DNA of 64,000 nucleotides. Source: Methylococcaceae bacterium. Lineage in GTDB: Bacteria > Pseudomonadota > Gammaproteobacteria > Methylococcales > Methylomonadaceae. This document shows, in pieces, positions 1 through 64,000 of this stretch. Where the stretch lies: assembly GCA_013140705.1 (NCBI GenBank), contig JABFSH010000067.1, positions 8,942 to 72,941 of the forward strand, written 5' to 3'. The position numbers and the translations under genes were made by a program. Every line of letters starts with the position of its first letter. Within the stretch, counting starts at the first letter, position 1. The notes beneath the pieces were generated by a model. The model did not search any database, was not told where the DNA came from, and saw nothing but the letters and a program-made list of their open reading frames with translations.

Positions 1-2913
1 CACAATCTCATATTTTTTGCTGACCAGCATTCTGGCAATGTCGGGAGCTTTAACTTTATCCGCATCCCGAATACTAATCAACACTTTGCCACTATCATTT
101 AAATTGACACCTGCAGCACGCTGCGATTTAGCGAACGCCTCGCCAAAGGTTTTACCAATACCCATAACCTCACCTGTCGATTTCATCTCAGGACCCAGCA
201 AAGGATCGACGCCCGGGAATTTGACAAATGGAAAGACAGCTTCCTTGACAGAAAAATAGTTAGGAATGCGCTCTTCGGTGACACCCTGGGTAGCCAATGT
301 TTGTCCGACCATGCAACGGGCGGCAATCTTGGCTAACGGATAGCCTGTCGCTTTGGAAACAAAAGGCGCTGTTCTTGATGCCCTTGGGTTAACTTCCAAC
401 ACATAAATTTCTTCACCCTGGATTGCAAACTGTGTATTCATCAAACCGCGCACACCTAGCGCTTCAGCCATAAGGGCAACCTGTTCACGCAACTGGTCCT
501 GCAAGCCTTTTGCAAGTTCATACGGCGGCAGAGAACAGGCAGAATCACCCGAATGCACACCAGCCTGTTCGATATGCTCCATCAAGCCCCCAATTAATAC
601 CCGTTCGCCATCATAGATCGCATCGACATCCATTTCAACCGCATCATCCAGAAAACGATCCAGCAATACCGGCGAATCATTGGAAACACTGACGGCCTCT
701 TTCATATAACGCTGTAAGCCTTCTTCGTTAAACACAATTTCCATGGCTCGACCGCCCAAAACATACGAAGGCCTGACTACAAGCGGATATCCCAACTCCT
801 TGGCGGCATTCAATGCCTGATCGACTGAACGTGCGGTCGCGTTGGGCGGTTGTTTCAAATTCAGTCTTTCCAGTAATTTTTGAAACCGTTCCCTGTCCTC
901 GGCCAAATCGATTGAATCCGGTGAGGTACCGATAATCGGCACACCAGCCGCTTCCAACGCTCTGGCAAGCTTCAACGGCGTTTGCCCGCCATATTGGACA
1001 ATCACACCCTTGGGTTTTTCCAGATGAACAATCTCCAATACATCTTCAAGGGTTAACGACTCAAAATACAAACGATCCGAAGTATCAAAGTCGGTCGACA
1101 CCGTCTCAGGATTGCAATTGATCATAATGGTTTCATAGCCATCTTCTCGCAAAGCCAGGGCAGCATGTACACAGCAATAGTCGAATTCGATACCTTGACC
1201 TATGCGGTTTGGTCCTCCTCCCAGAATGATTATTTTTTCCTTATCTGAAACCCGCGCCTCACATTCCAGCTCATAGGTTGAATACAGGTAGGCAGTGTCC
1301 GATGAAAATTCCGCTGCACACGAGTCAATGCGCTTATAAACCGGACGTATATTATGTTTATGCCGAACATTGCGCACTTCTGTTTCAGAGGTATCCAACA
1401 ACTGGGCCAAGCGTTGATCAGAAAAACCCTTTCGCTTCAGCTTGAAAAGCTCACCATCCTTTAAGGTTGACAAGGTTTTGGTCGATAATGATTTTTCGGT
1501 CAGCACCAAATCTTCAATCTGAGCCAAAAACCATCGGTCAATTTTACTGGCCTGGTAAACTTCATCCAGACTCATACCACTTCGAAACGCATCAGCTACA
1601 TACAGCAGACGATCAGGACCAGGATGTCGCAATTCGCGTTGAATTTTTTCATGCGCGTCGCCCGAGCTCAAGTCAACAACCTCATTGAGGCCATTAATGC
1701 CAATTTCCAGGCCGCGTAAAGCTTTCTGCAGCGACTCCTGAAAAGTGCGGCCTATCGCCATTACTTCACCGACCGATTTCATCTGTGTCGTTAGTCGATC
1801 ATCAGCCTGTGGAAACTTCTCAAATGCAAAACGAGGAACTTTGGTTACGACATAGTCAATGCTTGGTTCAAACGAGGCGGGAGTTGTGCCACCGGTGATC
1901 TCATTTTTCAATTCATCCAGCGTATAGCCCACTGCCAGTTTTGCCGCAACTTTGGCAATTGGAAATCCAGTAGCCTTTGATGCCAAGGCTGAAGAACGAG
2001 ATACTCGAGGGTTCATTTCGATTACGATCAATCGCCCATCTTCCGGATTGATAGCCACTTGAACGTTGGACCCACCGGTATCAACGCCAATTTCACGCAG
2101 GACGGCCAATGACACATTACGTAATATCTGATATTCCTTGTCCGTGAGTGTTTGCGCAGGCGCAACGGTAATGGAGTCGCCGGTATGAACGCCCATCGGG
2201 TCAAAGTTTTCGATTGAACATACAATGATGCAATTGTCTTTGGAGTCGCGCACGACTTCCATTTCATATTCTTTCCAACCCAACACCGATTCTTCAATCA
2301 ATAATTCATTGGTCGGCGATAAGTACAAGCCGCGCTCACAGATCTCCAAAAACTCTTCCTTGTTATAGGCAATGCCACCACCGCTTCCACCCATCGTGAA
2401 GGAAGGGCGAATAACCGTAGGATAGCCCACTTCAAGTTGCGCCGCTAGCGCCTCTTCAATTGAATGCGCAGTCTTGGATCGGGCCACTTCAAAACCGATT
2501 TTTCGCATGGCTTGGTTAAATAACTCGCGGTCTTCAGCCTTTTTAATCGCCTCTTTGGTAGCGCCAATCATTTCCACATGGTATTTAGCCAAAACGCCAT
2601 GTTTATCAAGATCAAGAGCGCAATTCAATGCAGTTTGTCCGCCCATGGTCGGCAAAATGGCATCCGGTTTTTCCTTGGCAATAATTTTTTCAACGGTTTG
2701 CCAATCAATGGGTTCAATATAGATCGCATCGGCCATGTCTGGATCGGTCATGATCGTCGCTGGATTGGAGTTGACCAGAATAACCCGATAACCTTCTTCG
2801 CGCAGTGCCTTGCACGCTTGCGTCCCTGAATAATCAAATTCACAGGCCTGACCGATAACAATCGGCCCTGCCCCCAGTAATAAAATCGATTTTAAGTCGG
2901 TTCTTTTTGGCAT
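1..2913 (-). CDS. carB: Carbamoyl-phosphate synthase large subunit; about 971 N-terminal codons, C-terminal end lies beyond the window start
   Basis: Own reverse-strand translation from ATG at 2913-2911 gives [58 protein letters not shown]. Further on it gives [12 protein letters not shown] and an MGS-like tail ([12 protein letters not shown]) at bases 1-120. The frame is open to base 1, so the ORF track does not list it. Confidence 0.93.
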
Positions 2914-2934
2914 GTTGTGCTATTGCTCGGCTGA

Positions 2935-4071
2935 TTAATGACTATTGCGTGCTTGATCCATTTTCCCGATGAACCAGTCAAATATTGACTCGACATCATG
3001 AGGACCCGGACTTGCTTCAGGATGCCCCTGAAAGCTCATGGCGGGACAATCGGTTCGCTCGACACCCTGCAAACTACCATCAAACAAGGAATGATACGTT
3101 GCAACTAGATTATCAGGAAGGCTGGCTTCACTAACCGCAAAGCCGTGATTTTGGCTACTGATCATGACGCGTCCGGTCGATTTTTCCTGAACAGGATGAT
3201 TGGCACCATGATGGCCAAATTTCATTTTCTCTGTCTTGGCGCCACTTGCCAAGGCCAATAATTGATGACCAAGACAAATGCCTAAAACAGGTATTTTCTT
3301 TTCAAGTATTTCCTTAATGGCTTCAATGGCATAGGTGCAGGGCTCCGGATCACCAGGTCCATTGGAGAGAAACACTCCATCAGGATTCATTGCCAAAACT
3401 GCTTCAGCTGGTGTTGTGGCTGGCACAACGGTTACTCGACAACCCCGATTGGCTAATAACCGAAGAATGTTACGCTTGATGCCAAAATCAAAGGCAACAA
3501 CATGTTTATCCAGATTTTTTGCCTGTCTATGCCCATACTGCAAATGCCAGACATCTTCTGTCCACTCATAGGGCTCAGACACGGAAACGACCTTGGCTAA
3601 ATCCATTCCTTTTAAGCCGGGAAATCCATCGATAACGTTTTTAGCTACTGCTTCGTCAAGCGTTTCCCCTGCCATTATACATCCACGTTGAGCGCCTTTA
3701 TCCCGCAGTAAACGCGTTAATTGGCGGGTATCAATATCGGCAATCGCAACTACCTGGTGGTCCAGCAAGTACTGCTGCAATGATTTTTGACAACGCCAGT
3801 TATGAGCCAGTAAAGGTAAATCTCTGATTACCAGGCCACTAGCGAAAACCTTATCTGACTCATTATCTTCATCGTTAGTGCCCACATTACCAATGTGAGG
3901 ATAGGTTAAAGTAACAATCTGGCGAGCATAGGACGGATCACTGAGGATTTCCTGATAGCCTGTCATCGCAGTATTAAAAACGACTTCTCCAACAGAACAG
4001 CCATCTGCACCAATCGACACGCCGTTAAAGACAGTTCCATCTTCCAAAACCAATATTGCAGATTTAGTCAA
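2935..4071 (-). CDS. carA: Carbamoyl-phosphate synthase small (glutamine amidotransferase) subunit
   Basis: ORF 2935..4137 contains the class-I amidotransferase motif (GICLGHQLL) and a CarA-type N-terminus ([14 protein letters not shown]). I prefer the TTG start at 4071, which follows GAGGTG at about 6 nt, over the longer track start at 4137. Confidence 0.92.
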
Positions 4072-4277
4072 ACACGTCACCTCAAATGTGCAAAACGGGA
4101 TGAACCCATGAGGACTCATCCCGTCATAAAGAAACAAATTAAATCAATTCTACGAAATTATATGGCTTTGGTCATTAACAATTTTTAGGTCGATTAACAC
4201 TTTGGTTGTTGGCCAACTGTCTAACTGGACATCTAGCGCTTCTTAGTTAGGGAAGTTCATGCATTCACATTCCAAAA

Positions 4278-6275
4278 TCATAGGAACTGATCCATGGCTT
4301 GTTCCATGTTTTCAGAATAAAACGAAAAACCGAGATTCCTTTTTTTGGCATGATACATCGCAGCATCCGCATGGCTAATGAGCGTTTCACCCTCTCGGCC
4401 ATTTTTAGGATATATGGAAATGCCAATACTGGCCCCCAACGCTGCGGTTGTTTCACCGATCAAATAGGGTTTACGGAACATTTTCAGTATTTTTTTGGCG
4501 ACTTGTTCTGCCGCATCGACATCCGCACCGGGGAGTAACAGGGCGAATTCATCCCCACCCAACCGAGCGGCCACATCCGAATCCCTCAACGTGGATATCA
4601 ATCGTCGTGATGCTTCTCGTAAAATCTCATCGCCGGCAGCGTGTCCCATGGTGTCATTAATCGACTTGAATCCATCCAGATCAAGATAAAACAAAGCAAC
4701 AGAGGTTTTGTTTCGAAAGGCCAAATTCAGCGTCTGTTGCAGACGGTCCGCAAATAGTCGACGATTGGCAAGTCCCGTCAACTCGTCGTAGTAAGATAAG
4801 CGGATAAGGCGTTCATCAGCAAGTTTACGTACTGTAATATCACGCACAATTCCATCCACGCCTATACAATTTCCATATTCGTCATATACGGGAGAATCCG
4901 CTATCTCGAGCCAATGAATGATTTTTCTCTTATCATAAATTTCAAGTTGATAAGGTGGATTTGGCACACCCTGAGAGCTTAGCTCCCTGTATTCACCAAT
5001 TTTTTCGTTGACTGAATTATCAGTAAGATAATCACGGTAATGTGCAATGAATTCTTCTGGCTCGTAACCTAAAATATTGGTGACGGAAGGACTCACATAA
5101 GTAAATGCGCCTGTAACATCGTGGTGATAAAAAAAGTACTCGTTGCGTAAATTTTCAACCAAACTGCGAAATTTTTGTTCACTGGAGTTCAATTCCGCCG
5201 TACGCTTGAGAACCAAATGCTCAAGGTCTCTTTGCAAGGCCTGCAAATTACTGTTCGTGATTAAAACCTGTTTATTGGATTGTATAATTTTCCTATTTTG
5301 AATATGCGAATGAAAAAGCCATGCCAGCAGCGCACTGATAATAATCAATGATGGTACTACCGCTTTGCCGAAGTACTGATTAATCAAGGAATTGTCTGTT
5401 GGCATGGATGGGACATTATCCGGGTAAGTGTCCGATGACACATGCTTTTCCTCAGGCTCGATGGGAAATACCCATTTGGCAAAAATACGCTGTATTTCTT
5501 CTTCACTCAGTGAATTAAGCCCTTTCTGAAGAATTGAAACAAGAATTGGCCAGTCCTTGCGTACCGCTATACTTTCATTAGCGCTGTTTCGATCATAAAA
5601 AGCAGCAAACTTCAAATTTTCCATTACATATATGGTTTGCAAGTAATTATTAGTTGCCATAAAAGTCACAGCGGCATCCGCTTTACCATTAGCCACTGCT
5701 TTCAAACCGTTTAACATGGTATTGACGTAATATGGCTTTATACTCGGAAAATCCCTCTTTACGATATCGCCGTATTGATATCCTTTTACCAAAGCGACGG
5801 TTTTCTTTTTCAGATCATTACGAGTCTTGATGCTATCGTTGTCCTGCCGGGTCATAATCACCAGAGACTTTGTCAAGTATGGTTCAGTAAAATTAAACCA
5901 TAATCGACGTTCAGGGCGGTCAACCATGGTCGCCACCACATCGACCTTGCGATTGCTCGCAGCTTTGTACAGGTTATTCCAGCTAGAATTCGGATAGACA
6001 GAAAATTTGATCCCTAGCCGCTGACTCAGAATATCGATGATTTCGATAGCGATTCCTTCAAACTGTCCGGAATCGTTGATAAAGCTGTAGGGTGGCAGGG
6101 AACCGTCATAGGCAATACGAATCGTTTTATGCTTGGCCAGCCAAGCCTGTTCCTTTACTGTCAGTTTGACTACAGGATCAGGTTTGATTTGCGTGTTGAT
6201 TTTTTCATCAGCCTGAACGCTTAAGACAAGGCTTAATAAAAAAATGGCAGAAATAATTTTGATTAAAGAAAGCAT
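4278..6275 (-). CDS. Sensor diguanylate cyclase: signal peptide, periplasmic family-3 solute-binding domain, TM segment, PAS, GGDEF
   Basis: The 665-aa ORF has an N-terminal signal-like segment and an SBP_bac_3-like region. A hydrophobic segment (VVPSLIIISALLAWLF) is followed by a PAS-like region and a GGDEF active site (RLGGDEFALLL). An RxxD I-site (RDSD) lies 5 residues upstream of the active site. Confidence 0.85.
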   Translation of the reverse strand: MLSLIKIISAIFLLSLVLSVQADEKINTQIKPDPVVKLTVKEQAWLAKHKTIRIAYDGSLPPYSFINDSGQFEGIAIEIIDILSQRLGIKFSVYPNSSWNNLYKAASNRKVDVVATMVDRPERRLWFNFTEPYLTKSLVIMTRQDNDSIKTRNDLKKKTVALVKGYQYGDIVKRDFPSIKPYYVNTMLNGLKAVANGKADAAVTFMATNNYLQTIYVMENLKFAAFYDRNSANESIAVRKDWPILVSILQKGLNSLSEEEIQRIFAKWVFPIEPEEKHVSSDTYPDNVPSMPTDNSLINQYFGKAVVPSLIIISALLAWLFHSHIQNRKIIQSNKQVLITNSNLQALQRDLEHLVLKRTAELNSSEQKFRSLVENLRNEYFFYHHDVTGAFTYVSPSVTNILGYEPEEFIAHYRDYLTDNSVNEKIGEYRELSSQGVPNPPYQLEIYDKRKIIHWLEIADSPVYDEYGNCIGVDGIVRDITVRKLADERLIRLSYYDELTGLANRRLFADRLQQTLNLAFRNKTSVALFYLDLDGFKSINDTMGHAAGDEILREASRRLISTLRDSDVAARLGGDEFALLLPGADVDAAEQVAKKILKMFRKPYLIGETTAALGASIGISIYPKNGREGETLISHADAAMYHAKKRNLGFSFYSENMEQAMDQFL

Positions 6276-6535
6276 TTTATTGAATTGCTTAGCCTGATTT
6301 TAATTAGCAGGACCGGGTACCTAAGATACGCAAACTTGTCTAGTGTTGTTTGCGGACGTGGCATTCAAATAAACAGTAAACTGAAACTCCCGCTGCATCT
6401 GGGCACGATAATAAACATTAATGTCGAGTTATTCCCTTGTGACACATAAAAAGAAGATAGTACCACCTTATTGAAAATACTAGAATAATTCCATGGTGAT
6501 AACGTCACCGATTTCTCCACGATGCCAGAATGGCT

Positions 6536-7978
6536 TCAGGCATAGATACTCAATAATCCCTTGCTTATCACAGCCAGACCATTTTCTGGTTCGTCAATAG
6601 CATCCATCGGCAAATCACTCGCTTCCGAGCCCGATTTTGCTGTAGTTTGGGCAAAATTCTGAGCTTGGGACCGTCCCTGATCGGATGAAAAATGTTGAGA
6701 AACGTTCACATCAACGAGATTGAGCTGCTGAGAAACCAGCATTTCCCTTAATTTGGGAATGGAGGCTTCCAGTGCTTCCCTGACTGAATTTTGCTGAGCA
6801 GCGAATGAAACAGTCGCTTGATCTTGACTGATATCAACCCTGACAGAAATGGGCCCCAAATTTGGAGGATTCAGTTTAATGTCTGCGCTGGGTATTGCCT
6901 TATTGGCCATCCATAAAATTCTTTCACCCAGATCATTACTCCAGCCAGGATGTGTAATCGGCTTTGACAGAACAGAAACTTCAGATCGAAGCTCAACTGA
7001 CTGTCTGTTTAGTTGACCCATCTCGGCAATCCCTCTTGGCAAGATTTTGTCCCCACCCGGTTGGGACTCTTGATTTTGTTGTCCATTATCGTCAGATATT
7101 TCAGCTTTTTCAAAGTAATTTAAATTAAACCCAGGCTTACTTTGTTCTGAAGGCGACTCACCTGTCGGCTTTTGTAATAAACCTTTTGAAGCATCATCAT
7201 TTTGGCCTGCGGATGACATCACACTAGTGTTTTGTGAGGCATTTTTCAACCCAGTAGCCAACGCCTGCTGATTATTGATAGACGAATCAACTGAATTTGA
7301 CACATGATTCTGCTCGACCGATGAACCTGTTGTAAGCAGTGAATTTAATAACGCTGCAGCCACCACGTCATTACTATGCGCATGCTCGGTATTGTCATGA
7401 TAATTTTTTAGATTGATTTGAGTATCTGTGGTAACAATGTTTTCAGAGTCCGAAGCTGATAATTCATGCGTTGACTGGGTAGTCGGCTCCTCAACATTCA
7501 TTAAAATTGGAGCTGCTTCAGATTGATTCCCCATTTGAATGACGCTTGAATTTGCATAATCTGCCGCCTCTAAAGTCTGCTGAGCTGAGCTTATACTCGC
7601 TGATTGACTGTTATTGGCTATTTTCAAGCTATCTGCCAATGCAGAAAGGGCTGCCTCAAGGTCAACATTATCATCAGTTTTATAGGTGGCCGGCAATTCA
7701 TTGCCAAAAAAGGCGGCAAGCTTTTGCATATCGCCACGGTTTCCTAACAAATCAACCAGGCTTTGTAATTTGTTTGAATCCGAAGCATTGGTATTTGTTT
7801 GAATGGATTTTAGCAAGTCTGAACTTTGAATAGTTTCAGCACCCAATTTCGTTAATTGTTCAAGAAAGGCCTGTGTAAATCCGGCCTGGAGATCAGAAGT
7901 GGTTAAGGACGAAACCGTTCCTTTCGTCAAAGTTTGAACAGGTAATACAGATAAAATGTTTGCGCCATCAATATTCAT
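6536..7978 (-). CDS. fliK: Flagellar hook-length control protein FliK
   Basis: The central region is Q/S/N-rich and low-complexity. The C-terminal Flg_hook-like domain reads LNPPNLGPISVRVDISQDQATVSFAAQQNSVREAL. It lies directly after fliJ. ATG at 7978 (preceded by GGAG) is preferred to the TTG at 7993 in the track. Confidence 0.8.
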   Translation of the reverse strand: MNIDGANILSVLPVQTLTKGTVSSLTTSDLQAGFTQAFLEQLTKLGAETIQSSDLLKSIQTNTNASDSNKLQSLVDLLGNRGDMQKLAAFFGNELPATYKTDDNVDLEAALSALADSLKIANNSQSASISSAQQTLEAADYANSSVIQMGNQSEAAPILMNVEEPTTQSTHELSASDSENIVTTDTQINLKNYHDNTEHAHSNDVVAAALLNSLLTTGSSVEQNHVSNSVDSSINNQQALATGLKNASQNTSVMSSAGQNDDASKGLLQKPTGESPSEQSKPGFNLNYFEKAEISDDNGQQNQESQPGGDKILPRGIAEMGQLNRQSVELRSEVSVLSKPITHPGWSNDLGERILWMANKAIPSADIKLNPPNLGPISVRVDISQDQATVSFAAQQNSVREALEASIPKLREMLVSQQLNLVDVNVSQHFSSDQGRSQAQNFAQTTAKSGSEASDLPMDAIDEPENGLAVISKGLLSIYA

Positions 7979-8023
7979 AAAACTATTCTCCAAAATTGAC
8001 CAACAGAGTCTATTGCATATTAA

Positions 8024-8039
8024 AGCATTTCATATGCCA
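8024..8039 (-). promoter_or_regulatory. Sigma-54 (RpoN) -24/-12 promoter candidate for fliK
   Basis: The minus strand reads TGGCATATGAAATGCT, with GG and GC separated by exactly 10 nt (consensus TGGCAC-N5-TTGCW). It overlaps the last codons and stop of fliJ and lies about 45 nt upstream of the fliK ATG. Confidence 0.55.
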
Positions 8040-8479
8040 TCTTTGCTGTTCCTACCCAACCGGGATGCTCTCTCGTCCATCTCCGACTGTTCCTTTCGGC
8101 TTTTCAGTTGAGTCTCCACCGCTATCGTTGAATCAAGAACTTTCTGCAAACCATTGGTTTTATGATGAATACTTTCCCACATCTTCCTTTTTTGCATTAA
8201 TTCTTCCTTACAAAGACACATCGCATGTTCCTGCCCCTCTATTGCCTGATCCAGCTTATCGATAAACGATTTGAATTCCAGCACTTGGGATATTTTGATA
8301 CCGTCGCGGCCCAGCTGATTAAAACTTTCCTGATATTCATTCCGATAACTCTTTAGGCTTTCAACTTGATTTTCAAGTTCTGTAAGTTTACGCTGGTAAA
8401 TACCCAGTCCCTTTAAGGCATTTTTTTCCTGTTCTGCCTTGAGTTCGACGAGCGTTTTAATCCGGTCTGATTTTTTCAT
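8030..8479 (-). CDS. fliJ: Flagellar export chaperone/stalk protein FliJ
   Basis: A 149-aa coiled-coil protein (KTLVELKAEQEKNAL...) sitting between fliI and fliK, which is the canonical position and size. Confidence 0.8.
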   Translation of the reverse strand: MKKSDRIKTLVELKAEQEKNALKGLGIYQRKLTELENQVESLKSYRNEYQESFNQLGRDGIKISQVLEFKSFIDKLDQAIEGQEHAMCLCKEELMQKRKMWESIHHKTNGLQKVLDSTIAVETQLKSRKEQSEMDERASRLGRNSKDGI

Positions 8480-8496
8480 TCCTTACCATCCTCGAT

Positions 8497-9846
8497 CTAA
8501 GTGCGACCCAGCATAATTTGCATTTCATTTAAGCTACGATCCATGTCAACCGGTTCATTCATATCCTGTTGAAGAAAATCGAGAATGGCAGCATTTTTTT
8601 CAATGGCCTTATCAATTCGGGAATCAGAGCCGGGTTGGTAGGCGCCAACGCTGATCAAATCGCGATTTTGTTGATACAGTGAGTATAGGCGTCTTATTTC
8701 TCGCGCCATCAATAAATGGCTAGTATCGGCAATATCCGGCATAACTCGGCTCACTGACGCTTCAATGTCGATCGCGGGAAAATGCCCAGATTCCGCCAAG
8801 TTTCTCGACAACACAATATGTCCATCCAGTACACCGCGAGCTGCATCAGCGATTGGATCGTTAGTATCATCTCCCTCTGCCAGCACTGTATAGAACGCTG
8901 TAATTGATCCGCCATCGACATTAGCATTTCCTGCACGTTCAACCAGATGCGGCAATTTGGCAAAAACAGACGGTGGATAACCTTTCGTTGCCGGCGGTTC
9001 ATCAATGGCCAGCGCAATTTCCCGATGGGCCTGGGCAAATCGCGTTAATGAATCCATCAATAAAAGCACATCCAGGCCCTGGTCACGAAAGAACTCGGCA
9101 ATACTGGTAGCAAGCAAGGCACCATGGACCCGCATTAATGGCGGACAATCCGCTGGCGTAGCAACAACGACGGCTCTTTTAAGCCCCTCTTCTCCGAGAA
9201 TTTTCTGAACGAACTCGTTCACCTCTCTTCCTCGCTCGCCAATCAACCCCACCACAACAATATCTGCAGTAGTAAATTTGGTCATCATACCAAGCAAAAT
9301 ACTTTTTCCGACACCGGTTCCTGCGAACAAGCCCATCCGCTGCCCTCTCCCTACACACAATAACGAATTTATAGCCCTGACACCAACGTCAAGCGATTCC
9401 CGAATGGGTTTTCTCGATAACGGATTTATGGGACTTCCGTTCAGCGAAATCTGAGCTTCGGTTTTCAGCGGGCCTTTGTCATCAAGAGGATTCCCGGCTC
9501 CGTCCAGCACTCGACCCAAGAGACCAAAGCCTACCCGAGCCAAATTATTCCCTCCCAAAGGAATCACCCGGCAATCCGGCTCAAGTCCATGTAACTCTCC
9601 GGTGGGCATTAGAAACACGCGTGAGCCAGCAAAACCAACGACTTCAGCTTCAATCCCGCGCCCTGTTTTTGTTTCAATACGGCAGCGAGAACCAATAGCC
9701 GCTCGACATCCAACAGCTTCCAGAGTCAAGCCAACCATGCGTGACAATTTACCTTCAACGACCAGTTCAATCGGCTCTGTTAATTTGGCTGAATAAGGCT
9801 TTAATTTATTCAGCCAAATTTGTGCGTGATTTCTTTGCAGCATCAC
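8497..9846 (-). CDS. fliI: Flagellum-specific ATP synthase FliI
   Basis: Walker A motif GTGVGKS and an F1/T3SS-ATPase-like sequence throughout. The start is GTG 9846 or ATG 9843, overlapping the fliH stop. Confidence 0.95.
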   Translation of the reverse strand: MMLQRNHAQIWLNKLKPYSAKLTEPIELVVEGKLSRMVGLTLEAVGCRAAIGSRCRIETKTGRGIEAEVVGFAGSRVFLMPTGELHGLEPDCRVIPLGGNNLARVGFGLLGRVLDGAGNPLDDKGPLKTEAQISLNGSPINPLSRKPIRESLDVGVRAINSLLCVGRGQRMGLFAGTGVGKSILLGMMTKFTTADIVVVGLIGERGREVNEFVQKILGEEGLKRAVVVATPADCPPLMRVHGALLATSIAEFFRDQGLDVLLLMDSLTRFAQAHREIALAIDEPPATKGYPPSVFAKLPHLVERAGNANVDGGSITAFYTVLAEGDDTNDPIADAARGVLDGHIVLSRNLAESGHFPAIDIEASVSRVMPDIADTSHLLMAREIRRLYSLYQQNRDLISVGAYQPGSDSRIDKAIEKNAAILDFLQQDMNEPVDMDRSLNEMQIMLGRT

Positions 9847-10628
9847 AATGATTTCTCCTCGACAACTATACCGCTATCCATGGACCAATCTATAGTGCTG
9901 GCATCCTTGCTGTCGTGTTCACGTTCATCGCCCAGTATGAAAGCCACTACAGCTGCCAACCGACTTTCAATCGTTGCATCAATACGGGACACATCCGTAT
10001 CGACCTTGCAGCCGCCACGGGTAATGAGAGGATCTTCAACCACCGCCCAGGCCGTTGACATTTCATCGAGGCATAATGTGGATCGGACTAGTTCGGCATC
10101 TTCAGGATGCAAGTACAATTGGATTTTCTGAGATGATAAGGGCAAAACATTTATTGCCTCCCTTACACTCGCAATAATCTGTCCAGGATCAAGTTTAATT
10201 TCCCTGCGGATGATTTGCGTGGCAATGCCGATTGAAAGCTTCACCAACTCCCTTTCAACCTCATTATCCAGCGCTTTGAATGGATCATTTAAGGAATCAA
10301 TTAAGGCAAGGAATTCCGTCGCCTTTTTTTCCAATTTTTCCTTATTTTCTTCATAGCCTTTTTTGGCACCTTCTTGAAAGCCTTGATCGAATCCCTCCTT
10401 ATAGCCTTCAACTTTGCCCTGTGCATAGGCCTCATCATAAGCCTGCTTTTGCATGGCTTCGATTTCATCCACCGTGAGGATCGGAGAAATTTCATCGTCA
10501 GGGTCGACTGACTCCGATTTTACAAAGCCATGATCACTATCAGCATGTTCAGAAATATCGGGTAAATTCCATGCACTCAAGGATGCCAGTTCTGACGATG
10601 AGAAACCTTGACTCCTAGACAAGCTCAT
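9843..10628 (-). CDS. fliH: Flagellar assembly protein FliH
   Basis: A 261-aa protein with an acidic N-terminal part and a FliH-type C-terminal domain. It lies between fliG and fliI and overlaps fliG by 14 nt. Confidence 0.85.
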   Translation of the reverse strand: MSLSRSQGFSSSELASLSAWNLPDISEHADSDHGFVKSESVDPDDEISPILTVDEIEAMQKQAYDEAYAQGKVEGYKEGFDQGFQEGAKKGYEENKEKLEKKATEFLALIDSLNDPFKALDNEVERELVKLSIGIATQIIRREIKLDPGQIIASVREAINVLPLSSQKIQLYLHPEDAELVRSTLCLDEMSTAWAVVEDPLITRGGCKVDTDVSRIDATIESRLAAVVAFILGDEREHDSKDASTIDWSMDSGIVVEEKSL

Positions 10629-11607
10629 CAGAACCTCCTAATTGAATCTCACCGGCATCCGCCAGTCTTTTGACTATGGTCAAAATTTCTTTTTGTGCCA
10701 ACTCAACTTCACTCAATTTAGCCGGCGGCGATGCCTCCAGATCATCACGCAACATTTCTGCGGCACGTCTGGACATATTGTTGAATATCTTCTCCTTCAA
10801 TGCATCACCCACACCACGCAGTGCCAGTAGCAATTGACTGGTTTGCACTTCGCGTAATAACGTTTGCATGCCTCTCTCGTCGAGGGATGCAAGATCTTCG
10901 AACACGAACATTTTTTCCTGGATTTCCTGCGCCAATTCGGCCCTGTGTTCAGCAATCTGGTTCATCACCAGATCACTGGCATTACTATCCATAAAATTCA
11001 AAATATTGGCAGCCGCATCAATACCACCAATCGTCGTTGACTTGACATTGTCGCCACCGGTTAGCTGTTTCTCCATGATTTGATCCAGTTCCCTCAAAGC
11101 GGCTGGCTGAATTCCCTTCATCGTAGCAATTCGCATAAGCAGGTCAGATCGCATGTTTTCAGGCAGATACATCATGACTTCTGCCGCCTGATCACTATCC
11201 ATCAGTGACAGAATCGTTGAAATAATTTGAGGATGTTCCAAACGAATCATATCGGCAATCGAGCGGGTATCCATCCATTTCAATTGCTCAATCCCTTTGG
11301 TGCTTCCGCCCTGTAAAATTCTATCCAGAATACTATTCGCCTTGTCTGCACCCAAAGCACTGATCAGAACAGTACGAATGTATTCATCGGTATCCATACC
11401 CAACGCCGTCTGACTTTTGACTGCTACGATAAACTCTTCAACAACCTCATCCATCATGCTGATCGAAATGTCGCCCACACTAGCCATTGTGGTACCCAGT
11501 ATCTGTACCTCTCTCGGCGTCATGTGTTTCAGGATAAGAGCAGCCCGATCCATGCCTAACGCCAACAGCAAGATTGCGGCCCGATCAGATTGTGTTAATT
11601 CAGACAT
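10615..11607 (-). CDS. fliG: Flagellar motor switch protein FliG
   Basis: A 330-aa protein with a typical FliG N-terminus (SDRAAILLLALGMDRAALILKHMTPREVQ) and C-terminal torque-helix region. Confidence 0.95.
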   Translation of the reverse strand: MSELTQSDRAAILLLALGMDRAALILKHMTPREVQILGTTMASVGDISISMMDEVVEEFIVAVKSQTALGMDTDEYIRTVLISALGADKANSILDRILQGGSTKGIEQLKWMDTRSIADMIRLEHPQIISTILSLMDSDQAAEVMMYLPENMRSDLLMRIATMKGIQPAALRELDQIMEKQLTGGDNVKSTTIGGIDAAANILNFMDSNASDLVMNQIAEHRAELAQEIQEKMFVFEDLASLDERGMQTLLREVQTSQLLLALRGVGDALKEKIFNNMSRRAAEMLRDDLEASPPAKLSEVELAQKEILTIVKRLADAGEIQLGGSDELV

Positions 11608-11608
11608 T

Positions 11609-13375
11609 TTATTTAATCCACATTTTAATAACTTGCGCCACTATTTTAGGATCATCGTCAACCAGGCGTTTGACATATTCCAGTCGATGTTCGTAACTTT
11701 GCGGCATATCCAGAAGAAGCACATCCGCCATATCATTAGGCAAACTGAAACCAGCAGCAGCCTGTTCTTGTGAAACAGCCACGGCGAACGGCTTGCCATT
11801 TTCATCAAAACTCACCTGCCCCCCCGTCCCGGCAGACTTTCCGTCTTCCTCAGATTTCAGTGCTGCTTTGATTTCCTCTTCAGTACGCCCACTCAGACGT
11901 TTCATGGTTGGGCGCAATACACCAAACAGCAGGAACAGTACAACCAGAACTGCAGTCACTTGTTTCATGAGATCAAGAAACCAGCCCTGTTTCCAAAAGG
12001 GCACTTCCGGCAGGGCTTCGATTTCATCTGGTATTTTGAATGCAACATTAGTAACGGTCACTTGATCGCCTCGACTGCTATCAAAGCCAACCGCCTGTTT
12101 GACCAACTCACTAAAGCGATTGATGTCTTCAAGTGAATACGCTTGATTTTTTATGGAACCATCCGCTTGCGTCATATGTCTGTCATCGACGACAACAGCC
12201 ACTGACAAGCGACGCAATAATCCGGTTGCCAGACGCGTGTGCGTAATGGTTTTATCCAGCTCAAAATTTCGAGTGGCATTTTTGGTTGCTGACCCGGGGG
12301 TTGATGCGGTATTGCCTGAGGCTCCCGGTACGGAACCGTCAGACGGTGTCGTCGTTTGTGGAGCCAACCCCGCATCAGTGGGTTGATTCGATAAGGCACC
12401 CGGTACGCCTTGAACTGGAGATAATGAGCTTTGTTCTTCGGATGTTTGTTCGCTTCGTAAGGCAGGCAAATCCGGATTGAACATTTCTTGGGTCTTGTCA
12501 GTGACCGTAAAATCAACATCGGCTGAAATTTGAGTTCTCATACCATCCCCGCCCACTAACGGGGATAAAATATTTTCTATCCGATCCATTAGATGTTCTT
12601 CGATATTTTTTTTGTATTCAAACTGTTTGGACGTTAGATTAACTTCAGATGATGCATCGTTACTGCTTAACAGCTGACCTTTTTGATCAACGACCGTCAC
12701 CTGTTCCGCTTCAAGCTGAGGAACGCTGGATGCAACTAGATGCACAATGGATTCAATTTGACCTTTGTCCAAGGAGCGACCTTGATATAAATTGACTACA
12801 ACCGATGCACTTGGCTTTTTGCGATCTCTCACAAACACCGATTGAACTGGCAATGCCAGTAATACCCTGGCAGACTTCACATTTTGGATAGCCATAATGG
12901 TCCTGGCTATCTCACCTTCCAATGCCCGTTGAAACCGAACCATTTCAACACTTTTACTGGTACCAAAACCTTGTTCCTTGTCCAGTATTTCATAGCCCAA
13001 ACTAGTACTTCTCGGCAAACCCTGAGCCGCCAGCTTCAATTTTATATCGTCGACTTGATCCTTTGGCACCAATATGGCACCTGTACCTGGTTCCACTTTA
13101 TATTTGACACCTTGGGTATCGAGAACCTGAAGAACATCAGCGACATCCTTTTCTCCGATCTCGGCAAATAAGCGCCCATAGGTCGGTGTCTGCGACCACA
13201 AAACTATAGCAACGCCTATGGCAACACTAAAAGCCAGCCCCAGCATGAGAGCCAGTTGTTTTCCTATAGTCAGGCGAGCTAACCCTTTAATCATGGGATG
13301 GGCGACTTCCGCCTCCGCATTCAGGACTTGTGGGATTGTAGCTTCAACCAGATTATTACTGTTTTGCTCGCTCAT
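11609..13375 (-). CDS. fliF: Flagellar MS-ring protein FliF
   Basis: A 588-aa protein with an N-terminal TM segment, a YscJ/FliF-like periplasmic region and a second TM segment near the C-terminus. It ends 1 nt before fliG. Confidence 0.95.
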   Translation of the reverse strand: MSEQNSNNLVEATIPQVLNAEAEVAHPMIKGLARLTIGKQLALMLGLAFSVAIGVAIVLWSQTPTYGRLFAEIGEKDVADVLQVLDTQGVKYKVEPGTGAILVPKDQVDDIKLKLAAQGLPRSTSLGYEILDKEQGFGTSKSVEMVRFQRALEGEIARTIMAIQNVKSARVLLALPVQSVFVRDRKKPSASVVVNLYQGRSLDKGQIESIVHLVASSVPQLEAEQVTVVDQKGQLLSSNDASSEVNLTSKQFEYKKNIEEHLMDRIENILSPLVGGDGMRTQISADVDFTVTDKTQEMFNPDLPALRSEQTSEEQSSLSPVQGVPGALSNQPTDAGLAPQTTTPSDGSVPGASGNTASTPGSATKNATRNFELDKTITHTRLATGLLRRLSVAVVVDDRHMTQADGSIKNQAYSLEDINRFSELVKQAVGFDSSRGDQVTVTNVAFKIPDEIEALPEVPFWKQGWFLDLMKQVTAVLVVLFLLFGVLRPTMKRLSGRTEEEIKAALKSEEDGKSAGTGGQVSFDENGKPFAVAVSQEQAAAGFSLPNDMADVLLLDMPQSYEHRLEYVKRLVDDDPKIVAQVIKMWIK

Positions 13376-13397
13376 TTTCTAATCAGCATCTTCCCAA

Positions 13398-13712
13398 TTA
13401 CATGGGCATATTCATGACATCTTTATAAGCTTCTACCAATTTATTCCTGACTTGCAGCATCGCTTGAAAAGAAACGCTGGCTTTTTGTGAGGCTATCATC
13501 ACTTCTGCCAAGCTGACATTGGTATCGCCTGCTTCAAAAGCTACCGCCATTTTTCCGGCAGCCTGTTGTGTATCATTAACGGAATCGATAGATTTTTTTA
13601 GCAACAGGGCAAAGTCATTATTTCCGCTATTTTCCTGACTTTGTGCGCCACCAGCCTCCAACGACATGGCCCGCATTTGAGCTAATACCTGGTTTACATT
13701 CATCTCACTCAT
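13398..13712 (-). CDS. fliE: Flagellar hook-basal body complex protein FliE
   Basis: A 104-aa protein with a FliE-like C-terminus (LQVRNKLVEAYKDVMNMPM), lying 22 nt upstream of fliF. Confidence 0.9.
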   Translation of the reverse strand: MSEMNVNQVLAQMRAMSLEAGGAQSQENSGNNDFALLLKKSIDSVNDTQQAAGKMAVAFEAGDTNVSLAEVMIASQKASVSFQAMLQVRNKLVEAYKDVMNMPM

Positions 13713-13748
13713 GAGCTATTCCTCTTGATTTTGTCATATCAAATATAG

Positions 13749-13764
13749 TGCATAATTGATGCCA
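13749..13764 (-). promoter_or_regulatory. Sigma-54 -24/-12 promoter candidate for fliEFGHIJ
   Basis: The minus strand reads TGGCATCAATTATGCA with GG-N10-GC spacing. It lies 5 nt downstream of the fleR stop and about 37 nt upstream of the fliE ATG. Confidence 0.6.
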
Positions 13765-13768
13765 TGCT

Positions 13769-15157
13769 TTAGCATGGCAGAACGATACCGGCCTCTTTCA
13801 TTCTTGCCATTTTATATCGGAGGGTCCTCGGACTAATCCCAAGCTTTTCGGCCGTGGTTTTGCGACTGCCATTTTCAACTTTCAAGGTTTGCAAAATTAT
13901 GCTTTCTTCCGCGCATCTCACACCCTCATCCAAACCAGAAAAATCCACTATTTCAACATTGGATTCAATGGGTTTAACTTCATCAACCGGCAGTTTTTCG
14001 AAGCTGGAAGCAGACAACTGTGGTGATTCTTCAAACACCAGATCATCTATCGTAATCTTGTCGCCTGATCTTAATATCAGCGCTCTTTGAACCACGTTGT
14101 CCAGTTCCCTGACATTACCCGGCCAGTGATAAGCCAACATTTCATCTATTGCCTTTCCATCAAATTCGGGCAATTTTTTGCCATTTGGACTATGTCGCAG
14201 GACAAGTTCATGGGCAAGCGGCAAAATATCGCCAGGTCTTTCACGTAATGCGGGAATATGAATGGGGAAAACATTCAGACGATAATAAAGATCCTCACGA
14301 AAACGACCTTGTTCAAGCTTTTCTTTTAAATTCTGATTAGAGGCCGCCAATATTCTGACATTCAAATTAATTTTTTTATGACTCCCCAGCCTTTCAACTT
14401 CTTTTTCTTGTAGAACTCGCAACAACTTTGCTTGCAAACCCAAATCCATCTCCGAGATTTCATCCAGCAATAATGTACCTTGCTGGGCTTGTTCAAACTT
14501 TCCGGGCATAGACTGAACCGAGCCGGTAAAAGCGCCTTTTTCATGCCCGAATAACATGGCTTCCAGCATGCTTTCAGGGATAGCAGCGCAATTCACAGCG
14601 ACAAACGGGCCATCCCGATAGCTCGAATTTTGATGAATATAGCGCGCAATAACTTCTTTACCGGTGCCACTTTCTCCCTGCAACATGACGGTTACATCGG
14701 TTTTTGCGACGCGAGAAATCAACGCATAGAGTTTTTTCATAACATCGTCCTGAACAACCGTTAAAGGCATCGATTGCGCGGATTCCGCCGAGTAGGCCAT
14801 GACGTAATCACCTACCTTACTGACAAGGGCTTTGGCTTCAAAAGGCTTAATGAGATAGTCGACAGCACCGGCCTGCATGGCTTCTACTGCTCTGGCAACC
14901 GTTCCAAATGCCGTCATTAACAACATGGGGGTTTGCGGGTACTTATGCTGAATATTCTTCAAGAGTTGAAGACCATCCATTCCCGGCATCTTGACATCAC
15001 TAATAATCAATTTAATTGAATTATGCTCCAGCATAACCAAGCCATCCATGCCTGTATTAGCGGATATCACGCGATAACCCTCCAGTTCCAAAGTTTCACA
15101 AAGCGCCTCGCACAAGGCCAAATCATCCTCAACAATAAGGACATCATACTGTTTCAT
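13769..15157 (-). CDS. fleR: Sigma-54-dependent two-component response regulator (FleR/FlrC type)
   Basis: REC domain (DVKMPGMDG), AAA+ Walker A (GESGTGKEV), a GAFTGS loop and a C-terminal Fis-type HTH. It follows the paired kinase with a 14-nt overlap. Confidence 0.85.
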   Translation of the reverse strand: MKQYDVLIVEDDLALCEALCETLELEGYRVISANTGMDGLVMLEHNSIKLIISDVKMPGMDGLQLLKNIQHKYPQTPMLLMTAFGTVARAVEAMQAGAVDYLIKPFEAKALVSKVGDYVMAYSAESAQSMPLTVVQDDVMKKLYALISRVAKTDVTVMLQGESGTGKEVIARYIHQNSSYRDGPFVAVNCAAIPESMLEAMLFGHEKGAFTGSVQSMPGKFEQAQQGTLLLDEISEMDLGLQAKLLRVLQEKEVERLGSHKKINLNVRILAASNQNLKEKLEQGRFREDLYYRLNVFPIHIPALRERPGDILPLAHELVLRHSPNGKKLPEFDGKAIDEMLAYHWPGNVRELDNVVQRALILRSGDKITIDDLVFEESPQLSASSFEKLPVDEVKPIESNVEIVDFSGLDEGVRCAEESIILQTLKVENGSRKTTAEKLGISPRTLRYKMARMKEAGIVLPC

Positions 15158-16382
15158 GTCTCATCTCCCTTTCAGCAATTGCTTTACCGGAAAAACCGCC
15201 AGGTAGAAGACTGAGTGTCTGATTTTTATCTGGCAGCATTATATTAAAAACGGTGCCCCGGCCTATCGTGGAGTCTATCTGAATTTTGCCACCATGCGCT
15301 CTAATGACACTGTCTACCACCGCCAAACCCAATCCGGTTCCGCTTGGCTTGGTAGTAAAAAAAGGTTCAAAGATTCGTTGTCGAAGTTCTTCAGCAACAC
15401 CTGGTCCATTATCACGGATTGCTATCCTCACATGGCCGCCATACTGGCTGACCGATACTGTTATCGTTCCAACCACCACTCCGATAGCATCAACCGCATT
15501 GTTTAATAAATTCATCAATGCGCCACGTAAAGCATTTTCATTACCTATCATTTCATCATCCGAAAGCGTATTGATAATTTTCAATTCAATTTTATCCTGA
15601 CCCACATAGTCCCGAAAGCCGTCTGAAAGATGAGTCAACAATGTAGCCAATGAAAATTGCTCCATGGCCAGGCGCCCATCTTTGGCAAAAATCAGCATGT
15701 CGTTCACTTGTCTTTCCAGGTAAAGCAAGCGTTCCAGAATTTTTTCTGAAAATCGTTGCTTTTTTTCTTTGTCTATCAATGGCTTGCTGAGTTGTGACGC
15801 ATACAGAATGGCTGTTGCCAATGGCGTCCTCACTTGATGTGCCATACTGGCAACCATTTCCCCCATAGCAGATAAGTGCTTTTGTTGGTTTAGTACGTCC
15901 TGCAATGTCCGCATTTCACTGACGTCAGACAACAAAATAATCTGCCCACTATCGTTTTCCAGCTGACTGGTGGTCATATTAATTCGTTTGCCACTGACCA
16001 ATTGACACTCATGGGGATTGTTTGACACAAAGATAAGACTTCGAGCCATGACCTCAGCCCAAATTCGCTCCACTATCGGTTCACCCAGAAAGTTTATTGC
16101 TACGGAATTACAGTTGACTATCTTGCCTTGGGCATCCAGCACAATGACGCCGGCGGGCAATGCCGCCAATATTTTTTCCAGGTGATTAGCGAGTTTTTCT
16201 TTTTCCTCTAACGTTTTTAATCGTTCACTGCGGGCGAATGCCAGCTCTCGATTTAATTTGGCAATCTGCTCTTCGAGGCCCTGATAGGAATTGGACAAAT
16301 TCTGGGACAGCTCATTAAAAATGTGAAACGCATTAGTGAGTTGTTCAGATTTTCGGGCTTTCTGTAAGTTTTGAGTAGTCAT
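15144..16382 (-). CDS. fleS: Cytoplasmic PAS sensor histidine kinase (FleS/FlrB type)
   Basis: No TM segment is visible. It has a PAS-like region, an H-box ([12 protein letters not shown]) and HATPase_c G-boxes ([14 protein letters not shown]). Confidence 0.8.
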
Positions 16383-16415
16383 GGCTGATCAAATTAACTT
16401 CAATACCAAGAACGA

Positions 16416-16431
16416 AGCAATATTCAGACCA
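16416..16431 (-). promoter_or_regulatory. Sigma-54 -24/-12 promoter candidate for fleSR
   Basis: The minus strand reads TGGTCTGAATATTGCT with GG-N10-GC spacing and a TTGCT -12 element. It lies about 35 nt upstream of the fleS ATG. Confidence 0.55.
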
Positions 16432-16490
16432 GTTTATTATTATATAAAATTCAGTTACTTATAAATTTCAGCCAAAGATTTGACTCTATG

Positions 16491-17957
16491 TTAGCGATGA
16501 AAGTCATATTTACGAAGCTTCTCAACCAGTGTAGTCCGGCGCATGTTTAAACGTTTAGCCGCATGAGCAACAACACCGTTGCATTCATTCAAAGCCTGGC
16601 GTATCAAATCAACTTCCAAAACATTCAGATACTCTTTCAAATCGATACCTTGTTCCGGCAGTTGCGCTAACGAGGTAGAGACGCCTTCAAAAACGCCAAG
16701 CACATCCATAGACTCATCCGTATCCGACTCTTCCAGTGCAGTATTTTCCGATTCATTTTCCGCACCATCAGGCACTTGATATTTTTGAAACTTTTCCGGT
16801 AAATCCGCCACATCAACCAATCCCTTTGGATGCATGATAGCCAGACGCTCTATTAAATTAGCTAATTCCCTGACATTACCTGGCCATTCGTGCTGCTTCA
16901 ACACAGCTAGCGAGGCATTCGTTAATCTCACAGAACCTCGATTGGAAAACTCCATTCTGGAAATTAAATCCTTTACCAGCAGCGGAATATCTTCTGCCCG
17001 TTCTCTTAAACTGGGCACTTCAATAGGAAATACATTTAACCGATAATATAAATCTTCTCGAAACCGATGATCTTTAATCTCATCTTCAAGGTGTCGGTGC
17101 GTTGCCGCAATAATCCTGACATCGCAGTTCACAGTTCTACTGCTGCCAACCCTCTCAAAGGTTCGCTCCTGCAACACACGAAGTATCTTGACCTGCATGG
17201 GCATCGGCATATCACCGATCTCATCAAGAAAAAGCGTACCGCCTTCTGCCAACTCAAAGCGACCCTGCCTGGACGTAAATGCGCCAGTAAACGCCCCTTT
17301 TTCATGACCAAATAATTCGCTTTCGAGGAGTTCTCCAGGGATTGCGCCACAATTAACAGGCACAAAGGGTTTATTACCCCGTAAAGACGCCTCATGCAGG
17401 GCGCGAGCAATCACCTCTTTTCCTGTTCCCGATTCACCCAGTATCAGGACTGTAGCATCTGATTCAGCGACTTGAGTGATCAGCTTACGAATGGTTATTA
17501 TGCCTTTGCTCTGACCTTTTAACTTTTCAATACACGACAAACGACGTGCATCACTTCTGGCATCAGGCAAGTTTTTACTATTCTCCGGTTGATGGCCACA
17601 AGCAACGGGCAGCTTATCGAACAGTTGCTTCAGATGCGGATACGTCATTGGCCATTCCAGAACTTCAGAGACCATTTGGCTAATTGCCGTTGAAACTTGA
17701 AGTGTTGTTCCTTTTTCAACTAACAAAATGACAGGCGTATTCTCTAGTCGATCAAGGACATCCCTGATGACCGTTGCCTGTTTATCAATGCCATCGCCAA
17801 CAATTACAGCGATTAAGGAATTATGATTATTAATCGAACCGACATAATTTGAAGAATCATACAAATCTATCCGATATTCCATAAACTGCAAAATCGCCTC
17901 AAGAGACTGAGACCTTATTTTGTTATCGTCAATTAGCAAAATATGCGGTAAAGCCAT
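16491..17957 (-). CDS. fleQ: Sigma-54-dependent flagellar master regulator (FleQ/FlrA type)
   Basis: FleQ-like receiver-fold N-terminus, AAA+ Walker A (GESGTGKEV), GAFTGA loop and C-terminal HTH. It sits at the head of the fleSR-fliE cluster. ATG 17957 ([11 protein letters not shown]) is preferred to the TTG at 17966. Confidence 0.85.
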
Positions 17958-18401
17958 ATTTTTCAATTATGTCCAGAAAATGCTGCTGTTGAGGTGTTTA
18001 ACTACTAACTATGCAGTGTATGTGCTAAAACGACTAAAGCATACATGTAGTCGAGATGTTAAATATAGTTGAAGATAATTATTTAGCTACTTGATATTGC
18101 TTGAAATCGTATCCAATTAAAACAGTTCAAGCCTGATGTTTGTAGATGAACAAAAGCGTGATCACGCATTGCGTTCAATATTCTATTGCCATCAGCATTA
18201 AAATATCGCAACGTACGTACCCTGTATTCATACAAAGGCAGTTGGCATTTGAGAAAATTAAGCCTCTCATATGCAAGCCATATTCACACATGGTCAAGAA
18301 TGGATTACCTTAACATATTCGTGTAAACAACATTCATACTTGACAAACAATTAGCTTCATAGAAACTAATCAGGTTTTCACAACTCCAGAGTAATTCATC
18401 A

Positions 18402-19652
18402 TTGAACGACCTACCACTTGGTATGCTATTTAGCATACTCGCGATAATGCTGTTTCTTTCAGCTTTCTTTTCTGGCTCTGAAACCTCATTAATGACATTA
18501 AGCCGCTACCGACTAAGGCATTTAGTCAAACTTAAACATTCAGGCGCAATAAAAGCCTATAAATTGCTGGAAAGACCGGATCGGTTACTGGGACTGGTGC
18601 TGCTTTGCAATAATTTTGTTAATAATTTCGCTGCATCCATAGCAACCGTCATCGCCTTAAAGCTTTTTAGTAATGACGAATACGTGATCGCACTTGCAAC
18701 TGGAATTTTAACAGTCGTCATGTTGATTTGCTCTGAAGTAACGCCTAAAACCTTTGCGGCAATCAAGCCGGAACTGTTGGCCTTTCCTGCCGCCTGGATT
18801 TACACGCCCTTACTCAAAATTCTCTATCCTATCGTTTGGTTCGTTAATTTATTTGTCAATCTGCTGCTAAAAATTGTCCGCGTTGATATCAACAAAAATA
18901 ACCAGACTTCACTAAACAAAGACGAACTCAGAAGTATTATCGCGGAAGCAGAGAGTTTAATGCCCGTCCGGTATCAGAAAATGCTGATGGGCATTCTTGA
19001 TCTTGATTCAGCTACTGTTGAAGATATCATGACGCCACGAAATGAAATTGTCGGCATAGATTTAGAATCTCCGCTTGAAGATATCATTACCCAAATCAAA
19101 TCAAGTCCTCATTCTCGACTGGCCGTTTACAAAAAATCAATCGATCGCGTTATTGGTTTCTTGCATTTAAGAAATGTGCTGATTGAACTCCATCGGGAAA
19201 ACTTCGATAAGCAATCCATTATCAGTTTACTCACTAAGCCGTCATTTATCCCTGAAAGCACGCCTGTGCACGATCAAATGATAAAATTTAAGAGCGAAAA
19301 AATCCGTATAGGTCTCGTCGTCGATGAATACGGAGATGTACAGGGATTGGTTACTTTGGATGACTTATTACAGGAAATCCTTGGTGAAATAATTACTGAG
19401 GATGTCATTGTGAGACAACAAAGTGATGGCAGCTACTTGGTGGACGCCAATATTACCGTCAGGGAATTAAACAGAGTTACTCAGTGGTCCTTACCCACCG
19501 AAGGCCCTAAAACGCTTAATGGACTCATCATTGATTTTATGGAAACCATACCTGAAGCTGGAACCGGTATCAAGCTGCATGGCCATTATTTAGAAATCAT
19601 CAAAAGCGATGAACATGCCGTCAAATTGGTTAAATTTTTACCCAGAGAGTAG
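18402..19652 (+). CDS. CNNM/HlyC/CorC-family transporter (DUF21 TM domain, CBS pair, CorC_HlyC domain)
   Basis: A 416-aa protein with four N-terminal hydrophobic segments, a CBS pair (VEDIMTPRNEIVGIDL...) and a C-terminal CorC-type domain. The start is TTG 18402 or ATG 18423. Confidence 0.85.
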   Translation: MNDLPLGMLFSILAIMLFLSAFFSGSETSLMTLSRYRLRHLVKLKHSGAIKAYKLLERPDRLLGLVLLCNNFVNNFAASIATVIALKLFSNDEYVIALATGILTVVMLICSEVTPKTFAAIKPELLAFPAAWIYTPLLKILYPIVWFVNLFVNLLLKIVRVDINKNNQTSLNKDELRSIIAEAESLMPVRYQKMLMGILDLDSATVEDIMTPRNEIVGIDLESPLEDIITQIKSSPHSRLAVYKKSIDRVIGFLHLRNVLIELHRENFDKQSIISLLTKPSFIPESTPVHDQMIKFKSEKIRIGLVVDEYGDVQGLVTLDDLLQEILGEIITEDVIVRQQSDGSYLVDANITVRELNRVTQWSLPTEGPKTLNGLIIDFMETIPEAGTGIKLHGHYLEIIKSDEHAVKLVKFLPRE

Positions 19653-19759
19653 CATTCCGTTATCAATTCATAAACTCCGACATTTTGACTTTATCTTGAA
19701 TGCAAAAATAAACCATCTATAATTTCATAATTCAAACTTGCATTAAAGATGAATCCGCC

Positions 19760-19783
19760 GATTTAGATTTGGATTTGGATTTA
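19760..19783. repeat. Four tandem hexamers GATTT(A/G)
   Basis: Read directly as gattta gatttg gatttg gattta, in the CNNM-PilZ intergenic region. Confidence 0.7.
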
Positions 19784-19803
19784 AGAAATCATAATTTATG
19801 AAT

Positions 19804-19925
19804 CCCTCAAAATAGTCCGATCATGCCTCAAAGGGCACAGCGCGAAGAATAATGTACTGATTTAAGTAGAAGCAGTCGCATTTATGCCGTGGATACTGCG
19901 CTTGTCGAACCGCAATTTATAGAGG
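19804..19925. repeat. Dispersed intergenic repeat, copy A (about 120 nt, degenerate left arm)
   Basis: It aligns by eye at roughly 70 percent identity with 52400-52527. Shared blocks are cctcaaaa, tcatgc, tactgatttaag, catttatgcc, tactg..cttgtcgaa and atttanagg. Confidence 0.55.
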
Positions 19926-20057
19926 TTTACAAATCTTTAAAGCAAGGGTTACTGTAATCGTTTACAGGAAATTTAATAAAAATCCAAGAAGATAAATTCT
20001 TGAAGTAAACTAATAACCGCCTTCCTTTCCAACGTATTTTTTCAGAGTAAAAAATCA

Positions 20058-20432
20058 ATGCAACCCCAAAATGAGCCTGACAACCGAAATTTTCATCGCA
20101 TACTCTATAAGGCGGACGCGATATTAAGTTGTGGTGAAAAAACATGGCCTTGTGAAGTAGCCGATCTCTCTTTGCATGGCTGCCTTTTGCACTTCGAATT
20201 ACCTTGGTCAGAAGATCAAGAAAATATTTACACATTGACCTTACATTTATCCGAGCTATCACAAATTACGATGGAATTATCTGTCGCACATGTCATAGCA
20301 AACACTGCCGGCTTCAAGTGTGAACATATTGATATCGATAGTGTTTCAGAACTTCGTCGACTTGTTGAGCTTAATCTTGGCGACAGCAACTTATTAAAAA
20401 GAGATTTACTCGCCTTAACGATGACTCACTAA
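20058..20432 (+). CDS. Single-domain PilZ (c-di-GMP receptor) protein
   Basis: A 124-aa protein with RxxxR (RNFHR) followed about 20 residues later by DxSxxG (DLSLHG). It is convergent with motB. Confidence 0.75.
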   Translation: MQPQNEPDNRNFHRILYKADAILSCGEKTWPCEVADLSLHGCLLHFELPWSEDQENIYTLTLHLSELSQITMELSVAHVIANTAGFKCEHIDIDSVSELRRLVELNLGDSNLLKRDLLALTMTH

Positions 20433-20544
20433 TCCTAACATAAGAATATCCACCGACATCCTTGCAGTGGAACCTCGCTCGCTAATTTTGCTGATCTAGG
20501 TATTTGATTCGAGCCTGGCAAATCATTTGAGATTAATAAACAGA

Positions 20545-21459
20545 TTAATGGCTTCCTGATATATCTTTCGGTAGTGACTTAACGGATTCCTCATTTCCGA
20601 TTTCTTTTCCTACACTATCTAAAACTTGCTGTTCAGTCTTCCTATTCATGACGATAATGGATATACGTCTATTCATCGGATCAAGTGGATCATTGGCGTT
20701 ATAAGGTGCACTGGAAGATAAACCGATCACTCTCAATACTTTATCGTCTGCAAGACCGCCATCATTAAGTTCGTGTCGAGCTGAATTGGCACGATTACTG
20801 GACAGCTCCCAATTGGAATATCCTGTCTTGTTGGCAGGAAATGGATGCGCGTCGGTGTGACCATTAATGGTTATTTTATTAGGTAATTCGTTAATTATCG
20901 GCGCCAACTTTCTTAAAATAAGTTGCGTGTGAATCTCAGTTTCAGCACTTGCGATTTTGAAGGTTGGTCTGTTTTGACTATCGACAATTTGAATTCGTAA
21001 TCCTTCGGGTGTCGTATCCAGTTTGATTTGTTCCTTAAATTCAGCCAAATTAGGGTTACTATCAATCATGGTCTGGATTTTTTGCTTAAGCTCTTCAAGC
21101 TTTTCCATTTCCAGCTTTTCTGCTTCTTTCTTGATCTCTTCAGGGGTAGCCTCTTCAATCTCACCCTTGTCAACCTGACCCTGGTCCTTGGAAACCAGAT
21201 CAGCTCCGCCACCTTGAATCAGGCTGGTTCGTTCACCGGTATCTTCTCCACCCATTAAGGAGGCTTTGTAAGGATCCTGAAAATATTCAGAAATACCCTT
21301 GCGCGTCTTCTCGTCTGTCGTTCCCAGTAGCCACATCAACAAAAAAAATGCCATCATTGCCGTTACGAAATCGGCATAAGCCAATTTCCAGGCTCCACCG
21401 TGATGTCCGTGACCTTTATTCTTTTTTACTTTCTTTATAATTATGGGTTGCTCTGCCAC
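20545..21459 (-). CDS. motB: Flagellar stator protein MotB (OmpA-like peptidoglycan-binding C-terminus)
   Basis: N-terminal plug/TM region (AWKLAYADFVTAMMAFFLLMWLL) and an OmpA-like motif (NWELSSNRANSARHEL). GTG start lies 12 nt after the motA stop. Confidence 0.9.
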   Translation of the reverse strand: MAEQPIIIKKVKKNKGHGHHGGAWKLAYADFVTAMMAFFLLMWLLGTTDEKTRKGISEYFQDPYKASLMGGEDTGERTSLIQGGGADLVSKDQGQVDKGEIEEATPEEIKKEAEKLEMEKLEELKQKIQTMIDSNPNLAEFKEQIKLDTTPEGLRIQIVDSQNRPTFKIASAETEIHTQLILRKLAPIINELPNKITINGHTDAHPFPANKTGYSNWELSSNRANSARHELNDGGLADDKVLRVIGLSSSAPYNANDPLDPMNRRISIIVMNRKTEQQVLDSVGKEIGNEESVKSLPKDISGSH

Positions 21460-21471
21460 TTTGACCCAACC

Positions 21472-22317
21472 TTATTTATTGGCTTTTAAATGTTCTTCCA
21501 ACTCAGTGAAGCCTGGTCGTTTGTCCGAAGTAATCATGGCACGCATATATTCAGCAGTCATCGGCGGCGCAATAGCTTTGGCGCAACACAACAATCCCTT
21601 CTGGGCACATTTAAAGGCGTTACCCTCTGTTTCAAGGCGCTCTTCCATGGCGGCGGCTACTGGTCCAATAAAACCATACGCCAGTAATATCCCAAGAAAT
21701 GTTCCGACCAACGCGGCCGCAATCAGTTTACCCAGTTCGGCGGGCGGTAGACTGATCGATTCCATGGTATGCACAACCCCCATTACTGCCGCAACAATCC
21801 CAAAGGCGGGCATGCCATCACCAATTCGTTGTATCGATTTAATGGGCGCATGCCCCTCTTCGTGATGAATTTCAATCTCCTGATCCATTATTTCTTCAAG
21901 CTGATTAACATCAACACCGGTCACGATCAAGCGCAGATTATCGCAGATGAAATCCAGCAAATGGTGGTCAGCCAATACTTTCGGTGTAAATATCGAACTG
22001 CTTTCCGGGTTATCGATGAGCTCTTCAAGCGACAGCAAACCTTCCTTACGTGTTTTGTTTGTCAAAGCAAAAAAACAAACAAGCAACTCCAGATAAAAAG
22101 CCTTGTCGTATTTGGAAGATTTGAGAGTACCCGTAGCTGCAGAGAAGGTGGCCTTCACAACAGTCATCGAATTACTGCTAAGAAATGCGCCCATAGCCGC
22201 GCCAAATATAATGATTACTTCAAAAGGCTGAACAAGAACGCCTACATGACCTCCGGCACCAATGAACCCTCCTAGAACCGAGCCTATAACAATGATATAT
22301 CCGATAATAACGAACAT
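21472..22317 (-). CDS. motA: Flagellar stator protein MotA
   Basis: A 281-aa protein with an N-terminus (MFVIIGYIIVIGSVLGGFIGAGGH...) that closely parallels MotA, and a MotA/TolQ/ExbB channel domain. Confidence 0.9.
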   Translation of the reverse strand: MFVIIGYIIVIGSVLGGFIGAGGHVGVLVQPFEVIIIFGAAMGAFLSSNSMTVVKATFSAATGTLKSSKYDKAFYLELLVCFFALTNKTRKEGLLSLEELIDNPESSSIFTPKVLADHHLLDFICDNLRLIVTGVDVNQLEEIMDQEIEIHHEEGHAPIKSIQRIGDGMPAFGIVAAVMGVVHTMESISLPPAELGKLIAAALVGTFLGILLAYGFIGPVAAAMEERLETEGNAFKCAQKGLLCCAKAIAPPMTAEYMRAMITSDKRPGFTELEEHLKANK

Positions 22318-22365
22318 TTACACTTCTCTATGTAGATTAGATTTGTTTTTTTTAGTGACAAGAAA

Positions 22366-22395
22366 AGCAATTATCGCACCTGCTACTTGCTTTCA
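22366..22395 (-). promoter_or_regulatory. Ambiguous alternative-sigma promoter candidate upstream of motAB
   Basis: The minus strand reads TGAAAG-N11-TGCGATAATTGCT. One reading is sigma-54-like: AGGTGCGATAATTGCT with GG-N10-GC. The other is sigma-28-like: a GCGATAA -10 box with a TGAAAG -35-like box placed about 3 nt too close. Confidence 0.3.
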
Positions 22396-22593
22396 ACCAT
22401 AGTTTGAGTTTCGGCTTAAGTATAGATAAAGAAATAAAAATGTCTGTTCAATTTAAAAACCCGAAAGCAGACGTCAAATCAGTGTATTTTGTTCTTGCTC
22501 TCACTAATGGCAAAAATATTGAGGGGTTTACACCACTAAGAGTGACTCGATTAGCGATGGTTTAAAAGTCTGTCAGACTGAAATATCCATTGG

Positions 22594-23343
22594 TTAGCTG
22601 TCACCTTGCAACGTATTTCCTGCCAAATCCGATACTGATTTATCAGCCACCCCAAAAACATTGATATTATTTTTAGTGACCGCCGAATAAGTTTCGTGAA
22701 GATGCCCATGAAAAATGTTTTTTACCCCCATGGCAACCGCCAAATCACTGATGGCCGTGAAACCAAACCGATGAGAGCCAGGTGCTTCATGAGAGACCAG
22801 AATATCTGCCTTTAACTTCTTTAAGGTCTCAAACTCATCGTGCCAAATAGCCGACTGGTATTTTAAAGACATGCTGCCATCACGATTCGTATTCTTGTGG
22901 GACATTAAAAAGTGCTGCTTGTCTTTCCATATTGGCGCGCTAGGAGGATACCAGACTCGACCCAAAAAAATCCCGCTTAATCCGGCAATTTTGAAACCGG
23001 CAATCTCAGTGACTTTTAAATGCAGTCCATTATCGGCCAATCCCGACTGGAATAGATTGTGATGCTTGCTCGGTGATTGGAAATCATGGTTACCGGCAAT
23101 CCACCAGATTTCAGTCTGATCGATAATATCCTGCAAATAATCTTCTAAGGGCATTTCCAGGTCATAATCGCCCAATAATACAACGGCTTCAGGCTTATAG
23201 GCTTTGACAGCTGCGATGACCGGATTGAAATCACCGTGAGGATCACCCGCAAATAAAATTTTGTAATTGTGTTTGGATTGAGGCATTTTCAGTAGGCAGA
23301 CGGCATCCCTGATTATCAAGGATTTACTGGCAATCCAGGTCAT
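22594..23343 (-). CDS. Calcineurin-like metallophosphoesterase
   Basis: Motifs GDPHGD, GDYD, GNHD and GHLH occur in order. The start is uncertain: ATG 23343, or ATG 23286 (MPQSKHNYKILFAGDPHG). Confidence 0.75.
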   Translation of the reverse strand: MTWIASKSLIIRDAVCLLKMPQSKHNYKILFAGDPHGDFNPVIAAVKAYKPEAVVLLGDYDLEMPLEDYLQDIIDQTEIWWIAGNHDFQSPSKHHNLFQSGLADNGLHLKVTEIAGFKIAGLSGIFLGRVWYPPSAPIWKDKQHFLMSHKNTNRDGSMSLKYQSAIWHDEFETLKKLKADILVSHEAPGSHRFGFTAISDLAVAMGVKNIFHGHLHETYSAVTKNNINVFGVADKSVSDLAGNTLQGDS

Positions 23344-23493
23344 TAAAAATGGTCTTATTATAGGTCATATTATTTTTATTTAAGAAACAAAAACAAACAG
23401 GAATCGCTTGCTAACGGTTAAAATGGAGGGTATTAGTTATTTATAGCATTTCCATTCAATTAAAAATCATTCGGCAAATATTGCACCATCACT

Positions 23494-24369
23494 ATGGAGA
23501 CATTAATGAGGACAGATATTCACATAAACAGACTATTCGCCAGCTTGTTATTGGCCACAACAATTTCAGCTGCCTCCGCGCAAGAAAAATTCAAGGTTTG
23601 TGCAGACCCGCTAAACCCGCCCTATTCGACCAAAAAAAAAGACGGATTTGAAAACAGGATTGCCGATCTGTTCGCCAAGGAATTGGGACAAAAATTGGAA
23701 TATACCTGGTTTCCTCAACGCATTGGGTTCATTCGCAATACGTTAACAGCGCCACTCAATGAAAACGAAGTGGACAGTACTGAATTCAAATGCGACGTTG
23801 TGATGGGAGTTCCTGCGGGTTACGATTTGACCATGACCACCACTCCTTATTATCAGTCGACCTATGTTCTATTGATAGCCAAAAACAGAGGTTGGGATGC
23901 TATTACAGATGCCTCACAACTCGCCAGTCTACCTCTAGAAAAACAGGAGTCATTAAAAATTGCCATGTTTGATCGCGGCCCGGGAACCATCTGGATGCAA
24001 CGAAATGGTCTCCTTGAGCAAGGTATACCTTATCAATCGATGTCAGGCGACGATAAAAACAACATTGCCATGCAGCTTAATGAAGATTTCAAGGCAAAAA
24101 AAATTGACATGGTCATCTTATGGGGACCGATAGCGGCATATATCGCTCAACAAAATCCCAAGAACAGCTTCATCATGATTCCAATGAAATCAAGCCCGAA
24201 AATGAAATTCGATTTCGCCATGGCGATCGGTCTCCGTAATGGTGATAAGGAGAGAAAAGCAGCATTAGACAAACTTATCGCTGCAAAAGCTAAAGATATC
24301 GAGTCAATTATGAGGAGCTACAATATACCTCTATTACCCATAGAGAAAATGACCGGCAAAAATGATTGA
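23494..24369 (+). CDS. Periplasmic substrate-binding protein of the MoxJ/quinoprotein-dehydrogenase-associated type
   Basis: It has a signal peptide, then KFKVCADPLNPPYSTKKKDGFENRIADLFAKELGQKLEYTWFPQRIGFIRNTL. From memory this matches the MoxJ-like family (TIGR03871-type). Confidence 0.65.
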   Translation: METLMRTDIHINRLFASLLLATTISAASAQEKFKVCADPLNPPYSTKKKDGFENRIADLFAKELGQKLEYTWFPQRIGFIRNTLTAPLNENEVDSTEFKCDVVMGVPAGYDLTMTTTPYYQSTYVLLIAKNRGWDAITDASQLASLPLEKQESLKIAMFDRGPGTIWMQRNGLLEQGIPYQSMSGDDKNNIAMQLNEDFKAKKIDMVILWGPIAAYIAQQNPKNSFIMIPMKSSPKMKFDFAMAIGLRNGDKERKAALDKLIAAKAKDIESIMRSYNIPLLPIEKMTGKND

Positions 24370-24401
24370 AAAATCTTTGACTTTTACAACTACTGTCCGT
24401 T

Positions 24402-24428
24402 GTAGAGACGTCATTGTTGCGTCTCTAC
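24402..24428. terminator. Hairpin between convergent genes (9-bp stem gtagagacg/cgtctctac, 9-nt loop)
   Basis: A perfect inverted repeat seen directly in the sequence, lying between the stop of the MoxJ-like gene and the stop of malQ. There is no clear U-tract on either side. Confidence 0.5.
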
Positions 24429-24435
24429 CTCACCT

Positions 24436-25899
24436 TTACTTGCGATTAAACAATCCAACCAAATGACCGAGCCGGGCAGCTCGCTCATGCGTGAGTTGAT
24501 CCCAATGAAAGCGCCAAATCCAATTTCCTGTTGTTGTTCCTGGGGTATTCATGCGATGTTCGGAACCCAATTCCAGAATATCCTGCATAGGAATTATCGC
24601 CAAGTTCGCTACTGAAGCGAGTGCCGCATGAATCAAAGCACAGTGAAGCGAAAGTGATGGACTACCCAAATAATCGTAAATGTATTTTCTTTCATGATCA
24701 CTCAATTTTTGCAGCCATCCAATGGTCGTATCATTATCGTGAGTACCCGTGTAGACAACGCAGTTTTTGACATAATGATCGGGTAAATACGGGTTATCGG
24801 CATTGCCACCAAACGCAAACTGCAATATCTTCATGCCGGGCAAATTGAAGTCATCTCTCAGTTCTTCTACATCGGGTGTTATTATGCCCAGATCTTCGGC
24901 GACCAGAGGAATTGATCCAAGCGCCATTTTGATGGCTTCCAATAACGCTTTTCCGGGCGCCTTCACCCAGTAACCATTGACAGCCGTTTCTTCGCTTGCC
25001 GGAATTTCCCAAGCCGCTTCCAAACCACGAAAATGATCAATCCTGAGAATATCAAAAATCTCTAATTGCGTCTCCATCCGCTGAACCCACCAGGAATAGG
25101 CATTCTTGTCTAAATAACTCCAATTGTAATGGGGATTTCCCCAGCGTTGCCCGGTAGCCGAAAAGTAGTCTGGCGGTACGCCCGCCACAACCGACATTTC
25201 GCCGATTTCATCCAGCTTAAACACGTGGCGATTGGCCCATACATCAGCGCTGTCATAGGATACAAAAATCGGAATATCCCCAAAAAGCAGGACACCTTTT
25301 TCATTGGCGTAGGCTTTTAACTCTAACCATTGCCGGAAAAAAACATATTGTTCAAATTTAATACATTCAATTTGCGATTTTAAACGATGTCGGGTTTCTT
25401 CCAGCGTCTGAGGATGTCGTTCTTTACAAGGTTCCGGCCATTGATTCCAGCTTTGTTGATTAAAAAGATTTCTAAGCGCCATAAACAAGGCAAAGTCATC
25501 CAGCCAAAAGGCCTTTTCCGAACAAAATCGAGCAAACTCCTTTCTATCCTGCTGAGTTGCACGATCCAAAAAGCCAAAATAAGCCTTGTCAATCAGACAA
25601 TTTTTTTTGTAAGCCAGCGTTCCACGGCAGGTTTCACATAGCTCAGACTTATCCAGCCAACCTTGACTGATTATACGTTCAACACTGATAAATGTCGGGT
25701 TACCGGCATGAGCCGAAAGACATTGATAGGGTGAGCCATCGGTATGGGTCATGCCTAATGGCAGTGTCTGCCATACGGTTATCCCACAATCATGAAGAAA
25801 ATTAACGAAATAATATGCATCCTGACCTAGATCACCGCCGGGCAGAGAAGAAATATGGAGTAAGATGCCTGCTCGGCGTTGATCTAAAATACCATTCAC
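24436..25899 (-). CDS. malQ: 4-alpha-glucanotransferase (amylomaltase)
   Basis: A 487-aa GH77-type sequence (GILLHISSLPG, YFSATGQRWGNP, DHFRG). GTG start. Confidence 0.92.
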   Translation of the reverse strand: MNGILDQRRAGILLHISSLPGGDLGQDAYYFVNFLHDCGITVWQTLPLGMTHTDGSPYQCLSAHAGNPTFISVERIISQGWLDKSELCETCRGTLAYKKNCLIDKAYFGFLDRATQQDRKEFARFCSEKAFWLDDFALFMALRNLFNQQSWNQWPEPCKERHPQTLEETRHRLKSQIECIKFEQYVFFRQWLELKAYANEKGVLLFGDIPIFVSYDSADVWANRHVFKLDEIGEMSVVAGVPPDYFSATGQRWGNPHYNWSYLDKNAYSWWVQRMETQLEIFDILRIDHFRGLEAAWEIPASEETAVNGYWVKAPGKALLEAIKMALGSIPLVAEDLGIITPDVEELRDDFNLPGMKILQFAFGGNADNPYLPDHYVKNCVVYTGTHDNDTTIGWLQKLSDHERKYIYDYLGSPSLSLHCALIHAALASVANLAIIPMQDILELGSEHRMNTPGTTTGNWIWRFHWDQLTHERAARLGHLVGLFNRK

Positions 25900-25913
25900 A
25901 CGCTAGTCTCTTG

Positions 25914-27584
25914 TTAATGTTCAAATCCAGGTCGCATGGCCCCACCCATAGCCGGTTCACCAGAACCCTGAGTAAATGACAACGCCAGGTAGGCTGGTGG
26001 TTCCTGACCCAGCAATTTATAGAGATTCGCCAAATTAAGCCGGAATTGTCGTTCAAAATTACTGACCGCTTCTCCGGGATTATAATCACCAAACCACCAA
26101 AACCAGTCGGAGCCTTCACAAATAGCAAGTTGAATGTCCGCCTCTTGCACTTGTTTCTCGGTCAACTGATTTGCAGCTAAAGCCGAATCGTAAGTCTTTT
26201 TAGCGTCGCCTAGCATATCCCAACCACGATTTTTATCAGAACTACCTATCCAGGTTGAAAATGTACCATAAACCCAGCTACCCGCCACCAGTTTATATAA
26301 AGGCTTAATTTTGTCTTTAGGCTTCAAGCAGTCTGAAAATGTGCTCAATTCAATGACTGGATGATTAGTGAGGCGATTGTATAAAGTACTTAAGAAATAA
26401 TAGCCGTTTTCCGGAAAGTATTCCCACGCATTTTCACCGTCCATGATAATGGAAACCACCGCATCGGGCCTATGGGCCGCTATATTTTCTAAATGATGAA
26501 TTAAATCGCTGACGGCATCATCCGCATGCCATTTCGAATATTCAAAACCAATCAAATCGGACAAGCCGTCATCTCTAAAGAAAATGGCTGTCTTGATCTT
26601 GTTGAGCCTAAATGGGTAGTGCATGCCTGGCGAATTATCGTTTTCAACAAGGTTAAAACTATTATGTAAAACTGAACCGCCACTGGCAGTCCAATCAAAT
26701 CCATAATTAGCCAATATTTTTAAAGTTTGCTCACTAATCGCGCCCTCGGATGGCCAGCAGCCTTTTGGTTTGTAGCCAAAAAAGCGCTTAAAAATTTGCA
26801 GGCCTTTTTCAATTTGCCATTCTACTCGCTCCTTACCACCCGAATAAGATTCCATATCCGGCATGGTAGCATTCGGCATTGCTTCATGAGTGCTTTGCAA
26901 ATCCAGCAATAGTGGCATGATCGGGTGTGCGTAAGGCGTCACTGAAAGTTCAATTTGACCTCTTCTAGCCAACACTTTGTACCGCTGTAAAACCGTAGAA
27001 AGTAGATCTCCGATAATTTGCATCAGTTCGGTTCGATCATGCTGGTTATAATTTGATCCCTTTTCGATTAAATGCATGATCCGACTATCATTCAATTTTA
27101 TCGATTCCCCCATCCACGCCAGATGATACCAAACCAAGATGTCATGAATGAATTGAGAATTCACATAGCTCAATGCATCGAAATGATGATCAAGCCATTC
27201 GGTCATTTCAGCCAGTTTTTTAAAGTGAGGATACCTATTGATCTGTCTTTCCCGGTTTGCTCTCAAACAATCTTTAACCAGCTTAAGACGTTCTTCCTGA
27301 TTTTCAGGAACATTTTGACTGACAAGCGCGGCTAAAAATGAGTCTTGAATTTGACTGCCATTGCGTAAGTAACCATTGACTTGTCGTGCATATTCCTCAA
27401 TCTGCTCCAGTAAAATAGGGGCAAAATTCACCACCACCCTGGCTTCCGGCATGGCTTCAAGATGAGACACCATATCCACGTAATCCTTAATTACGTGTAG
27501 ATAACTCCATGGCAATATAAACTCACCCGTAGCGAGATCGCGATATTCGGGCTGGTGCATGTGCCAGCATAAAACCAGCTTCAC
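25914..27584 (-). CDS. Glycoside hydrolase family 57 protein (amylase / branching-enzyme type)
   Basis: The N-terminus VLCWHMHQPEYRD and the overall 556-aa architecture are typical of GH57. It lies between glgC and malQ with gaps of 6 and 14 nt. Confidence 0.85.
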   Translation of the reverse strand: MKLVLCWHMHQPEYRDLATGEFILPWSYLHVIKDYVDMVSHLEAMPEARVVVNFAPILLEQIEEYARQVNGYLRNGSQIQDSFLAALVSQNVPENQEERLKLVKDCLRANRERQINRYPHFKKLAEMTEWLDHHFDALSYVNSQFIHDILVWYHLAWMGESIKLNDSRIMHLIEKGSNYNQHDRTELMQIIGDLLSTVLQRYKVLARRGQIELSVTPYAHPIMPLLLDLQSTHEAMPNATMPDMESYSGGKERVEWQIEKGLQIFKRFFGYKPKGCWPSEGAISEQTLKILANYGFDWTASGGSVLHNSFNLVENDNSPGMHYPFRLNKIKTAIFFRDDGLSDLIGFEYSKWHADDAVSDLIHHLENIAAHRPDAVVSIIMDGENAWEYFPENGYYFLSTLYNRLTNHPVIELSTFSDCLKPKDKIKPLYKLVAGSWVYGTFSTWIGSSDKNRGWDMLGDAKKTYDSALAANQLTEKQVQEADIQLAICEGSDWFWWFGDYNPGEAVSNFERQFRLNLANLYKLLGQEPPAYLALSFTQGSGEPAMGGAMRPGFEH

Positions 27585-27590
27585 AAAGCG

Positions 27591-28856
27591 CTACCTGACA
27601 TAGTGTAGTTTTTGTCCCAACATCTCGGGCGTCACCAATACGACACCGCCTTCGCTGACATGAAATCTTTTTTTATCTTCCGCGAGATTTTCACCAATGA
27701 TCGTTCCTTCAGGCACGACACAATTTTTTTCGATGATCGCCTTGGTGATGCGGCAATTACGACCGATATTAACTTCCGGTAAAACAATACTGTCCTGTAC
27801 AGTGGTATACGAATTGACTCGTACATTTGAGCATACCAGGGAATGTCTGATGGTTGCCCCCGAAATAACACAACCACCTGAAATCATGGAGTCTACCGCC
27901 ATACCGCGTCGATCGTCCTCATCGAAAACAAATTTTGCCGGCGGCGTTTGTTCCTGATAGGTCCAGATTGGCCATGTTGTGTCATACAAATTCAAATCGG
28001 GCTTAACGCTGACTAATTCCATATTGGCCGCCCAATAAGCATCGATGGTTCCTACATCACGCCAATAACTTTGCTCGCCACTTTGCAAATCCAGGAATGG
28101 ATAGGCATTAACAACATATTTATCAATGACCGAAGGAATAATATCCTTACCAAAATCATTCGTCGACGTTTTGGTATCGGCATCCTTGAGCAGTTGTTCC
28201 CACAAAAAGCCGGCATTGAATATATAAATACCCATCGATGCCAAGGCGGTGTCGGTACGACCCGGCATTACCGGTGGGTTTGCTGGTTTTTCTATGAACG
28301 CCTTAACTCTACGACTTGAATCAATATCCATAACGCCAAATGCGGTCGCATCTTTTAGCGACACCTCAAGACAACCTATTGTCAAATCCGCTTTTTTTTC
28401 AACATGGTCGGCCAACATGGATGCATAATCCATCTTGTATATATGATCGCCGGCCAGCACCAAAATGTATTCCGGCTTACGCGTACGAAGAATATCAATA
28501 TTCTGAAAAATGGCATCAGCCGTACCTTTATACCAGGATGTCTCGTCAATTCTCTGCTGAGCCGGCATTAAATCAACATATTCACCAAACTCACCACGTA
28601 AAAATCCCCAACCCTGTTGAATATGCCGTATCAGTGAATCCGCTTTGTATTGTGTCAGTATACCAATTTTACGGATGCCGGAATTTACGCAGTTGGATAA
28701 TGGAAAATCGATAATTCGAAACTTGCCACCAAAAGGTACTGCTGGTTTTGCGCGCCAATCCGTCATATTCATTAAGCGTGAACCACGACCTCCCGCCAGA
28801 ATTAAAGCTATTGTATTTCGAGTTAACTGATGGATATTATGACTTGACGCCGACAT
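27591..28856 (-). CDS. glgC: Glucose-1-phosphate adenylyltransferase
   Basis: It has the [12 protein letters not shown] motif and a left-handed beta-helix C-terminal half. ATG 28856 ([13 protein letters not shown]) is preferred to the track start at 28886. Confidence 0.93.
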
Positions 28857-28947
28857 TTTACATCTCCAAGTGGAATAAACTGACAATTAGTGTTGCGTTT
28901 GGTAAGATTTGCTGAACAACCATTTTACTATACTGAGGCTCAACAAA

Positions 28948-31344
28948 GTGAAAAAGCGTTCAAATAATACACTTGACTCCGATTCAACAAAAATCGCAGG
29001 AGAAAGCACAGTTGATTCGGCTGATACAACAGCTAAAAAAACCAGCAAATCAACTTTTTCAAGTACGGATGCCCAAAAATCAAAAAACACGGAAACATCC
29101 ACAAAAAAAGCAGCAGACTTATCTGAAATAACTGAATCCAAAATCGTTGTGAAATCTGAACCTTCAAGCCGAATCCCTGCGCCGGCGCCTCTTGATGCCG
29201 ATTGTGTAAAAATCGTTGAAGCCCGACATCACGATCCTTTTTCAGTTTTGGGACGTCATCAAAAAAATGATCAAATACAAATAAAAGTTTACCTGCCCTA
29301 TGCAGAAACCGTTCGTTTAGGTAGCAACGGCCCCTATTTGAATCGAATTAGTGGCACCGATTTTTTTGTCCATGAAACTTCCATTGGATCATTTCCCTCG
29401 GAACATTACAAATTATCCTGGCTGGACAAAGACGGCTATAGCCACGAGAACTATGATCCTTATGATTTTGGAACCCAGTTGCCCGAATTTGACCAGCATT
29501 TATTTGGCGAAGGCAGGCATTGGCACGTTTATAAAAAACTGGGCTCTCATATTCATACCGTCGACGGTATTGATGGTGTGCTATTTGCCGTTTGGGCGCC
29601 CAATGCCTCTCGTGTCAGCTTGGTTGGCGATTTCAACCACTGGGACGGTCGCAACAATCCGATGCGCAATTTGGGTGGAAGCGGCATCTGGGAAATCTTC
29701 ATCCCTGGACTCAAAGCAGGTTCTTTATACAAGTTTGAAATTTTAAATCGTGATACGAATGAAATTCTGGTAAAAACCGACCCCTACGGACAACAGTTCG
29801 AATTCCGTCCGGCAACATCGTCCGTCGTCATCAAGGAAGGTACTTATGTATGGCAGGACGTACAATGGATGTCGCAACGCGTCAAACATGATTGGCTACA
29901 TGAGCCGATGGCCATTTATGAAGTCCATCTAGGGTCATGGCGACGTGATAATCAGGGCAACTTCCTTGGCTATCGAGCGCTTGCTCACGAGCTGGTGGAC
30001 TATGTTAAAAATATGGGCTTTACCCACATCGAATTATTACCGGTTACAGAGCATCCGCTCGATATTTCCTGGGGTTATCAAACTACGGGCTATTTTGCAC
30101 CGACCAGTCGCTTTGGCTCTCCGGATGATTTTCGCTTTTTTGTTGATGCCTGTCATCAAAACAACATCGGCGTCATTCTCGACTGGGTTCCTGCCCATTT
30201 TCCAAAGGATTCGTTTGCGCTGGCGCGTTTTGACGGTAGTCCACTGTACGAGCATGAAGATCCGCGTAAAGGCGAACACCGCGACTGGGGCACACTGATT
30301 TATAATTTTGGCCGTAATGAAGTAAAAAACTTTTTGCTTGCCAGCGCCATTTTCTGGCTTGAGGAATTCCATCTGGATGGTTTGAGGGTTGATGCTGTGG
30401 CGTCCATGTTATATCTGGATTATTCCCGCGAAAATAATGACTGGATTCCCAACATGTACGGTGGCAACGAGAATCTTGAAGCGATCGACTTCCTGAGAGA
30501 ACTGAACACAGTCACCCACGATCAGCATCCGGGCACTGTGGTTATGGCTGAAGAGTCCACAGCCTGGCCACAAGTAACCCGTCCGACCTGGACCGGTGGC
30601 CTGGGTTTTTCAATGAAATGGAACATGGGCTGGATGCACGACACACTTGCCTATATGAGCGAAGAACCGATTCATCGAAAATACCATCACGATCAGCTGA
30701 CTTTCGGCATGCTTTATGCTTTTACTGAAAACTTTGCCCTGCCTTTTTCTCACGATGAGGTTGTGCATGGCAAAGGTTCGTTACTCAATAAAATGCCGGG
30801 AGATGAATGGCAGCGCTTTGCCAATCTGAGATTGTTGTATACCTATATGTATACCTATCCCGGTAAAAAATTATTGTTCATGGGCTGTGAATTCGGACAG
30901 GGTACGGAATGGAGTTCCACCAGTTCACTGGACTGGTATGTACTGGATTATGCACATCACCGCGGTCTACAAACACTCGTCAAAGACCTAAATCATATCT
31001 ATAAAACGCATCCGGCTCTGTTCTCGCATGATTTTGATCATCATGGTTTTGAATGGATTGACTGCCACGATGTACAGCAATCAGTCATCAGCTATCGCCG
31101 AAAAAATAAATTTGAAGAATTAATAGTTGTTCTCAATTTTACGCCGGTGCCCAGAGAAAATTATCGCATTGGAGTTCCTGAGCCCGGAACCTATACCGAA
31201 ATTTTCAATTCGGACTCCAAATATTATGACGGCACAAATCTAGGTAATGGCGCCACGTTATCAGAACCTGTCAACTGGATGAACCAGCCGCATTCCATTA
31301 ATCTCTCTTTGCCGCCTTTAGGCGCTGTAATTTTAAAGTTATAA
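28948..31344 (+). CDS. glgB: 1,4-alpha-glucan branching enzyme (GH13); start uncertain
   Basis: The canonical GlgB core runs from [11 protein letters not shown] onward. GTG 28948 follows GAGG at 9 nt and adds an S/T/K-rich extension of about 65 aa. GTG 29149 would give a canonical 731-aa protein but has no visible SD. The track start is TTG 28909. Confidence 0.88.
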
Positions 31345-31362
31345 GGGATTGCAAACGATCAC

Positions 31363-32796
31363 ATGAAAAAAGTACTCTTCGTAACCAGTGAAGCACATCC
31401 TTTAATCAAGACCGGCGGTCTGGCAGACGTTTCTGGTAGTCTGCCAAAGGCACTGGCCGAATTGTCGCAGGATGTTCGCTTGATCATTCCCAAGTATCAG
31501 GCATTAAAAATTAGCGGCGAACTTCGCTATGTCTGCTCACTTCGCGTTGACAATAAAAATGTCAAAATTCTGGAAACGCGCATGCCCGGCAGCCCGGTTA
31601 CCGTCTGGTTAGTCGACTATCCCGGTTATTTTAATTATCCGGGCAATCCCTATGTTGACGAACTCGGTGAACCTTGGCCTAATAACGCGGAACGCTTTGC
31701 GCTTTTCTGTCGCACAGTGGTCGAAGTTGCCATGGACAGAGTCCACCAGGACTGGAAACCTGATGTCGTTCACTGCAATGACTGGCAAAGCGGCCTGGTT
31801 CCCGCTCTGTTATCGCTGGAATACGATAGACCATCGACCGTATTCACCATACATAACATGGCCTATCAGGGCTTGTTTCCAGGTACAACTGCAGCGACCT
31901 TAAACATGCCCGGTCAATTGATGCACCCATTGGGTCTTGAATTTCACAGCATGCTGTCTTTTATTAAGGGCGGCCTGGTTTATTCGGATTACATCACAAC
32001 TGTCAGTCCAACATATGCACTCGAAATTCAAACGCCGGAATTTGGCTATGGCCTTGAAGGCTTACTGGATCACCGCAAGGAATTTTTAGGCGGTATTATC
32101 AACGGCATTGACCTGGATCAATGGAATCCCAAAACCGATACGTTAATCAGCCAAAATTTCACTGAATCAACGCTCAGTAAAAAGCAGGTCAATAAATCGG
32201 CATTACAGAAAAAAATGGGGCTCCCGGTCAACGGCCGTATCCCGTTGTTTGGTCTGATTGGTCGCCTGGTCGAACAAAAAGGCATTGATTTGATTCTCGA
32301 CAGCCTTCCCGAAATGTTGACCATGCCTCTACAATTTGTTCTGCTTGGCAGTGGCGACAAAGCCTACGAGAAGCTACTGGAAGCTCTGGCGCAATCCTAT
32401 CCCGACAAGATTGCTTTAAACATCGGCTATAACGAGGAACTGGCACATTCGATCGAAGCCGGTGCAGATATATTCCTGATGCCGTCCCGATTTGAACCCT
32501 GCGGATTAAACCAGATGTACAGCCAGCGCTACGGCACCATTCCCATCGTCAGAAAAACCGGCGGACTGGCCGATACCGTCGTCGATGCATTGCCACACAC
32601 CATCGCCGATAACACCGCTACCGGCATTATTTTTAATGAGGCAACGGCAGGCTCCTTGCTCGAAAGCGTCAAACGGGCGCTACTTTTATACAGCAATGCA
32701 GAGATCTGGATAAAGCTTCAGACCGCCGGCATGAAAAAAGATTTTTCCTGGCAACAAAGCGCCCAGCGCTACTTAGCTGTCTACAACAATTTGTAA
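31363..32796 (+). CDS. glgA: Glycogen synthase (GT5)
   Basis: It has KTGGLADV at the N-terminus, is 477 aa long and starts 18 nt after glgB. Confidence 0.93.
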   Translation: MKKVLFVTSEAHPLIKTGGLADVSGSLPKALAELSQDVRLIIPKYQALKISGELRYVCSLRVDNKNVKILETRMPGSPVTVWLVDYPGYFNYPGNPYVDELGEPWPNNAERFALFCRTVVEVAMDRVHQDWKPDVVHCNDWQSGLVPALLSLEYDRPSTVFTIHNMAYQGLFPGTTAATLNMPGQLMHPLGLEFHSMLSFIKGGLVYSDYITTVSPTYALEIQTPEFGYGLEGLLDHRKEFLGGIINGIDLDQWNPKTDTLISQNFTESTLSKKQVNKSALQKKMGLPVNGRIPLFGLIGRLVEQKGIDLILDSLPEMLTMPLQFVLLGSGDKAYEKLLEALAQSYPDKIALNIGYNEELAHSIEAGADIFLMPSRFEPCGLNQMYSQRYGTIPIVRKTGGLADTVVDALPHTIADNTATGIIFNEATAGSLLESVKRALLLYSNAEIWIKLQTAGMKKDFSWQQSAQRYLAVYNNL

Positions 32797-32926
32797 CAAT
32801 CCCGATCCCATTCCCAGTGAAAAGGACTTTAGCTGGGAAACCATCCTTTTTTGCCAATAACGCCGAGATATTCTGTTATCGCCAAGCTGGTCATCAATTC
32901 ACCGCCTGACAAAGAGGAAACCTTGT

Positions 32927-34441
32927 ATGAACAAGATCCAGCTTCTGTATGTAGAAAATGTGATTACCCGAAAAAAACGCTCGGCCCAGCAGCAACTGTC
33001 GTTTTTTATGGTGCTGGAAAACTTAGGTTTCGACAAGCAGGTCGACGTTATCTGGCGTGGAGAGGATGCGGTATGGCACACATTACCCGCCAGTTTTCAC
33101 AGCCATCTGCAGCCCAACAAGGAATATTGGCTTGCCCAAATCACTCGCGAAGGCTCTTCCGAGCAATCGCTGCCCGGTAATATCGAGTTTGCTCTGCGTT
33201 ATCAGTGTTCAGACCAGGAAGTCTGGGATAATAACGAGTCAATGAATTATTCCAGTCAGGCAGATTCCGGCATCGTAATCGTCCGTGACCGGCAATTGCA
33301 GAATATTGACTTCTGCCCTGCATTTCATGAAGGTCAAAAATACCTGCCTGTCACGGTTGCTGTTGACCAGTCTCTTCATGCCCAGAAAGTAACAATTCAC
33401 TGGACGACTGATAATTGGCTCAGTAGCCATAAAACGTCCTGCCATTTCAAACGAAATTATTGGGACAAAGCGTATTTGAGTAACGCCCGAAACCCCAATC
33501 AGTATGGTGTCGAACTTTGGAAAGGCTGGCTAAAAGTAGCCAATGCCTTCCATGTGCAATACAGCATCGCCTGTGAAAGCCAGGGCCAGGTTTTATGGGA
33601 AAACAATACCGGCACTAATTATTCCGTCTCACGCAGCAAACCGCTAACCGTGCTAATCCTCAATCTACATTGTTATCAGGAAGACAATCAGGATTACAAA
33701 TTTTCCCAAATTGCCCGAGCCATTGACGAACGGCAGGTTGATATCGTCTGCCTTCAGGAAGTCGCTGAACTCTGGAATGATGGCTTAGGCAATTTCGAGA
33801 CTAATTCAGCCAAAATTATCAATGATCGCCTTGCTCAACCCTTTCTCCTTTATACCGACTGGTCGCACTTGGGATTTGATAAGTATCGCGAAGGAGTTGC
33901 CATTTTAAGCCGATACCCCATCATACGGCAGGATTCAAAATATGTGTCGGATACACACGATGTGTACAGCATTCATTCAAGAAAAGTCGTCATGGCCCAG
34001 ATCTTCATTCCCTTTATGGGACTGATTAATGTGTTCTCCGCACACCTGAGCTGGTGGGAAGATGGCTTTGCCCAGCAATTTAGCTGTTTACGCGATTGGG
34101 CGGATAGTGAGCAATCCGAATCCGTTAAAGCCACGCTGCTCTGTGGCGATTTTAATATTGCTGCCGGTTCAACCGGCTATCGTCTGGTGGTAGATGCTCA
34201 CGAATATGAAGACCAGTTTTTGGCTGCCAACGCTCACGGTGTGTTTGAGAAAGTTTTCAGGGTCAACGATCCGTATTGGCAAAACTATCTAGCTGAAGAC
34301 TATCGAATTGATTATATTTTCTTAAATAAAAACAATGATTTTCGTGTCACCTCAGGCGAAATATTATTTACGGAGCACGATTATGGGCGGGTTTCCGATC
34401 ACTGCGGCTATCTGATGACATTCGAGCCAGGTAGAAATTAA
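32927..34441 (+). CDS. Fusion of two CBM21-like glycogen/starch-binding modules with an endonuclease/exonuclease/phosphatase (EEP) domain
   Basis: Module 1 reads VLENLGFDKQVDVIW...IEFALRYQCSDQEVWDNNESMNYS. Module 2 reads VTIHWTTDNW...VQYSIACESQGQVLWENNTGTNYS. The EEP motifs CLQEV, GDFN and SDH are present. There is no signal peptide. GAGGAA lies 7 nt before the ATG. Confidence 0.75.
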   Translation: MNKIQLLYVENVITRKKRSAQQQLSFFMVLENLGFDKQVDVIWRGEDAVWHTLPASFHSHLQPNKEYWLAQITREGSSEQSLPGNIEFALRYQCSDQEVWDNNESMNYSSQADSGIVIVRDRQLQNIDFCPAFHEGQKYLPVTVAVDQSLHAQKVTIHWTTDNWLSSHKTSCHFKRNYWDKAYLSNARNPNQYGVELWKGWLKVANAFHVQYSIACESQGQVLWENNTGTNYSVSRSKPLTVLILNLHCYQEDNQDYKFSQIARAIDERQVDIVCLQEVAELWNDGLGNFETNSAKIINDRLAQPFLLYTDWSHLGFDKYREGVAILSRYPIIRQDSKYVSDTHDVYSIHSRKVVMAQIFIPFMGLINVFSAHLSWWEDGFAQQFSCLRDWADSEQSESVKATLLCGDFNIAAGSTGYRLVVDAHEYEDQFLAANAHGVFEKVFRVNDPYWQNYLAEDYRIDYIFLNKNNDFRVTSGEILFTEHDYGRVSDHCGYLMTFEPGRN

Positions 34442-34559
34442 ACGAGCACAGAAAATAATGAAATTTAGGGAGAGACTGTGAATTAAAATGACTGAGGCTC
34501 ACGAGAAAACCTTTCAAGATCCCAAGAAAATTGATTAGCCGCTTTTAACGAGGTAAAAA

Positions 34560-36155
34560 ATGCAGTTAGCTGAACACTATGCCAGACCCATACATGGTAA
34601 TTTGGGTGGTTTTTTTTCAAGAGTCAACGATTACGGTGATTTATTTTACATTCGCTGGGGAAAAATTGACTTTGACGTATTTTATGGCGTTCAGGCCAAT
34701 GTAAAAGTCATTATCAAAGTGTATCGTGATCACAATATTCGTGAAACTTACGTCGTCGACACTGACGCTTACGATGTCCAGTGGGATCGCCATAAACGCC
34801 ATACACGCGACTTTTATATCCATCCTGTTTCAGCCAATTTTGGCCACATAAACTGCATCAAGTTTTCATTTATCGTTCACATGAACGAACACTCGATTGC
34901 CTCGCAAAACGATTACATTTTCATGGATTGGCATCAGTTGCAGGGTGATAAGCCCCAATACCGGCATATTACGTCGGAATGGGCCACCGCCAATAGCTAT
35001 CGCACTCATGAATTAAGTGCCGATACGTTACAGAATGACGTCGATTGGTATAATCACCACGTTGATTCACTGAGGCTTACCCCAAAATTTACCAAAGGCC
35101 AGTTATATCACCCGTATCACCCCAAACGCTTCATTCACGATCATATCGATAAAGTGATCCACAGCAAGCATGAAAATCCGGGTCGACTCTGCACCATCAA
35201 GGTCAGTGTCGATTGTATAGATGATTATGACTTTATTAACCATCTCATTCACGCCCATCATCAGGGCGTTTGTGTACAGTGTGTGGTTGACTGGCGAAAA
35301 ATGACTTTGACCAATAGCCAGAACTACGCCCGACTGAAGCGTTCCGGTATCGAATTGCTGGGTGTGTTTTGCACACCGAAACATCATCTGATTGAAGTTG
35401 AACCTGACATGCATACCAAATTCGTAATCTTTAATGACGATGACTGCATCCTGGGCTCATTCAACATCACATTTGATCGCTGGTGGGCAAATTGGGAGTC
35501 CGGTATGACATTTCATTCACGCGGCATTTGCCGTTTGCTGGACAATATCTTCCAGAGTCAGCGCGGCGGCGTCAACCAAAAATATGGCATCGACCCGCTG
35601 AGTCCGTTCAACTTGTTTTATACCTTCGGTCGGCATGCCATGATTAATGGCAAGTATTACAGGCCCCATCATGCCATATTAGCCGAAATCCATCGGGCCA
35701 GACATTCAATCAAATTATCGCTGTTCCTGATTGGCGAACTGCTGGGTGATCATCATGACAGCGTTATCGATGCCCTGATTCAGGCAAAGCACCGTGGAGT
35801 TTATGTGCATCTTCTGCTAAACGGACATCTGGCCAGACAAGGCCGCGTGGGTGTTGAACGCTCGATGCACGATGAATTAAACCGGCCGCTATTGCCTGCC
35901 GTGCAGCGTCTCAAATCGGCCGGCATCATAGTTGGTTTGGTCTATGGACAGGATGACCATAAGATTCCCTATTCGCCGATTCACTCCAAATATTGCGTCA
36001 TCGACGACACCATTGTCCTGGAAGGCAGCTTTAATTGGTACAACACATCCACTTTTTCCCATGACCTGGTGGTTTTGGTCAACAATCGTGAGATTGCGCA
36101 GCCTTATCTGTATGAATTCGAAGAAATTCAACGCTCGTTTAGGGTGTATTATTAG
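34560..36155 (+). CDS. Phospholipase D superfamily protein with two HKD motifs and an unassigned N-terminal domain of about 190 aa
   Basis: HKD1 is HTKFVIFNDDDCILGSFN (His at codon 285). HKD2 is HSKYCVIDDTIVLEGSFN (His at codon 475). There is no signal peptide. GAGGT lies 6 nt before the ATG. Confidence 0.8.
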   Translation: MQLAEHYARPIHGNLGGFFSRVNDYGDLFYIRWGKIDFDVFYGVQANVKVIIKVYRDHNIRETYVVDTDAYDVQWDRHKRHTRDFYIHPVSANFGHINCIKFSFIVHMNEHSIASQNDYIFMDWHQLQGDKPQYRHITSEWATANSYRTHELSADTLQNDVDWYNHHVDSLRLTPKFTKGQLYHPYHPKRFIHDHIDKVIHSKHENPGRLCTIKVSVDCIDDYDFINHLIHAHHQGVCVQCVVDWRKMTLTNSQNYARLKRSGIELLGVFCTPKHHLIEVEPDMHTKFVIFNDDDCILGSFNITFDRWWANWESGMTFHSRGICRLLDNIFQSQRGGVNQKYGIDPLSPFNLFYTFGRHAMINGKYYRPHHAILAEIHRARHSIKLSLFLIGELLGDHHDSVIDALIQAKHRGVYVHLLLNGHLARQGRVGVERSMHDELNRPLLPAVQRLKSAGIIVGLVYGQDDHKIPYSPIHSKYCVIDDTIVLEGSFNWYNTSTFSHDLVVLVNNREIAQPYLYEFEEIQRSFRVYY

Positions 36156-36183
36156 ATTTCGAGAAACCTGAAGGAGGCCAGTA

Positions 36184-36981
36184 ATGTTGAAAAAGTTATT
36201 GTTGCTGTTTATATACAAAATACTTTTGAGCGTCAGTGCATTCGCAGACAGCACCGTCATTGAAGTCATACCCTTATACAACCGTCCGGCCTCCGAAATT
36301 CAACCCTTACTGAATCCCTTGCTGGAAAATGATGATCGAGTGATCGCCGATGGATCCAACTTATTGGTCCGAACCTCACCGATTCGACTGGCGCAAATAA
36401 AAGCCTTCATCAATAAACTTGATACCCATTTGAATGATTTGATTATCACGGTCATCCAAAGCCGACAGGCCACTGCTGAGGAACTGAATGCACAAATACG
36501 GGCACAAATATATCCGTCCGGCGGCAGTGTTGATGGGCATTATTATCAAACCCAGGATCGTAGCGATCACGATAACAGGCAGACGGTCAGAACCCTCGAA
36601 GGCAAACCGGCGTATATCAAAGTCGGCAATACCGTCCCTGTTCAAAACTATCAATCATACGTTACCGGCAATGGTTATGCCGGTGTATCCAGTTCGACCG
36701 AATTCGTTGAGGCATCCACCGGATTTGCAGTCACCCCGAGACTAACAGGGCAGCAAGTCATTCTTGACATAACGCCCTGGTCGGAAAATTTTGAAACGCG
36801 CAACCGCATTCAAGGCCAGCAAGTTCAAACAACGCTCACCGCCAATCTCGGTGAATGGGTTGGGATAGGCGGCATTGAGCAAAGTATGCAAGGGGGAAGT
36901 AACCAGCCGCTTGCCCGTAGTTGGCAGACGCATGACAATAGAATGCATGTGCTGATCAAAGTGGAAAAGGTTAACGAATGA
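36184..36981 (+). CDS. Small secreted secretin-like protein (NolW-like N-domain plus short secretin-type C-region)
   Basis: Signal peptide MLKKLLLLFIYKILLSVSAFA. The N-domain-like region reads VIPLYNRPASEIQPLLNPLL...LLVRTSPIRLAQIKAFINKLD. C-terminal segments (GFAVTPRLTGQQVILDI, TTLTANLGEWVGIGGIEQ, HVLIKVEKV) resemble secretin core motifs. GGAGG RBS. Confidence 0.55.
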   Translation: MLKKLLLLFIYKILLSVSAFADSTVIEVIPLYNRPASEIQPLLNPLLENDDRVIADGSNLLVRTSPIRLAQIKAFINKLDTHLNDLIITVIQSRQATAEELNAQIRAQIYPSGGSVDGHYYQTQDRSDHDNRQTVRTLEGKPAYIKVGNTVPVQNYQSYVTGNGYAGVSSSTEFVEASTGFAVTPRLTGQQVILDITPWSENFETRNRIQGQQVQTTLTANLGEWVGIGGIEQSMQGGSNQPLARSWQTHDNRMHVLIKVEKVNE

Positions 36982-37001
36982 ATTTTTATGGCTAAGGGTC
37001 T

Positions 37002-38498
37002 ATGAGTTACCAAGAACACGCTGCAGAAATAGTTGTTCACGCCATCGAAAAGCCAACGTTTGTCCGGCAACTCAAGCAGTTCCTAAGCGCCGACAACATA
37101 CTCTCTGAACCTGAAGACATGAAGCCTTATGAGTGTGATGGATTATCCGCCTATCGCACGCTCCCCTGGCTGGTCACGTTACCGGAAACGATAGCAGAAG
37201 CTCAAGCCATCTTACGGCTCTGTCATCGTCAGGGTGTGCCTGTGGTAGCGCGAGGTGCAGGCACAGGACTTTCCGGCGGCGCATTGCCAGCAGCCAATGG
37301 CGTTTTGCTAAGTCTGGCCAAATTCACGCGCATTCTCAGCATTGACCCGGCCAACCGTCGGGCCTGTGTTCAACCAGGCGTTCGTAATCTGGCCGTATCG
37401 GAAGCAGCAGCAGTATTCGGCCTGTATTATGCGCCGGACCCCTCTTCTCAAATCGCCTGCACCATTGGCGGAAACGTAGCCGAAAACTCGGGTGGCGTAC
37501 ACTGCCTGAAATACGGCCTGACCTTGCAGAATGTATTAGCGCTCAAGTTGCTAACCATTGATGGCGAAATACTGACGCTGGGCACAGAGGGTCTGGATAA
37601 CCCGGGTTATGATTTACTGGCGCTAGTCACTGGCTCTGAAGGATTGCTGGGCGTCATCGTGGAAGTAACTCTCAAACTTTTACCGATACCGGAAACTGCA
37701 GCGACCCTCCTGGCCGTCTTTGCCGACATAGAAAAGGCCGGCGCAGCGGTTGCCGCCATCATAGGCTCCGGCCTAATACCGGCAGGCCTGGAAATGATGG
37801 ACGGTCTCGCGATACGTGCAGCCGAAGCATTTATTGCAGCGGGTTATCCCGATGACGCCGAAGCTTTGATATTGTGCGAAATGGATGGTTTAACCGTCCA
37901 GGTGCAAGCGGATCTGGCCAAAGCAGAAAACATTTTCCATGCTTACGGGGCCCTTGAAGTGCGACAAGCGCTTAATGACAACGAGCGAAAAAAATTCTGG
38001 GCCGGACGTAAAGCGGCCTTTCCGGCCGTTGGTCGTATTTCCCCGGATTATTATTGCATGGATGGCACGATTCCCAGACGCCGTTTGGCAGAAGTACTGA
38101 AAGAAATTACCCGCTTATCGCGCGAATTTGGACTGTCCGTCGCTAATGTGTTTCATGCCGGTGATGGAAATTTACACCCACTGATCCTCTATGATGCAAA
38201 TAAGCCCGGCGAACTGGAACTTGCAGAATCATTTGGCGGCCAAATACTTCGGTTATGTATCGAAGTTGGCGGGACTATTACCGGCGAACATGGCATCGGC
38301 ATGGAGAAAATTAATCAGATGTGCCTGCAGTTTTCCACGGCTGAATTACGCCAATTCCTAGCCATCAAAGCTGTCTTCGATCCACAGGGGTTACTGAACC
38401 CCGGCAAAGCGCTGCCGAGTTTGCGTCGCTGCGCTGAGTTTGGCGCTCTGCATGTGCATCATGGTCATCTGCCCTATCCCGAACTCGACCGATTTTAA
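37002..38498 (+). CDS. glcD: Glycolate oxidase FAD-linked subunit
   Basis: A 498-aa FAD-binding PCMH-type protein (ARGAGTGLSGGA), followed by glcE and glcF. Confidence 0.9.
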   Translation: MSYQEHAAEIVVHAIEKPTFVRQLKQFLSADNILSEPEDMKPYECDGLSAYRTLPWLVTLPETIAEAQAILRLCHRQGVPVVARGAGTGLSGGALPAANGVLLSLAKFTRILSIDPANRRACVQPGVRNLAVSEAAAVFGLYYAPDPSSQIACTIGGNVAENSGGVHCLKYGLTLQNVLALKLLTIDGEILTLGTEGLDNPGYDLLALVTGSEGLLGVIVEVTLKLLPIPETAATLLAVFADIEKAGAAVAAIIGSGLIPAGLEMMDGLAIRAAEAFIAAGYPDDAEALILCEMDGLTVQVQADLAKAENIFHAYGALEVRQALNDNERKKFWAGRKAAFPAVGRISPDYYCMDGTIPRRRLAEVLKEITRLSREFGLSVANVFHAGDGNLHPLILYDANKPGELELAESFGGQILRLCIEVGGTITGEHGIGMEKINQMCLQFSTAELRQFLAIKAVFDPQGLLNPGKALPSLRRCAEFGALHVHHGHLPYPELDRF

Positions 38499-38499
38499 T

Positions 38500-39576
38500 G
38501 TGAAACTTCTCCCTCACGAACAGGATTTAAGCGAGTTCCTCCGCGAACAGGTTCAGACAGCGTTTGCAAACAAAACGCCGCTTGCTATTCAGGGAAGTGG
38601 CAGCAAGTCGTTCTATGGACATCCTGTGCGGGGCGAACCTTTGAGTGTCAGCCGCCATCGGGGGATCATTCGTTATGAACCGACTGAACTGGTCATTACC
38701 GCGCGCTGTGGCACCCGTCTTTCCGACCTTGAGGACATGTTGGCAGAGCACAATCAAATGCTGGCTTTTGAACCACCGTACTTTGGCGCTGACGCTACCC
38801 TGGGTGGTGCCGTTGCCACTGGGCTTTCCGGCCCCAGACGCCCTTATGCCGGTTCGGCAAGGGATGTTGTCCTGGGAGTAAGACTGTTGAACGGTCGTGG
38901 TGAGAGCCTCAAGTTTGGCGGTGAAGTGATAAAAAATGTAGCCGGTTTTGATGTTTCCCGGCTCATGGTCGGCGCGTTAGGCACCTTGGGTTTGTTATTG
39001 GATATTTCGATGAAAGTCCTACCCCGTCCAGACCATGAAAGTACTTTGCTATTTTCGATGTCGCGTGATGCGGCATTAACGCAAATGAATCGCTGGACAA
39101 ACCAGAATTGGCCCCTTTCAGCCGCTAGCTATGACGATGAAAATCTTAGAATACGCTTATCCGGGGCAGCGACCGCACTTGCCCGCGTACATCAGCAATT
39201 AGGCGGCGAGCTCCTGGCAAACACCGAAGCAGCGAATTTTTGGTCTGACCTGCGCGAACAGCGCTTAGCCTTTTTTCAAGGTGAAACACCCTTGTGGAGA
39301 CTATCAATGGCTCCAGCCGCGAAAACACCAAACGTCTCGGGTTCGTGGCTGATGGATTGGGGAGGTGCATTACGCTGGTTAAAGACCGAACAAGCATGCG
39401 ACAGCATTTTTCGCGAGGCAGAAGCTTTGAATGCGCATGCCTGTCTGTTTCGTTCAACGTTTGGAAGCGAGTTTCAACCGTTGCCCCCTGCGTTGGCAAT
39501 ACTACATCGCAACATTAAACTGGCATTCGATCCTGCTGGCATCTTCAACCCGGGCCGACTATACGCCGATTGGTAG
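38500..39576 (+). CDS. glcE: Glycolate oxidase FAD-binding subunit
   Basis: An FAD_binding_4-like protein. GTG 38500, immediately after the glcD stop, gives about 358 aa. The track start at 38440 would overlap glcD. Confidence 0.85.
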   Translation: MKLLPHEQDLSEFLREQVQTAFANKTPLAIQGSGSKSFYGHPVRGEPLSVSRHRGIIRYEPTELVITARCGTRLSDLEDMLAEHNQMLAFEPPYFGADATLGGAVATGLSGPRRPYAGSARDVVLGVRLLNGRGESLKFGGEVIKNVAGFDVSRLMVGALGTLGLLLDISMKVLPRPDHESTLLFSMSRDAALTQMNRWTNQNWPLSAASYDDENLRIRLSGAATALARVHQQLGGELLANTEAANFWSDLREQRLAFFQGETPLWRLSMAPAAKTPNVSGSWLMDWGGALRWLKTEQACDSIFREAEALNAHACLFRSTFGSEFQPLPPALAILHRNIKLAFDPAGIFNPGRLYADW

Positions 39577-39578
39577 CC

Positions 39579-40799
39579 ATGCAAACACGTCCCTTGGTTG
39601 CGTTACTGGATGAGGCTCGCAGGCGGGAAACAGAGGCCATTCTAAGGTCGTGCGTACACTGTGGCTTTTGTAATGCCACCTGCCCTACTTATCAGTTATT
39701 GGGCGACGAGCGCGATGGACCTCGTGGTCGTATCTATTTAATTAAACAGGTGCTGGAAGGAATACCCGCCACGCAAATAACCCAACGGCATCTGGATCGC
39801 TGTTTAACGTGCCGTGCCTGCGAAACCACGTGCCCCTCCGGTGTTGCCTACGGCCAATTGCTCGATACAGGCCGAGAAATTGTGGAACAGCAGGTGGGGC
39901 GCTCATTACTGGACTTTGCCAAACGTCAGTTATTGTGTGCCATCTTACCGTATCGGCATCGATTCGCCGTCTTTTATCGTTTTGCCCGATTTTTTGCACC
40001 AATTATGCCTCACCACCTCCGCAAAAAATTTGTGTGTACACACGCTACAAAGCCTGACAGACTGCGGCCGGCACATGCCCGTCGCGTACTCCTTCTGGAT
40101 GGCTGCGTGCAACCAACACTGGCTCCTGGCATCAATCATGCCGCGATACGCGTTTTGGACAAGCTGGATATCGGCGTTGTTTTGGCGCCGACTGCTGGTT
40201 GCTGCGGTGCTTTAAGCTATCACCTGTCCGCTCAACAGGACGGTCTGGATTTTATGCGCCGCAATATTGATGCCTGGCTCCCCTATATTGACCAGGACAT
40301 TCAATTCATTGTCACCACGGCAAGCGGCTGTGGCTTGATGGTCAAAGACTACGGAAAATTACTTAAGCATAATGCGGCCTATAAAGAAAAAGCCGAGCAG
40401 ATTTCTGCCGCTGCCAGGGATATTGTAGAAATCTTGACCGCTGAAGAGTTGACCGGTTTAAAACCCCAAACCTCCGCAAAACTCGCCTTTCAATCGCCCT
40501 GTACTTTACAACATGGCCAACAATTGAATGGTCGTGTTGAAACCTTGTTGAGCCGTCTTGGCTTTGAATTAATGTCCGTACCCGATCCACATTTATGTTG
40601 TGGATCGGCAGGTACTTATTCGCTGATGCAGCCCGAATTATCAGAACAATTACTGAAAAACAAGATACGAGCGCTGGAAACCGGTCAACCAGATATCATT
40701 GTAACTGCCAATATCGGTTGCCAGTCAAACCTTCAAAGCGCAACCACTACCCCCGTTCGACACTGGATTGAAGTGCTGTCGGACGCTGTGCCGGATTAA
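39579..40799 (+). CDS. glcF: Glycolate oxidase iron-sulfur subunit
   Basis: Two 4Fe-4S motifs (CVHCGFCNATCP, CLTCRACETTCP) and CCG domains. The ATG at 39579 lies just after the glcE stop. Confidence 0.9.
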   Translation: MQTRPLVALLDEARRRETEAILRSCVHCGFCNATCPTYQLLGDERDGPRGRIYLIKQVLEGIPATQITQRHLDRCLTCRACETTCPSGVAYGQLLDTGREIVEQQVGRSLLDFAKRQLLCAILPYRHRFAVFYRFARFFAPIMPHHLRKKFVCTHATKPDRLRPAHARRVLLLDGCVQPTLAPGINHAAIRVLDKLDIGVVLAPTAGCCGALSYHLSAQQDGLDFMRRNIDAWLPYIDQDIQFIVTTASGCGLMVKDYGKLLKHNAAYKEKAEQISAAARDIVEILTAEELTGLKPQTSAKLAFQSPCTLQHGQQLNGRVETLLSRLGFELMSVPDPHLCCGSAGTYSLMQPELSEQLLKNKIRALETGQPDIIVTANIGCQSNLQSATTTPVRHWIEVLSDAVPD

Positions 40800-40994
40800 A
40801 ATCAACCCTATCTTTAAACTGAAATCCGCAGTTGTTCGACGAAAGGCATGAAATACATCAGCATCTTGTTTTGCACGGCTTTTCATCCTTTTGCTGTCGA
40901 TCAACCGCACGAGACCTCTTTGCGTATTTTCGAGTTTTGTGTCACTTTCGTGGATCAAATGATTTTTCAAGGTTAAATTTTGGTCAACCAATTT

Positions 40995-43688
40995 TCAGAC
41001 TGCTGCTTTCGCTCCGTTTCTGGCACCCAATATTTTTAGAATGGCGTCACGAATGTCTTGCTGATGGTCAGGATCTGTAATCGGTTGCAATTGCTGATCG
41101 GTAACATAAAACATGTCTTCCGCACGACTGCCTATTGTTGTTATCTTGGCGCTGTGCAAATTTATTTTCTGTTGCAAAAAGGCGCGACCAATTTTCGATA
41201 GAAGACCGGCATGATCGGTGGTGACAAGTTCGATGATGGTATGCCGCCCTAATGGATCAACATGGAATTTGATTCTGGTCGGAATTGGAAAATGCTTTGC
41301 CTGTCGGGACTGCCGATGAATATTTTTTTCGCCTTTTACCTGCTGGTGTAACAGGTTGTTCCGCAAGGTTTTGCAGATATGAATTTCGCGGTACAATTCA
41401 TTGATTGGTTGACCTGATTGTTCAAGGACCTGAAAACTATTCAACACATAATTATCCGTTGTCGTCATGATTCGGGCATCGAGCACCGTCAATCCCAACT
41501 GATCGAGCGTAGCGGTACTCAACGAAAAAATGGGACCTTCATTCTTGGTATAAACAAAGACCTCTGCACTACCACGCTGGGTTTGTGGCCTTAGCAAGAC
41601 CAGTGGCAGTGACTCTTCTTTACAGGACGCTACGGCGATGGTGTGCCAGGCAATCTCGTCGGCCGAATACCTTAGAAAGTAATCGTCACTGGCATGTTGC
41701 AATGACGCGTCAATGACAGCCTCTGAAATGCCCAGTTTGATTAATTCGTCTTTGGCTTCCTTTTTATTCTCCAGTAACCTGTCCTTCAATGCCACAGGGT
41801 TTTGCAAGCCTCTACGCAAGGCGCTGTGTGTCGCCGTATAGAGTTCTTTCAACAAGGCATCCTTCCACGAATTCCAGAGTTCTGGACTGGTTGCTCGGAT
41901 ATCGGCAACAGTCAGTAAATAGAGATGACTCAGATATTCAACGCTACCCACTTTTTGAGCAAATTCATGAATAACTTCCGGATCGCTAATATCCTTACGT
42001 TGCGCGGTCATGGACATGATCAAATGATGGCGGACCAGCCAGGTAATCAGTTTGGTATCATGCGCTGAAAGGTCATGTTGACTGCAAAAGTTTCGCGCCA
42101 TTTCTTCGCCAATCGACGAATGGTCTCCGTTTTTGCCTTTGGCAATGTCATGGAACAAAGCGGCTAAGTACAAAATTTCCGGCTTTGCAATCAAAAGAAA
42201 AATATCATTGCAAAAAGGCAGTTCGTCGTTGTGCATATCGAGCGAAAAGCGGCGTAAATTTCGAATCACGAACAGCGTATGTTCATCCACGGTGTAGATG
42301 TGGAATAAATCATATTGCATGCGCGCAACGATATTAGCAAAACCGGGCAAATAGGCGGCCAAAATGCCATAGCGATTCATTCGTCTTAACTGGTGTGTAA
42401 GTCCTCTGGATTGACGAAAAATCTCTATAAAAAGGCGATTGACGATCTTGTTGGCACGAAAAGCGTCGTCAATCAAAGACAGGTTTTTTCTGATCAGACG
42501 AATCGTTGTCGCTCTTACCCCTTTGATTGCCGAGTTTTGCTGTAAAACCAGAAAAATTTCGAGCAGTGTTTCCGGCTGTTCGATAAATACCGACTCGCTA
42601 ATCACCTCAAGATAGCCATTGATGATGGTGAATTTATCATTCAACCGTGTCGGCGGACGGGTGATTTCTTCGGGTACGCAACGCTCTCTAAATAATTGTA
42701 AGAGCATCTCATTCAGACGCTCGAGACCGAGTACCGTTTTAAAATAAAACTGCATGAATTGCTCAACATCTTCGTTATAGCTTTGATTTTCCGCACCAAA
42801 GCCAAACTGTTGAGCCAAATCACGTTGATAATCAAATATCAGACGGTCTTCACAGCGATTGGTTAACAAGTGCAGTGCATAGCGAATTCGCCACAGCACA
42901 TCAAGTGCCGCAATTAATTCGACATATTCAGACTCGGGCAAAAAGCCGTATTTAACCAGCTCTTCGGGCAGGAAACCGTATTTGGCAAGTTCCTTAAGCG
43001 TTGACGTATCGTATTGACGCTTAAACACCCAGGCAATGACATGTAAATCCCGCAAACCGCCCGGACCTTCCTTGATGTTGGGTTCAAGGTTGTAAGCCGT
43101 ATCATGATACTTGTTGTAACGAAGTTGCTGCTCTTGCATCTTGGCGGCAAAAAATTGATCGGCCGGCCAAATTTTATCGGGTGTGACTTCAGCTTTTAGC
43201 GCCTCAAACAGAATGGTGGAGCCATTAATCAGACGTATTTCCATGAGACTGGTCATAATGGTCTGGTCAAGCAATGCAGCGTCGACACATTCCTTGATGG
43301 TTCGCACGCTAAGACTCGGCTTTAAACCGATATCCCATAAAAACGTATAAAAACCGGCCAAGGCCTCCTGCAATACGGGCGGTTCTTCAATATTCAGCAA
43401 TACGACAATATCAATATCGGAATAGGGGAATAATTCACGTCGCCCATAACCACCCACCGCACATAGCGCCAATTGTGAAGTAAATTTACCCAGAAAATGC
43501 TGACAGCAACAACTTAAGATCTGGTCGATAAAATCGGATTTTTCTTCGAGCAATTCGGCAACCGATTGATGTGGATCAAATTTATCGCGTAATTCCAAAT
43601 CTTCTTGTTTCAACAGTTGTTTAAATTGCTGCAGGCTGTCCTCTCCGGCAAAGAGCGAGGAGTTGATATTCGGGTATAAGTAAATCAT
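40995..43688 (-). CDS. glnD: Bifunctional [protein-PII] uridylyltransferase/uridylyl-removing enzyme
   Basis: An 897-aa protein with a nucleotidyltransferase motif (GGYGRRELFPYSDIDI), an HD domain and two C-terminal ACT domains. Its ATG overlaps the map stop (ATGA). Confidence 0.93.
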   Translation of the reverse strand: MIYLYPNINSSLFAGEDSLQQFKQLLKQEDLELRDKFDPHQSVAELLEEKSDFIDQILSCCCQHFLGKFTSQLALCAVGGYGRRELFPYSDIDIVVLLNIEEPPVLQEALAGFYTFLWDIGLKPSLSVRTIKECVDAALLDQTIMTSLMEIRLINGSTILFEALKAEVTPDKIWPADQFFAAKMQEQQLRYNKYHDTAYNLEPNIKEGPGGLRDLHVIAWVFKRQYDTSTLKELAKYGFLPEELVKYGFLPESEYVELIAALDVLWRIRYALHLLTNRCEDRLIFDYQRDLAQQFGFGAENQSYNEDVEQFMQFYFKTVLGLERLNEMLLQLFRERCVPEEITRPPTRLNDKFTIINGYLEVISESVFIEQPETLLEIFLVLQQNSAIKGVRATTIRLIRKNLSLIDDAFRANKIVNRLFIEIFRQSRGLTHQLRRMNRYGILAAYLPGFANIVARMQYDLFHIYTVDEHTLFVIRNLRRFSLDMHNDELPFCNDIFLLIAKPEILYLAALFHDIAKGKNGDHSSIGEEMARNFCSQHDLSAHDTKLITWLVRHHLIMSMTAQRKDISDPEVIHEFAQKVGSVEYLSHLYLLTVADIRATSPELWNSWKDALLKELYTATHSALRRGLQNPVALKDRLLENKKEAKDELIKLGISEAVIDASLQHASDDYFLRYSADEIAWHTIAVASCKEESLPLVLLRPQTQRGSAEVFVYTKNEGPIFSLSTATLDQLGLTVLDARIMTTTDNYVLNSFQVLEQSGQPINELYREIHICKTLRNNLLHQQVKGEKNIHRQSRQAKHFPIPTRIKFHVDPLGRHTIIELVTTDHAGLLSKIGRAFLQQKINLHSAKITTIGSRAEDMFYVTDQQLQPITDPDHQQDIRDAILKILGARNGAKAAV

Positions 43689-44449
43689 TTTTCTTCCTGC
43701 CGTAGTGTCAATATCTCATAGCCATCCTTAGTCACTAAAATGGTGTGCTCCCATTGTGCTGACAGGCTCCTGTCCTTTGTAACAGCGGTCCAGCCATCGG
43801 CCAATACCTTTACCTGACGTTTACCAAGATTCAACATGGGCTCTATGGTTAAAATCATGCCTGCATCAAGCACCAAGCCTTCACCCGCTTTACCGTAGTG
43901 CAGCACCTGAGGTTCTTCATGAAATTTTTTGCCGATCCCGTGTCCGCAAAACTCCCTAACAACCGAATACCGGTTTGTTTCTGCATGCTTTTGGATCGCA
44001 TGACCAATGTCGCCTAAGGTTGCGCCCGGCCTAACCTGTTCAATACCCAATATCATGGATTCTTGTGTGACTTTAACCAGGCGCTTGGCATGCTGATTGA
44101 CCTCCCCTACACAAAACATTTTGCTGGTATCGCCATGATAGTCATTTTTGATGACAGTGATATCGATATTGACAATATCACCGGATTTAAGTTTTTTTTC
44201 ATTGGGTATGCCATGACAAACCGTCTGATTCACCGAGGTGCAGATTGACTTTGGAAAGCCGTGATAATTGAGTGGCGCCGGGATTGCCTTTTGCACATCA
44301 ACGATGTAGTCGTGACAAATTTGATTCAGCTGCTCGGTCGTTACGCCAGGGACAACAAACGGCTCGATCATCTCTAATACTTCGGCCGCCAATTTGCCAG
44401 CGATACGCATTTTTTCAATTTCACTTTCGGTTTTTATAATGATGGACAT
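43685..44449 (-). CDS. map: Type I methionine aminopeptidase
   Basis: A 254-aa protein with a pita-bread fold and metal-ligand pattern (DIVNIDIT, HGIG, EPM). The map-glnD arrangement is conserved. Confidence 0.95.
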   Translation of the reverse strand: MSIIIKTESEIEKMRIAGKLAAEVLEMIEPFVVPGVTTEQLNQICHDYIVDVQKAIPAPLNYHGFPKSICTSVNQTVCHGIPNEKKLKSGDIVNIDITVIKNDYHGDTSKMFCVGEVNQHAKRLVKVTQESMILGIEQVRPGATLGDIGHAIQKHAETNRYSVVREFCGHGIGKKFHEEPQVLHYGKAGEGLVLDAGMILTIEPMLNLGKRQVKVLADGWTAVTKDRSLSAQWEHTILVTKDGYEILTLRQEEK

Positions 44450-44550
44450 AAAGCAGGTTCAAGGTTCAATGTTCGAGGCGCAAGGTTGAAACCTTCGGTT
44501 TTTAACCCTGCGCATCCATTTATGACGTGAGTTTAACAGAGATCGCCTGG

Positions 44551-44579
44551 TTGTAAAAAAAAAGCTTGTATGGTATAAA
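44551..44579 (+). promoter_or_regulatory. Sigma-70 promoter candidate for rpsB-tsf (TTGTAA, 17-nt spacer, TGgTATAAA extended -10)
   Basis: Read directly: ttgtaa at 44551-44556 and tataaa at 44574-44579, with TG at 44571-44572. This would leave a leader of about 155 nt before the rpsB ATG. Confidence 0.55.
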
Positions 44580-44740
44580 GGTAAGTTCATTTTTGTATAA
44601 ATACTCACGCTTATCGTCACGTCTGGTAGGGTGCTGGTTCAACCTGAATTTTAAATACACGTTGTCTCGGTTATCAGGCGGGGTAGGCCGAGGCGTAACC
44701 CACTCGGATTCGCATCCGACTTAAAATCCTAGGAGAACAC

Positions 44741-45481
44741 ATGTCAGCAGTATCCATGCGTCAAATGCTTGAAGCGGGTGTCCATTTTGGACATCAAACC
44801 CGTTATTGGAACCCGAAAATGGCAAATTATTTGTTTGGCTCCCGTAACAAAATTCACATCATCAATTTGGAAAAAACGCTTCCTTTATTTAATGACGCAA
44901 TGAATTATCTGGGCCAGATGACAGCAAACAAAGGCAATATTTTGTTTGTTGGCACTAAAAAATCAGCACGCAAAGTAGTGGCGGAAGAAGCACAACGCTG
45001 CGGCATGCCTTACGTCAACCACCGTTGGCTCGGCGGTATGATGACCAATTTTAAAACCATCAAAAAATCCATCAACCGCCTAAAGGAATTGGAAGCCATG
45101 AAGGCTGATGGTACACTTTATCAACGCTTCGGCAAAAAAGAAGCATTGGGCATGGAGCGGGAACTGGAAAAGCTGGAACGGAGTCTGGGCGGCATCAAGG
45201 ACATGAAAGGTATTCCTGATGTCATTTTCGTACTCGATGTAGGCTACGAAAAAAATGCCATTAGCGAAGCAAAAAAATTAGGTATTCCTGTGGTTGGAAT
45301 CGTCGATTCCAATAACTCTCCAGAAAGAATCGACTACATCATTCCTGGAAATGATGACTCCATTCGAGCCGTCAAGTTGTATTGTGAAAGCGCGTCACAA
45401 GCAATACTGGATGCAAAGACCGCCGGTTTTGGCCTGTCTGCCAAAACAGATGATTTTGTTGAAGAAGCCCCGGCAGAGTGA
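44741..45481 (+). CDS. rpsB: 30S ribosomal protein S2
   Basis: The N-terminus [19 protein letters not shown] is unmistakable. AGGAG RBS. Confidence 0.97.
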
Positions 45482-45544
45482 ATTCATGTGTCATGAATTA
45501 ACGCGTTAAAAGCGTTATCGATTATTCAGACATTTAAGTTTAAG

Positions 45545-45571
45545 AAACGCCTCCTTCATGGGGGCGTTTTT
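45545..45571 (+). terminator. Intrinsic terminator/attenuator hairpin between rpsB and tsf
   Basis: The sequence aaacgcc-t-cc ttcatg gg-ggcgttt is followed by a T-run. An rpsB-tsf intergenic attenuator is known in E. coli. Confidence 0.6.
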
Positions 45572-45602
45572 ATAGTTGCGATAAATTGAGGTAATAGTAA
45601 AA

Positions 45603-46484
45603 ATGAGTATAAGTGCAGCAATGGTAAAGGAACTTCGAGAAAGAACAAGTTCCGGTATGATGGAATGTAAAAAAGCGCTGGTGGAAGCAAATGGCGACAT
45701 GGAATTGGCCATTGAAAATATGCGCAAATCCGGTTTAGCAAAAGCAGATAAAAAATCAGGTCGAATTGCTGCTGAAGGTTTAATCGGCGTTAAAATCAGT
45801 TCGGATGGCAAGTCAGTTGCGATGATTGACATCAACTGCGAAACCGACTTCGTGGCTAAATCAGAAGATTTCGTTGGCTTTGTCAACAATGTAACGACTG
45901 CCTTGTTGAGTGCAACTGTTGCCAGCGATGAAGAATTACTGGCATTGACATTAGCAGACGGAGCCTCTGTGGATGAGGTTCGCCGTGGATTGATCGCAAA
46001 ATTAGGAGAAAATATAACCGTACGCCGTTTTGAAAAATACCGGACCGCTACCGGTGGAACGGCTTGTTATCTGCATGGCAGCAAAATCGGCGTTATTGTC
46101 GAACTGGCCAAGGAAAATGCAGAACTGGGGAAAGATATTGCGATGCATATCGCGGCTAGCAAACCCGCGTACGTTTCTGAAGACCAGGTGCCCTCTGAGC
46201 TTATTGACAAAGAAAAGGAAATTTTTCAGGCTCAATCCGCCGAAAGTGGCAAACCCGCAGAAATCATTGAAAAAATGATTGCTGGTCAAATAAGAAAATT
46301 TTTGGCGGAAGTCACGTTACTCGGCCAGCCATTCATTAAAGACGACAAAACGACAGTTGGTAAATTGGTTTCTTCAAAAGACAATACTGTGGTTCGCTTT
46401 ATTCGCTTTGAAGTCGGCGAAGGTATTGAGAAAAAAGAAGAAAATTTTGCCGAAGAAGTTATGGCTCAAGTTAGAGGCAGTTAA
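45603..46484 (+). CDS. tsf: Translation elongation factor Ts
   Basis: N-terminal UBA-like MVKELRERTSSGMMECKKAL; 293 aa. Confidence 0.97.
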   Translation: MSISAAMVKELRERTSSGMMECKKALVEANGDMELAIENMRKSGLAKADKKSGRIAAEGLIGVKISSDGKSVAMIDINCETDFVAKSEDFVGFVNNVTTALLSATVASDEELLALTLADGASVDEVRRGLIAKLGENITVRRFEKYRTATGGTACYLHGSKIGVIVELAKENAELGKDIAMHIAASKPAYVSEDQVPSELIDKEKEIFQAQSAESGKPAEIIEKMIAGQIRKFLAEVTLLGQPFIKDDKTTVGKLVSSKDNTVVRFIRFEVGEGIEKKEENFAEEVMAQVRGS

Positions 46485-46504
46485 ACCTGCATTAAAAAAA
46501 CCTG

Positions 46505-46539
46505 GGCCGTCCTGCAGTTTTCTGCCTGGCAGGTCGGCC
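46505..46539 (+). terminator. Possible tsf terminator hairpin (11-bp stem with one mismatch)
   Basis: The arms are ggccgtcctgc and gcaggtcggcc. An A-run lies upstream, but no proper U-tract follows. Confidence 0.35.
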
Positions 46540-46689
46540 TATTAACGTATCCAAGAACACAAGGACAAACTGCGTTCGTCCATGCGCTCTGTTGGACTCA
46601 TACTGCACCTAAACTGAAACGTATTGATCCGTAAACTATCGTACAAAGCAACACTTAACCCTAACCCATAAATCTCAAACGAAAAGACT

Positions 46690-47418
46690 ATGACAAAAAT
46701 GATTTGCCAGAGAATTTTGCTTAAATTAAGTGGTGAAGCGTTGATGAGTGAGGTCGGAGGCAGCATCGATGCCGATATTGTCAAACGCCTTGCAACTGAA
46801 ATCAAAGAGTTGTGTGATGTTGGCATTCAGGTTGGCTTGGTTATCGGTGGCGGTAACATTTTGCGGGGCGCTGAAAAAGCCGCTGACGGACTGGATCGGG
46901 TTACCAGCGATCAAATGGGCATGTTGGCTACTGTCATTAATGCGCTAGCGATGCAGGATGCACTGGAACACTTGGGACAGCAAGTACGCGTTATGTCCGC
47001 ATTAAAAATCAATCAAGTCTGCGAAGATTACATACGTCGCAGGGCTGTCAGACATTTGGAAAAGGGTCGAGTTGTTATTTTTGCAGCAGGTACCGGCAAT
47101 CCATTTTTCACTACCGATTCGGCGGCCAGTCTCAGAGCCATTGAAATCAATGCTGAACTGATGATCAAAGCCACGAAAGTAAAAGGTGTTTATTCGGCTG
47201 ATCCTGAAAAAGTGAAAGGTGCCATTTTTTATCCACACCTAACTTACGATGAAGCCCTGGATCAGCGACTTAATGTAATGGATACAACTGCGCTGGTACT
47301 TTGCAGAGATAATAACGTCCCGATGCGCGTAATGAACATCTTTGACAAAGGCGCTGTAATGAGACTGATGATGGGCGAAGAAATTGGCTCACTTATAGAA
47401 CGAGGTACAAATAAATGA
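46690..47418 (+). CDS. pyrH: UMP kinase
   Basis: Motifs [10 protein letters not shown] and GGGNILRG; 242 aa. Confidence 0.96.
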
Positions 47419-47972
47419 TAAGCGATATTCAACAGGATGCCGCCACCCGAATGGGCAAAAGTATAGAAGCACTAAAGCACGAGTTTTCAAAAATAAGAAC
47501 CGGCAGAGCTCATCCCAGCCTGCTGGATCAGATCAGCGTCTCCTATTATGGCACAGACTCCGCCTTGTCCCAGGTGGCCAATATCGCCGTGGAAGATGCT
47601 CGTACCTTAACGATCACTCCATGGGAAAAAAACATGGTGCAAGCCATCGAAAAAGCGATTCTAAAATCCGACCTCGGCTTAAACCCGGCCACCAATGGCA
47701 TGGTTATTAGAATCCCGCTACCACCTCTGACCGAGCAACGTCGTCGCGATTTGGTTAAAATTGTCAGGCATGAGGCAGAGAACGGTCGCGTTGCAATAAG
47801 AAACATCCGTCGCGACGCCAATTCAGAAATCAAGGAAGCCTTGAAAGAAAAATTGATTTCTGAAGATGAAGCCCGCTCCGCCGAAGAAAAAATTCAGAAA
47901 TTAACGGACCAGTTTGTTAAGGATGTAGAGAAGCTCCTGGAAACGAAAGAGGCTGATCTTTTGTCAATTTAA
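47415..47972 (+). CDS. frr: Ribosome recycling factor
   Basis: A 185-aa typical RRF sequence ([18 protein letters not shown]). ATGA overlap with pyrH. Confidence 0.96.
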
Positions 47973-47984
47973 ACGAGACGTGTC

Positions 47985-48761
47985 ATGTCCCTTGAAGACG
48001 CTAGTAGTCTGGAACCGGTAAATAACAACCCACAGCACATCGCCATTATCATGGACGGAAATGGTCGCTGGGCACAAAAAAGGTTTTTACCCCGTGCCAT
48101 GGGACATCAGGCCGGCGTTAAAGCGGTCAGAAAAATCGTTGAATTTTGCGCTCAGCAAGAAATTGAGGTTTTGACATTATTTGCATTTAGCAGTGAAAAC
48201 TGGCGTCGACCAGAAGAAGAAGTTTCGCTACTTATGAATTTATTCTTGGTCACTTTACAAAGAGAAATCGACAAACTCAACGAAAACAAAATTCGTTTGC
48301 AATTTATCGGTGATAGAACCGCATTTTCCGAAAAGTTGCAAAAAATAATGAGCGACGGCGAATTATTGACGAAAAACAATACGGCTTTAACGGTAGTAGT
48401 CGCCGTCAATTATGGTGGCCGCTGGGACATGTGCCAGGCGTTTCGTAAAGTGGCAGAAAAAATGGATGCGGGTCTATTAGCAAGTCAGGATATTACTGAA
48501 CATCTTATTAACCAGCACTTGTCAACAGTTGGCCTGCCCGAACCGGATCTGTTTATTAGAACAGGTGGCGAACAACGCGTCAGTAATTTTTTATTATGGC
48601 AATTAGCTTATACCGAAATGTATTTCACCTCCATTCTGTGGCCTGATTTCGACCAGCAAGCTCTGGCTGACGCGATCAAAAGCTTTAGAAGCCGCCAAAG
48701 GCGCTTTGGCCATACCGGAGAGCAGATACTCAACCAAACCATCCCTTTAGAACAATTATAA
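47985..48761 (+). CDS. uppS: Ditrans,polycis-undecaprenyl-diphosphate synthase
   Basis: Motifs HIAIIMDGNGRWA and RTGGEQRVSNFLLWQ. Confidence 0.95.
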   Translation: MSLEDASSLEPVNNNPQHIAIIMDGNGRWAQKRFLPRAMGHQAGVKAVRKIVEFCAQQEIEVLTLFAFSSENWRRPEEEVSLLMNLFLVTLQREIDKLNENKIRLQFIGDRTAFSEKLQKIMSDGELLTKNNTALTVVVAVNYGGRWDMCQAFRKVAEKMDAGLLASQDITEHLINQHLSTVGLPEPDLFIRTGGEQRVSNFLLWQLAYTEMYFTSILWPDFDQQALADAIKSFRSRQRRFGHTGEQILNQTIPLEQL

Positions 48762-48777
48762 GAATCGAACTTACACC

Positions 48778-49728
48778 ATGTTAATACAGCGAATAATTAC
48801 AGCATCAATATTGGCCATTCTCATTTCACTGGCAGTATTCCTGTTGCCGGTGGAATATTTTTCATTACTGATAGGCTTGGTCACTTTATTAGCTGCCTGG
48901 GAGTGGAGTCATCTGATCGGCATAACTGTCCAAACCAAGCGCGGCTTATTTTTGTTAGCCCTGATAATCCCCATGTTGTGGCTACATTTTTGGACTCAAT
49001 TTCTTGAAGTGGGAGCGCACTTTCTCGAACTCAGTCAACAAGCAATCTACCAGAATGCCAAAAATGCCAATTGGACGGGTCTTAGTTCTTATATGGAAAG
49101 CTTTGACCTGCCTGATATTAGAACCTATTCAGGGCTACTGGAATGGTTGGTTGTGCCTCCAGTGCTATTCTGGATACTGACCATGATTTTAATCCGGAAC
49201 GCCCCTGCAGGCCTTTTAAATCTGGAACTTAAACTGCGTAATAAAGCTTTGATTGGCTGGTTTGTGTTACTGGCAACCTGGATGTTCCTTACACGTTTAA
49301 GAGTATTTTATGGTCCTGAAATGACACTGTATTTCCTGATTTTAATCTGGGTAGCCGATATCTCGGCGTATTTTGTCGGAAAGAAATATGGCAAAATCAG
49401 GCTGGCTCCAGACATCAGCCCCGGCAAAACTATCGAAGGCATGTATGGAGCCTTACTGGCTGGCGTAATTTGTGGTATCGCGGCAAGTTTGATTTATGGA
49501 TTCCAATATATGATCGCAGCAGATTTTGCCTTATTGTCCGTACTTACCGTCTTGATTTCCATATACGGTGACTTATTTTTTAGCCTCGCCAAACGATTAC
49601 GTGGCGTCAAGGACAGTGGCAATTTGCTCCCGGGTCATGGTGGAGTGTTAGACAGGATAGATAGCCTCATTGCTGCAGTCCCATTTTTTTATGCGGGCAT
49701 CATCATCATTTATAGGCAGGTTTCATGA
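48778..49728 (+). CDS. cdsA: Phosphatidate cytidylyltransferase
   Basis: CdsA signature [28 protein letters not shown]. At 316 aa it appears to carry an extra loop between N-terminal TM segments. Confidence 0.88.
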
Positions 49729-50909
49729 AGGGTATTTGTATTCTGGGCGCAACCGGATCCATCGGCGTCAGTACATTGGATGTGGTGGCGAGACATCCTG
49801 ATCGCTATAAAGTTGTCGCATTAACTGCCAACAAAAATATTGATGCACTCTATGAGCAATGTTTGCAACATCGACCTGAATACGCCGTTGTCGTCGATGA
49901 GAATAAAGCTCAACTATTTACAGAAAAACTAAAAAACTCGGAACTATCCGATATTAAAGTACTCTCAGGCTCTGAAGCATTAGAAAAGGTTGCAACGCTT
50001 GATACGGTTGACTCTGTCATGGCGGCCATCGTAGGTGCTGCGGGTTTACTGTCTGGCTTGGCCGCCGCGAAAGCCGGCAAGACTGTTTTATTAGCCAATA
50101 AAGAAGCCTTGGTCATGTCCGGCGACATTTTTATGCAAGCTGTAACGGATTCAGGGGCTCATCTGCTTCCGATTGACAGCGAACATAATGCCATATTCCA
50201 GTGTATGCCGGGTGGATATACAGCGGGGGTACGGGCCAAAGAAGCCAGACGCATTTTATTGACCGCTTCAGGAGGTCCTTTTCGCAACATGCCGGTTGAG
50301 CAAATGGCGAATGTAACGCCGGATCAAGCGGTTGCTCATCCAAACTGGGATATGGGACGAAAAATTTCCGTAGATTCAGCAACGATGATGAACAAAGGCT
50401 TGGAAATGATTGAAGCCTGTTTGTTATTTGACATGAGTCCGGAACAAATCCAGGTTGTTATTCACCCGCAAAGCGTTATTCATTCAATGGTTGATTATAT
50501 TGACGGCACTGTTTTAGCACAAATGGGAAATCCGGATATGCGTATTCCGATAGCACATGCCATGGCATGGCCGGAACGTTTTGATTCTGGCGCCAAGCCA
50601 CTAAATATATTTGAAGTGCGTCATATGGACTTTGAAGAACCCAATCTCGAACGCTTTCCTTGTTTGCGATTAGCTTATAAAGCCATGAAGGCGGGCGGAA
50701 CCATGCCAGCAGTTTTAAATGCCGCCAATGAAATTGCAGTAGAGGCATTTTTAAATGAACAAGTGCGATTCACCGATATCCCTGTGATAATTGAACGCTG
50801 CATGGATGCAACGAAAATCAGGCCGGCTGATAGCCTGGCAATTGTTTTGGAAGTGGACCAACAAGCCCGGATAATGGCTAAACAAATTATTGACGAGCTA
50901 AAAAATTGA
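49725..50909 (+). CDS. dxr: 1-deoxy-D-xylulose 5-phosphate reductoisomerase
   Basis: Motifs ILGATGSIG and LANKEALV, plus HPNWxMG. ATGA overlap with cdsA. Confidence 0.96.
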
Positions 50910-52288
50910 CTGAATTAATCCATACCCTGTTTTACTTCATCGTTGCGATTGGAGTTCTTGTCTCGTTCCACGAGTTCGGTCATTTCTGGATAGCACGTCG
51001 ATCCGGAGTAAAAGTACTTCGATTTTCTGTCGGTTTTGGTAAAGTTTTATGGTCGTATCAAAAACGGCCGGAAACTACAGAGTATGTCATCTCCGCAATA
51101 CCATTGGGCGGCTACGTCAAAATGGTCGATGAACGGGAAGGCCATGTTGCTACTGAAGACTTGCCACATGCATTTAACCGTCAGTCTGTATGGATTCGCA
51201 CCGGCATAGTTGCAGCTGGCCCGATATTCAACCTTGTCCTCGCCTTCGCTCTATTCTGGAGCGTCCTGGTCATCGGCGAAACCGGAATAAAACCCATTTT
51301 AGGCCACGTCAAGGAGGGAACACTGGCTGCAACAGCTGATTTTTCTGAAGGTGACGAAATCATTGCTGTTAATAACAAGCCAACGCCTACCTGGAATGAA
51401 GCGTTAAGCGTCATTATTGGTACTGCAATTGACGATGGGCAAGCTATCAGCGTACAAGTGAAAACATTAACTGGCGAGGATAAATACAGAACCCTTTCCA
51501 TCAGCGAATCAGAAAGTCAGACGCCAGAAATACTTTACGAGCGTTTGGGGCTTAAACCCTGGTCTCCCAAACTAAAACCCGTCATTGGTCAAGTTTTACC
51601 TGATGGCGCGGCATTTTCTGCCGGTTTGAAAAAAGGTGACCTATTGATTAGCGCCGACAGTCATGACATTAACGACTGGATGCAATGGGTCGATTACGTT
51701 AAAAGTCATCCTGGCGTTATGATTAAAATCATCATCGAGCGTGATGGCGCAACAATTCCTCTGACGATTACCCCGACAAAAATAGAGTCTGAACAGAAAA
51801 CTGAAGGCAAAATCGGTGCTGCCGTTCTGATACCGGAAGACTTAGTAAAATCCGTCAGTGTAAAATATGCTTTATCACCACTTGCAGCTATTCCCGTTGC
51901 ATTTGAAACAACCTATTACTACTCGTTCACGACTGTGAAAATGATGGGCAAAATGCTCATCGGCAAGGCATCCGTTAAAAATTTGAGTGGCCCGATCAGT
52001 ATTGCAGAGTATGCCGGTCAATCTGCCAGCCTGGGATTAGTGCATTTTTTAAAATTTATGGCATTGATTAGTGTCAGCTTGGGTGTATTGAATCTATTAC
52101 CGATTCCCGTTTTGGATGGCGGCCACTTGCTGTTTTTTGCGATTGAAGGAATCAAAGGCAGCCCCGTTTCAGAAAAAATGCAGTTATTTTTCCAGCAAGT
52201 GGGTATAGCTCTACTCATGTCGCTCATGGTCATGGTCATTTTTATGGATATTGAAAAAAAGATTAATTCAATAACCGGCTGGTTTTAA
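50906..52288 (+). CDS. rseP: Site-2 protease RseP (sigma-E protease)
   Basis: HEFGHF zinc motif, two PDZ-like regions and a C-terminal LDGG motif. The TTG start overlaps the dxr stop. Confidence 0.93.
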
Positions 52289-52399
52289 TGAAAACCGATA
52301 AATATCACCTCTACCTGCCCTTTTTAATCGAAACCATTATTTCAACAATTTCATCAAATTTTGCCAAAAGCCAATTTAGTCTTCGGACTACTTGAGGGA

Positions 52400-52527
52400 A
52401 CCTCAAAAATTATCCGTTCATGCTTCGACAAGTTCAGTGCGAACTGATAAGTTACTGATTTAAGAAGATATCATCTCACATTTATGCCCTGTGGGTACTG
52501 ATCTTGTCGAAGTGTAATATTTAAAGG
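52400..52527. repeat. Dispersed intergenic repeat, copy B (about 128 nt, with intact internal inverted arms)
   Basis: It aligns with copy A at 19804-19925. The internal arms cttcgacaagttcagt (52429-52444) and actgatcttgtcgaag (52500-52515) are 15/16 complementary. Confidence 0.55.
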
Positions 52528-52801
52528 TATCCTTAAAACAAAGGCAGCGCAAAATGAAACGATTTTCTCAAGCTTGAAGTGTAACTTTCATTATTGACAT
52601 ATACTTACCGCGGAAATATTCAAGTTATTCCTATCGGCTATGATTATATTACCGGTGAAGTCAACAATCTTCCGCCAAGATTGACAGATACACGCCCTTC
52701 GGACTTGTTTCGATATTCTGCACAACCGAACAATCTGAAAAACTGACAATCAAATTAAAATAAACCAATTCAAATTTATTCAACTTCAAAATAGGTAACC
52801 C

Positions 52802-53524
52802 ATGAAAAAAAGTATAACTATTGCAGTACTTTTATTATCTGGAATGGCTTGGACAATGGCCAAGGCTGATGAAAGCACTGTTAAGAAAGCTCTAGCCACA
52901 GCCATGCCCACTGTGAAGATAGATTCAATAAAGCCATCTGAAATCAAAGGGCTTTATGAAGTCGGCATGGGCGCCAACATCTATTATGTATCCGAAGACG
53001 GTAAATACCTGCTTCAGGGCCGTCTAGTTGATCTAGCCACGAAAACTGATTTAACTGAAGCTAAATTGAGTGGCACTCGAAAGCTTGCTCTTGAAAATCT
53101 GGGCCAGGACAAGATGATTGTATTCAAACCCAAAATAGCCAAATATAAGGTATCGGTGTTCACAGACATTGATTGTGGCTATTGTCGTAAATTACATTCA
53201 GAGATTGACCAATACCTGGCGCAAGGCATCACCATTCAGTATTTGTTTTATCCCAGGGCCGGCAAAGGATCTGATTCATATAATAAAGCAGTCTCCGTCT
53301 GGTGTTCGGCCGACCGAAATGCGGCCTTAACTGCAGCTAAAAAAGATCAAAATCTGCCAGCCAAGACCTGTACCAATCCTGTCGATGAGCACATGCAACT
53401 GGGGGAAGAATTTGATGTTAAAGGAACACCCATGATTGTTACCGAAAAAGGGAATATCTTTCCTGGGTACCTACCTGCCAAACAATTAGTTGAGGCCTTG
53501 GAAAGTGAGAAATCCGTTCACTAA
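52802..53524 (+). CDS. dsbC: Periplasmic thiol:disulfide interchange protein (DsbC type)
   Basis: Signal peptide, dimerisation-domain-like N-terminus and a CGYC active site (DIDCGYCRKLH); 240 aa. Confidence 0.85.
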   Translation: MKKSITIAVLLLSGMAWTMAKADESTVKKALATAMPTVKIDSIKPSEIKGLYEVGMGANIYYVSEDGKYLLQGRLVDLATKTDLTEAKLSGTRKLALENLGQDKMIVFKPKIAKYKVSVFTDIDCGYCRKLHSEIDQYLAQGITIQYLFYPRAGKGSDSYNKAVSVWCSADRNAALTAAKKDQNLPAKTCTNPVDEHMQLGEEFDVKGTPMIVTEKGNIFPGYLPAKQLVEALESEKSVH

Positions 53525-53552
53525 TGATTACTCGTTCAGTTAAATCACCCCC

Positions 53553-53561
53553 GGCAAAGCC
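53553..53561. repeat. Left copy of the 9-bp target-site duplication GGCAAAGCC
   Basis: It is identical to 55052-55060 and directly abuts the left inverted repeat of the IS. Confidence 0.88.
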
Positions 53562-55051
53562 CTGTCTCTTGATCACATTTTAAATGAGGATTATTCTACA
53601 ACCACCTGATTAAAAATTAATTTTGTGGTTGTAATGATTTCGACAGACGAATATGAATGGTCACAGCAGCTATTTGGTGGAAGTGACTTGGGAGACACGA
53701 GGCGGACAGAGCGGTTAGTAGACGTTGCTGCGCGCATGGCTAGTCAGATGGGTCAGTCACTGGCGAAGAGTTGCGGGGGAGATCAGGCAGCCTTATTGGG
53801 CGGTTATCGACTGATGCGTAATGAGGCGGTCGAACCGGAGGCGATCCGCGACGGTGGCTTTGAGAGTGTGGCACAACAAGCACAAGCGCAGAGTTTGCTA
53901 TTGGCGGTGGAAGACTCAACCAGCATCAGCTATACGCATGCGGTAGCGACTGAACTGGGCCTCACTAGTAACAATCAGGATGCCAAGCGGAATGGATTTC
54001 TGGCGCATTCGGTATTATTGCTGGATGCGGTGAGCGAACACACCATTGGATTGATAGGGCAACAACATTGGTGCCGAGATCGTGCTGATTATGGCAAGAA
54101 GCACAGGCGCAAGCAGCGGGCCTATGAAGACAAAGAAAGTTATAAGTGGGAACAAGCCTCGGTGCAGATGGCAAAGCGACTGGGGTCTGCGATGCAACGG
54201 ACCATTTCAGTCTGTGACCGCGAATCGGACGTCTATGAATATCTGTTGTATAAGTGCGGGCATGATCAACGTTTTGTGGTGCGAGCACAGGTAGACCGGC
54301 GGATATTACACAACGATTGCAAGCTATTCGAAGCGCTGGCGTGCGATGCATCCGCCTTATGCTGTTATACCGTGCAGATTCCACAGCGTGGTGGGCGCAA
54401 AGCGCGCGAAGCAAAACTGTTGCTGCGCAGTGCGACAGTGGAGCTATTGGCACCGGCGGGTCGAACCGTGGCGCAGGGTTCGCTGAGTGTGAACGTGGTG
54501 CTGGCGGAAGAACTTGACGCGCCGGCGCAATCGGAGCCATTGCAGTGGGTATTGCTGACGACGGAGGCCGTCAGTAGCGCGGAAGAGGCGCGACAGGTAG
54601 TTCGCTACTACGAGCTGCGCTGGCGCATTGAGGACTATCACAAGGCGTGGAAGAGTGGCGTGGGCGTGGAGCGACAACGTTTTCAAACGGTGGAAAATCT
54701 GGAACGGATGCTGGTGATCACGGCTTTTCTGGCTGTGCGATTGCTACAGCTGAGAGAACACCTGGATGCTCCGACCGATGCACCTGAAACAACGTGTGAA
54801 ACGGTATTGAGCGAAGACGAATGGAAGGTACTGTGGGTTTCGACCGAGCACAACCAGCCACTACCCAAGATAGCACCCGCTGCACGCTGGGCATTTTACG
54901 CCATTGCAAAACTGGGCGGATTTACTGATACCAAGCGCACGGGGCGGCCGGGCTGGGACACTGTATGGCACGGTTGGTTTCGCTTGCGAGAACGTCTCGA
55001 CGGATATCAACTCAGCAAATCGGCGCTCACTGAGTTGTGATCAAGAGACAG
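53562..55051 (+). mobile_element. IS4-family insertion sequence of the IS50 (Tn5) type, 1490 bp
   Basis: The perfect 16-bp terminal inverted repeats are CTGTCTCTTGATCACA (53562-53577) and its complement (55036-55051). It has a 9-bp direct target duplication and a single Tn5-like transposase ORF. It looks visibly more GC-rich than the flanks. Confidence 0.93.
53634..55040 (+). CDS. IS4-family (Tn5/IS50-like) DDE transposase
   Basis: The N-terminus MISTDEYEWSQQLFGGSDLGDTRRTERLVDVAARMA parallels Tn5 Tnp. The YREK region reads YYELRWRIEDYHKAWKSG. The stop codon lies inside the right IR. The start is ATG 53634 or GTG 53625. Confidence 0.92.
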   Translation: MISTDEYEWSQQLFGGSDLGDTRRTERLVDVAARMASQMGQSLAKSCGGDQAALLGGYRLMRNEAVEPEAIRDGGFESVAQQAQAQSLLLAVEDSTSISYTHAVATELGLTSNNQDAKRNGFLAHSVLLLDAVSEHTIGLIGQQHWCRDRADYGKKHRRKQRAYEDKESYKWEQASVQMAKRLGSAMQRTISVCDRESDVYEYLLYKCGHDQRFVVRAQVDRRILHNDCKLFEALACDASALCCYTVQIPQRGGRKAREAKLLLRSATVELLAPAGRTVAQGSLSVNVVLAEELDAPAQSEPLQWVLLTTEAVSSAEEARQVVRYYELRWRIEDYHKAWKSGVGVERQRFQTVENLERMLVITAFLAVRLLQLREHLDAPTDAPETTCETVLSEDEWKVLWVSTEHNQPLPKIAPAARWAFYAIAKLGGFTDTKRTGRPGWDTVWHGWFRLRERLDGYQLSKSALTEL

Positions 55052-55060
55052 GGCAAAGCC
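55052..55060. repeat. Right copy of the 9-bp target-site duplication GGCAAAGCC
   Basis: It is identical to 53553-53561 and directly abuts the right inverted repeat. Confidence 0.88.
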
Positions 55061-55102
55061 GGGGGCTTATTATTGTTAGCCCCTCAATGGGGTCTATTCA
55101 CG

Positions 55103-55130
55103 AATCGCCTAAAGGCGATTTTCCTTATTT
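55103..55130 (+). terminator. Intrinsic-terminator-like hairpin (aatcgcc taaa ggcgatt) with a T-rich tail
   Basis: A 7-bp perfect stem and 4-nt loop followed by ttccttattt, lying between the IS and the downstream cluster. Confidence 0.45.
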
Positions 55131-55355
55131 CCACAAACGGAGTTGTTCATAACGCTCCTCTTCTTTTTCTTGCTCCCTGATATACGTTCGAACACTGCTG
55201 GTTTGTGCAAGTCTTGCAGCTCGCCCCCAAGACGCTAAGACTTGAGGCCTTGTATATCAATGATATGAGGTTGTTTATGGTGATAAAATGAACTCGGAAA
55301 CTTTAGTTTTGAACCTTTTTCGAAAAAATAGAATAAACTGTATATTTCCCTCTTT

Positions 55356-56549
55356 GTGATGTTTATGACCAATTCTTCTAGCACCATCACCTACAGAAAT
55401 AAGCCATCCGAAGCTCTTAAGATAGGTTATGTTCTCAAACGATTTCCTAACTTGTCCCAGACTTTTATACTTAATGAGATTCTGGAGATTGAACGCCAAG
55501 GTGTTTTAGTTGAAATCGTATCATTACGTACGCCCCGTTCAGAACCTACTCATAGCGCCTTGAAGAATCTAAAGGCGCAAATTACTTATTTGGATGAAAC
55601 GACAAAATCATCGGATTCTACAATAGCAGAACAAGTTGCACTTTGGGCAAAATCAAGACATTTGCAGCACTTACATGCTCATTTCGCCACCAGTGCTGCG
55701 GAAATTGCGATGCAATCAGCAAAACTGGCAAATATCGGTTATTCATTTACCGCACATGCGCATGATATTTACCATGAAAAGGTCGATCGACAGGCTTTAA
55801 TCAATCGTATACAAAATGCTCGATTCGTCGTCACGGTCAGTGATTTTAACCGAGACTATTTGAATAAACTGCAGAGCAATCAGTCTTATAAAGGCACCAT
55901 CAACAGACTATATAATGGTCTCGATCTTACGCTATTCAACCCAACCAAGTTGATTCGCGAACCTGGTCTCATAGTAAGTATCGGACGGTTAGTCCCTAAA
56001 AAAGGCATGAGCTTTTTGATAGAGGCATTTGCTTCATTGCGCGATCGTAACGTAACATTTCGTGCTGTCATTATTGGTGAAGGTGAAGAAAGAGTTACAT
56101 TAGAGAAGTCCATACAAAAGTTTGCCCTCGAACAGCAAGTTACTTTAGTTGGCGCTCTAACTCAATCCGATGTTATCGCAACCCTAAGTCGTGCCGAACT
56201 TTTTGCACTGTCTTGTATTGTTGGTGACGATGGGGATATGGATGGTTTGCCGACTGTTATTCTTGAAGCAATGGCGCTTGGTATTCCAGTTGTCTCAACG
56301 CAGCTTGCGGGAATACCAGAGATGATTCATCATCAAATTAATGGCTTGCTGGTGGACCAAAAGCAAGTGACTGACCTAGCCGATGCGATGCAGACATTGC
56401 TTGAATCAAACGAACTCAGGATTTCATTTCGCAATCAATCACTCAAGCATATGGAAGAACATTTCAATTTACGGAAAAATGTTGCCCAACTCAGAGAATG
56501 GTTTGCGGCGGCTAGCACTATAGGAATGGATAAGGAGTATACTGAATAA
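55356..56549 (+). CDS. GT4-family glycosyltransferase (WcaL-like)
   Basis: N-terminal IGYVLKRFPNLSQTFILNEI and the GT4 C-terminal motif GLPTVILEAMALGIPVVST. The start is GTG 55356 or one of the ATGs at 55359/55365. Confidence 0.85.
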   Translation: MMFMTNSSSTITYRNKPSEALKIGYVLKRFPNLSQTFILNEILEIERQGVLVEIVSLRTPRSEPTHSALKNLKAQITYLDETTKSSDSTIAEQVALWAKSRHLQHLHAHFATSAAEIAMQSAKLANIGYSFTAHAHDIYHEKVDRQALINRIQNARFVVTVSDFNRDYLNKLQSNQSYKGTINRLYNGLDLTLFNPTKLIREPGLIVSIGRLVPKKGMSFLIEAFASLRDRNVTFRAVIIGEGEERVTLEKSIQKFALEQQVTLVGALTQSDVIATLSRAELFALSCIVGDDGDMDGLPTVILEAMALGIPVVSTQLAGIPEMIHHQINGLLVDQKQVTDLADAMQTLLESNELRISFRNQSLKHMEEHFNLRKNVAQLREWFAAASTIGMDKEYTE

Positions 56550-58594
56550 TGGCGGTTAATTCGTTTCCTGGACAGGGTCAAAACAACCCCCTCAGTGAAT
56601 CCATAGCCGCTTTATCAGAAGCTGAACTAATCGTTTATTTTGCAAATCGTAGCCATGTTGTTTACCCTGATCTTCCCAAGGCAAGTGATGAACAACTTAA
56701 AAATGCAGCAGACATTCTGGCTAACCGATTTAGTTATACTGGAGAAACGTTTCAATTTGAACCGGTATTTTCCTGGAAACCCAATCCGAGTGCCGACAAG
56801 GAATGGCAAATCGCTTTTCATAAACACTATTTCCTAATTGATCTTATCCAGGCTTATCGGCATACCCGTGAGGTTGTTTATCTTGAAAAATGGAAACAAC
56901 TGATCCAGAGCTGGATCACAGAGATGGGTTCTGGATATATTACCCTGAGCGACGCCCAAGTTGAGGCAAAAAGGATGGAATCCTGGTGCATTGCTTTCAT
57001 GTTGTTAAAAGGCACCCAATGGCATGACCATATACCAGGATGCTTTTTACAACTGTTTCTTTCCCGGATCGCCGAGGAAACCCATTACATCAGCCAGCAC
57101 CTCAAGCCGGTACGAAATCACCGGACATTTCAACTCTACGCGATTTATTTGGTTGGTGTACTTTTTCCAGAATTAACTACACACTCTTCTTTTCTGGAAA
57201 CAGGCACAGATCTGCTGAGCAAAAATTTACTCACCGATTTTCAACGTGACGGCGTACACATCGAAATGTCTTCGCACTACCATCAATTAGTCGCAGAGAC
57301 GGGAATTCGCATGCTGGAATTGGCGGTCTTGAATAAGATATCACTGAATAATGAATTGGTTGACCGCTTACACAAAGCTGTCCGGTTTTCCTTATATTTA
57401 CAGTGGCCTAATGGTGACATTCCGCTTATCAACGATTCGGATAATGGCAATCATCTTGATCTGTTACGATTAGGCAGCCACTATTTTAATGATCCGGAAT
57501 TGCTTTGGGGAGCCACCTTGGGTGCAGATGGACGTGCGCCCGACCACACATCGTATTGTTTTACAGAATCCGGCTATTTTATCCTGAGCGATACCTGGGG
57601 ATCAGACAAAAAGAGCTATGCCCAGCGCCAACACGTTTTTTTTGATTGCGGGAATTTAGGCGAAGGCAGCCACAGTCATTACGATCTGTTTAATTTCTGC
57701 TATTTCTTGGGAGGACAACCTGCGATTATCGATCCAGGCCGCTATACATATTCCGGTGAGCCTGATACGAATGGTACTCTCTGGAGGCATTACTTCAAAG
57801 GCACGGCAGCTCATAACACCGTCACTATCGACCGACTCGATCAAACCCGTTATTTGAACCGCACAAAACACGGCCCGGACGTGCAATGGGTTGGCCGCGA
57901 ATATCTGCTTGGCCAAAAGAGCGACTGGGTTTTTGGACGTGCAGTAAGTGAAAATTACAGTCCGCAGCATGAACGCCTATTTGTTTACGTGGGACATGAG
58001 TATCTGTTTATCTTGGATAAATTGCATTCCGATGACCTTATTGATCATCACTACGAATTGAATTTTCACTTGCCTGCCGGAACTGAATCCAATTTGATTT
58101 CACAGGAAGGCCACTACCGTTTGGTTACCAATCAATGCGAAATCCGCGGGATAACTGAACTGGGTATGCACTGCCAAATAAAACCGGGATGGGTGTCGCA
58201 GTATTATGGTATTAAACATCAAGCCCCCATTTTGTCTGTTAACCAATCCGGTAGTGGGGATAAGATATTTACAACACTTGTAGCGCCATTGCCGAATGAT
58301 TCGTTAACCATAAACAGTATCAGTTGCGAGTCAGCGGGATCAAACAATCAAAGTTACAGCGTGGGTTTAATTAAACAGGATCAACATTATTACGATCGAT
58401 TTATCATCCCTGCTAGTGCAAACGAGCTTTATCAGCAGGAAGGATTGCATTTTCAGGGGAAATTCCTGGCTTACCGGGAAGATGGAGAAGGAAAAATTTT
58501 ATTTGTTACTGCCAAAGCTGCCAGCACTATTGTATTAAGGGGAAAGACAATTCATAACGACTCTGCAGGGAGCAATGTAGAATGGATACCGTAA
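56549..58594 (+). CDS. Heparinase II/III-like (polysaccharide lyase-fold) protein
   Basis: A 681-aa protein. DGVHIEMSSHYHQL and GSHSHYDLFNF resemble the heparinase II/III N- and C-domain signatures. Its ATG overlaps the upstream TAA by 1 nt. Confidence 0.75.
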   Translation: MAVNSFPGQGQNNPLSESIAALSEAELIVYFANRSHVVYPDLPKASDEQLKNAADILANRFSYTGETFQFEPVFSWKPNPSADKEWQIAFHKHYFLIDLIQAYRHTREVVYLEKWKQLIQSWITEMGSGYITLSDAQVEAKRMESWCIAFMLLKGTQWHDHIPGCFLQLFLSRIAEETHYISQHLKPVRNHRTFQLYAIYLVGVLFPELTTHSSFLETGTDLLSKNLLTDFQRDGVHIEMSSHYHQLVAETGIRMLELAVLNKISLNNELVDRLHKAVRFSLYLQWPNGDIPLINDSDNGNHLDLLRLGSHYFNDPELLWGATLGADGRAPDHTSYCFTESGYFILSDTWGSDKKSYAQRQHVFFDCGNLGEGSHSHYDLFNFCYFLGGQPAIIDPGRYTYSGEPDTNGTLWRHYFKGTAAHNTVTIDRLDQTRYLNRTKHGPDVQWVGREYLLGQKSDWVFGRAVSENYSPQHERLFVYVGHEYLFILDKLHSDDLIDHHYELNFHLPAGTESNLISQEGHYRLVTNQCEIRGITELGMHCQIKPGWVSQYYGIKHQAPILSVNQSGSGDKIFTTLVAPLPNDSLTINSISCESAGSNNQSYSVGLIKQDQHYYDRFIIPASANELYQQEGLHFQGKFLAYREDGEGKILFVTAKAASTIVLRGKTIHNDSAGSNVEWIP

Positions 58595-59802
58595 CCAAAC
58601 CATGTTCAAGCCTGGCGTTATTCAGCTTCCTTGGTTATTCTCACCCATTTTTTGCCCAAATCAGGGATTTTGAACAACGCATCCGTCAGTCGAATGCGTA
58701 TGCGATAATGAAGTCACTGCAAGCACAAGGTTTAACGACTAGCGTCCATGCAGAAATTAAATCTGTACTTTATGAGAATCGCAGACTATTAGACCGATTT
58801 TATTACTCGATTCAATTTCCAAATCCGGAATTGCCCGGAGGCTGGTACGGCTGGAGCCTGCATTATACCCGACAGGATGGCGTCCCGAAAGAGTATGAAT
58901 TTCCGCATGATCCAAAATTGGCTCATTTAGCCCGCTTTATTGATGCTCCGGAAAACAGAGAGATTAAGGTTCTTCGTTATGTTCCCTTGCGTAGAGTCAC
59001 CTTTATCAGACCAGGCCGCAATCTCTCGCCAGATCTTATCGGAAAGCTGAAGAAACCCAACAGAGCTCAGGAGGGTTATCGAAGATTAACTGATATTTCA
59101 GCTATTTGTTCAGGCTCCGACGTTACTGTCCCAAGTCCAGTAAGCTTGGACAGCGATCAAGCGATTTTTTACCAAACTCTAGTACCAGGAGAAGAAGTTA
59201 CTCATTTGTTAAACGACGAAAATTACCGGAAACTTATGGCAGATATTGGTAACTTGCATGGTGAGTTAGGAAAATGGCCCATTCCAGGGGACAAACGCTG
59301 GGATCGGGGTGGCATAAAAAAAAATCTCTCGATGGACTTAGACGAAATTGTATTTTACTTGCCGGAAAACACCGATTTTATAAATAAAATCGGACAATGG
59401 ATTAAGGAACGTCAAAACAAAGTCGTCACAGTTGCTGAAACATTTTGCCATGGGGATTTTGCCTGCTCTCAAATTTTACGTCATGACAGCGGCTGGTCGG
59501 TGGTCGACTTTGACCTCGCCGGCATGGGTGATCCTTACCAGGACATGGCAATGTTTATTACCTCACTAAGCCACGACGTCCCGTTATTTCAAGACCGTCC
59601 AGAACTACTAGCGACAGCAACGCAAGACTATTTAAAGTGCTATCAACAATCGACTGAAAAATTGATCGATACGGACTCGTTTATTTGGTATCGGGTTTGT
59701 GCAGAAATTTATTATCTAGCACTCATCTTGAAAAAGGACCGTTTTACTCCCCTAGCTTATCAACAAGCACATGATCGCATGTGCAAATTAACCCAAATTT
59801 GA
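58582..59802 (+). CDS. APH/eukaryotic-like-kinase-fold phosphotransferase (K1)
   Basis: Catalytic loop FCHGDFACSQIL and metal-binding VVDFDLAGMGDP. An FPHDPKL motif lies upstream. It overlaps the upstream gene by 13 nt. Confidence 0.75.
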   Translation: MDTVTKPCSSLALFSFLGYSHPFFAQIRDFEQRIRQSNAYAIMKSLQAQGLTTSVHAEIKSVLYENRRLLDRFYYSIQFPNPELPGGWYGWSLHYTRQDGVPKEYEFPHDPKLAHLARFIDAPENREIKVLRYVPLRRVTFIRPGRNLSPDLIGKLKKPNRAQEGYRRLTDISAICSGSDVTVPSPVSLDSDQAIFYQTLVPGEEVTHLLNDENYRKLMADIGNLHGELGKWPIPGDKRWDRGGIKKNLSMDLDEIVFYLPENTDFINKIGQWIKERQNKVVTVAETFCHGDFACSQILRHDSGWSVVDFDLAGMGDPYQDMAMFITSLSHDVPLFQDRPELLATATQDYLKCYQQSTEKLIDTDSFIWYRVCAEIYYLALILKKDRFTPLAYQQAHDRMCKLTQI

Positions 59803-59807
59803 ATGAT

Positions 59808-60869
59808 ATGACTGATAAACCGAAACGCTTTCTATTTAATGCCCACAACCGAAGGGGGCTGGGTCATTTGATGCGCGGCCTAAACATCGCTCGGGAAATA
59901 CGTAACATCTCAAATGATGCCGACATCCTGTTTTATACCCGGAGCGAGTCAGCGACCGAACTTTGTGGAGATCAGTTCGACTATTTTATTGAAGAAGACC
60001 TCGAGCATAACCAGCATTGGGCGAGTGTCATCGACCATTTCCAACCCGATGTCGTCATTTACGATACCTTGTTGCCCAAAGAGGCTGTTGACACCCCGCC
60101 ATGTCCGGGTCGAACCGCCTATATCATGAGAAAATGCAAACCGGATCGTCAGCAAGAAATATTTAATCATCCCTTCTTAGCATCGATTGATCTCATTCTT
60201 ATTCCTCATGAGCCGGTTGAATTCGGCTATAGCCTGCCAGACGCCCATATTACAAAAGCAACTTTTGTCGGCCCTATTATCCGTCATGCCGAAACTCAGC
60301 CTCAACAAATGTTGCGTGACAAATACAAGCTTCAGCCTGGAGAGTTTTTACTGACCTCGACTGTCGGCGGTGGTGGGTTTGAAGATAAAGCGCTAGCTTT
60401 CTTTGCAACAATTTTCGAGATTCATCAACAAATTCATACAAAAATTCCAAAACTAAGGCATTTAGTTATCAAAGGCCCCAACTTTACAAATTCTCTACCG
60501 CAATTGGAAGGTATTGAAATTATTGATAGTGAAACTGAAATGGTCAATTTACTGGCCATTTCAAACCTGGTCATTGCCGAAGGTGGATATAACACCGTTA
60601 ACGAAATTCGTTTAGCGAAAACTCCGGCAATCTTCCTGCCAAGTGAGCGCAACTATGATGACCAGCGTGAACGGGTATTAGAACTCAAGGACAAAGGGTT
60701 AGCCTTCGTTTACACTCAGAATGATGGCAATTTGATTGCCGAACAGATAGTCAAACTGTTTTCTGATAAAACCCTACTAACTAATTTGCGGCATCGTTAC
60801 GCGAACGATTCTATCCTGACAGGTAACAGAGCTGCCGCACAGAAACTTGTTGCATTGGCCTCAATATGA
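59808..60869 (+). CDS. GT-B glycosyltransferase, GT28/MurG-like C-terminal domain (COG4671-like)
   Basis: The N-terminus reads FLFNAHNRRGLGHLMRGLNIAREI and the C-terminal region reads AEGGYNTVNEIRLAKTPAIFLP. ATG 59808 is preferred to the alternative start at 59781. Confidence 0.7.
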   Translation: MTDKPKRFLFNAHNRRGLGHLMRGLNIAREIRNISNDADILFYTRSESATELCGDQFDYFIEEDLEHNQHWASVIDHFQPDVVIYDTLLPKEAVDTPPCPGRTAYIMRKCKPDRQQEIFNHPFLASIDLILIPHEPVEFGYSLPDAHITKATFVGPIIRHAETQPQQMLRDKYKLQPGEFLLTSTVGGGGFEDKALAFFATIFEIHQQIHTKIPKLRHLVIKGPNFTNSLPQLEGIEIIDSETEMVNLLAISNLVIAEGGYNTVNEIRLAKTPAIFLPSERNYDDQRERVLELKDKGLAFVYTQNDGNLIAEQIVKLFSDKTLLTNLRHRYANDSILTGNRAAAQKLVALASI

Positions 60870-61807
60870 TTGCCAGCATTGAAGCAGGTGCCGAATCCTT
60901 GTTCCAACACATGGCTTCAAGTCCTGATTGGCAGTGGGAATCTAAAATACTCAGTGAAACGCCTGGCCATCGACTGGTTACGCATTACCTTATTAGAACC
61001 ACCAATGAAAAACACCGTTCGAATATCATTGAGACGGTGGGAAAGTTTTACGAAGATGATGCTATGGGAGTACATTGCTATAATACCATGTGTGCGATAC
61101 ACGGGTTGTTAGCAACTAGGGTGAATCCCCCACTGGCCATACCTGAACCGATTTTTTATTCCCCTGATAATAAATTGCTAACACTGAAATGGGTTGACCA
61201 TCGACCTTATTCTGAATTAATTAATAGCCGATATTACAAACACTACCTTCGTTTGGTCGGTAAAGCACTCGCGTATTTTCATCATCTTCCAATGGAATAC
61301 GGGCAATTCAAAAACATTGATGATCATCTGCGTGAATTGATCATGCCGCATCCCCTAGCCCTAGCTGAATTACTTCCAAGGCAAGCAATAAGGATACAAA
61401 GGATTGTTCATAGACTTTGCGAAATAGAACAACGACTTGTGCAACATACTATTTCAGTACCGATTCATAGAGATTTCCATCTAAGACAGTTGTTTTGCGA
61501 TGGCCGAAAAGTCTGGTTAATTGATTGGGATATGTATGGCTTGGGTGATCCCGCATTGGATGTCGGAAATTTTCTGGTTTATTTGGCTACGCGGATACCG
61601 GCTAAATCAAAATCTGCTGGAGCAGCATTTTTAGAAGGTTATCAGTCACTAATGCCGAATGTTAGTGAAGCCAATATTAGACTTTATGAAGCTTTAACCT
61701 ATCTTAGGTTGGCTTGCAAAGCGTATCGGCTTCAACTTCAAGATTGGGAGATACGTGCCGAAGAATACTTAACTCAATCAGAAAACAAATTGCTAATGGA
61801 GAATTAG
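60866..61807 (+). CDS. APH-fold phosphotransferase (K2)
   Basis: Catalytic loop IHRDFHLRQLF and metal-binding LIDWDMYGLGDPALD. ATGA overlap with the upstream gene. Confidence 0.75.
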   Translation: MIASIEAGAESLFQHMASSPDWQWESKILSETPGHRLVTHYLIRTTNEKHRSNIIETVGKFYEDDAMGVHCYNTMCAIHGLLATRVNPPLAIPEPIFYSPDNKLLTLKWVDHRPYSELINSRYYKHYLRLVGKALAYFHHLPMEYGQFKNIDDHLRELIMPHPLALAELLPRQAIRIQRIVHRLCEIEQRLVQHTISVPIHRDFHLRQLFCDGRKVWLIDWDMYGLGDPALDVGNFLVYLATRIPAKSKSAGAAFLEGYQSLMPNVSEANIRLYEALTYLRLACKAYRLQLQDWEIRAEEYLTQSENKLLMEN

Positions 61808-61812
61808 GAGCG

Positions 61813-62979
61813 ATGAAACCGAGAATCGCCCATGTGATTAATAGCTTTGGCTTGGGCGGAGTGCCTCAGGTTGCTTATCAGATGATGAGATCTTTGCCCA
61901 ATGATACCTACGAATTATATCTATATGTGTTGAAAAGTTACCCTGACAATGGAGCAGTTAGGCAACAATTGAGCGACTACTTCCGGAATATGGGTGTAAT
62001 CGTTCGGTGCCCAGACCGCGACGAAAAGAAATTTTATGTTGTCAGTCAACTTTGTCACTGGATTAAGGATGATTGCATAAACATAGTCCATACGCATTCA
62101 TATAAGCCAAATATTTATGGACGTCTGGCTGCGACAATGTGTCGATTTCAAGGGCTTAAAACCGTGGCGCATTATCACAATTTTTACGAAAATAAATGGA
62201 TCGAGGACGATAGCATAGTTTATGAGCAGTTTCTTGCCAGGACAACGGATTGCTTTCTTGCCTGCTCAGGTTCCGTGGCAAAGCATGCAGCGGAAAAAAT
62301 TGGCTTATCTACGGATTCATTCGAAGTTATCTTGAATGGAATTGATCTTGACCGGTTCAAAATCAGAACTGACCGGGCTGCAATCAAATCATCGCTGTGC
62401 ATACCTGAAGATTTCAATGTTGTGGGTATTGTCGGCCGAATTTCCCAACAAAAAGCACAGGATATCTTTCTTGAAGCTGCGGCAAAAATACACCAAAGAT
62501 CACCTCAAACCTTATTCCTCATAGTGGGTGCCGCTGACGAACCAGCGATATTAGACAAGATGATGGCCTTAATGGTGTCTTTGGGGCTTCAAGAGAAAGT
62601 CAGGTTTCTTGGTTACAGAGATGATATACCCAGCATTTACAGCATCATCGATATTTTGGTCATGCCTTCACGCTGGGAAGGTTTTGGTCTTGCTCTGGTA
62701 GAAGCGATGGCCATGGGACTGCCAATTGTTTGTAGCGAAGTGGGTGGTATACCTGAAGTCGTCATTCCGAATGAAACGGCGCTTTTTGTTGAGACTGAAA
62801 GCCCTGGGCAGGTCGCCGATGCTCTAACAAGATTGCTTGAAGATCAATCATTACGCTTTAAAATGGGGCAGGCCGGCAAAAAGCGCGCCGAGCAATTTTC
62901 ATATCAGCGTATCGGCCTGCAAGTCCACCAAAAATATCAACAACTTCTGTACGGTCATAAAGAGGAAAAGCGGATATGA
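61813..62979 (+). CDS. GT4-family glycosyltransferase
   Basis: It begins MKPRIAHVINSFGLGGVPQ after AGGAG and carries the GT4 motif EGFGLALVEAMAMGLPIVCSEVGGIPEVV. The track start at 61714 would overlap K2 by 94 nt. Confidence 0.88.
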   Translation: MKPRIAHVINSFGLGGVPQVAYQMMRSLPNDTYELYLYVLKSYPDNGAVRQQLSDYFRNMGVIVRCPDRDEKKFYVVSQLCHWIKDDCINIVHTHSYKPNIYGRLAATMCRFQGLKTVAHYHNFYENKWIEDDSIVYEQFLARTTDCFLACSGSVAKHAAEKIGLSTDSFEVILNGIDLDRFKIRTDRAAIKSSLCIPEDFNVVGIVGRISQQKAQDIFLEAAAKIHQRSPQTLFLIVGAADEPAILDKMMALMVSLGLQEKVRFLGYRDDIPSIYSIIDILVMPSRWEGFGLALVEAMAMGLPIVCSEVGGIPEVVIPNETALFVETESPGQVADALTRLLEDQSLRFKMGQAGKKRAEQFSYQRIGLQVHQKYQQLLYGHKEEKRI

Positions 62980-63605
62980 CGATAGGCCGTATTTATCTTA
63001 TTCGTCACGGGCAGACTTCGGGCAATGGCAACCAGTACGTCGGCTGGGATGACTTGCCATTGAATGAGACGGGAATACAGCAAGCCCATCAAATCGCCGC
63101 ACTGCTTGAAACCTTCCCAATTTCAGAAATTTACAGTAGCCCGTTGATGCGTGCAATCGAAACAGCGCGACCACTTTGCGAGTCAAAAGGGTTGAAAATA
63201 ATGCACCACGATGAGCTTAAGGAAATCAACTATGGAGAATTTCAAGGCCGATTAAAGTCCGAACTGAACCTCAAATTAAGGAAACAAAATCGCTACGAAC
63301 CACTGCCCGATGGTGAAAGTTTGAATGATGTATATCAGCGGGTTAGGCGATTTAAGGACAGTATAGCTAGTTCACTTATAGGATATAAGCCTATCGCAAT
63401 TATTGCCCATTTCTGGAGTATCCGATTGTTCTTAGGGGTTCTACAAGAACTGGACTTTGAATCAATTTTTGTCTCTGGTGGCTATAAGCCAGGAAATGGC
63501 ACAATTTATGAAATTACTTACCAATATGACCAGTGGGGTAATTTTGATTTTATATCGAAGGGTTATCTTAATTGCACAACATTAAATTCAGAGACAGTCT
63601 TATGA
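62976..63605 (+). CDS. Histidine phosphatase superfamily (phosphoglycerate-mutase-like) protein
   Basis: RHG motif (IYLIRHGQTSGN) and a second His region (IIAHFWSIR); 209 aa. ATGA overlap with the upstream GT4. Confidence 0.85.
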   Translation: MTIGRIYLIRHGQTSGNGNQYVGWDDLPLNETGIQQAHQIAALLETFPISEIYSSPLMRAIETARPLCESKGLKIMHHDELKEINYGEFQGRLKSELNLKLRKQNRYEPLPDGESLNDVYQRVRRFKDSIASSLIGYKPIAIIAHFWSIRLFLGVLQELDFESIFVSGGYKPGNGTIYEITYQYDQWGNFDFISKGYLNCTTLNSETVL

Positions 63606-64000
63606 ACCTCGCTTGGCATAGAAATCAACCAGAACCACACAATAAAACCAGCAATATTGTAAAATCAACCTCTCCAATACCCGCTCATTGGGCACAAACT
63701 GTTCTGGAACGTTTCAGCCAACCGGATGAGTTAGCGAAAGAAATCAGGTTGGCATTTCATGACAAGTTGTTAGCCGAGCAATTTGAGATATTCGATATCC
63801 AACATGTTCCAGGGCGCCTACTTAAAGTTTTGGGGCGCTTTTTATCGAATGCTGATAAACACGCATTCACTATCGTTCAAGTAAATTTCTATTCAGAAAC
63901 CGACATAACACCGGCATTCACCAAAGCCATGGATGAGGCAATCGATAGTAGCCGTATCGCACGAATTGAATCTTGGAATGCCATTGTCCGCATTTTTCCG
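63602..64000 (+). CDS. Partial ORF (133 codons, open to the window end), probably a third APH-fold kinase paralog (K3)
   Basis: Own translation gives MNLAWHRNQPEPHNK...VQVNFYSETDITPAF...ESWNAIVRIFP with no stop. It has an ATGA overlap with the phosphatase gene. Its end, RIFP, resembles the FPHDP motif of K1. Only the pre-catalytic region is visible. Confidence 0.5.
   Translation, partial: MNLAWHRNQPEPHNKTSNIVKSTSPIPAHWAQTVLERFSQPDELAKEIRLAFHDKLLAEQFEIFDIQHVPGRLLKVLGRFLSNADKHAFTIVQVNFYSETDITPAFTKAMDEAIDSSRIARIESWNAIVRIFP

Follow-up and report, generated by a model that had tools for sequence, protein, structure and literature searches.

A tandem CBM21-EEP protein encoded beside glgA in a Methylococcaceae bacterium is a candidate glycogen-anchored phosphatase

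MapP of Enterococcus faecalis, a maltose 6'-phosphate phosphatase (EC 3.1.3.90), acts on an alpha-1,4-glucoside whose non-reducing glucose carries a 6-phosphate. The protein consists of one domain of some 270 amino acids, and its gene lies beside those of a maltose phosphorylase and a PTS for maltose in the malT-mapP arrangement (PMC3737437). A structural-genomics relative of MapP from Leptotrichia buccalis is available as PDB 3TEB, for which a literature search found no paper. Precedent for a glycan phosphatase with the EEP fold is also provided by BT3783 of Bacteroides thetaiotaomicron (PDB 4C1R), a mannosyl-6-phosphatase that takes the 6-phosphate off mannan in the periplasmic catabolism of foreign polysaccharide.

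All known alpha-glucan phosphatases, namely, laforin, SEX4, and LSF2, are eukaryotic dual-specificity phosphatases according to a 2025 paper, which also states that branching enzymes, one bacterial enzyme included, have a lower affinity for their substrate when the glucan carries phosphate, and that the process putting phosphate on glycogen is still unknown (PMC13011383). In the available part of a review on prokaryotic alpha-glucan enzymes (PMC11046441), neither MapP nor CBM21 nor a glucan phosphatase occurs. Literature searches found no paper on a fusion of CBM21 with an EEP domain and no record of covalent phosphate in bacterial glycogen.

Such a fusion is encoded in the window analysed here, a stretch of 64,000 nucleotides from a contig of a Methylococcaceae bacterium (JABFSH010000067.1). 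The relevant features are the following.

24436-28886, minus strand: malQ (GH77), a GH57 gene, and glgC, divergent, completing the glycogen cluster (Pfam; synteny)
28909-31344, plus strand: glgB, branching enzyme (GlgB_N, CBM_48, Alpha-amylase, Alpha-amylase_C)
31363-32796, plus strand: glgA, glycogen synthase (Glyco_transf_5, 271 bits), 130 nt upstream of the EEP gene
32914-32919, plus strand: Shine-Dalgarno-like GAGGAA, read off the sequence, 7 nt 5' of the ATG
32927-34441, plus strand: coding sequence of the CBM21-CBM21-EEP protein, ATG start, 504 amino acids plus stop codon (Pfam matches)
32927-33280, plus strand: CBM21 module 1, amino acids 1-118 (CBM_21 36.7 bits; alignment to PDB 2DJM; all-beta in the AF2 model)
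33281-33640, plus strand: CBM21 module 2, amino acids 119-238 (CBM_21 38.4 bits; PDB sequence matches to the CBM21 of PPP1R3B and PPP1R3C)
33641-34438, plus strand: EEP catalytic domain, MapP/3TEB subfamily, amino acids 239-504 (PF03372; PDB 3TEB; syntenic MapP)
34560-36155, plus strand: partner gene for a 531-amino acid two-HKD PLD-like protein (PLDc_2, HKD motifs, co-conservation, Foldseek)

The position directly after glgB and glgA, which the first-pass annotation had reported, is borne out by these coordinates. Over its whole length, the 504-amino acid protein matches CBM_21 (PF03370) in two stretches with 56.7 bits (cut-off 28.9) and Exo_endo_phos (PF03372) with 62 bits (cut-off 24.5), domain scores that lie far beyond chance. 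It is 100% identical to one Methylococcaceae MAG protein, and its AF2 model has a pLDDT of 92.6. The CBM21 motifs ENLGFDKQV (amino acids 31-39), WDNNESMNY (100-108), and WENNTGTNY (224-232) and the EEP motifs LQEV (276-279), GDFN (407-410), and SDH (490-492) are all present, as the first-pass annotation had listed them, and are kept among homologues. The protein is probably cytoplasmic, since a search for a hydrophobic N-terminal segment found none and the first beta-strand of the AF2 model begins as early as residue 4; this agrees with the earlier claim that a signal peptide is lacking.

CBM21 is an alpha-glucan-specific family. When scanned alone, module 1 (amino acids 1-120) reaches 36.7 bits with an E value of 5e-9 and module 2 (amino acids 121-238) 38.4 bits with an E value of 2e-9, both above the CBM_21 cut-off of 28.9, so that the tandem arrangement proposed from the letters alone holds for either module. 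CBM21 is preferred over CBM53, which was also considered for the N-terminal modules and was rejected, because CBM53 scores 16.8 bits against a cut-off of 27.6 while both modules pass that of CBM_21. A profile comparison by hhalign shows the two modules to be homologous to each other (probability 97.6%, E 3e-12), and amino acids 1-238 are essentially all beta-strand in the AF2 model with a pLDDT of about 90 or higher, as expected of the CBM21 beta-sandwich.

In the CBM21 of Rhizopus glucoamylase, the aromatic ligand residues are W47, Y83, and Y94 at site I and Y32 and F58 at site II (PMC3511584). Alignment to this module (PDB 2DJM) indicates that four of the five are kept in module 1, with W50 and W100 as the site I and F35 and F57 as the site II equivalents, and that A89 takes the place of Y83. 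In module 2, W164 and W224 are kept as site I equivalents along with F174, H151 stands at the position of Y32, the main site II aromatic, and there is a conserved inserted loop, SNARNPNQYG (amino acids 185-194). The predicted ligand aromatics of both modules are conserved across homologues. The same Pfam/CAZy module, with the WDNN...NY motif and the site I and site II aromatics, is found here as in Rhizopus glucoamylase and in PPP1R3A, PPP1R3B, and PPP1R3C; in contrast to these, it occurs in tandem and is fused to a phosphoesterase instead of a glycoside hydrolase or a PP1-binding region. CBM21, which the first-pass annotation held to be mainly eukaryotic, is not rare in bacteria: the species-level genomes with the CBM21-EEP fusion alone number 380.

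The EEP part scanned alone (amino acids 239-504) matches PF03372 with 64 bits (E 2e-17). The catalytic set, consisting of N246, E278, H373, D408/N410, D462, and D491/H492, is nearly invariant across 42 relatives, in line with the earlier statement that the catalytic domain is intact. In the PDB, 3TEB is the only EEP match of the 504-amino acid protein at sequence level (E 1e-21), and it is also the best Foldseek match (E 1e-19, TM 0.81) out of 158 at E<=0.001, the top matches listed being all of the EEP fold, a four-layer alpha/beta sandwich. BT3783, TDP2, and nSMase are also among these fold matches, BT3783 being more distant structurally, with an E value of 7e-11 versus 1e-19 for 3TEB. For comparison with MapP itself, an Enterococcus EEP gene was picked by its arrangement, in which pgmB and a GH65 gene are divergent from PTS-IIBC and are followed by the EEP gene, that is, by malT-mapP synteny. 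Its product is 33% identical to the EEP domain from end to end (pairwise E 2e-30) and, too, has 3TEB as its only EEP match by sequence in the PDB. Besides the catalytic residues, the EEP domain has in common with MapP and 3TEB the subfamily-specific residues H248, E252, E322, R352, H373, and R460, including the S-x-H-x-SWW motif. Judged by sequence and fold, the EEP subfamily, which had been left to be checked, is that of MapP, with MapP the closest characterised relative; the substrate may nevertheless differ from that of MapP, because the identity is only about 33%. Database names for the CBM21-EEP family are generic only; the KO-based automatic naming at JGI calls many members 'maltose 6'-phosphate phosphatase', and some are labelled 'endonuclease' at NCBI. 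Independent fusions of the same EEP subfamily occur to CBM25, CBM26, CBM21, and X25-like modules, and no nucleic-acid-binding domain was found in fusions of this subfamily.

Unlike MapP, the protein has 504 amino acids with two N-terminal CBM21 modules, and its gene lies in a glycogen cluster, where it is paired with an HKD gene. In 22 related loci, glgA is found immediately upstream of the EEP gene on the same strand. Among the 42 Methylococcales loci with full flanks, glg genes adjoin the EEP gene in 27, in two different arrangements, and the other 15 have no glg gene within 10 kb; the same applies to the beta-proteobacterial and Kiritimatiellia loci. The strongest conserved neighbour, more constant than glgA, is the downstream PLD-like gene, which the first-pass annotation did not mention; of 71 Methylococcales loci, 69 have it next to the EEP gene and on the same strand. 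Beyond Methylococcales, the pairing recurs in Betaproteobacteria (Ca. Methylophosphatis, Propionivibrio) and Kiritimatiellia, and Methylomonas rapida has the PLD partner without an adjacent EEP gene. In many species, the pair shows high conservation and synteny, in surroundings that belong to the core genome. No promoter-like or terminator-like sites were found in the gaps between glgA and the EEP gene and between the EEP and PLD genes, and the region has no more such sites than expected from shuffled sequence; from the sequence, cotranscription of glgA, EEP, and PLD is plausible. A regulatory RNA or attenuator in the gaps was considered and rejected, as there was no Rfam match at gathering score within 28000-37500.

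The partner matches PLDc_2 with 119 bits in two stretches and was judged against the pattern of two HxK(x)4D(x)6G(G/S)xN motifs in a bilobed PLD fold. Its HKD motifs, H285-x-K287 and H475-x-K477, have invariant residues, as do the motif stretches HTKFVIFNDDDCILGSFN and HSKYCVIDDTIVLEGSFN, the D position of the first HKD motif being N. Foldseek returned two-HKD PLD structures at E 1e-15 for the bilobed predicted model, which is of moderate confidence (pLDDT 72); PLD, PLD3/4, and F13 are among the matches. The two intact HKD motifs and the bilobed fold are shared with bacterial PLD 7E0M, PLD3/PLD4, vaccinia F13, and the C-terminal domains of PPK1, from which the partner differs in an extra, conserved all-beta domain at the N-terminus (about amino acids 1-136). 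For this domain no Pfam match was found even at E<=1, and a diverged CBM21 was rejected by hhalign against both modules (probability <1%). No close characterised relative of the partner was found, the identity to known two-HKD enzymes being 14-18%.

From these data we would read the protein as a cytoplasmic, glycogen-anchored, Mg2+-dependent phosphomonoesterase that acts on phosphorylated alpha-glucan and is functionally coupled to the HKD enzyme, an interpretation that we hold to be somewhat better than evenly supported. The tandem CBM21 beta-sandwiches would dock the protein on the alpha-1,4-glucan chains of the glycogen particle, and the Mg2+-dependent EEP domain would most likely hydrolyse phosphate monoesters on glucosyl residues of the alpha-glucan, either in the outer chains of glycogen or on phospho-oligosaccharides released from it. 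By analogy with MapP, C6 would be the most likely position of the phosphate. The EEP protein and the downstream two-HKD PLD-like enzyme would act as a two-gene module, in which the latter probably performs a phosphodiester step, that is, cleavage of a diester exposing the monoester, or transfer of a phospho-group. With the phosphate removed, glycogen would continue to serve the enzymes of branching and degradation well as a substrate. The idea of a glycogen-tethered phosphoesterase is strengthened because the closest characterised EEP relative acts on the 6'-phosphate of an alpha-1,4-glucoside and because sister proteins carry other starch-binding modules. Against the interpretation stand the missing record of covalent phosphate in bacterial glycogen in the literature searched, the fact that no enzyme installing it is known to us, the modest identity to MapP, and the breadth of the EEP fold, which takes in phosphodiesterases and nucleases as well. 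The loci that have no glg gene within 10 kb, the PLD partner of Methylomonas rapida with no EEP gene beside it, and the N-terminal domain of the partner, with neither a Pfam match nor a relation to CBM21, also count against it.

With laforin, SEX4, and LSF2 the protein would share the principle of carbohydrate-binding modules fused to a phosphatase for insoluble or polymeric alpha-glucan, and the proposed role is the same, namely, the removal of phosphate groups that impede the enzymes of branching and degradation (PMC13011383). The folds are different; theirs is the dual-specificity phosphatase fold with Cys-X5-Arg, whereas here a metal-dependent EEP domain is found, and neither a CX5R motif nor a DSP Pfam match was detected in the 504-amino acid protein. 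The modules differ as well, being CBM20 or CBM48 in those eukaryotic enzymes and CBM21 in this bacterial one. With BT3783 it has in common the EEP fold and, presumably, the action on a glycan 6-phosphate, but BT3783 is without CBM21.

Other explanations start from the same observations. A genuine MapP-type enzyme whose substrates are small and soluble (maltose-6'-phosphate, short phospho-maltodextrins), in which the polymer would not be the substrate and the CBM21 modules would concentrate the enzyme near glycogen or bind the oligosaccharide, is possible though rather unlikely. The kinship with MapP and the name given by JGI speak for it, as does the neighbourhood of malQ, GH57, and glg genes, whose products make and consume malto-oligosaccharides. 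The characteristic context of MapP, however, is missing, as neither a maltose PTS (malT) nor a GH65 maltose phosphorylase is found among the genes scanned around the locus in the window or in related loci, and a disaccharide substrate needs no tandem modules of the polysaccharide type. To our knowledge, maltose uptake by a PTS does not occur in obligate methanotrophs, so that the source of maltose-6'-phosphate would again be phosphorylated glycogen. That EEP and PLD are both classic phosphodiesterase folds, with TDP2 and nSMase among the fold matches of the one and PLD, PLD3/4, and F13 among those of the other, leads to the thought that the EEP domain is a phosphodiesterase which, with the HKD enzyme, takes off or remodels a substituent held by a phosphodiester bond, either on glycogen itself or on a molecule associated with it. 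Examples would be a glucan-P-glucan bridge, a decoration of the phosphoglycerol type, or the head group of a lipid. The strict pairing, suggestive of sequential steps on one phospho-linkage, would suit this explanation, but the sequence matches of the EEP domain in the PDB are confined to the MapP/3TEB subfamily, whose extra residues it possesses, and we know of no phosphodiester-type decoration of glycogen in bacteria; we regard it as unlikely. Marginally less probable again would be a system for reversible covalent glycogen phosphorylation, in which the HKD enzyme installs a phosphate or phospho-substituent via a phospho-histidine intermediate and the EEP enzyme removes it. If this reading were true, the pair would correspond in function to the plant GWD/SEX4 cycle, with folds that are entirely different, and bacterial glycogen would be phosphorylated on purpose.

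Much further down in probability comes a pair of nucleases, that is, a defence or DNA-processing module whose CBM21-like modules would bind a ligand other than alpha-glucan. The 'endonuclease' labels at NCBI, a weak match of the EEP protein to the TIGR exodeoxyribonuclease III model, and weak matches of the partner to DrmC/NucT models point in this direction, but every NCBIfam nuclease match is far below its cut-off (23 bits versus 99 for exodeoxyribonuclease III), and PADLOC gave nothing for the EEP protein and generic HKD matches only for the PLD protein. A defence or nuclease module was rejected as very unlikely on these results; moreover, no other defence genes are adjacent to the conserved, syntenic pair, and the specificity of CBM21 for alpha-glucan, with its ligand aromatics kept, stands against it. 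Similarly improbable is a protein that serves mainly as a scaffold or regulator on glycogen and not as a catalyst, comparable to the glycogen-targeting CBM21 subunits of PP1 that recruit enzymes. Module 2 indeed resembles the CBM21 of PPP1R3B and PPP1R3C most closely, but the catalytic residues of the EEP domain show little or no variation, indicating strong purifying selection, and a pattern scan of the 504-amino acid protein for the RVxF PP1-docking motif ([RK][VI]x[FW]) gave no match.

If the favoured interpretation as a glycogen-anchored phosphomonoesterase is true, the CBM21-CBM21-EEP protein would be a candidate for the first bacterial enzyme outside the DSP family that removes phosphate from glycogen. 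An EEP enzyme tethered by CBM21 would then represent an independent invention of the glucan-phosphatase solution, bacterial glycogen would carry phosphate that needs management, and the strictly co-conserved HKD partner would offer a specific candidate for the remaining half of the phosphate chemistry. The carriers of the module include the culturable Methylococcales Methylobacter tundripaludum SV96, Methylomicrobium lacus, and Methylosarcina fibrata. Some methanotrophs of the order are open to genetic manipulation, so that the question could be put to a direct test.

A separate observation concerns the CBM25 and CBM26 fusions of the EEP subfamily, which include exported proteins. There are hints that these might be extracellular starch-phosphate phosphatases, which, if so, would be potentially useful for the processing of phosphorylated starches.

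The gene for the EEP protein, placed at 32927-34441 by the first-pass annotation, has exactly these borders and begins with an ATG that is preceded by the ribosome-binding site GAGGAA, 7 nt upstream. The following features are of concern here:

32927-34441, + strand, CBM21-CBM21-EEP protein of 504 aa (the EEP protein)
34560-36155, + strand, PLD-like protein of 531 aa with two HKD motifs (the PLD partner)
36184-36981, + strand, secretin-like ORF of 265 aa; its N-terminus resembles a signal peptide, and Secretin_N and Secretin are matched in part

The proposed tandem CBM21 modules were recovered with Pfam at aa 1-120 (36.7 bits) and aa 121-238 (38.4 bits), both exceeding the gathering threshold (28.9); CBM53 reached only 16.8 bits at a cut-off of 27.6, which favors CBM21. 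The EEP domain was found as Exo_endo_phos (64 bits) in the C-terminal 266 residues, analyzed as a separate piece, while the whole protein gives 56.7 bits for CBM_21, in two stretches, and 62 bits for Exo_endo_phos. A hydrophobic N-terminal segment is absent, in agreement with the claimed lack of a signal peptide, and the first β-strand of the structure model begins at residue 4, which makes a cytoplasmic location of the EEP protein probable. Upstream lie glgB and glgA, as had been described; together with glgC, a GH57 enzyme gene, and malQ on the opposite strand, they make up a complete glycogen cluster. The first-pass observation on this gene is confirmed in full. If a TTG start in 28909-29190 (+) is real, GlgB would gain a Ser-, Thr-, and Lys-rich N-terminal extension of ~95 residues before GlgB_N; long GlgB proteins are also found in related loci (e.g., 833 aa in Methylosarcina fibrata).

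For the EEP protein, AlphaFold2 with an alignment of 42 sequences gave a confident model (mean pLDDT 92.6, pTM 0.82), which consists of two all-β modules and, after them, an α/β EEP domain. The two modules are homologous by profile comparison (hhalign 97.6%, E 3e-12). Module 1 (aa 1-118) can be aligned to the Rhizopus oryzae glucoamylase CBM21 (PDB 2DJM). The binding aromatics described for the latter (PMC3511584) are, at site I, Trp47, Tyr83, and Tyr94, with W50, A89, and W100 as counterparts in module 1, and, at site II, Tyr32 and Phe58, with F35 and F57 as counterparts. Module 2 (aa 119-238), to which the CBM21 of the PP1 glycogen-targeting subunits PPP1R3B/PPP1R3C is nearest, retains W164, W224, and F174, with H151 at the Tyr32 position according to a module-to-module profile alignment. 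The binding-site residues of both modules show little or no variation among homologues as distant as ~40% identity, and the EEP catalytic set (N246, E278, H373, D408/N410, D462, D491/H492) is kept throughout the relatives, including stand-alone ones. Module 2 also carries an invariant loop, SNARNPNQYG (aa 185-194, window 33479-33508), which is an insertion relative to module 1 and the eukaryotic CBM21s; its strong conservation suggests that it touches the catalytic domain, the PLD partner, or the phosphate of the substrate.

By sequence, the only EEP match of the query in the PDB is 3TEB, a structural genomics entry from Leptotrichia buccalis (E 1e-21), which also leads the fold list (E 1e-19, TM 0.81 over the target), with neutral sphingomyelinase, TDP2, and others well behind; the EEP-fold mannosyl-6-phosphatase BT3783 is present in that list, too. 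Many homologues bear the JGI name "maltose 6'-phosphate phosphatase" (MapP). This name was examined by a plasmid search with the EEP domain and inspection of one Enterococcus faecium match, in which the EEP gene immediately follows one for PTS IIBC, with a GH65 gene and pgmB in divergent orientation. The original MapP paper reportedly places GH65 phosphorylase and pgm genes beside malT-mapP, matching the E. faecium arrangement, and is said to describe removal of the phosphate from maltose 6'-phosphate with a preference for α-glucosidic disaccharides. The window EEP domain and this syntenic MapP are 33% identical from end to end and share, beyond the generic EEP motifs, H248, E252, E322, R352, S-x-H-x-SWW, and R460; in the whole PDB, 3TEB is the sole match of the syntenic MapP (E 3e-37). 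From this identity, the subfamily-specific residues, and the exclusive 3TEB matches it follows that, on sequence grounds, the window EEP domain, MapP, and 3TEB form one subfamily. In PMC3737437, malT is reported to lie directly upstream of mapP, and MapP, the one characterized member of the subfamily, takes the 6'-phosphate off maltose and prefers α-glucosidic disaccharides.

When 1.8 billion representatives were searched exhaustively, 1046 relatives were obtained, among which the full CBM21x2-EEP architecture is confined to some ten clusters at 50% identity. Species-level genomes that encode relatives number 380, and the best 80 of these belong without exception to Methylococcales (Methylobacter, Methylomicrobium, Methylovulum, Methyloglobulus, Methylomarinum, Crenothrix, Methylicorpusculum); one Methylococcaceae MAG protein is 100% identical to the EEP protein. 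The full architecture is also found in Ca. Methylophosphatis (Sterolibacteriaceae), Kiritimatiellia, and one rotifer assembly record.

According to synteny, the most constant neighbor of the EEP gene is not glgA but the downstream PLD-like gene, which adjoins it on the same strand, at a median gap of 98 nt, in 69 of the 71 loci with enough downstream sequence; the two loci without it stem from Methylococcaceae UBA6146 and a Methylovulum MAG. Conservation is stronger in the PLD protein, at 71-88% identity, than in the EEP protein, at 62-70%. Ca. Methylophosphatis, Propionivibrio, and Kiritimatiellia have the intact pair as well. The window-type order glgB-glgA-EEP-PLD occurs in 22 loci, and in 16 the pair is convergent with glgA-glgB; where full 10-kb flanks are available, glg genes are nearby in 27 of 42 loci and not in the other 15. 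Pairs outside Methylococcales do not lie beside glg genes. The glgA-EEP gap is ~8-15 nt in three loci (L060, L062, L065) and 130 nt in the window, where it contains no terminator-like site. In Ca. Methylophosphatis (locus L081, 8976-14117), sucrose-6-phosphate-phosphatase-like (S6PP) and PfkB sugar-kinase genes flank the pair without glg genes, which is another carbohydrate-storage context. The glcDEF genes and the secretin-like ORF downstream of the PLD gene are not conserved with the pair; the ORF, found beside it in no related locus, falls far short of the GspD/PilQ-type secretins, whose profiles have lengths of ~430-600.

Both HKD motifs of the PLD partner are intact and invariant. The partner was modeled with moderate confidence (pLDDT 72), and the fold matches are of the general two-HKD type (bacterial PLD, vaccinia F13, PLD3/4, PLD1/2, PPK1) at 14-18% identity, too low to single out one activity. 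The strongly conserved N-terminal domain (aa 1-136), modeled as all β-strand, has no match in Pfam and no detectable relation to CBM21; it may represent a novel module that binds glucan or another ligand. In Methylomonas rapida (CP113517.1), a partner of 78% identity is encoded at 8001-9593 of the extracted locus; within 8 kb, neither a CBM21-EEP gene nor a remnant of one is present, so that the partner can occur uncoupled, at least locally.

Among 35 other multidomain EEP relatives, CBM25 is present in five, CBM26 in two, and CBM21 and an X25/CBM58-like module in one each; all carbohydrate-binding modules there are α-glucan-specific, and none of these proteins has a nucleic-acid-binding domain. 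Such repeated, independent fusions to starch-binding modules of different families are good evidence that the subfamily would work on α-glucan-derived phosphoesters.

The best-supported reading combines glycogen docking, MapP-type phosphate removal, and a coupled HKD step. The CBM21 pair would anchor the enzyme to glycogen, the EEP domain would cleave phosphate monoesters from glucosyl residues, either in the polymer or in released oligosaccharides, and the HKD partner would be responsible for a phosphodiester or phosphotransfer step coupled to this. According to PMC13011383, phosphate bound to glucan hinders the enzymes that degrade it, and branching enzymes, a bacterial one among them, lose affinity, which provides a rationale for dephosphorylation. 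Weak points are the modest identity to MapP and the linkage to glg genes, which is frequent but not universal; documentation of covalent phosphate in bacterial glycogen was not found in the literature searched. Two of the main rivals are a MapP function on a soluble substrate, with the enzyme merely localized to glycogen, and a diesterase role. A third, that EEP and PLD form a nuclease or defense pair, is much less likely, since PADLOC and NCBIfam results are far below threshold, and the fourth, a noncatalytic scaffold, is unlikely given the invariant catalytic residues and the absence of an RVxF motif. A reversible glycogen-phosphorylation cycle run by the pair appears rather improbable.

Like laforin and SEX4, the EEP protein would join a CBM to a phosphatase acting on α-glucan, albeit without their defining DSP fold and CX5R motif; like MapP and 3TEB, it belongs by sequence to their EEP subfamily, but it differs from MapP in gene context and architecture. 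No publication on a CBM21-EEP fusion was found in the literature searched, and database names for the family are generic or automatically transferred. Taken together, this makes the EEP protein a candidate for a bacterial glucan phosphatase of the EEP fold, to which the HKD enzyme would be the obligate partner.

Most of the 35 multidomain EEP relatives, unlike the window protein, have signal-peptide or lipoprotein-like N-termini. Several metagenomic proteins with N-termini of this kind (P0146, P0213, P0216, and others) combine the EEP subfamily with CBM25/CBM26 as well as aBig_2 and X25-like domains, and may be exported starch-phosphate phosphatases. A CBM21-EEP relative in the assembly record of the bdelloid rotifer Didymodactylos carnosus (P0136) and a 768-aa protein with CBM21, Kelch, and EEP domains (P0193) point to either horizontal transfer into eukaryotes or contamination. 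Stand-alone bacterial proteins of ~262 aa (P0238, P0245, P0436; e.g., Parachitinimonas caeni WP_284101052.1) consist of two tandem CBM21 modules only, which are related to the query's N-terminal half.

Follow-up and report, generated by a model that had tools for sequence, protein, structure and literature searches.

The gene at positions 34560 to 36155 of the window (the whole 64,000-nucleotide stretch of Methylococcaceae bacterium DNA that was analysed) encodes an uncharacterised, soluble phospholipase D (PLD)-superfamily protein that has a two-lobe PLD fold with both HKD motifs intact. Its structure was predicted by a model and its activity is inferred. The gene is strictly paired with an upstream gene for a CBM21-EEP phosphoesterase; the resulting PLD-EEP module sits in glycogen synthesis or branching operons of at least three phyla, and a sister clade of the PLD protein is fused to a starch-binding domain. 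We propose that PLD acts on glucan as a phosphodiesterase or phosphotransferase, together with the EEP phosphatase, at the glycogen particle, a reading to which we assign a probability of roughly 0.45, since both its substrate and its activity are inferred.

The PLD protein and its catalytic motifs

The features of the PLD gene and its product are as follows.

34550..34554, + strand: GAGGT ribosome-binding site of the PLD gene, 5 nt ahead of the ATG
34560..36155, + strand: PLD-superfamily gene, ATG at 34560, stop at 36155, 531 aa; product soluble, without signal peptide or transmembrane segment
34560..34967, + strand: N-terminal all-beta sandwich, residues 1 to ~136, strands within ~8-122; pLDDT 93.9; without a Pfam family
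34968..35120, + strand: helical linker, residues ~137-187, with invariant F177 in an FT(K/R)G motif
35121..35579, + strand: PLD lobe 1, residues ~188-340
35412..35465, + strand: HKD motif 1, HTKFVIFNDDDCILGSFN, H285-T-K287-x4-N292-x6-G299-S-F-N302, in which N292 replaces Asp
35481..35498, + strand: clade-specific W-A-N-W-E-S segment directly past HKD motif 1; N311 and E313 invariant in 85/85 sequences
35652..36152, + strand: PLD lobe 2, residues ~365-531
35982..36035, + strand: HKD motif 2, HSKYCVIDDTIVLEGSFN, H475-S-K477-x4-D482-x6-G489-S-F-N492

The protein meets the membership criteria of the PLD (HKD) superfamily, namely two HxK(x)4D(x)6G(S/T)xN motifs and a bilobed alpha/beta PLD fold. 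A Pfam search matches PLDc_2 twice (E 1.5e-34), and the AlphaFold2 model (pLDDT 92.9, pTM 0.93) places a two-lobe PLD core behind an all-beta sandwich. When this model was compared with the PDB using Foldseek, solved two-lobe PLDs were recovered at E values of ~1e-17 to 1e-13. No membrane segment was found in the protein, for which the maximum Kyte-Doolittle score of a 19-residue window is 1.26.

Across 85 sequences from three clades, H285, K287, S300, N302, H475, K477, D482 and N492 are invariant. Position 292 of HKD motif 1 is Asn in the close clade of the PLD protein and Asp in more distant relatives. With two intact HKD motifs under strict conservation, the protein is most naturally predicted to be an active phosphodiesterase or phosphotransferase. 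The first-pass annotation had read both HKD motifs as intact, each followed by GSFN (codons 285 and 475), which holds for the motif positions and their 85-sequence invariance; its prediction of an active enzyme is supported, as a prediction, by the strict motif conservation. It had also remarked on many N-terminal His residues. This is correct as a count, with His making up 7.9% of the whole protein and 8.4% of residues 1-190, but these N-terminal residues are mostly unconserved beyond the close clade. Invariance of H187, H193 and H228 is limited to the 65 sequences of one alignment (A2) and does not extend to the CBM20 clade described below. We define here an alpha-glucan-associated PLD clade by a sandwich at the N-terminus, an FT(K/R)G linker, a pair of HKD motifs and the NWE segment past motif 1, all of which are present in the PLD protein; a further criterion, an EEP phosphoesterase gene directly ahead of the PLD gene, is fulfilled as well.

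Known family identities were evaluated by scoring the PLD protein against NCBIfam models and comparing the scores with the model cut-offs. Cardiolipin synthase (TIGR04265) is rejected at 25.7 bits against a cut-off of 290, and the protein has no N-terminal membrane helices. The closest solved proteins by sequence profile are nucleases (Zucchini/MitoPLD 4ggj, 7e-13; Nuc 1byr, 2e-7; NucT 6ehi, 2e-5), and NucT models score no more than 25 bits against cut-offs of 211-351 (one of them 297). A Nuc/NucT/Zucchini identity as a single-HKD nuclease fails because the chain has 531 aa and two HKD motifs; the similarity is only at the level of a lobe. Polyphosphate kinase 1 is likewise rejected (TIGR03705, 15.8 bits against 465.85; PPK structure 2o8r, E 0.31). 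The PPK1 C-terminal domain PF13090 matches just 56 residues at 25.1 bits, with a cut-off of 25.8, and such weak matches recur in many relatives. DISARM DrmC is rejected as well: NF038319 scores 42.4 bits against 133, and the neighbours are glycogen genes. PADLOC returned only weak, single-lobe DrmC/Mko matches for the PLD protein and no match for the CBM21-EEP partner, and no DISARM or other defence genes were found near the PLD gene. Profile matches to PssA (8yr5, 3hsi) are weak.

The N-terminal beta-sandwich

The first 190 or so residues had been left unassigned in the first-pass annotation, with the suggestion that they might be a beta-sandwich targeting module. The sandwich held, being modelled by AlphaFold2 with high confidence over residues ~8-122; the targeting role is not shown. 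A Pfam search with residues 1-202 gave no match even at E<=10, and the same search with 29 homologous N-termini at E<=10 also gave none, CBM_21 included. Alignment with hhalign to the two CBM21 copies of the EEP partner yielded probabilities of 4.7% and 0.6%, and so no relationship at the profile level; as a yardstick, these two copies match each other at 95.9%. A Foldseek search with the model of residues 1-145 recovered only weak, generic Ig-like sandwich matches. The best of them include CBM21 structures of PTG and PPP1R3B, but these are weak (E ~0.01, TM 0.36-0.47) and tied with TEAD and RhoGDI. With no Pfam family, no hhalign relation and only this weak Foldseek tie, we do not call the sandwich a carbohydrate-binding module.

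The conserved residues of the sandwich are polar or charged (E5, R56, E62, S115, Y119) and form no aromatic sugar platform. The sandwich is a hallmark of the entire PLD clade and is present even in relatives that have a CBM20 of their own. It is likely, from these observations, that it resembles an integral accessory domain of the PLD clade more than a swappable carbohydrate-binding module. Inferred to be a clade-specific accessory domain rigidly packed on the core, it would probably shape the substrate site and not serve as a free tether.

Conservation of the PLD-EEP pair and its alpha-glucan context

The gene order around PLD is glgC (- strand), glgB, glgA, 2xCBM21-EEP, PLD, a secretin-like gene, glcDEF and glnD (- strand). 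The upstream features are listed here.

27591..28886, - strand: glgC, divergent from glgB
28909..32796, + strand: glgB-glgA, which recurs beside the EEP-PLD pair, though not at every locus
32927..34441, + strand: CBM21-EEP partner gene, two CBM21 modules fused to an EEP phosphoesterase, 504 aa, 118 nt upstream of the PLD gene

The EEP partner matches structure 3teb (E 1.2e-21) as well as the CBM21 structures of PTG and PPP1R3B. The earlier description of the PLD gene as following the CBM21-EEP gene on the same strand after 118 nt, with its own GAGGT ribosome-binding site, is confirmed, and no terminator-like site was found in the glgA/EEP or EEP/PLD gaps.

PLD and EEP show the same presence and absence in 41 related genomes: both occur in 15 and one alone in 0. 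We then consider 80 species-level loci from Methylomonadaceae, Candidatus Accumulibacter, Propionivibrio and Gallionella. Of the 74 that could be assessed, 72 have the EEP gene on the same strand directly upstream of PLD, and the gap has a median of ~84 nt; EEP was also found at loci L001, L004, L005, L007, L009 and L107. The pair is kept together away from glycogen genes at L009 and at the Accumulibacter loci. This co-occurrence and adjacency make it likely that the EEP gene is an obligate partner of the PLD gene.

Full flanks, meaning no less than 8 kb on each side, are available for 40 loci. Alpha-glucan genes are present at 28 of these, and ~30% of the 40, all Accumulibacter loci among them, have no glycogen gene nearby. 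Two architectures recur, glgB-glgA-EEP-PLD (14 loci) and DUF4912-GH57 branching enzyme-EEP-PLD (26 loci). The PLD protein is strongly constrained and is more conserved than glycogen synthase in the same loci, with median identities to the proteins of the window of 79% (PLD), 72% (GlgA) and 62% (EEP). The hosts of the pair include methanotrophs, Candidatus Accumulibacter and Propionivibrio, which are noted glycogen storers; Methylobacter luteus and a Methylomonas strain are examples of methanotrophs with the pair. The first-pass annotation had suggested checking co-occurrence with the EEP gene and glgA, and held that orthology to a characterised PLD enzyme together with an absence of conserved glycogen linkage would refute it. 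Neither part of that outcome was seen, and conserved linkage to EEP and alpha-glucan genes extends over genomes and phyla. Downstream of PLD, neither the secretin-like gene nor glcDEF is conserved as a neighbour, the former occurring at only 3/80 loci. An APH+AAA_33 kinase gene lies downstream in L013/L051, which amounts to one record only, and carbamoyltransferase and PGK genes are neighbours in Accumulibacter alone.

More distant relatives extend this picture. PLD relatives of ~30% identity in Nitrospirota and Vulcanimicrobiota lie in DUF4912-GH57BE-EEP-Fic-PLD operons, another relative of ~30% identity adjoins glgB, and one distant relative is a Fic::PLD fusion. The Fic motif HPFWDGNGRVGR is intact in L005 and deviates in the copies of L004 and of the fusion. 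A Fic partner is absent from all 80 close loci, and the Methylococcaceae genome under study contains no orthologue of it, only generic Fic-motif matches (E 5e-6). The nearest other PLD clade, identified at E 1e-26 to 1e-10 in a search of 1.8 billion proteins, has the same N-terminal domain (E 6e-20 to 1e-8 with an HMM of that domain) and, at the C-terminus, a CBM20 starch-binding domain. A number of the PLD-CBM20 genes adjoin GH13, GH31 or LamB genes. Fusions to CBM21 or CBM20 and a glycogen-operon context recur in at least four phyla.

Proposed function, rival explanations and known systems

In the PLD superfamily, a His attacks a phosphodiester to form a covalent phospho-histidine that is resolved by water or an alcohol. 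We propose that CBM21-EEP and the PLD encoded after it make up a conserved module of two enzymes that would act at the glycogen particle, with PLD as its catalytic subunit. H285 or H475 would attack the phosphodiester and form the phospho-histidine intermediate. The substrate is inferred to be a phosphodiester-linked group carried by, or brought to, an alpha-1,4/1,6-glucan; examples would be a glucose-1-phosphate-type diester or a nucleotidyl or phospho-alcohol diester on a glucose hydroxyl. Opening of the diester by PLD would leave a glucan phosphomonoester, which the glycogen-tethered EEP phosphatase would remove, so that branching enzyme, synthase and phosphorylase again have plain glucan to act on. 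In the module of other phyla, the Fic nucleotidyl- or phospho-transferase would write the ester that PLD and EEP handle.

Support for the glucan reading comes from the two CBM21 modules on the EEP partner, the glycogen loci and the CBM20 sister clade, which are evidence of context and domain fusion only. Against it, phosphodiesters in bacterial glycogen are not established and there are no substrate data for PLD, which itself has no recognised carbohydrate-binding module and whose nearest solved proteins by profile are nucleases. About 30% of the full-flank loci lack a glycogen gene, and the substrate of the CBM20-type relatives cannot be cytoplasmic glycogen because many of these proteins are secreted. 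The role of the Fic partner is also unexplained; it is absent from the genome under study, and a protein target would fit Fic equally well.

According to a 2026 review, prokaryotes have no known machinery for glucan phosphorylation, E. coli glycogen carries some phosphate, and an old report describes phosphodiester groups in glycogen (PMC13666283). Reviews give no known prokaryotic enzymes that put covalent phosphate on glycogen or take it off, and they leave open whether phosphorylation of bacterial glycogen is a general phenomenon (PMC13666283, PMC11046441); a 2024 review of prokaryotic alpha-glucan enzymes mentions neither PLD, laforin nor glycogen phosphate (PMC11046441). Our literature searches on PLD with CBM20 and glycogen, on DUF4912, and on methanotrophs with glycogen and PLD found nothing relevant. 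Processing of glycogen phosphate esters by PLD, if true, would be an activity not yet described in bacteria, and PLD and EEP are clonable candidates for a possible phospho-ester decoration of bacterial glycogen and its handling. Methane bioconversion and enhanced biological phosphorus removal rest on glycogen cycling in such hosts (methanotrophs, Candidatus Accumulibacter and Propionivibrio).

A bolder version of the glucan reading, which we regard as improbable, is that PLD and EEP, with Fic in other phyla, reversibly decorate storage glycogen with phospho-linked groups. Fic or PLD would add a nucleotidyl, phospho-sugar or phosphate ester to glucose hydroxyls via phospho-histidine, and PLD and EEP would erase it. 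If so, the system would control glycogen solubility, branching and mobilisation, and would have arisen from unrelated folds as a convergent parallel to GWD/SEX4 in plants and laforin in animals.

Four other explanations were weighed. PLD could be the writer, a glucan phosphotransferase that moves a phospho-group or phospho-sugar from an NDP-sugar, nucleotide or polyphosphate onto glycogen for EEP to remove, giving a solubilising phosphorylation/dephosphorylation cycle like that of plant GWD with SEX4 and using a phospho-histidine as in PssA, cardiolipin synthase and PPK1. PLD-superfamily enzymes often transfer to alcohols, and the glucose C6-OH is a primary alcohol; moreover, weak PPK1 C-terminal matches (PF13090) recur, a writer/eraser pair in one operon would account for the strict pairing, and no prokaryotic glucan kinase is known (PMC13666283). 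However, the PLD protein has no recognisable nucleotide-binding domain, PPK1 is insignificant in the solved-structure profile search (E 0.31) and scores 15.8 against 466 with TIGR03705, and the Fic enzyme of other phyla is a more obvious writer, so this explanation seems unlikely. Similarly doubtful is a protein target, with PLD and EEP stripping nucleotidyl or phospho adducts (e.g. Fic-added AMP) from glycogen-metabolising enzymes, by analogy with Tdp1/Tdp2 and with the eukaryotic CBM21 subunits that bring protein phosphatase 1 to glycogen. The EEP-Fic-PLD operons, the Fic::PLD fusion and the intact HPFWDGNGRVGR in L005 favour it, and the phosphatase that CBM21 targets in eukaryotes acts on proteins, not on glucan. 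Yet Fic is missing from the genome under study and from all 80 close loci while the pair is still strictly kept, and the secreted CBM20-PLD relatives are without such protein targets.

The remaining two explanations carry still less weight. PLD might hydrolyse ADP-glucose or a related nucleotide, with EEP dephosphorylating the product, and thereby throttle glycogen synthesis, for which the Nudix enzyme AspP and plant NPP1 are precedents. In its favour, PLD-family PssA takes an NDP-activated donor (weak matches 8yr5, 3hsi), and glgA, the consumer of ADP-glucose, precedes the pair in the glgB-glgA-EEP-PLD order at 14 loci. A small-molecule substrate, however, leaves the CBM21/CBM20 tethers and the secreted relatives unexplained, and we consider the idea very unlikely. 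Equally remote is an ordinary PLD, that is, a nuclease or phospholipase acting in defence, DNA/RNA turnover or lipid remodelling, whose position among glycogen genes is meaningless. The nearest solved sequences (Zucchini, Nuc, NucT) and the weak DrmC matches (PADLOC, NCBIfam) point this way, and EEP is likewise a nuclease fold. Against this stand family scores far under their cut-offs, the lack of nearby defence genes and of a cardiolipin-synthase-like membrane segment, and the recurrence of CBM21/CBM20 fusions and glycogen-operon setting in at least four phyla.

The findings delineate a new subfamily of PLD proteins, marked by a new domain at the N-terminus, and a possible triad of PLD, EEP and Fic enzymes. 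Zucchini/MitoPLD (PLD6), Nuc and NucT share the HKD catalytic motif and the fold of a single lobe with the PLD protein, but they are proteins of 150-220 aa with a single HKD that act as homodimers on nucleic acids, whereas the PLD protein has two HKD lobes in a 531-aa chain, a beta-sandwich, an EEP partner and a glycogen context. The bilobed fold is shared with bacterial PLD 7e0m, vaccinia F13, the PLD3/PLD4 exonucleases and human PLD1/2, at 12-18% identity and a TM-score of ~0.4-0.5 on the query; these proteins lack the N-terminal sandwich, act on phospholipid or ssDNA and have no known glucan link. Tdp1 (PLD fold) and Tdp2 (EEP fold) cleave tyrosyl-phosphodiester adducts, which makes them a mechanistic analogy to the PLD-EEP pair with a Fic writer. 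The motifs of Tdp1 are of the HKN type and lack the GSxN context, and no specific sequence relation to the PLD protein is detectable.

Laforin (CBM20+DSP), SEX4/LSF2 and GWD/PWD resemble the module in being phospho-ester enzymes tethered to alpha-glucan by starch-binding modules, and GWD works via a phospho-histidine intermediate, as expected of PLD enzymes. The folds of these eukaryotic proteins (DSP, PPDK-like) are nonetheless wholly unlike PLD and EEP, for which glucan-phosphate activity is not shown. The uncharacterised PLD-CBM20 proteins of Myxococcota, Clostridium and others share the N-terminal domain and the invariant catalytic residues with the PLD protein. They differ in having the C-terminal CBM20, signal or lipoprotein peptides in many cases, tandem paralogues and an EEP partner at only 1 of 4 loci, and they are annotated merely as 'carbohydrate-binding protein' or 'PLD-like domain-containing protein'.

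Catalytic core and family identity

The PLD-superfamily gene that follows the CBM21-EEP gene is a real ORF:

34560-36155, + strand, PLD-superfamily ORF, 531 aa

Both of its HKD motifs are complete (HTKFVIFNDDDCILGSFN, H285 to N302, and HSKYCVIDDTIVLEGSFN, H475 to N492), and a Pfam search finds two PLDc_2 domains (E 1.5e-34) and assigns no domain to residues 1-200. The ATG lies 118 nt beyond the stop codon of the upstream gene, which encodes a 504-aa protein with two CBM21 repeats and an EEP domain, and a GAGGT ribosome-binding site lies 5 nt 5' of this ATG. The first-pass annotation had described a dual-HKD ORF with this gap and ribosome-binding site, whose first 190 or so residues it could not assign, and each of these claims held. 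Histidine makes up 7.9% of the protein. It lacks both a hydrophobic segment and a signal peptide, which places it in the cytoplasm.

When compared with curated equivalog models of known families, the window PLD scores far under every cut-off. We rejected DrmC (42 bits versus a cut-off of 133), cardiolipin synthase (26 versus 290), NucT (at most 25 versus 211-351) and PPK1 (16 versus 466). A defence PLD was also rejected, the PADLOC matches being weak, single-lobe matches to DrmC/Mko; a PADLOC search with the EEP partner gave no match. As a single sequence searched against all PDB sequences, the window PLD barely reaches Zucchini/MitoPLD (E 0.004). The family profile reaches Zucchini (7e-13) and Nuc (2e-7), as well as PLD 7e0m and NucT, and gives E 0.31 for PPK1. 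Clear orthology to cardiolipin synthase, a Nuc-type nuclease or another characterised PLD enzyme, combined with a lack of conserved linkage to glycogen genes, would have refuted the earlier interpretation; the model scores lie far under the cut-offs, the linkage is conserved (see below), and that interpretation is supported as a whole. The literature searched holds nothing on this family. The window PLD represents a separate PLD subfamily that is uncharacterised and whose N-terminal domain is new.

Within the window's family, 15 of 25 genera carry close homologues (73-88% identity); the other families sampled from the order carry none. Scanning GTDB species genomes yielded 80 PLD loci, from organisms that include Methylobacter, Methylomonas, Crenothrix, Methylovulum, Methyloglobulus, Methylicorpusculum and Methylomicrobium, and found PLDs of 73-78% identity in Candidatus Accumulibacter (at least 10 species), Propionivibrio and one Gallionella MAG. 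In a maximum-likelihood tree, the Accumulibacter and Propionivibrio PLDs group as one clade (100/100), with the methanotroph clade as its sister. The 73-78% identity of these PLDs, which belong to a Betaproteobacteria lineage, to those of the gammaproteobacterial Methylomonadaceae suggests an ancient horizontal transfer or else unusually strong constraint (L058-L104, which also include the Gallionella locus; L-numbers denote loci from other genomes, with local coordinates). An exhaustive search of 1.8 billion representatives found full-length relatives at 28-35% identity in a Vulcanimicrobiota/Xenobiia MAG, an Eremiobacterota-labelled MAG, Nitrospirota including Candidatus Magnetoovum, and Syntrophorhabdales. 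Members of the next-closest group have 550-1190 aa, their alignment to the window PLD begins at about residue 180, and most end in a CBM20 starch-binding domain, which in this sister clade is part of the same polypeptide.

Across 85 sequences from all three clades (the close clade, the relatives at about 30% identity and the CBM20-bearing relatives), F177, H285, K287, S300, N302, N311, E313, A409, G413, H475, K477, D482 and N492 are invariant. The catalytic centre is intact and strongly constrained; activity itself is inferred. By median identity to the window proteins, PLD (79%) is better conserved than GlgB (77%), GlgA (72%) and EEP (62%), and GlgC is higher at 85%.

Predicted structure and the N-terminal domain

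With 65 diverse homologues as input, AlphaFold2 gives a very confident model (pLDDT 92.9, pTM 0.93). The model predicts an all-beta sandwich at residues 8-122, a mostly helical linker at about 124-187 and two PLD lobes at 188-531. Foldseek matches the whole model to the two-lobe PLDs 7e0m, vaccinia F13, PLD3/4 and PLD1/2 in the PDB (E 1e-17 to 1e-13), but identity to these is just 12-18%, TM is about 0.4-0.5, and none covers the N-terminal domain.

Modelled by itself (pLDDT 93.9), the N-terminal domain has only weak Foldseek matches (E 0.007-0.02, TM 0.35-0.47), to TEAD YAP-binding domains, the CBM21 of PTG and PPP1R3B, and RhoGDI, and we therefore regard it as a generic Ig-like sandwich. Profile-profile comparison does not tie the domain to the partner's CBM21 repeats (4.7% and 0.6%, versus 95.9% for the two repeats against each other). 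In the relatives that carry CBM20, an HMM of the domain recognises it at E 6e-20 to 1e-8. The most conserved residues of the domain are E5, R56, E62, S115 and Y119. Given these generic matches, the negative CBM21 comparison, the retention in CBM20-bearing relatives and the conserved residues, the domain is probably an accessory one that marks the clade and sits firmly against the catalytic core. The first-pass annotation had guessed a beta-sandwich targeting module; the model bears out the sandwich, and neither targeting nor carbohydrate binding has been demonstrated.

Gene neighbourhood

The window order is glgC(-), glgB, glgA, CBM21-EEP, PLD, a 265-aa secretin-like gene, glcDEF and glnD(-), and no terminator-like hairpins were found in the glgA/EEP and EEP/PLD gaps. 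CBM21-EEP and PLD are identical in presence and absence across 41 related genomes (both in 15, neither in 26). Of the 74 species loci with sufficient upstream sequence, 72 have EEP immediately upstream of PLD and in the same orientation; the median gap is about 84 nt. Where both flanks reach 8 kb or more (40 loci), alpha-glucan genes occur in 28. The linkage of PLD to EEP and to alpha-glucan genes, checked across genomes, held. Fourteen of the 80 loci have the window layout (glgC, then glgB-glgA-EEP-PLD) and 26 have DUF4912-GH57 branching enzyme-EEP-PLD, some with glgX in front and several with convergent glgA-glgB downstream. A five-gene operon, DUF4912-GH57 branching enzyme-EEP-Fic-PLD, occurs in one Vulcanimicrobiota MAG and Candidatus Magnetoovum, and glgB adjoins EEP-Fic-PLD in L005. 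The distant relatives in L004, L005, L007 and L107 are also preceded by EEP genes; an EEP gene lies downstream of the CBM20-type pair in L001, and CBM20-type PLDs adjoin GH13, GH31 and LamB genes in 2 of 4 loci.

The pair stays joined where glycogen genes are absent nearby, as in L009, between ethanolamine and arabinose genes, and in Accumulibacter, where the order is carbamoyltransferase-EEP-PLD-PGK. These data show that PLD is obligately paired in genomes with a glycogen-tethered EEP phosphoesterase and that, in several phyla, it recurs in operons for glycogen synthesis and branching. Gene context and domain fusion are the basis for inferring a conserved functional link to EEP and to alpha-glucan metabolism.

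In three phyla, EEP-(Fic)-PLD comes straight after DUF4912 and a GH57 branching enzyme that includes BE_C; the literature searched holds no relevant paper on the uncharacterised DUF4912:

L020:9227-11516; L004:3571-6974; L107:2105-4643, DUF4912-GH57 branching enzyme before EEP-(Fic)-PLD

Among the species loci, only L055 and L061 lack EEP before PLD. In L055 this place is taken by about 1.4 kb without a long ORF (8607-10001), possibly a decayed EEP gene, and L061 has a DUF6513/pterin-binding gene instead (714-2126). In Accumulibacter (L058, L072, L078, L086, L091; about 6500-13100 in each), the carbamoyltransferase is of NodU/CmcH type, the downstream gene encodes phosphoglycerate kinase, and no glycogen genes lie within 10 kb of the pair; in L086 the carbamoyltransferase stop overlaps the EEP start. 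The window's genome also encodes, outside the window (contig C20, 28017-28844), a second, shorter EEP paralogue without CBM21, 37% identical to the partner's catalytic part and present in four pair-carrying related genomes. A gene for a two-domain kinase (APH fold plus AAA_33), 38 nt downstream of PLD, is confined to one Methylicorpusculum MAG (L013:9473-11086, the same record as L051:11634-13244).

Conservation among related loci does not extend to the genes downstream of PLD in the window (secretin-like gene, glcDEF). The short orphan secretin-like gene recurs (48% identity) by PLD or glgA in only 3 of the 80 loci, and is outside the conserved module:

36184-36981 (window); L055:11667-12434; L068:1002-1748; L069:1056-1805, secretin-like gene

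Fic proteins of 540-664 aa lie between EEP and PLD in Vulcanimicrobiota, Nitrospirota and other MAGs, with one Fic::PLD fusion as a single 1079-aa protein:

L004:7970-9964; L005:2024-3646; L107:6317-7993; L007:8001-11240, Fic proteins or fusion

They are mutually orthologous (34-45% identity), the L005 protein carries the canonical motif HPFWDGNGRVGR, and the window's genome has no Fic orthologue.

Possible activities

PLD enzymes act on phosphodiesters through a phospho-histidine intermediate that is resolved by water or alcohol. The partner matches the EEP structure 3teb (E 1.2e-21), and a 2026 review explicitly states that the prokaryotic glucan phosphorylation machinery is unknown (PMC13666283). 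In our main reading, held at a probability of roughly 0.45, the substrate would be a phospho-linked decoration of alpha-glucan, with PLD opening the diester and EEP then taking off the remaining monoester; both substrate and activity are inferred.

Among the alternatives, PLD could be the writer, a glucan phosphotransferase, or a protein-directed de-nucleotidylase tied to the Fic partner; we consider either improbable. Less probable still is that it hydrolyses NDP-sugars as a phosphodiesterase, or that it is simply a nuclease or lipase.

In the CBM20-type clade (Clostridium, Myxococcota-like and other MAGs), signal or lipoprotein peptides are present in many members, from which we infer that this clade likely acts on extracellular starch. 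Tandem paralogues are frequent, and the first of the L006 copies consists of two ORFs, one for the PLD and one of 108 aa for the CBM20:

L001:10001-13830; L006:6532-9941; L105:6463-10193, tandem CBM20-type PLDs

A DarT-Macro (DarTG-like) pair about 1.6 kb upstream of a Myxococcota PLD-CBM20 gene (L106:4670-6381) is probably incidental.

What the first reader, a model, noticed from the sequence alone, without database searches (positions are those of the whole stretch)
55356..64000. Translationally coupled cluster alternating glycosyltransferases with three APH-fold kinases, plus a heparinase-like protein and a histidine phosphatase
Gene order is GT4, heparinase II/III-like, kinase K1, GT28-like transferase, kinase K2, GT4, histidine phosphatase, kinase-like K3 (cut by the window end).

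Almost every junction is coupled: TAATG at 56547-56551, a 13-nt overlap at 58582-58594, ATGA at 60866, a 5-nt gap at 61808-61812, ATGA at 62976 and ATGA at 63602. That argues for one operon with stoichiometric products.

K1 and K2 keep the catalytic HxD and D(F/W)D motifs, so they look active.

The visible part has no GT9 heptosyltransferase, no Wzx/Wzy or ABC exporter and no nucleotide-sugar genes. It therefore does not read as a standard LPS-core or O-antigen/capsule locus.

Pairing three transferases with three kinases and a phosphatase suggests stepwise assembly of a multiply phosphorylated oligosaccharide. An alternative is a phosphorylate/dephosphorylate cycle on a glycoside, as in aminoglycoside producers.

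The cluster lies just past a synteny break and an IS, which fits accessory status.
Basis: partly seen in the sequence, partly recalled or inferred. Interest (0 to 1): 0.8.

Follow-up and report, generated by a model that had tools for sequence, protein, structure and literature searches.

The report
Conserved sugar-kinase/glycosyltransferase export cassette
This is a real, tightly packed operon of sugar-adding enzymes, sugar kinases, a lyase-like enzyme and a phosphatase; the same cassette, ending in an export pump, recurs in distantly related bacteria, and it most likely makes and exports a still unknown phosphorylated sugar compound rather than part of the lipopolysaccharide.

Summary
Eight co-directional genes (GT4, PL12/heparinase-III-like, APH kinase K1, GT-B "GT28_C" transferase, kinase K2, GT4, histidine phosphatase, kinase K3) sit at the stated coordinates with the stated overlaps.

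The block is a rare cassette found in very different genomic contexts. The same gene set, mostly in the same order, occurs in Methylococcaceae, Nitrotoga, Azoarcus, Dechloromonas, Leptothrix/Sphaerotilus mobilis, Alphaproteobacteria, Nitrospirota and filamentous Chloroflexota.

In relatives the operon continues past K3 into an ABCB-type exporter. It also carries a fourth GT1/GT28-like transferase and either an AlgE-like porin or MacAB-TolC-like genes.

- All window proteins lack predicted signal peptides and membrane helices.
- The kinase and lyase-type catalytic residues are invariant across orthologues.
- K1 and K2 carry the Mak/glucosamine-kinase loop (D-x-x-x-x-Q, DFD/DWD).
- The second GT4 is closest to MshA, sucrose-phosphate synthase, BshA and GlgM.
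- The "GT28" model is closest to GT1 natural-product transferases.
- K1-GT4b-phosphatase also occurs as a stand-alone three-gene module.
- Alphaproteobacteria fuse the GT28-like transferase to a kinase.

Best reading: cytoplasmic, carrier-independent assembly and export of a small anionic oligosaccharide or glycoside that is phosphorylated and probably contains a uronate. LPS-core, RiPP, catabolic and defence readings are not supported. The product is unknown.

The parts
55260..55289 (+). Candidate sigma-70-like promoter upstream of the first gene (ATGATA-18-TAAAAT with TG). This is a weak consensus match only.
   Evidence: Promoter-like sites in the region are not more frequent than in shuffles, so this is only a candidate.
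55356..56549 (+). GT4a: a GT-B family 4 glycosyltransferase of the EpsE/WcaL/TuaC-like type. The alternative start is ATG 55365.
   Evidence: Pfam Glycos_transf_1 1.8e-38. NCBIfam best hits are EpsE, WcaL and TuaC, all below their cut-offs. Orthologues are 37-67% identical in relatives. No TM helix or signal peptide.
56549..58594 (+). HEP: a heparinase-III (PL12)-like protein that is predicted to be cytoplasmic and keeps the lyase-type Asn/Tyr/His residues.
   Evidence: Pfam Hepar_II_III_N and Hepar_II_III_C. PDB heparinase III entries 5jmd, 4fnv and 4mmh match at E 6e-25 to 1e-16. N190-H191-R192, H243-Y244-H245, H375 and H422-N423 are invariant in 13 orthologues. None of the orthologues has a signal peptide.
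58582..59802 (+). K1: an APH-fold kinase with a roughly 130-aa N-terminal cap. Its catalytic loop is CHGDFACSQ and its metal loop is DFD, which is Mak/GlcN-kinase-like.
   Evidence: Pfam APH 1.4e-14. The AF2 model has pLDDT 91. Foldseek top hits are small-molecule kinases: corramycin, APH(3'), APH(2'') and PsiK. The family profile hits GlcN kinase 6hwj at 1e-5 and maltokinases at 1e-4 to 3e-3. K155, H290, D292, Q297, D309 and D311 are invariant in 22 sequences.
59808..60869 (+). GT28-like GT-B transferase, structurally GT1-like. The alternative start is GTG 59781.
   Evidence: Pfam Glyco_tran_28_C 1.7e-10. The protein is 50-83% identical across phyla. The AF2 model has pLDDT 91. Foldseek top hits are GT1 natural-product transferases (kitacinnamycin GT, OleD, CalG1/3, YojK, SpnP), and MurG is not in the top 50. 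In Alphaproteobacteria it is fused to an APH kinase.
60866..61807 (+). K2: a short APH-fold kinase with the loop HRDFHLRQ (D-x-H-x-x-Q) and IDWD.
   Evidence: Pfam APH 2.2e-13. H201, R202, D203, H205, D220 and D222 are invariant and Q208 is conserved in 12 of 13 sequences. The LxmK hit scores only 50 bits against a cut-off of 315.
61813..62979 (+). GT4b: a GT4 transferase of the MshA/SPS/BshA/GlgM-like branch, whose members take small anionic or phosphorylated acceptors.
   Evidence: Pfam hits. NCBIfam best hits are stp2, MshA and BshA, all below their cut-offs. PDB hits: MshA 3c48 at 1e-29, SPS 6kih at 2e-25, BshA, and GlgM 6tvp at 3e-18.
62976..63605 (+). HP: a histidine phosphatase (branch 1) that is predicted to be cytoplasmic.
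   Evidence: Pfam His_Phos_1 7e-41. The nearest relatives are the CobC, PspA and dPGM types. It follows GT4b in most loci that have GT4b.
63602..64000 (+). K3 N-terminal 133 codons, cut by the window end. It belongs to a roughly 450-aa APH(+TCAD9) kinase family.
   Evidence: tblastn gives 47% identity to residues 1-132 of K3 in L004. L002 extends the sequence by 51 aa into the FPxDxxLP and SYxxGxRCA motifs. The family keeps HGDxHxxN and D-x-D.

Best explanation
The block is the 5' two-thirds of a conserved cassette of about 12-14 kb. The cassette builds a small, soluble, anionic oligosaccharide or glycoside in the cytoplasm and then exports it.

Proposed order of events (inferred):
1. A Mak/GlcN-kinase-like APH kinase (K1 type) phosphorylates a small hydroxylated primer, such as a sugar, cyclitol or sugar acid.
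2. GT4b, a relative of MshA, sucrose-phosphate synthase, BshA and GlgM, glycosylates the phosphorylated primer.
3. The histidine phosphatase removes the handle. These three genes also exist as a stand-alone module.
4. The GT1-like 'GT28' transferase, GT4a and (outside this window) a fourth GT1/GT28-like transferase extend the glycoside from common nucleotide sugars.
5. K2, fused to the GT28-like enzyme in Alphaproteobacteria, and K3 phosphorylate the growing product.
6. The cytoplasmic PL12-like enzyme, with its catalytic Asn/Tyr/His set intact, tailors a uronic acid residue by C5 proton abstraction (epimerisation or 4,5-elimination).
7. An ABCB-type exporter carries the product over the inner membrane. 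An AlgE-like porin or a MacAB-TolC-like set carries it over the outer membrane.

Shown here: gene content, conservation, catalytic residues, predicted cytoplasmic location, the exporter in relatives, the gene fusion and the sub-module.

Inferred: substrate identities, the order of steps and the nature of the product.
For: - **Gene set and coupling:**
- **Conservation of the cassette:** Gamma-, Beta- and Alphaproteobacteria, Nitrospirota and Chloroflexota, with different flanks in each genome.
- **Exporter in relatives:** an ABC_membrane+ABC_tran exporter lies in the cluster in most relatives, directly after K3 in the Methylococcaceae-type loci, and is 53-63% identical between phyla. It is nearest to the MsbA-related, HepA and glucan-exporter families, with no equivalog.
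- **Outer-membrane components:** MFP-MacB-OEP genes sit inside the cluster in Betaproteobacteria. An orthologous AlgE-like porin is adjacent in two phyla.
- **Location:** no signal peptide or TM helix in any window protein.
- **Kinases:** catalytic residues are invariant. The K1 profile hits GlcN kinase and maltokinases, and K1 and K2 share the Q-containing catalytic loop and the DFD loop described for that family (PMC6520443). The K1 fold is nearest to small-molecule kinases.
- **GT4b:** nearest to MshA, SPS, BshA and GlgM.
- **GT28 model:** nearest to GT1 small-molecule transferases.
- **Sub-module:** K1-GT4b-HP occurs alone, among unrelated genes, in L019 and L025. Variants lacking GT4b and HP also exist.
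- **Fusion:** a GT28-like::kinase fusion in Alphaproteobacteria.
- **HEP:** keeps the residues aligned with the heparinase III catalytic positions.
Against: - No product, substrate or phenotype is known, and no paper was found.
- Nearest-neighbour arguments for GT-B enzymes and APH kinases are weak predictors of substrate. Foldseek TM-scores are only about 0.45-0.69, and all NCBIfam hits are far below their equivalog cut-offs.
- No UDP-glucose dehydrogenase or other uronate-forming gene lies in or beside the cluster, so the uronate rests on HEP alone.
- ABCB exporters also flip lipid-linked glycans (PglK, MsbA) and export polymers (HepA). AlgE-type porins are known for polymers. A polymer or lipid-anchored product is therefore not excluded.
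- The exporter, the porin and the fourth transferase are not visible for this genome itself.
Confidence: 0.45

Rival explanations
1. The cassette makes a cell-surface or secreted acidic polysaccharide (an EPS or capsule-like polymer). The polymer would be made processively by the transferases, phosphorylated by the kinases, trimmed or epimerised by the PL12-like enzyme as in alginate biosynthesis, and exported by the ABC transporter plus an AlgE-like porin.
For: - GT4a's best family hits are the EPS or teichuronic-acid transferases EpsE, WcaL and TuaC.
- The exporter resembles HepA and glucan exporters.
- An AlgE-like porin is adjacent in two phyla.
- A lyase gene inside a biosynthetic cluster is a feature of alginate-type systems (established knowledge).
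Against: - No priming phosphoglycosyl transferase, no Wzx/Wzy/Wzc/Wza, no KpsMT/KpsSC and no synthase-type GT2 appear in any of eight annotated loci.
- HEP lacks a signal peptide, unlike AlgL or the heparinases.
- GT4b and the GT28-like enzyme are nearest to small-acceptor enzymes.
- MacAB-TolC-type pumps in the betaproteobacterial versions suit small molecules.
- The K1-GT4b-HP stand-alone module points to a soluble primer.
Confidence: 0.25
2. The kinases are anomeric sugar kinases (like Mak, NahK and MtnK). They would make sugar-1-phosphates that the adjacent GT-B enzymes use directly as donors, so each kinase-transferase pair is a nucleotide-independent glycosylation module.
For: - Kinases and transferases alternate in the operon.
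- A GT28-like::kinase fusion exists.
- There are no nucleotide-sugar genes.
- K1 and K2 share catalytic-loop features with Mak and GlcN kinase.
- GT4b resembles GlgM, which handles Glc-1-P as an acceptor.
Against: - GT4 and GT1/GT28 enzymes almost always use nucleotide sugars (established knowledge).
- The GlcN-kinase relative phosphorylates O6, not the anomeric position (PMC6520443).
- The sugar-binding signature of Mak/GlcNK is not recognisable in K1.
- The phosphatase then has no obvious role.
Confidence: 0.1
3. The cassette is an LPS inner-core glycosylation and phosphorylation locus of the WaaG/WaaP/WaaY type, with an MsbA-like flippase.
For: GT4 enzymes combined with kinases and an MsbA-related exporter superficially resemble core assembly.
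Against: - The kinases hit APH (PF01636), not the Kdo/WaaP family. There is no GT9.
- The complete cassette, with 50-63% identical proteins, occurs in Kouleothrix, Roseiflexaceae and Oscillochloris. By established knowledge these Chloroflexota lack LPS.
- The flanks are never LPS genes.
Confidence: 0.03
4. The cassette modifies a ribosomal peptide (a RiPP). The APH-type kinases and a lyase would dehydrate Ser/Thr, the transferases would glycosylate the peptide, and the ABC transporter would export it.
For: - K2's best NCBIfam hit is the class V lanthionine kinase LxmK.
- TvaE, a RiPP kinase homologue, is among the K1 fold hits.
- A Peptidase_S8 gene lies upstream in Chloroflexota.
Against: - The LxmK hit scores 50 bits against a cut-off of 315.
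- No short ORF is conserved across loci of different clades within or beside the clusters.
- The lyase is a polysaccharide-lyase fold with uronate-type catalytic residues.
- The S8 gene is absent outside Chloroflexota.
Confidence: 0.03
5. The cassette is either a catabolic locus for a glycosaminoglycan- or alginate-like polymer, or an anti-phage/conflict system.
For: - A heparinase-like gene is present.
- There are weak Pfam labels 'GT4-conflict' and 'TCAD9'.
Against: - HEP is predicted cytoplasmic. There is no binding-protein importer, no glycoside hydrolase and no uronate catabolic gene. The transporter is an exporter type.
- No PADLOC model matches any enzyme.
- The conflict-family labels reflect general GT4 and kinase-fold similarity.
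Confidence: 0.03

Closest known systems
Phosphorylated-acceptor glycoside pathways: MshA + phosphatase (mycothiol), sucrose-phosphate synthase/phosphatase, GpgS/GpgP, and GlgM
   Same: A GT4 enzyme whose nearest solved relatives are MshA, SPS, BshA and GlgM sits directly before a phosphatase. With a kinase it forms a stand-alone three-gene module.
   Different: Those pathways take their phosphorylated acceptor from central metabolism or a dedicated synthase, not from an APH-fold kinase. GT4b is far below the MshA and BshA equivalog cut-offs. Here the module is embedded in a larger assembly-and-export operon.
Mak (maltokinase) / actinobacterial glucosamine kinase family of the GlgE pathway
   Same: It is an APH-type fold with an N-terminal cap. 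The catalytic loop has Gln in place of the usual Asn, and there is a DFD metal loop.
   Different: The profile E-values are only 1e-5 to 3e-3. The D-x-H sugar-binding His is absent in K1 (D-F-A). The GlcNK signature Q-x2-RE-x2-YA-x3-LP-x-W is not recognisable. Foldseek does not place Mak among the top 50. There is no GlgE or TreS nearby.
Heparinase III (PL12) and lyases or epimerases inside acidic-polysaccharide biosynthesis systems (for example AlgL/AlgG/AlgE of alginate)
   Same: It has both Hepar_II_III domains and conserved Asn/Tyr/His positions. It is encoded inside a biosynthetic operon, and an AlgE-like porin is adjacent in two lineages.
   Different: There is no signal peptide, so it is predicted to be cytoplasmic. 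There is no Alg8/Alg44-type synthase. PL12 enzymes are known as degradative and secreted or periplasmic.
LPS inner-core assembly (WaaG GT4, WaaP/WaaY kinases, MsbA)
   Same: Glycosylation and phosphorylation steps alternate, and the exporter is MsbA-related.
   Different: The kinase family is different. There are no heptosyltransferases. The cassette is present in LPS-less Chloroflexota, and its genomic position is mobile.
Streptomycin-type export of a phosphorylated intermediate (an APH kinase, ABCB-type exporters StrV/W, phosphatase StrK); stated from memory
   Same: An APH-fold kinase, a phosphatase and an ABCB-type exporter occur in one cluster.
   Different: There are no cyclitol, aminotransferase or deoxysugar genes. 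The phosphatase here is a cytoplasmic histidine phosphatase, not a secreted alkaline-phosphatase-type enzyme.

Membership tests
LPS core glycosylation/phosphorylation locus (Waa) | Kinases of the Kdo/WaaP family (PF06293) and GT9 heptosyltransferases | tested here: not met
   The Pfam and NCBIfam scans give APH (PF01636) only and no GT9.
LPS core glycosylation/phosphorylation locus (Waa) | Restricted to LPS-containing bacteria | tested here: not met
   The complete cassette is present in Kouleothrix, Roseiflexaceae and Oscillochloris. That these lack LPS is established knowledge and was not tested here.
Wzx/Wzy- or ABC-2 (KpsMT/Wzm-Wzt)-dependent polysaccharide locus | Priming phosphoglycosyl transferase, flippase/polymerase or ABC-2 transporter, and PCP/OPX proteins | tested here: not met
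   None of these is seen in the window. None appears in the Pfam-annotated neighbourhoods of eight relatives, where the transporter is ABC_membrane+ABC_tran.
Heparinase III / PL12 | Hepar_II_III_N and Hepar_II_III_C domains above the Pfam thresholds | tested here: met
   The scores are 125.9 and 95.5 bits. PDB heparinase III entries match at E 6e-25.
Heparinase III / PL12 | Conserved catalytic Asn, Tyr and His | tested here: met
   NHR(190-192), HYH(243-245), H375 and HN(422-423) align with conserved positions of 5jmd, 4fnv and 4mmh and are invariant in 13 orthologues. Which residues are catalytic in heparinase III is recalled from the literature and was not re-read here.
Heparinase III / PL12 | Secreted or periplasmic enzyme that degrades heparan sulfate | tested here: not met
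   No N-terminal signal peptide is present in any orthologue. Enzyme activity is not testable with these tools.
Mak / GlcN kinase family | Catalytic loop with Gln as metal ligand, plus a DFD loop | tested here: met
   K1 has HGDFACSQ...DFD and K2 has HRDFHLRQ...DWD. The features are as described in PMC6520443.
Mak / GlcN kinase family | Sugar-binding D-x-H and the helix alpha12 signature (Q-x2-RE-x2-YA-x3-LP-x-W for GlcNK), and significant full-length similarity | tested here: not met
   K1 has D-F-A. No such signature appears in the K1 consensus. The profile hits cover only about residues 218-361 at E 1e-5 to 3e-3. Mak is absent from the top Foldseek hits.
MshA / BshA equivalogs | Score above the NCBIfam equivalog cut-off | tested here: not met
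   For GT4b, MshA scores 142 bits against 462.5 and BshA scores 124 bits against 273.7.
MurG (GT28) | Closest structural and sequence relative is MurG, with a lipid-linked acceptor | tested here: not met
   TIGR01133 scores 47.5 bits against a cut-off of 250. The Foldseek top 50 are GT1 small-molecule transferases. The acceptor is not testable.
Class V lanthipeptide (LxmK-type) or other RiPP cluster | A precursor peptide gene and kinase equivalogs | tested here: not met
   No short ORF is conserved across clades. LxmK scores 50 bits against a cut-off of 315.
Known anti-phage defence systems | A match to PADLOC models | tested here: not met
   No enzyme has a hit. Only the generic ABC ATPase domain of the exporter matches.

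The most novel reading that the evidence does not exclude
The cassette makes a so far undescribed class of small exported 'phosphoglycoside'.

The oligosaccharide would be built in the cytoplasm without a lipid carrier and without dedicated nucleotide-sugar genes. Paired transferase-kinase modules, physically fused in Alphaproteobacteria, would do the assembly. A cytoplasmic polysaccharide-lyase-fold enzyme would serve as a biosynthetic tailoring step, either C5-epimerisation or elimination of a 4-O-substituent (possibly a kinase-installed phosphate) to give an unsaturated uronate.

Such a molecule could act as a signal, a metal ligand or an antibiotic in freshwater and biofilter communities.
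Probability: 0.3. Interest if true: 0.8.

Novelty: new variant of a known kind. Interest (0 to 1): 0.6.

Why it matters
If the model holds, this would be a new route to phosphorylated glycans: soluble, independent of a lipid carrier, with kinases interleaved with the transferases. It would also be the first biosynthetic role for a cytoplasmic PL12-type enzyme.

The cassette is rare: about 300 K1-family representatives among 1.8 billion protein clusters. It nevertheless spans at least three phyla. Carriers include Leptothrix/Sphaerotilus mobilis DSM 10617 (a cultured isolate) and Ca. Manganitrophus noduliformans, which I recall from the literature as growing in co-culture. The hypothesis is therefore directly testable.

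It also shows that the 'aminoglycoside phosphotransferase family protein' annotation of these genes is misleading. They are unlikely to be resistance genes.

Tried and rejected
- **Extending the contig.** Exact-protein look-ups found only short Logan contigs. L001 is 8.7 kb, starts next to the IS and ends inside K3. L002 adds 154 nt. The 75-kb NCBI contig was not retrievable.
- **Homologue search with the 133-aa K3 fragment.** It found nothing. K3 was assigned by tblastn with orthologues instead.
- **Literature.** Five searches, on TCAD9, heparinase+APH+GT combinations and the Sphaerotilus sheath, gave no description of this cluster.
- **A link to sheath formation.** This was considered because several carriers are filamentous or sheathed, then dropped. 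Many carriers are not sheathed, and the Leptothrix/Sphaerotilus paper names other genes.
- **A recalled fact that failed.** I remembered the Bermanella glucuronyl C5-epimerase as heparinase II/III-like. PMC3068255 does not support this: it lists the enzyme among putative prokaryotic D-glucuronyl C5-epimerases and never mentions heparinase or lyase. The point is not used.
- **RiPP reading.** There is no conserved short ORF.
- **Defence reading.** There is no PADLOC hit.
- **Maltokinase membership for K1.** Only the loop-level resemblance holds.
- **Gene calling in high-GC loci L019 and L025.** GC3-based greedy calling was unreliable inside the module. Only the clear flanking genes were scanned.
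- **Composition.** The cluster's G+C (0.43-0.45) does not differ from the rest of the window, so composition gives no evidence of recent transfer.

Full report
**1. What is in the sequence**

Eight co-directional ORFs fill 55356-64000. Pfam assigns them as follows:

| Gene | Window coordinates | Pfam assignment |
|---|---|---|
| GT4a | 55356-56549 | Glycos_transf_1 |
| HEP | 56549-58594 | Hepar_II_III_N + Hepar_II_III_C |
| K1 | 58582-59802 | APH |
| GT28 | 59808-60869 | Glyco_tran_28_C |
| K2 | 60866-61807 | APH |
| GT4b | 61813-62979 | Glycos_transf_1 / Glyco_transf_4 |
| HP | 62976-63605 | His_Phos_1 |
| K3 | 63602 to window end | none on the 133 visible residues |

- The K1/GT28 junction is either a 5-nt gap (ATG 59808, as an independent gene call has it) or a 22-nt overlap (GTG 59781).
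- Promoter-like and terminator-like matches inside the block are no more frequent than in shuffled sequence. One operon is therefore plausible, although not shown.
- None of the proteins has a signal peptide or a hydrophobic stretch typical of a membrane helix.
- The truncated last ORF is 47% identical to the first 132 residues of a 454-aa APH-family protein at the same position in a relative. A 100%-identical metagenomic contig extends it by 51 residues into motifs conserved in that family.

**2. Surroundings**

- Upstream lie uppS-cdsA-dxr-rseP and dsbC, then a Tn5/IS50-like IS4-family element.
- Its ends (CTGTCTCTTGATCACA) are at 53562 and 55051. A perfect 9-bp direct repeat, GGCAAAGCC, flanks it.
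- Removing the IS and one repeat copy rebuilds a G+C-rich hairpin with a T-rich tail just after dsbC.
- The IS is therefore a simple, probably recent insertion into the dsbC terminator. It is not the seam at which the cluster arrived.
- G+C content does not set the cluster apart from the rest of the window.

**3. The same cassette elsewhere**

K1 is 100% identical to a protein of a Methylococcaceae MAG. Look-ups of K1 and GT28 homologues and a scan of GTDB species representatives returned more than 20 loci. I classified their ORFs by BLAST against the window and three annotated relatives.

Carriers include:
- Gammaproteobacteria: other Methylococcaceae.
- Betaproteobacteria: Candidatus Nitrotoga, Dechloromonas, Azoarcus, other Burkholderiales, and Sphaerotilus (Leptothrix) mobilis DSM 10617.
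- Alphaproteobacteria: Alsobacter and Hyphomicrobiaceae.
- Nitrospirota: including the Candidatus Manganitrophus noduliformans assembly.
- Filamentous Chloroflexota: Kouleothrix, Roseiflexaceae and Oscillochloris.

Orthologues are 35-83% identical across these groups. The GT28-like enzyme and the exporter stay at 50-63% between phyla.

The flanks differ in every genome: modABC, ClpA/isocitrate lyase, a ribosomal protein operon, DnaK/GrpE, an opp transporter. This is the real evidence for accessory, horizontally spread status.

The K1 family is small. A full HMMER scan of 1.84 billion cluster representatives gave 301 proteins at E <= 1e-30.

**4. What the relatives add**

- **Exporter.** In the close relatives L004, L028 and L010 the operon runs on from K3 into a fused ABC_membrane+ABC_tran exporter. 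The exporter is also in the cluster in most other phyla. Ca. Manganitrophus (L032) shows none in the locus. It scores best against MsbA-related, HepA and glucan-exporter models but reaches no equivalog cut-off.
- **Fourth transferase.** A GT1/GT28-like transferase of about 400-450 aa belongs to the set.
- **Outer-membrane components.** Betaproteobacterial versions carry MFP-MacB-OEP genes inside the cluster and a second K1 paralogue. An AlgE-like porin lies next to the cluster in the Methylococcaceae relative and in Manganitrophus. The two are 33% identical over their full length (E 3e-79), whereas another Alginate_exp gene in the same relative is unrelated.
- **Modularity.** Kouleothrix and a JGI variant lack GT4b and the phosphatase. 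An Ectothiorhodospiraceae and an actinomycete MAG have only K1-GT4b-phosphatase, flanked by unrelated housekeeping genes.
- **Fusion.** In Alphaproteobacteria the GT28-like enzyme and an APH kinase (loop HGDLHAGQ...IDLD) are one 640-646-aa protein.
- **What is missing.** None of the eight Pfam-annotated neighbourhoods has a priming transferase, Wzx/Wzy, an ABC-2 transporter, GT9 or nucleotide-sugar genes.

**5. The individual enzymes**

*HEP.* It matches solved heparinase III structures at E 6e-25 to 1e-16. The positions NHR 190-192, HYH 243-245, H375 and HN 422-423 are invariant in 13 orthologues. No orthologue has a signal peptide. The protein thus looks able to abstract the C5 proton of a uronate, but in the cytoplasm.

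*K1.* It folds with high confidence (pLDDT 91). Its nearest structures are small-molecule kinases: corramycin, aminoglycoside and 4-hydroxytryptamine kinases. TM-scores are only 0.4-0.65. A K1-family profile hits an APH, then actinobacterial glucosamine kinase (1e-5) and maltokinases (1e-4 to 3e-3).

*K1 and K2 loops.* Both have Gln where APH enzymes usually have Asn, plus a DFD/DWD loop. The glucosamine-kinase paper describes exactly these metal ligands (PMC6520443). The sugar-binding signatures of that family are not present, so this is a resemblance and not membership.

*K3.* The family has the canonical HGDxHxxN/D-x-D. It hits aminoglycoside, methylthioribose and hygromycin kinases weakly.

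*GT4b.* Its nearest solved relatives are MshA (1e-29), a sucrose-phosphate synthase, BshA and GlgM. These are GT4 enzymes that act on small phosphorylated or carboxylated acceptors.

*GT28-like enzyme.* The model has pLDDT 91. Its nearest structures are GT1 natural-product transferases, and MurG is not among the top 50.

*HP.* It is a generic branch-1 histidine phosphatase.

**6. Interpretation**

The evidence fits a cytoplasmic assembly line for a small anionic glycoside or oligosaccharide that is then pumped out.
- The stand-alone K1-GT4b-phosphatase module and the affinities of GT4b suggest that the pathway starts by phosphorylating a primer, glycosylating it and removing the phosphate.
- The transferase-kinase fusion shows that at least one kinase works on the same molecule as a transferase.
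- HEP implies a uronate. The exporter, MacAB-TolC-like genes and AlgE-like porin imply export.

Substrates, order of steps and product are inferred. I give this reading about 0.45.

The main rival is an exported acidic polymer (0.25). It cannot be excluded because ABCB exporters and AlgE-type porins also serve polymers. However, it lacks every usual polymer-assembly component.

A donor-kinase scheme, with sugar-1-phosphates used directly by the transferases, is a minority possibility (0.1).

The following readings are each contradicted by a test:
- **LPS core:** wrong kinase family, no GT9, and presence in Chloroflexota.
- **RiPP:** no conserved short ORF, and the LxmK score is far below its cut-off.
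- **Catabolism:** an exporter-type transporter, a cytoplasmic lyase and no hydrolases.
- **Defence:** no PADLOC hit.

**7. Novelty and verdict**

All parts belong to known superfamilies, and the general kind (a glycan or glycoside biosynthesis-export cluster) is known. I found no description in the searchable literature of the combination seen here:
- three to four APH-type sugar kinases interleaved or fused with GT-B transferases;
- a cytoplasmic PL12-type enzyme;
- a histidine phosphatase;
- an ABCB-type exporter;
- no lipid-carrier or nucleotide-sugar genes.

It does not pass the membership tests of the systems it resembles. I rate it a new variant of a known kind, with interest 0.6.

Noticed in passing
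window 53553-55060: A Tn5/IS50-like IS4-family element spans 53562-55051, with the transposase at 53625-55040. It has 9-bp target duplications GGCAAAGCC and is inserted in the predicted terminator hairpin of dsbC. An independent assembly (L001) breaks at window 55157, about 100 nt past the IS end, which suggests the IS is multi-copy in that genome.
   Followed up: yes
L004 18240-19682 (-) and L032 15439-16746 (+): An orthologous AlgE-like (Alginate_exp) outer-membrane porin lies directly beside the cassette in a Methylococcaceae relative and in Ca. Manganitrophus noduliformans (33% identity, E 3e-79). In L032 it is followed by a GGDEF-EAL protein.
   Followed up: partly
L032, L022, L010: Three carriers are tied to manganese oxidation: Ca. 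Manganitrophus noduliformans, Leptothrix/Sphaerotilus mobilis DSM 10617, and a MAG labelled 'Mn-Methylococcaceae' (the Mn link of the first two is from memory). This may be a sampling effect of biofilter and groundwater metagenomes.
   Followed up: no
L008 1334-2659, L015 2823-4190, L016 2986-4296: A Peptidase_S8 gene (51-52% identical) is conserved immediately upstream of the cassette in all three Chloroflexota loci. It is absent from the proteobacterial loci.
   Followed up: partly
L030 17834-19774 and L018 3386-5308 (-): Natural fusion proteins of 640-646 aa join a GT28-like transferase to an APH kinase. The K1-profile search also lists 790-940-aa proteins that match the kinase profile in two stretches (not examined further).
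   Followed up: partly
window 32927-34441: The protein combines a CBM21 starch-binding module with an endonuclease/exonuclease/phosphatase domain. It sits directly after glgB (28909-31344) and glgA (31363-32796) and may be a glucan-associated phosphatase.
   Followed up: no
window 36184-36981: A short (265-aa) ORF carries only partial secretin domains. It lies between a PLD-like gene and the glycolate oxidase genes glcDEF, in the stretch with the highest G+C of the window (0.50-0.52).
   Followed up: no
window 44586-44699: A t44 RNA (Rfam RF00127, 56 bits) lies in the gap between the map gene and the next ORF (44741-45481). It is the only Rfam match in the window.
   Followed up: no
window 52288-52802: In many Gammaproteobacteria bamA follows rseP (from memory). 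Here the next ORF after rseP is dsbC, so the usual rseP-bamA neighbourhood seems interrupted independently of the IS.
   Followed up: no
L004 4612-6407: The close relative has two extra genes upstream of GT4a that are not found in other loci: a homoserine-kinase-like APH protein (349 aa) and a class I methyltransferase (230 aa).
   Followed up: partly
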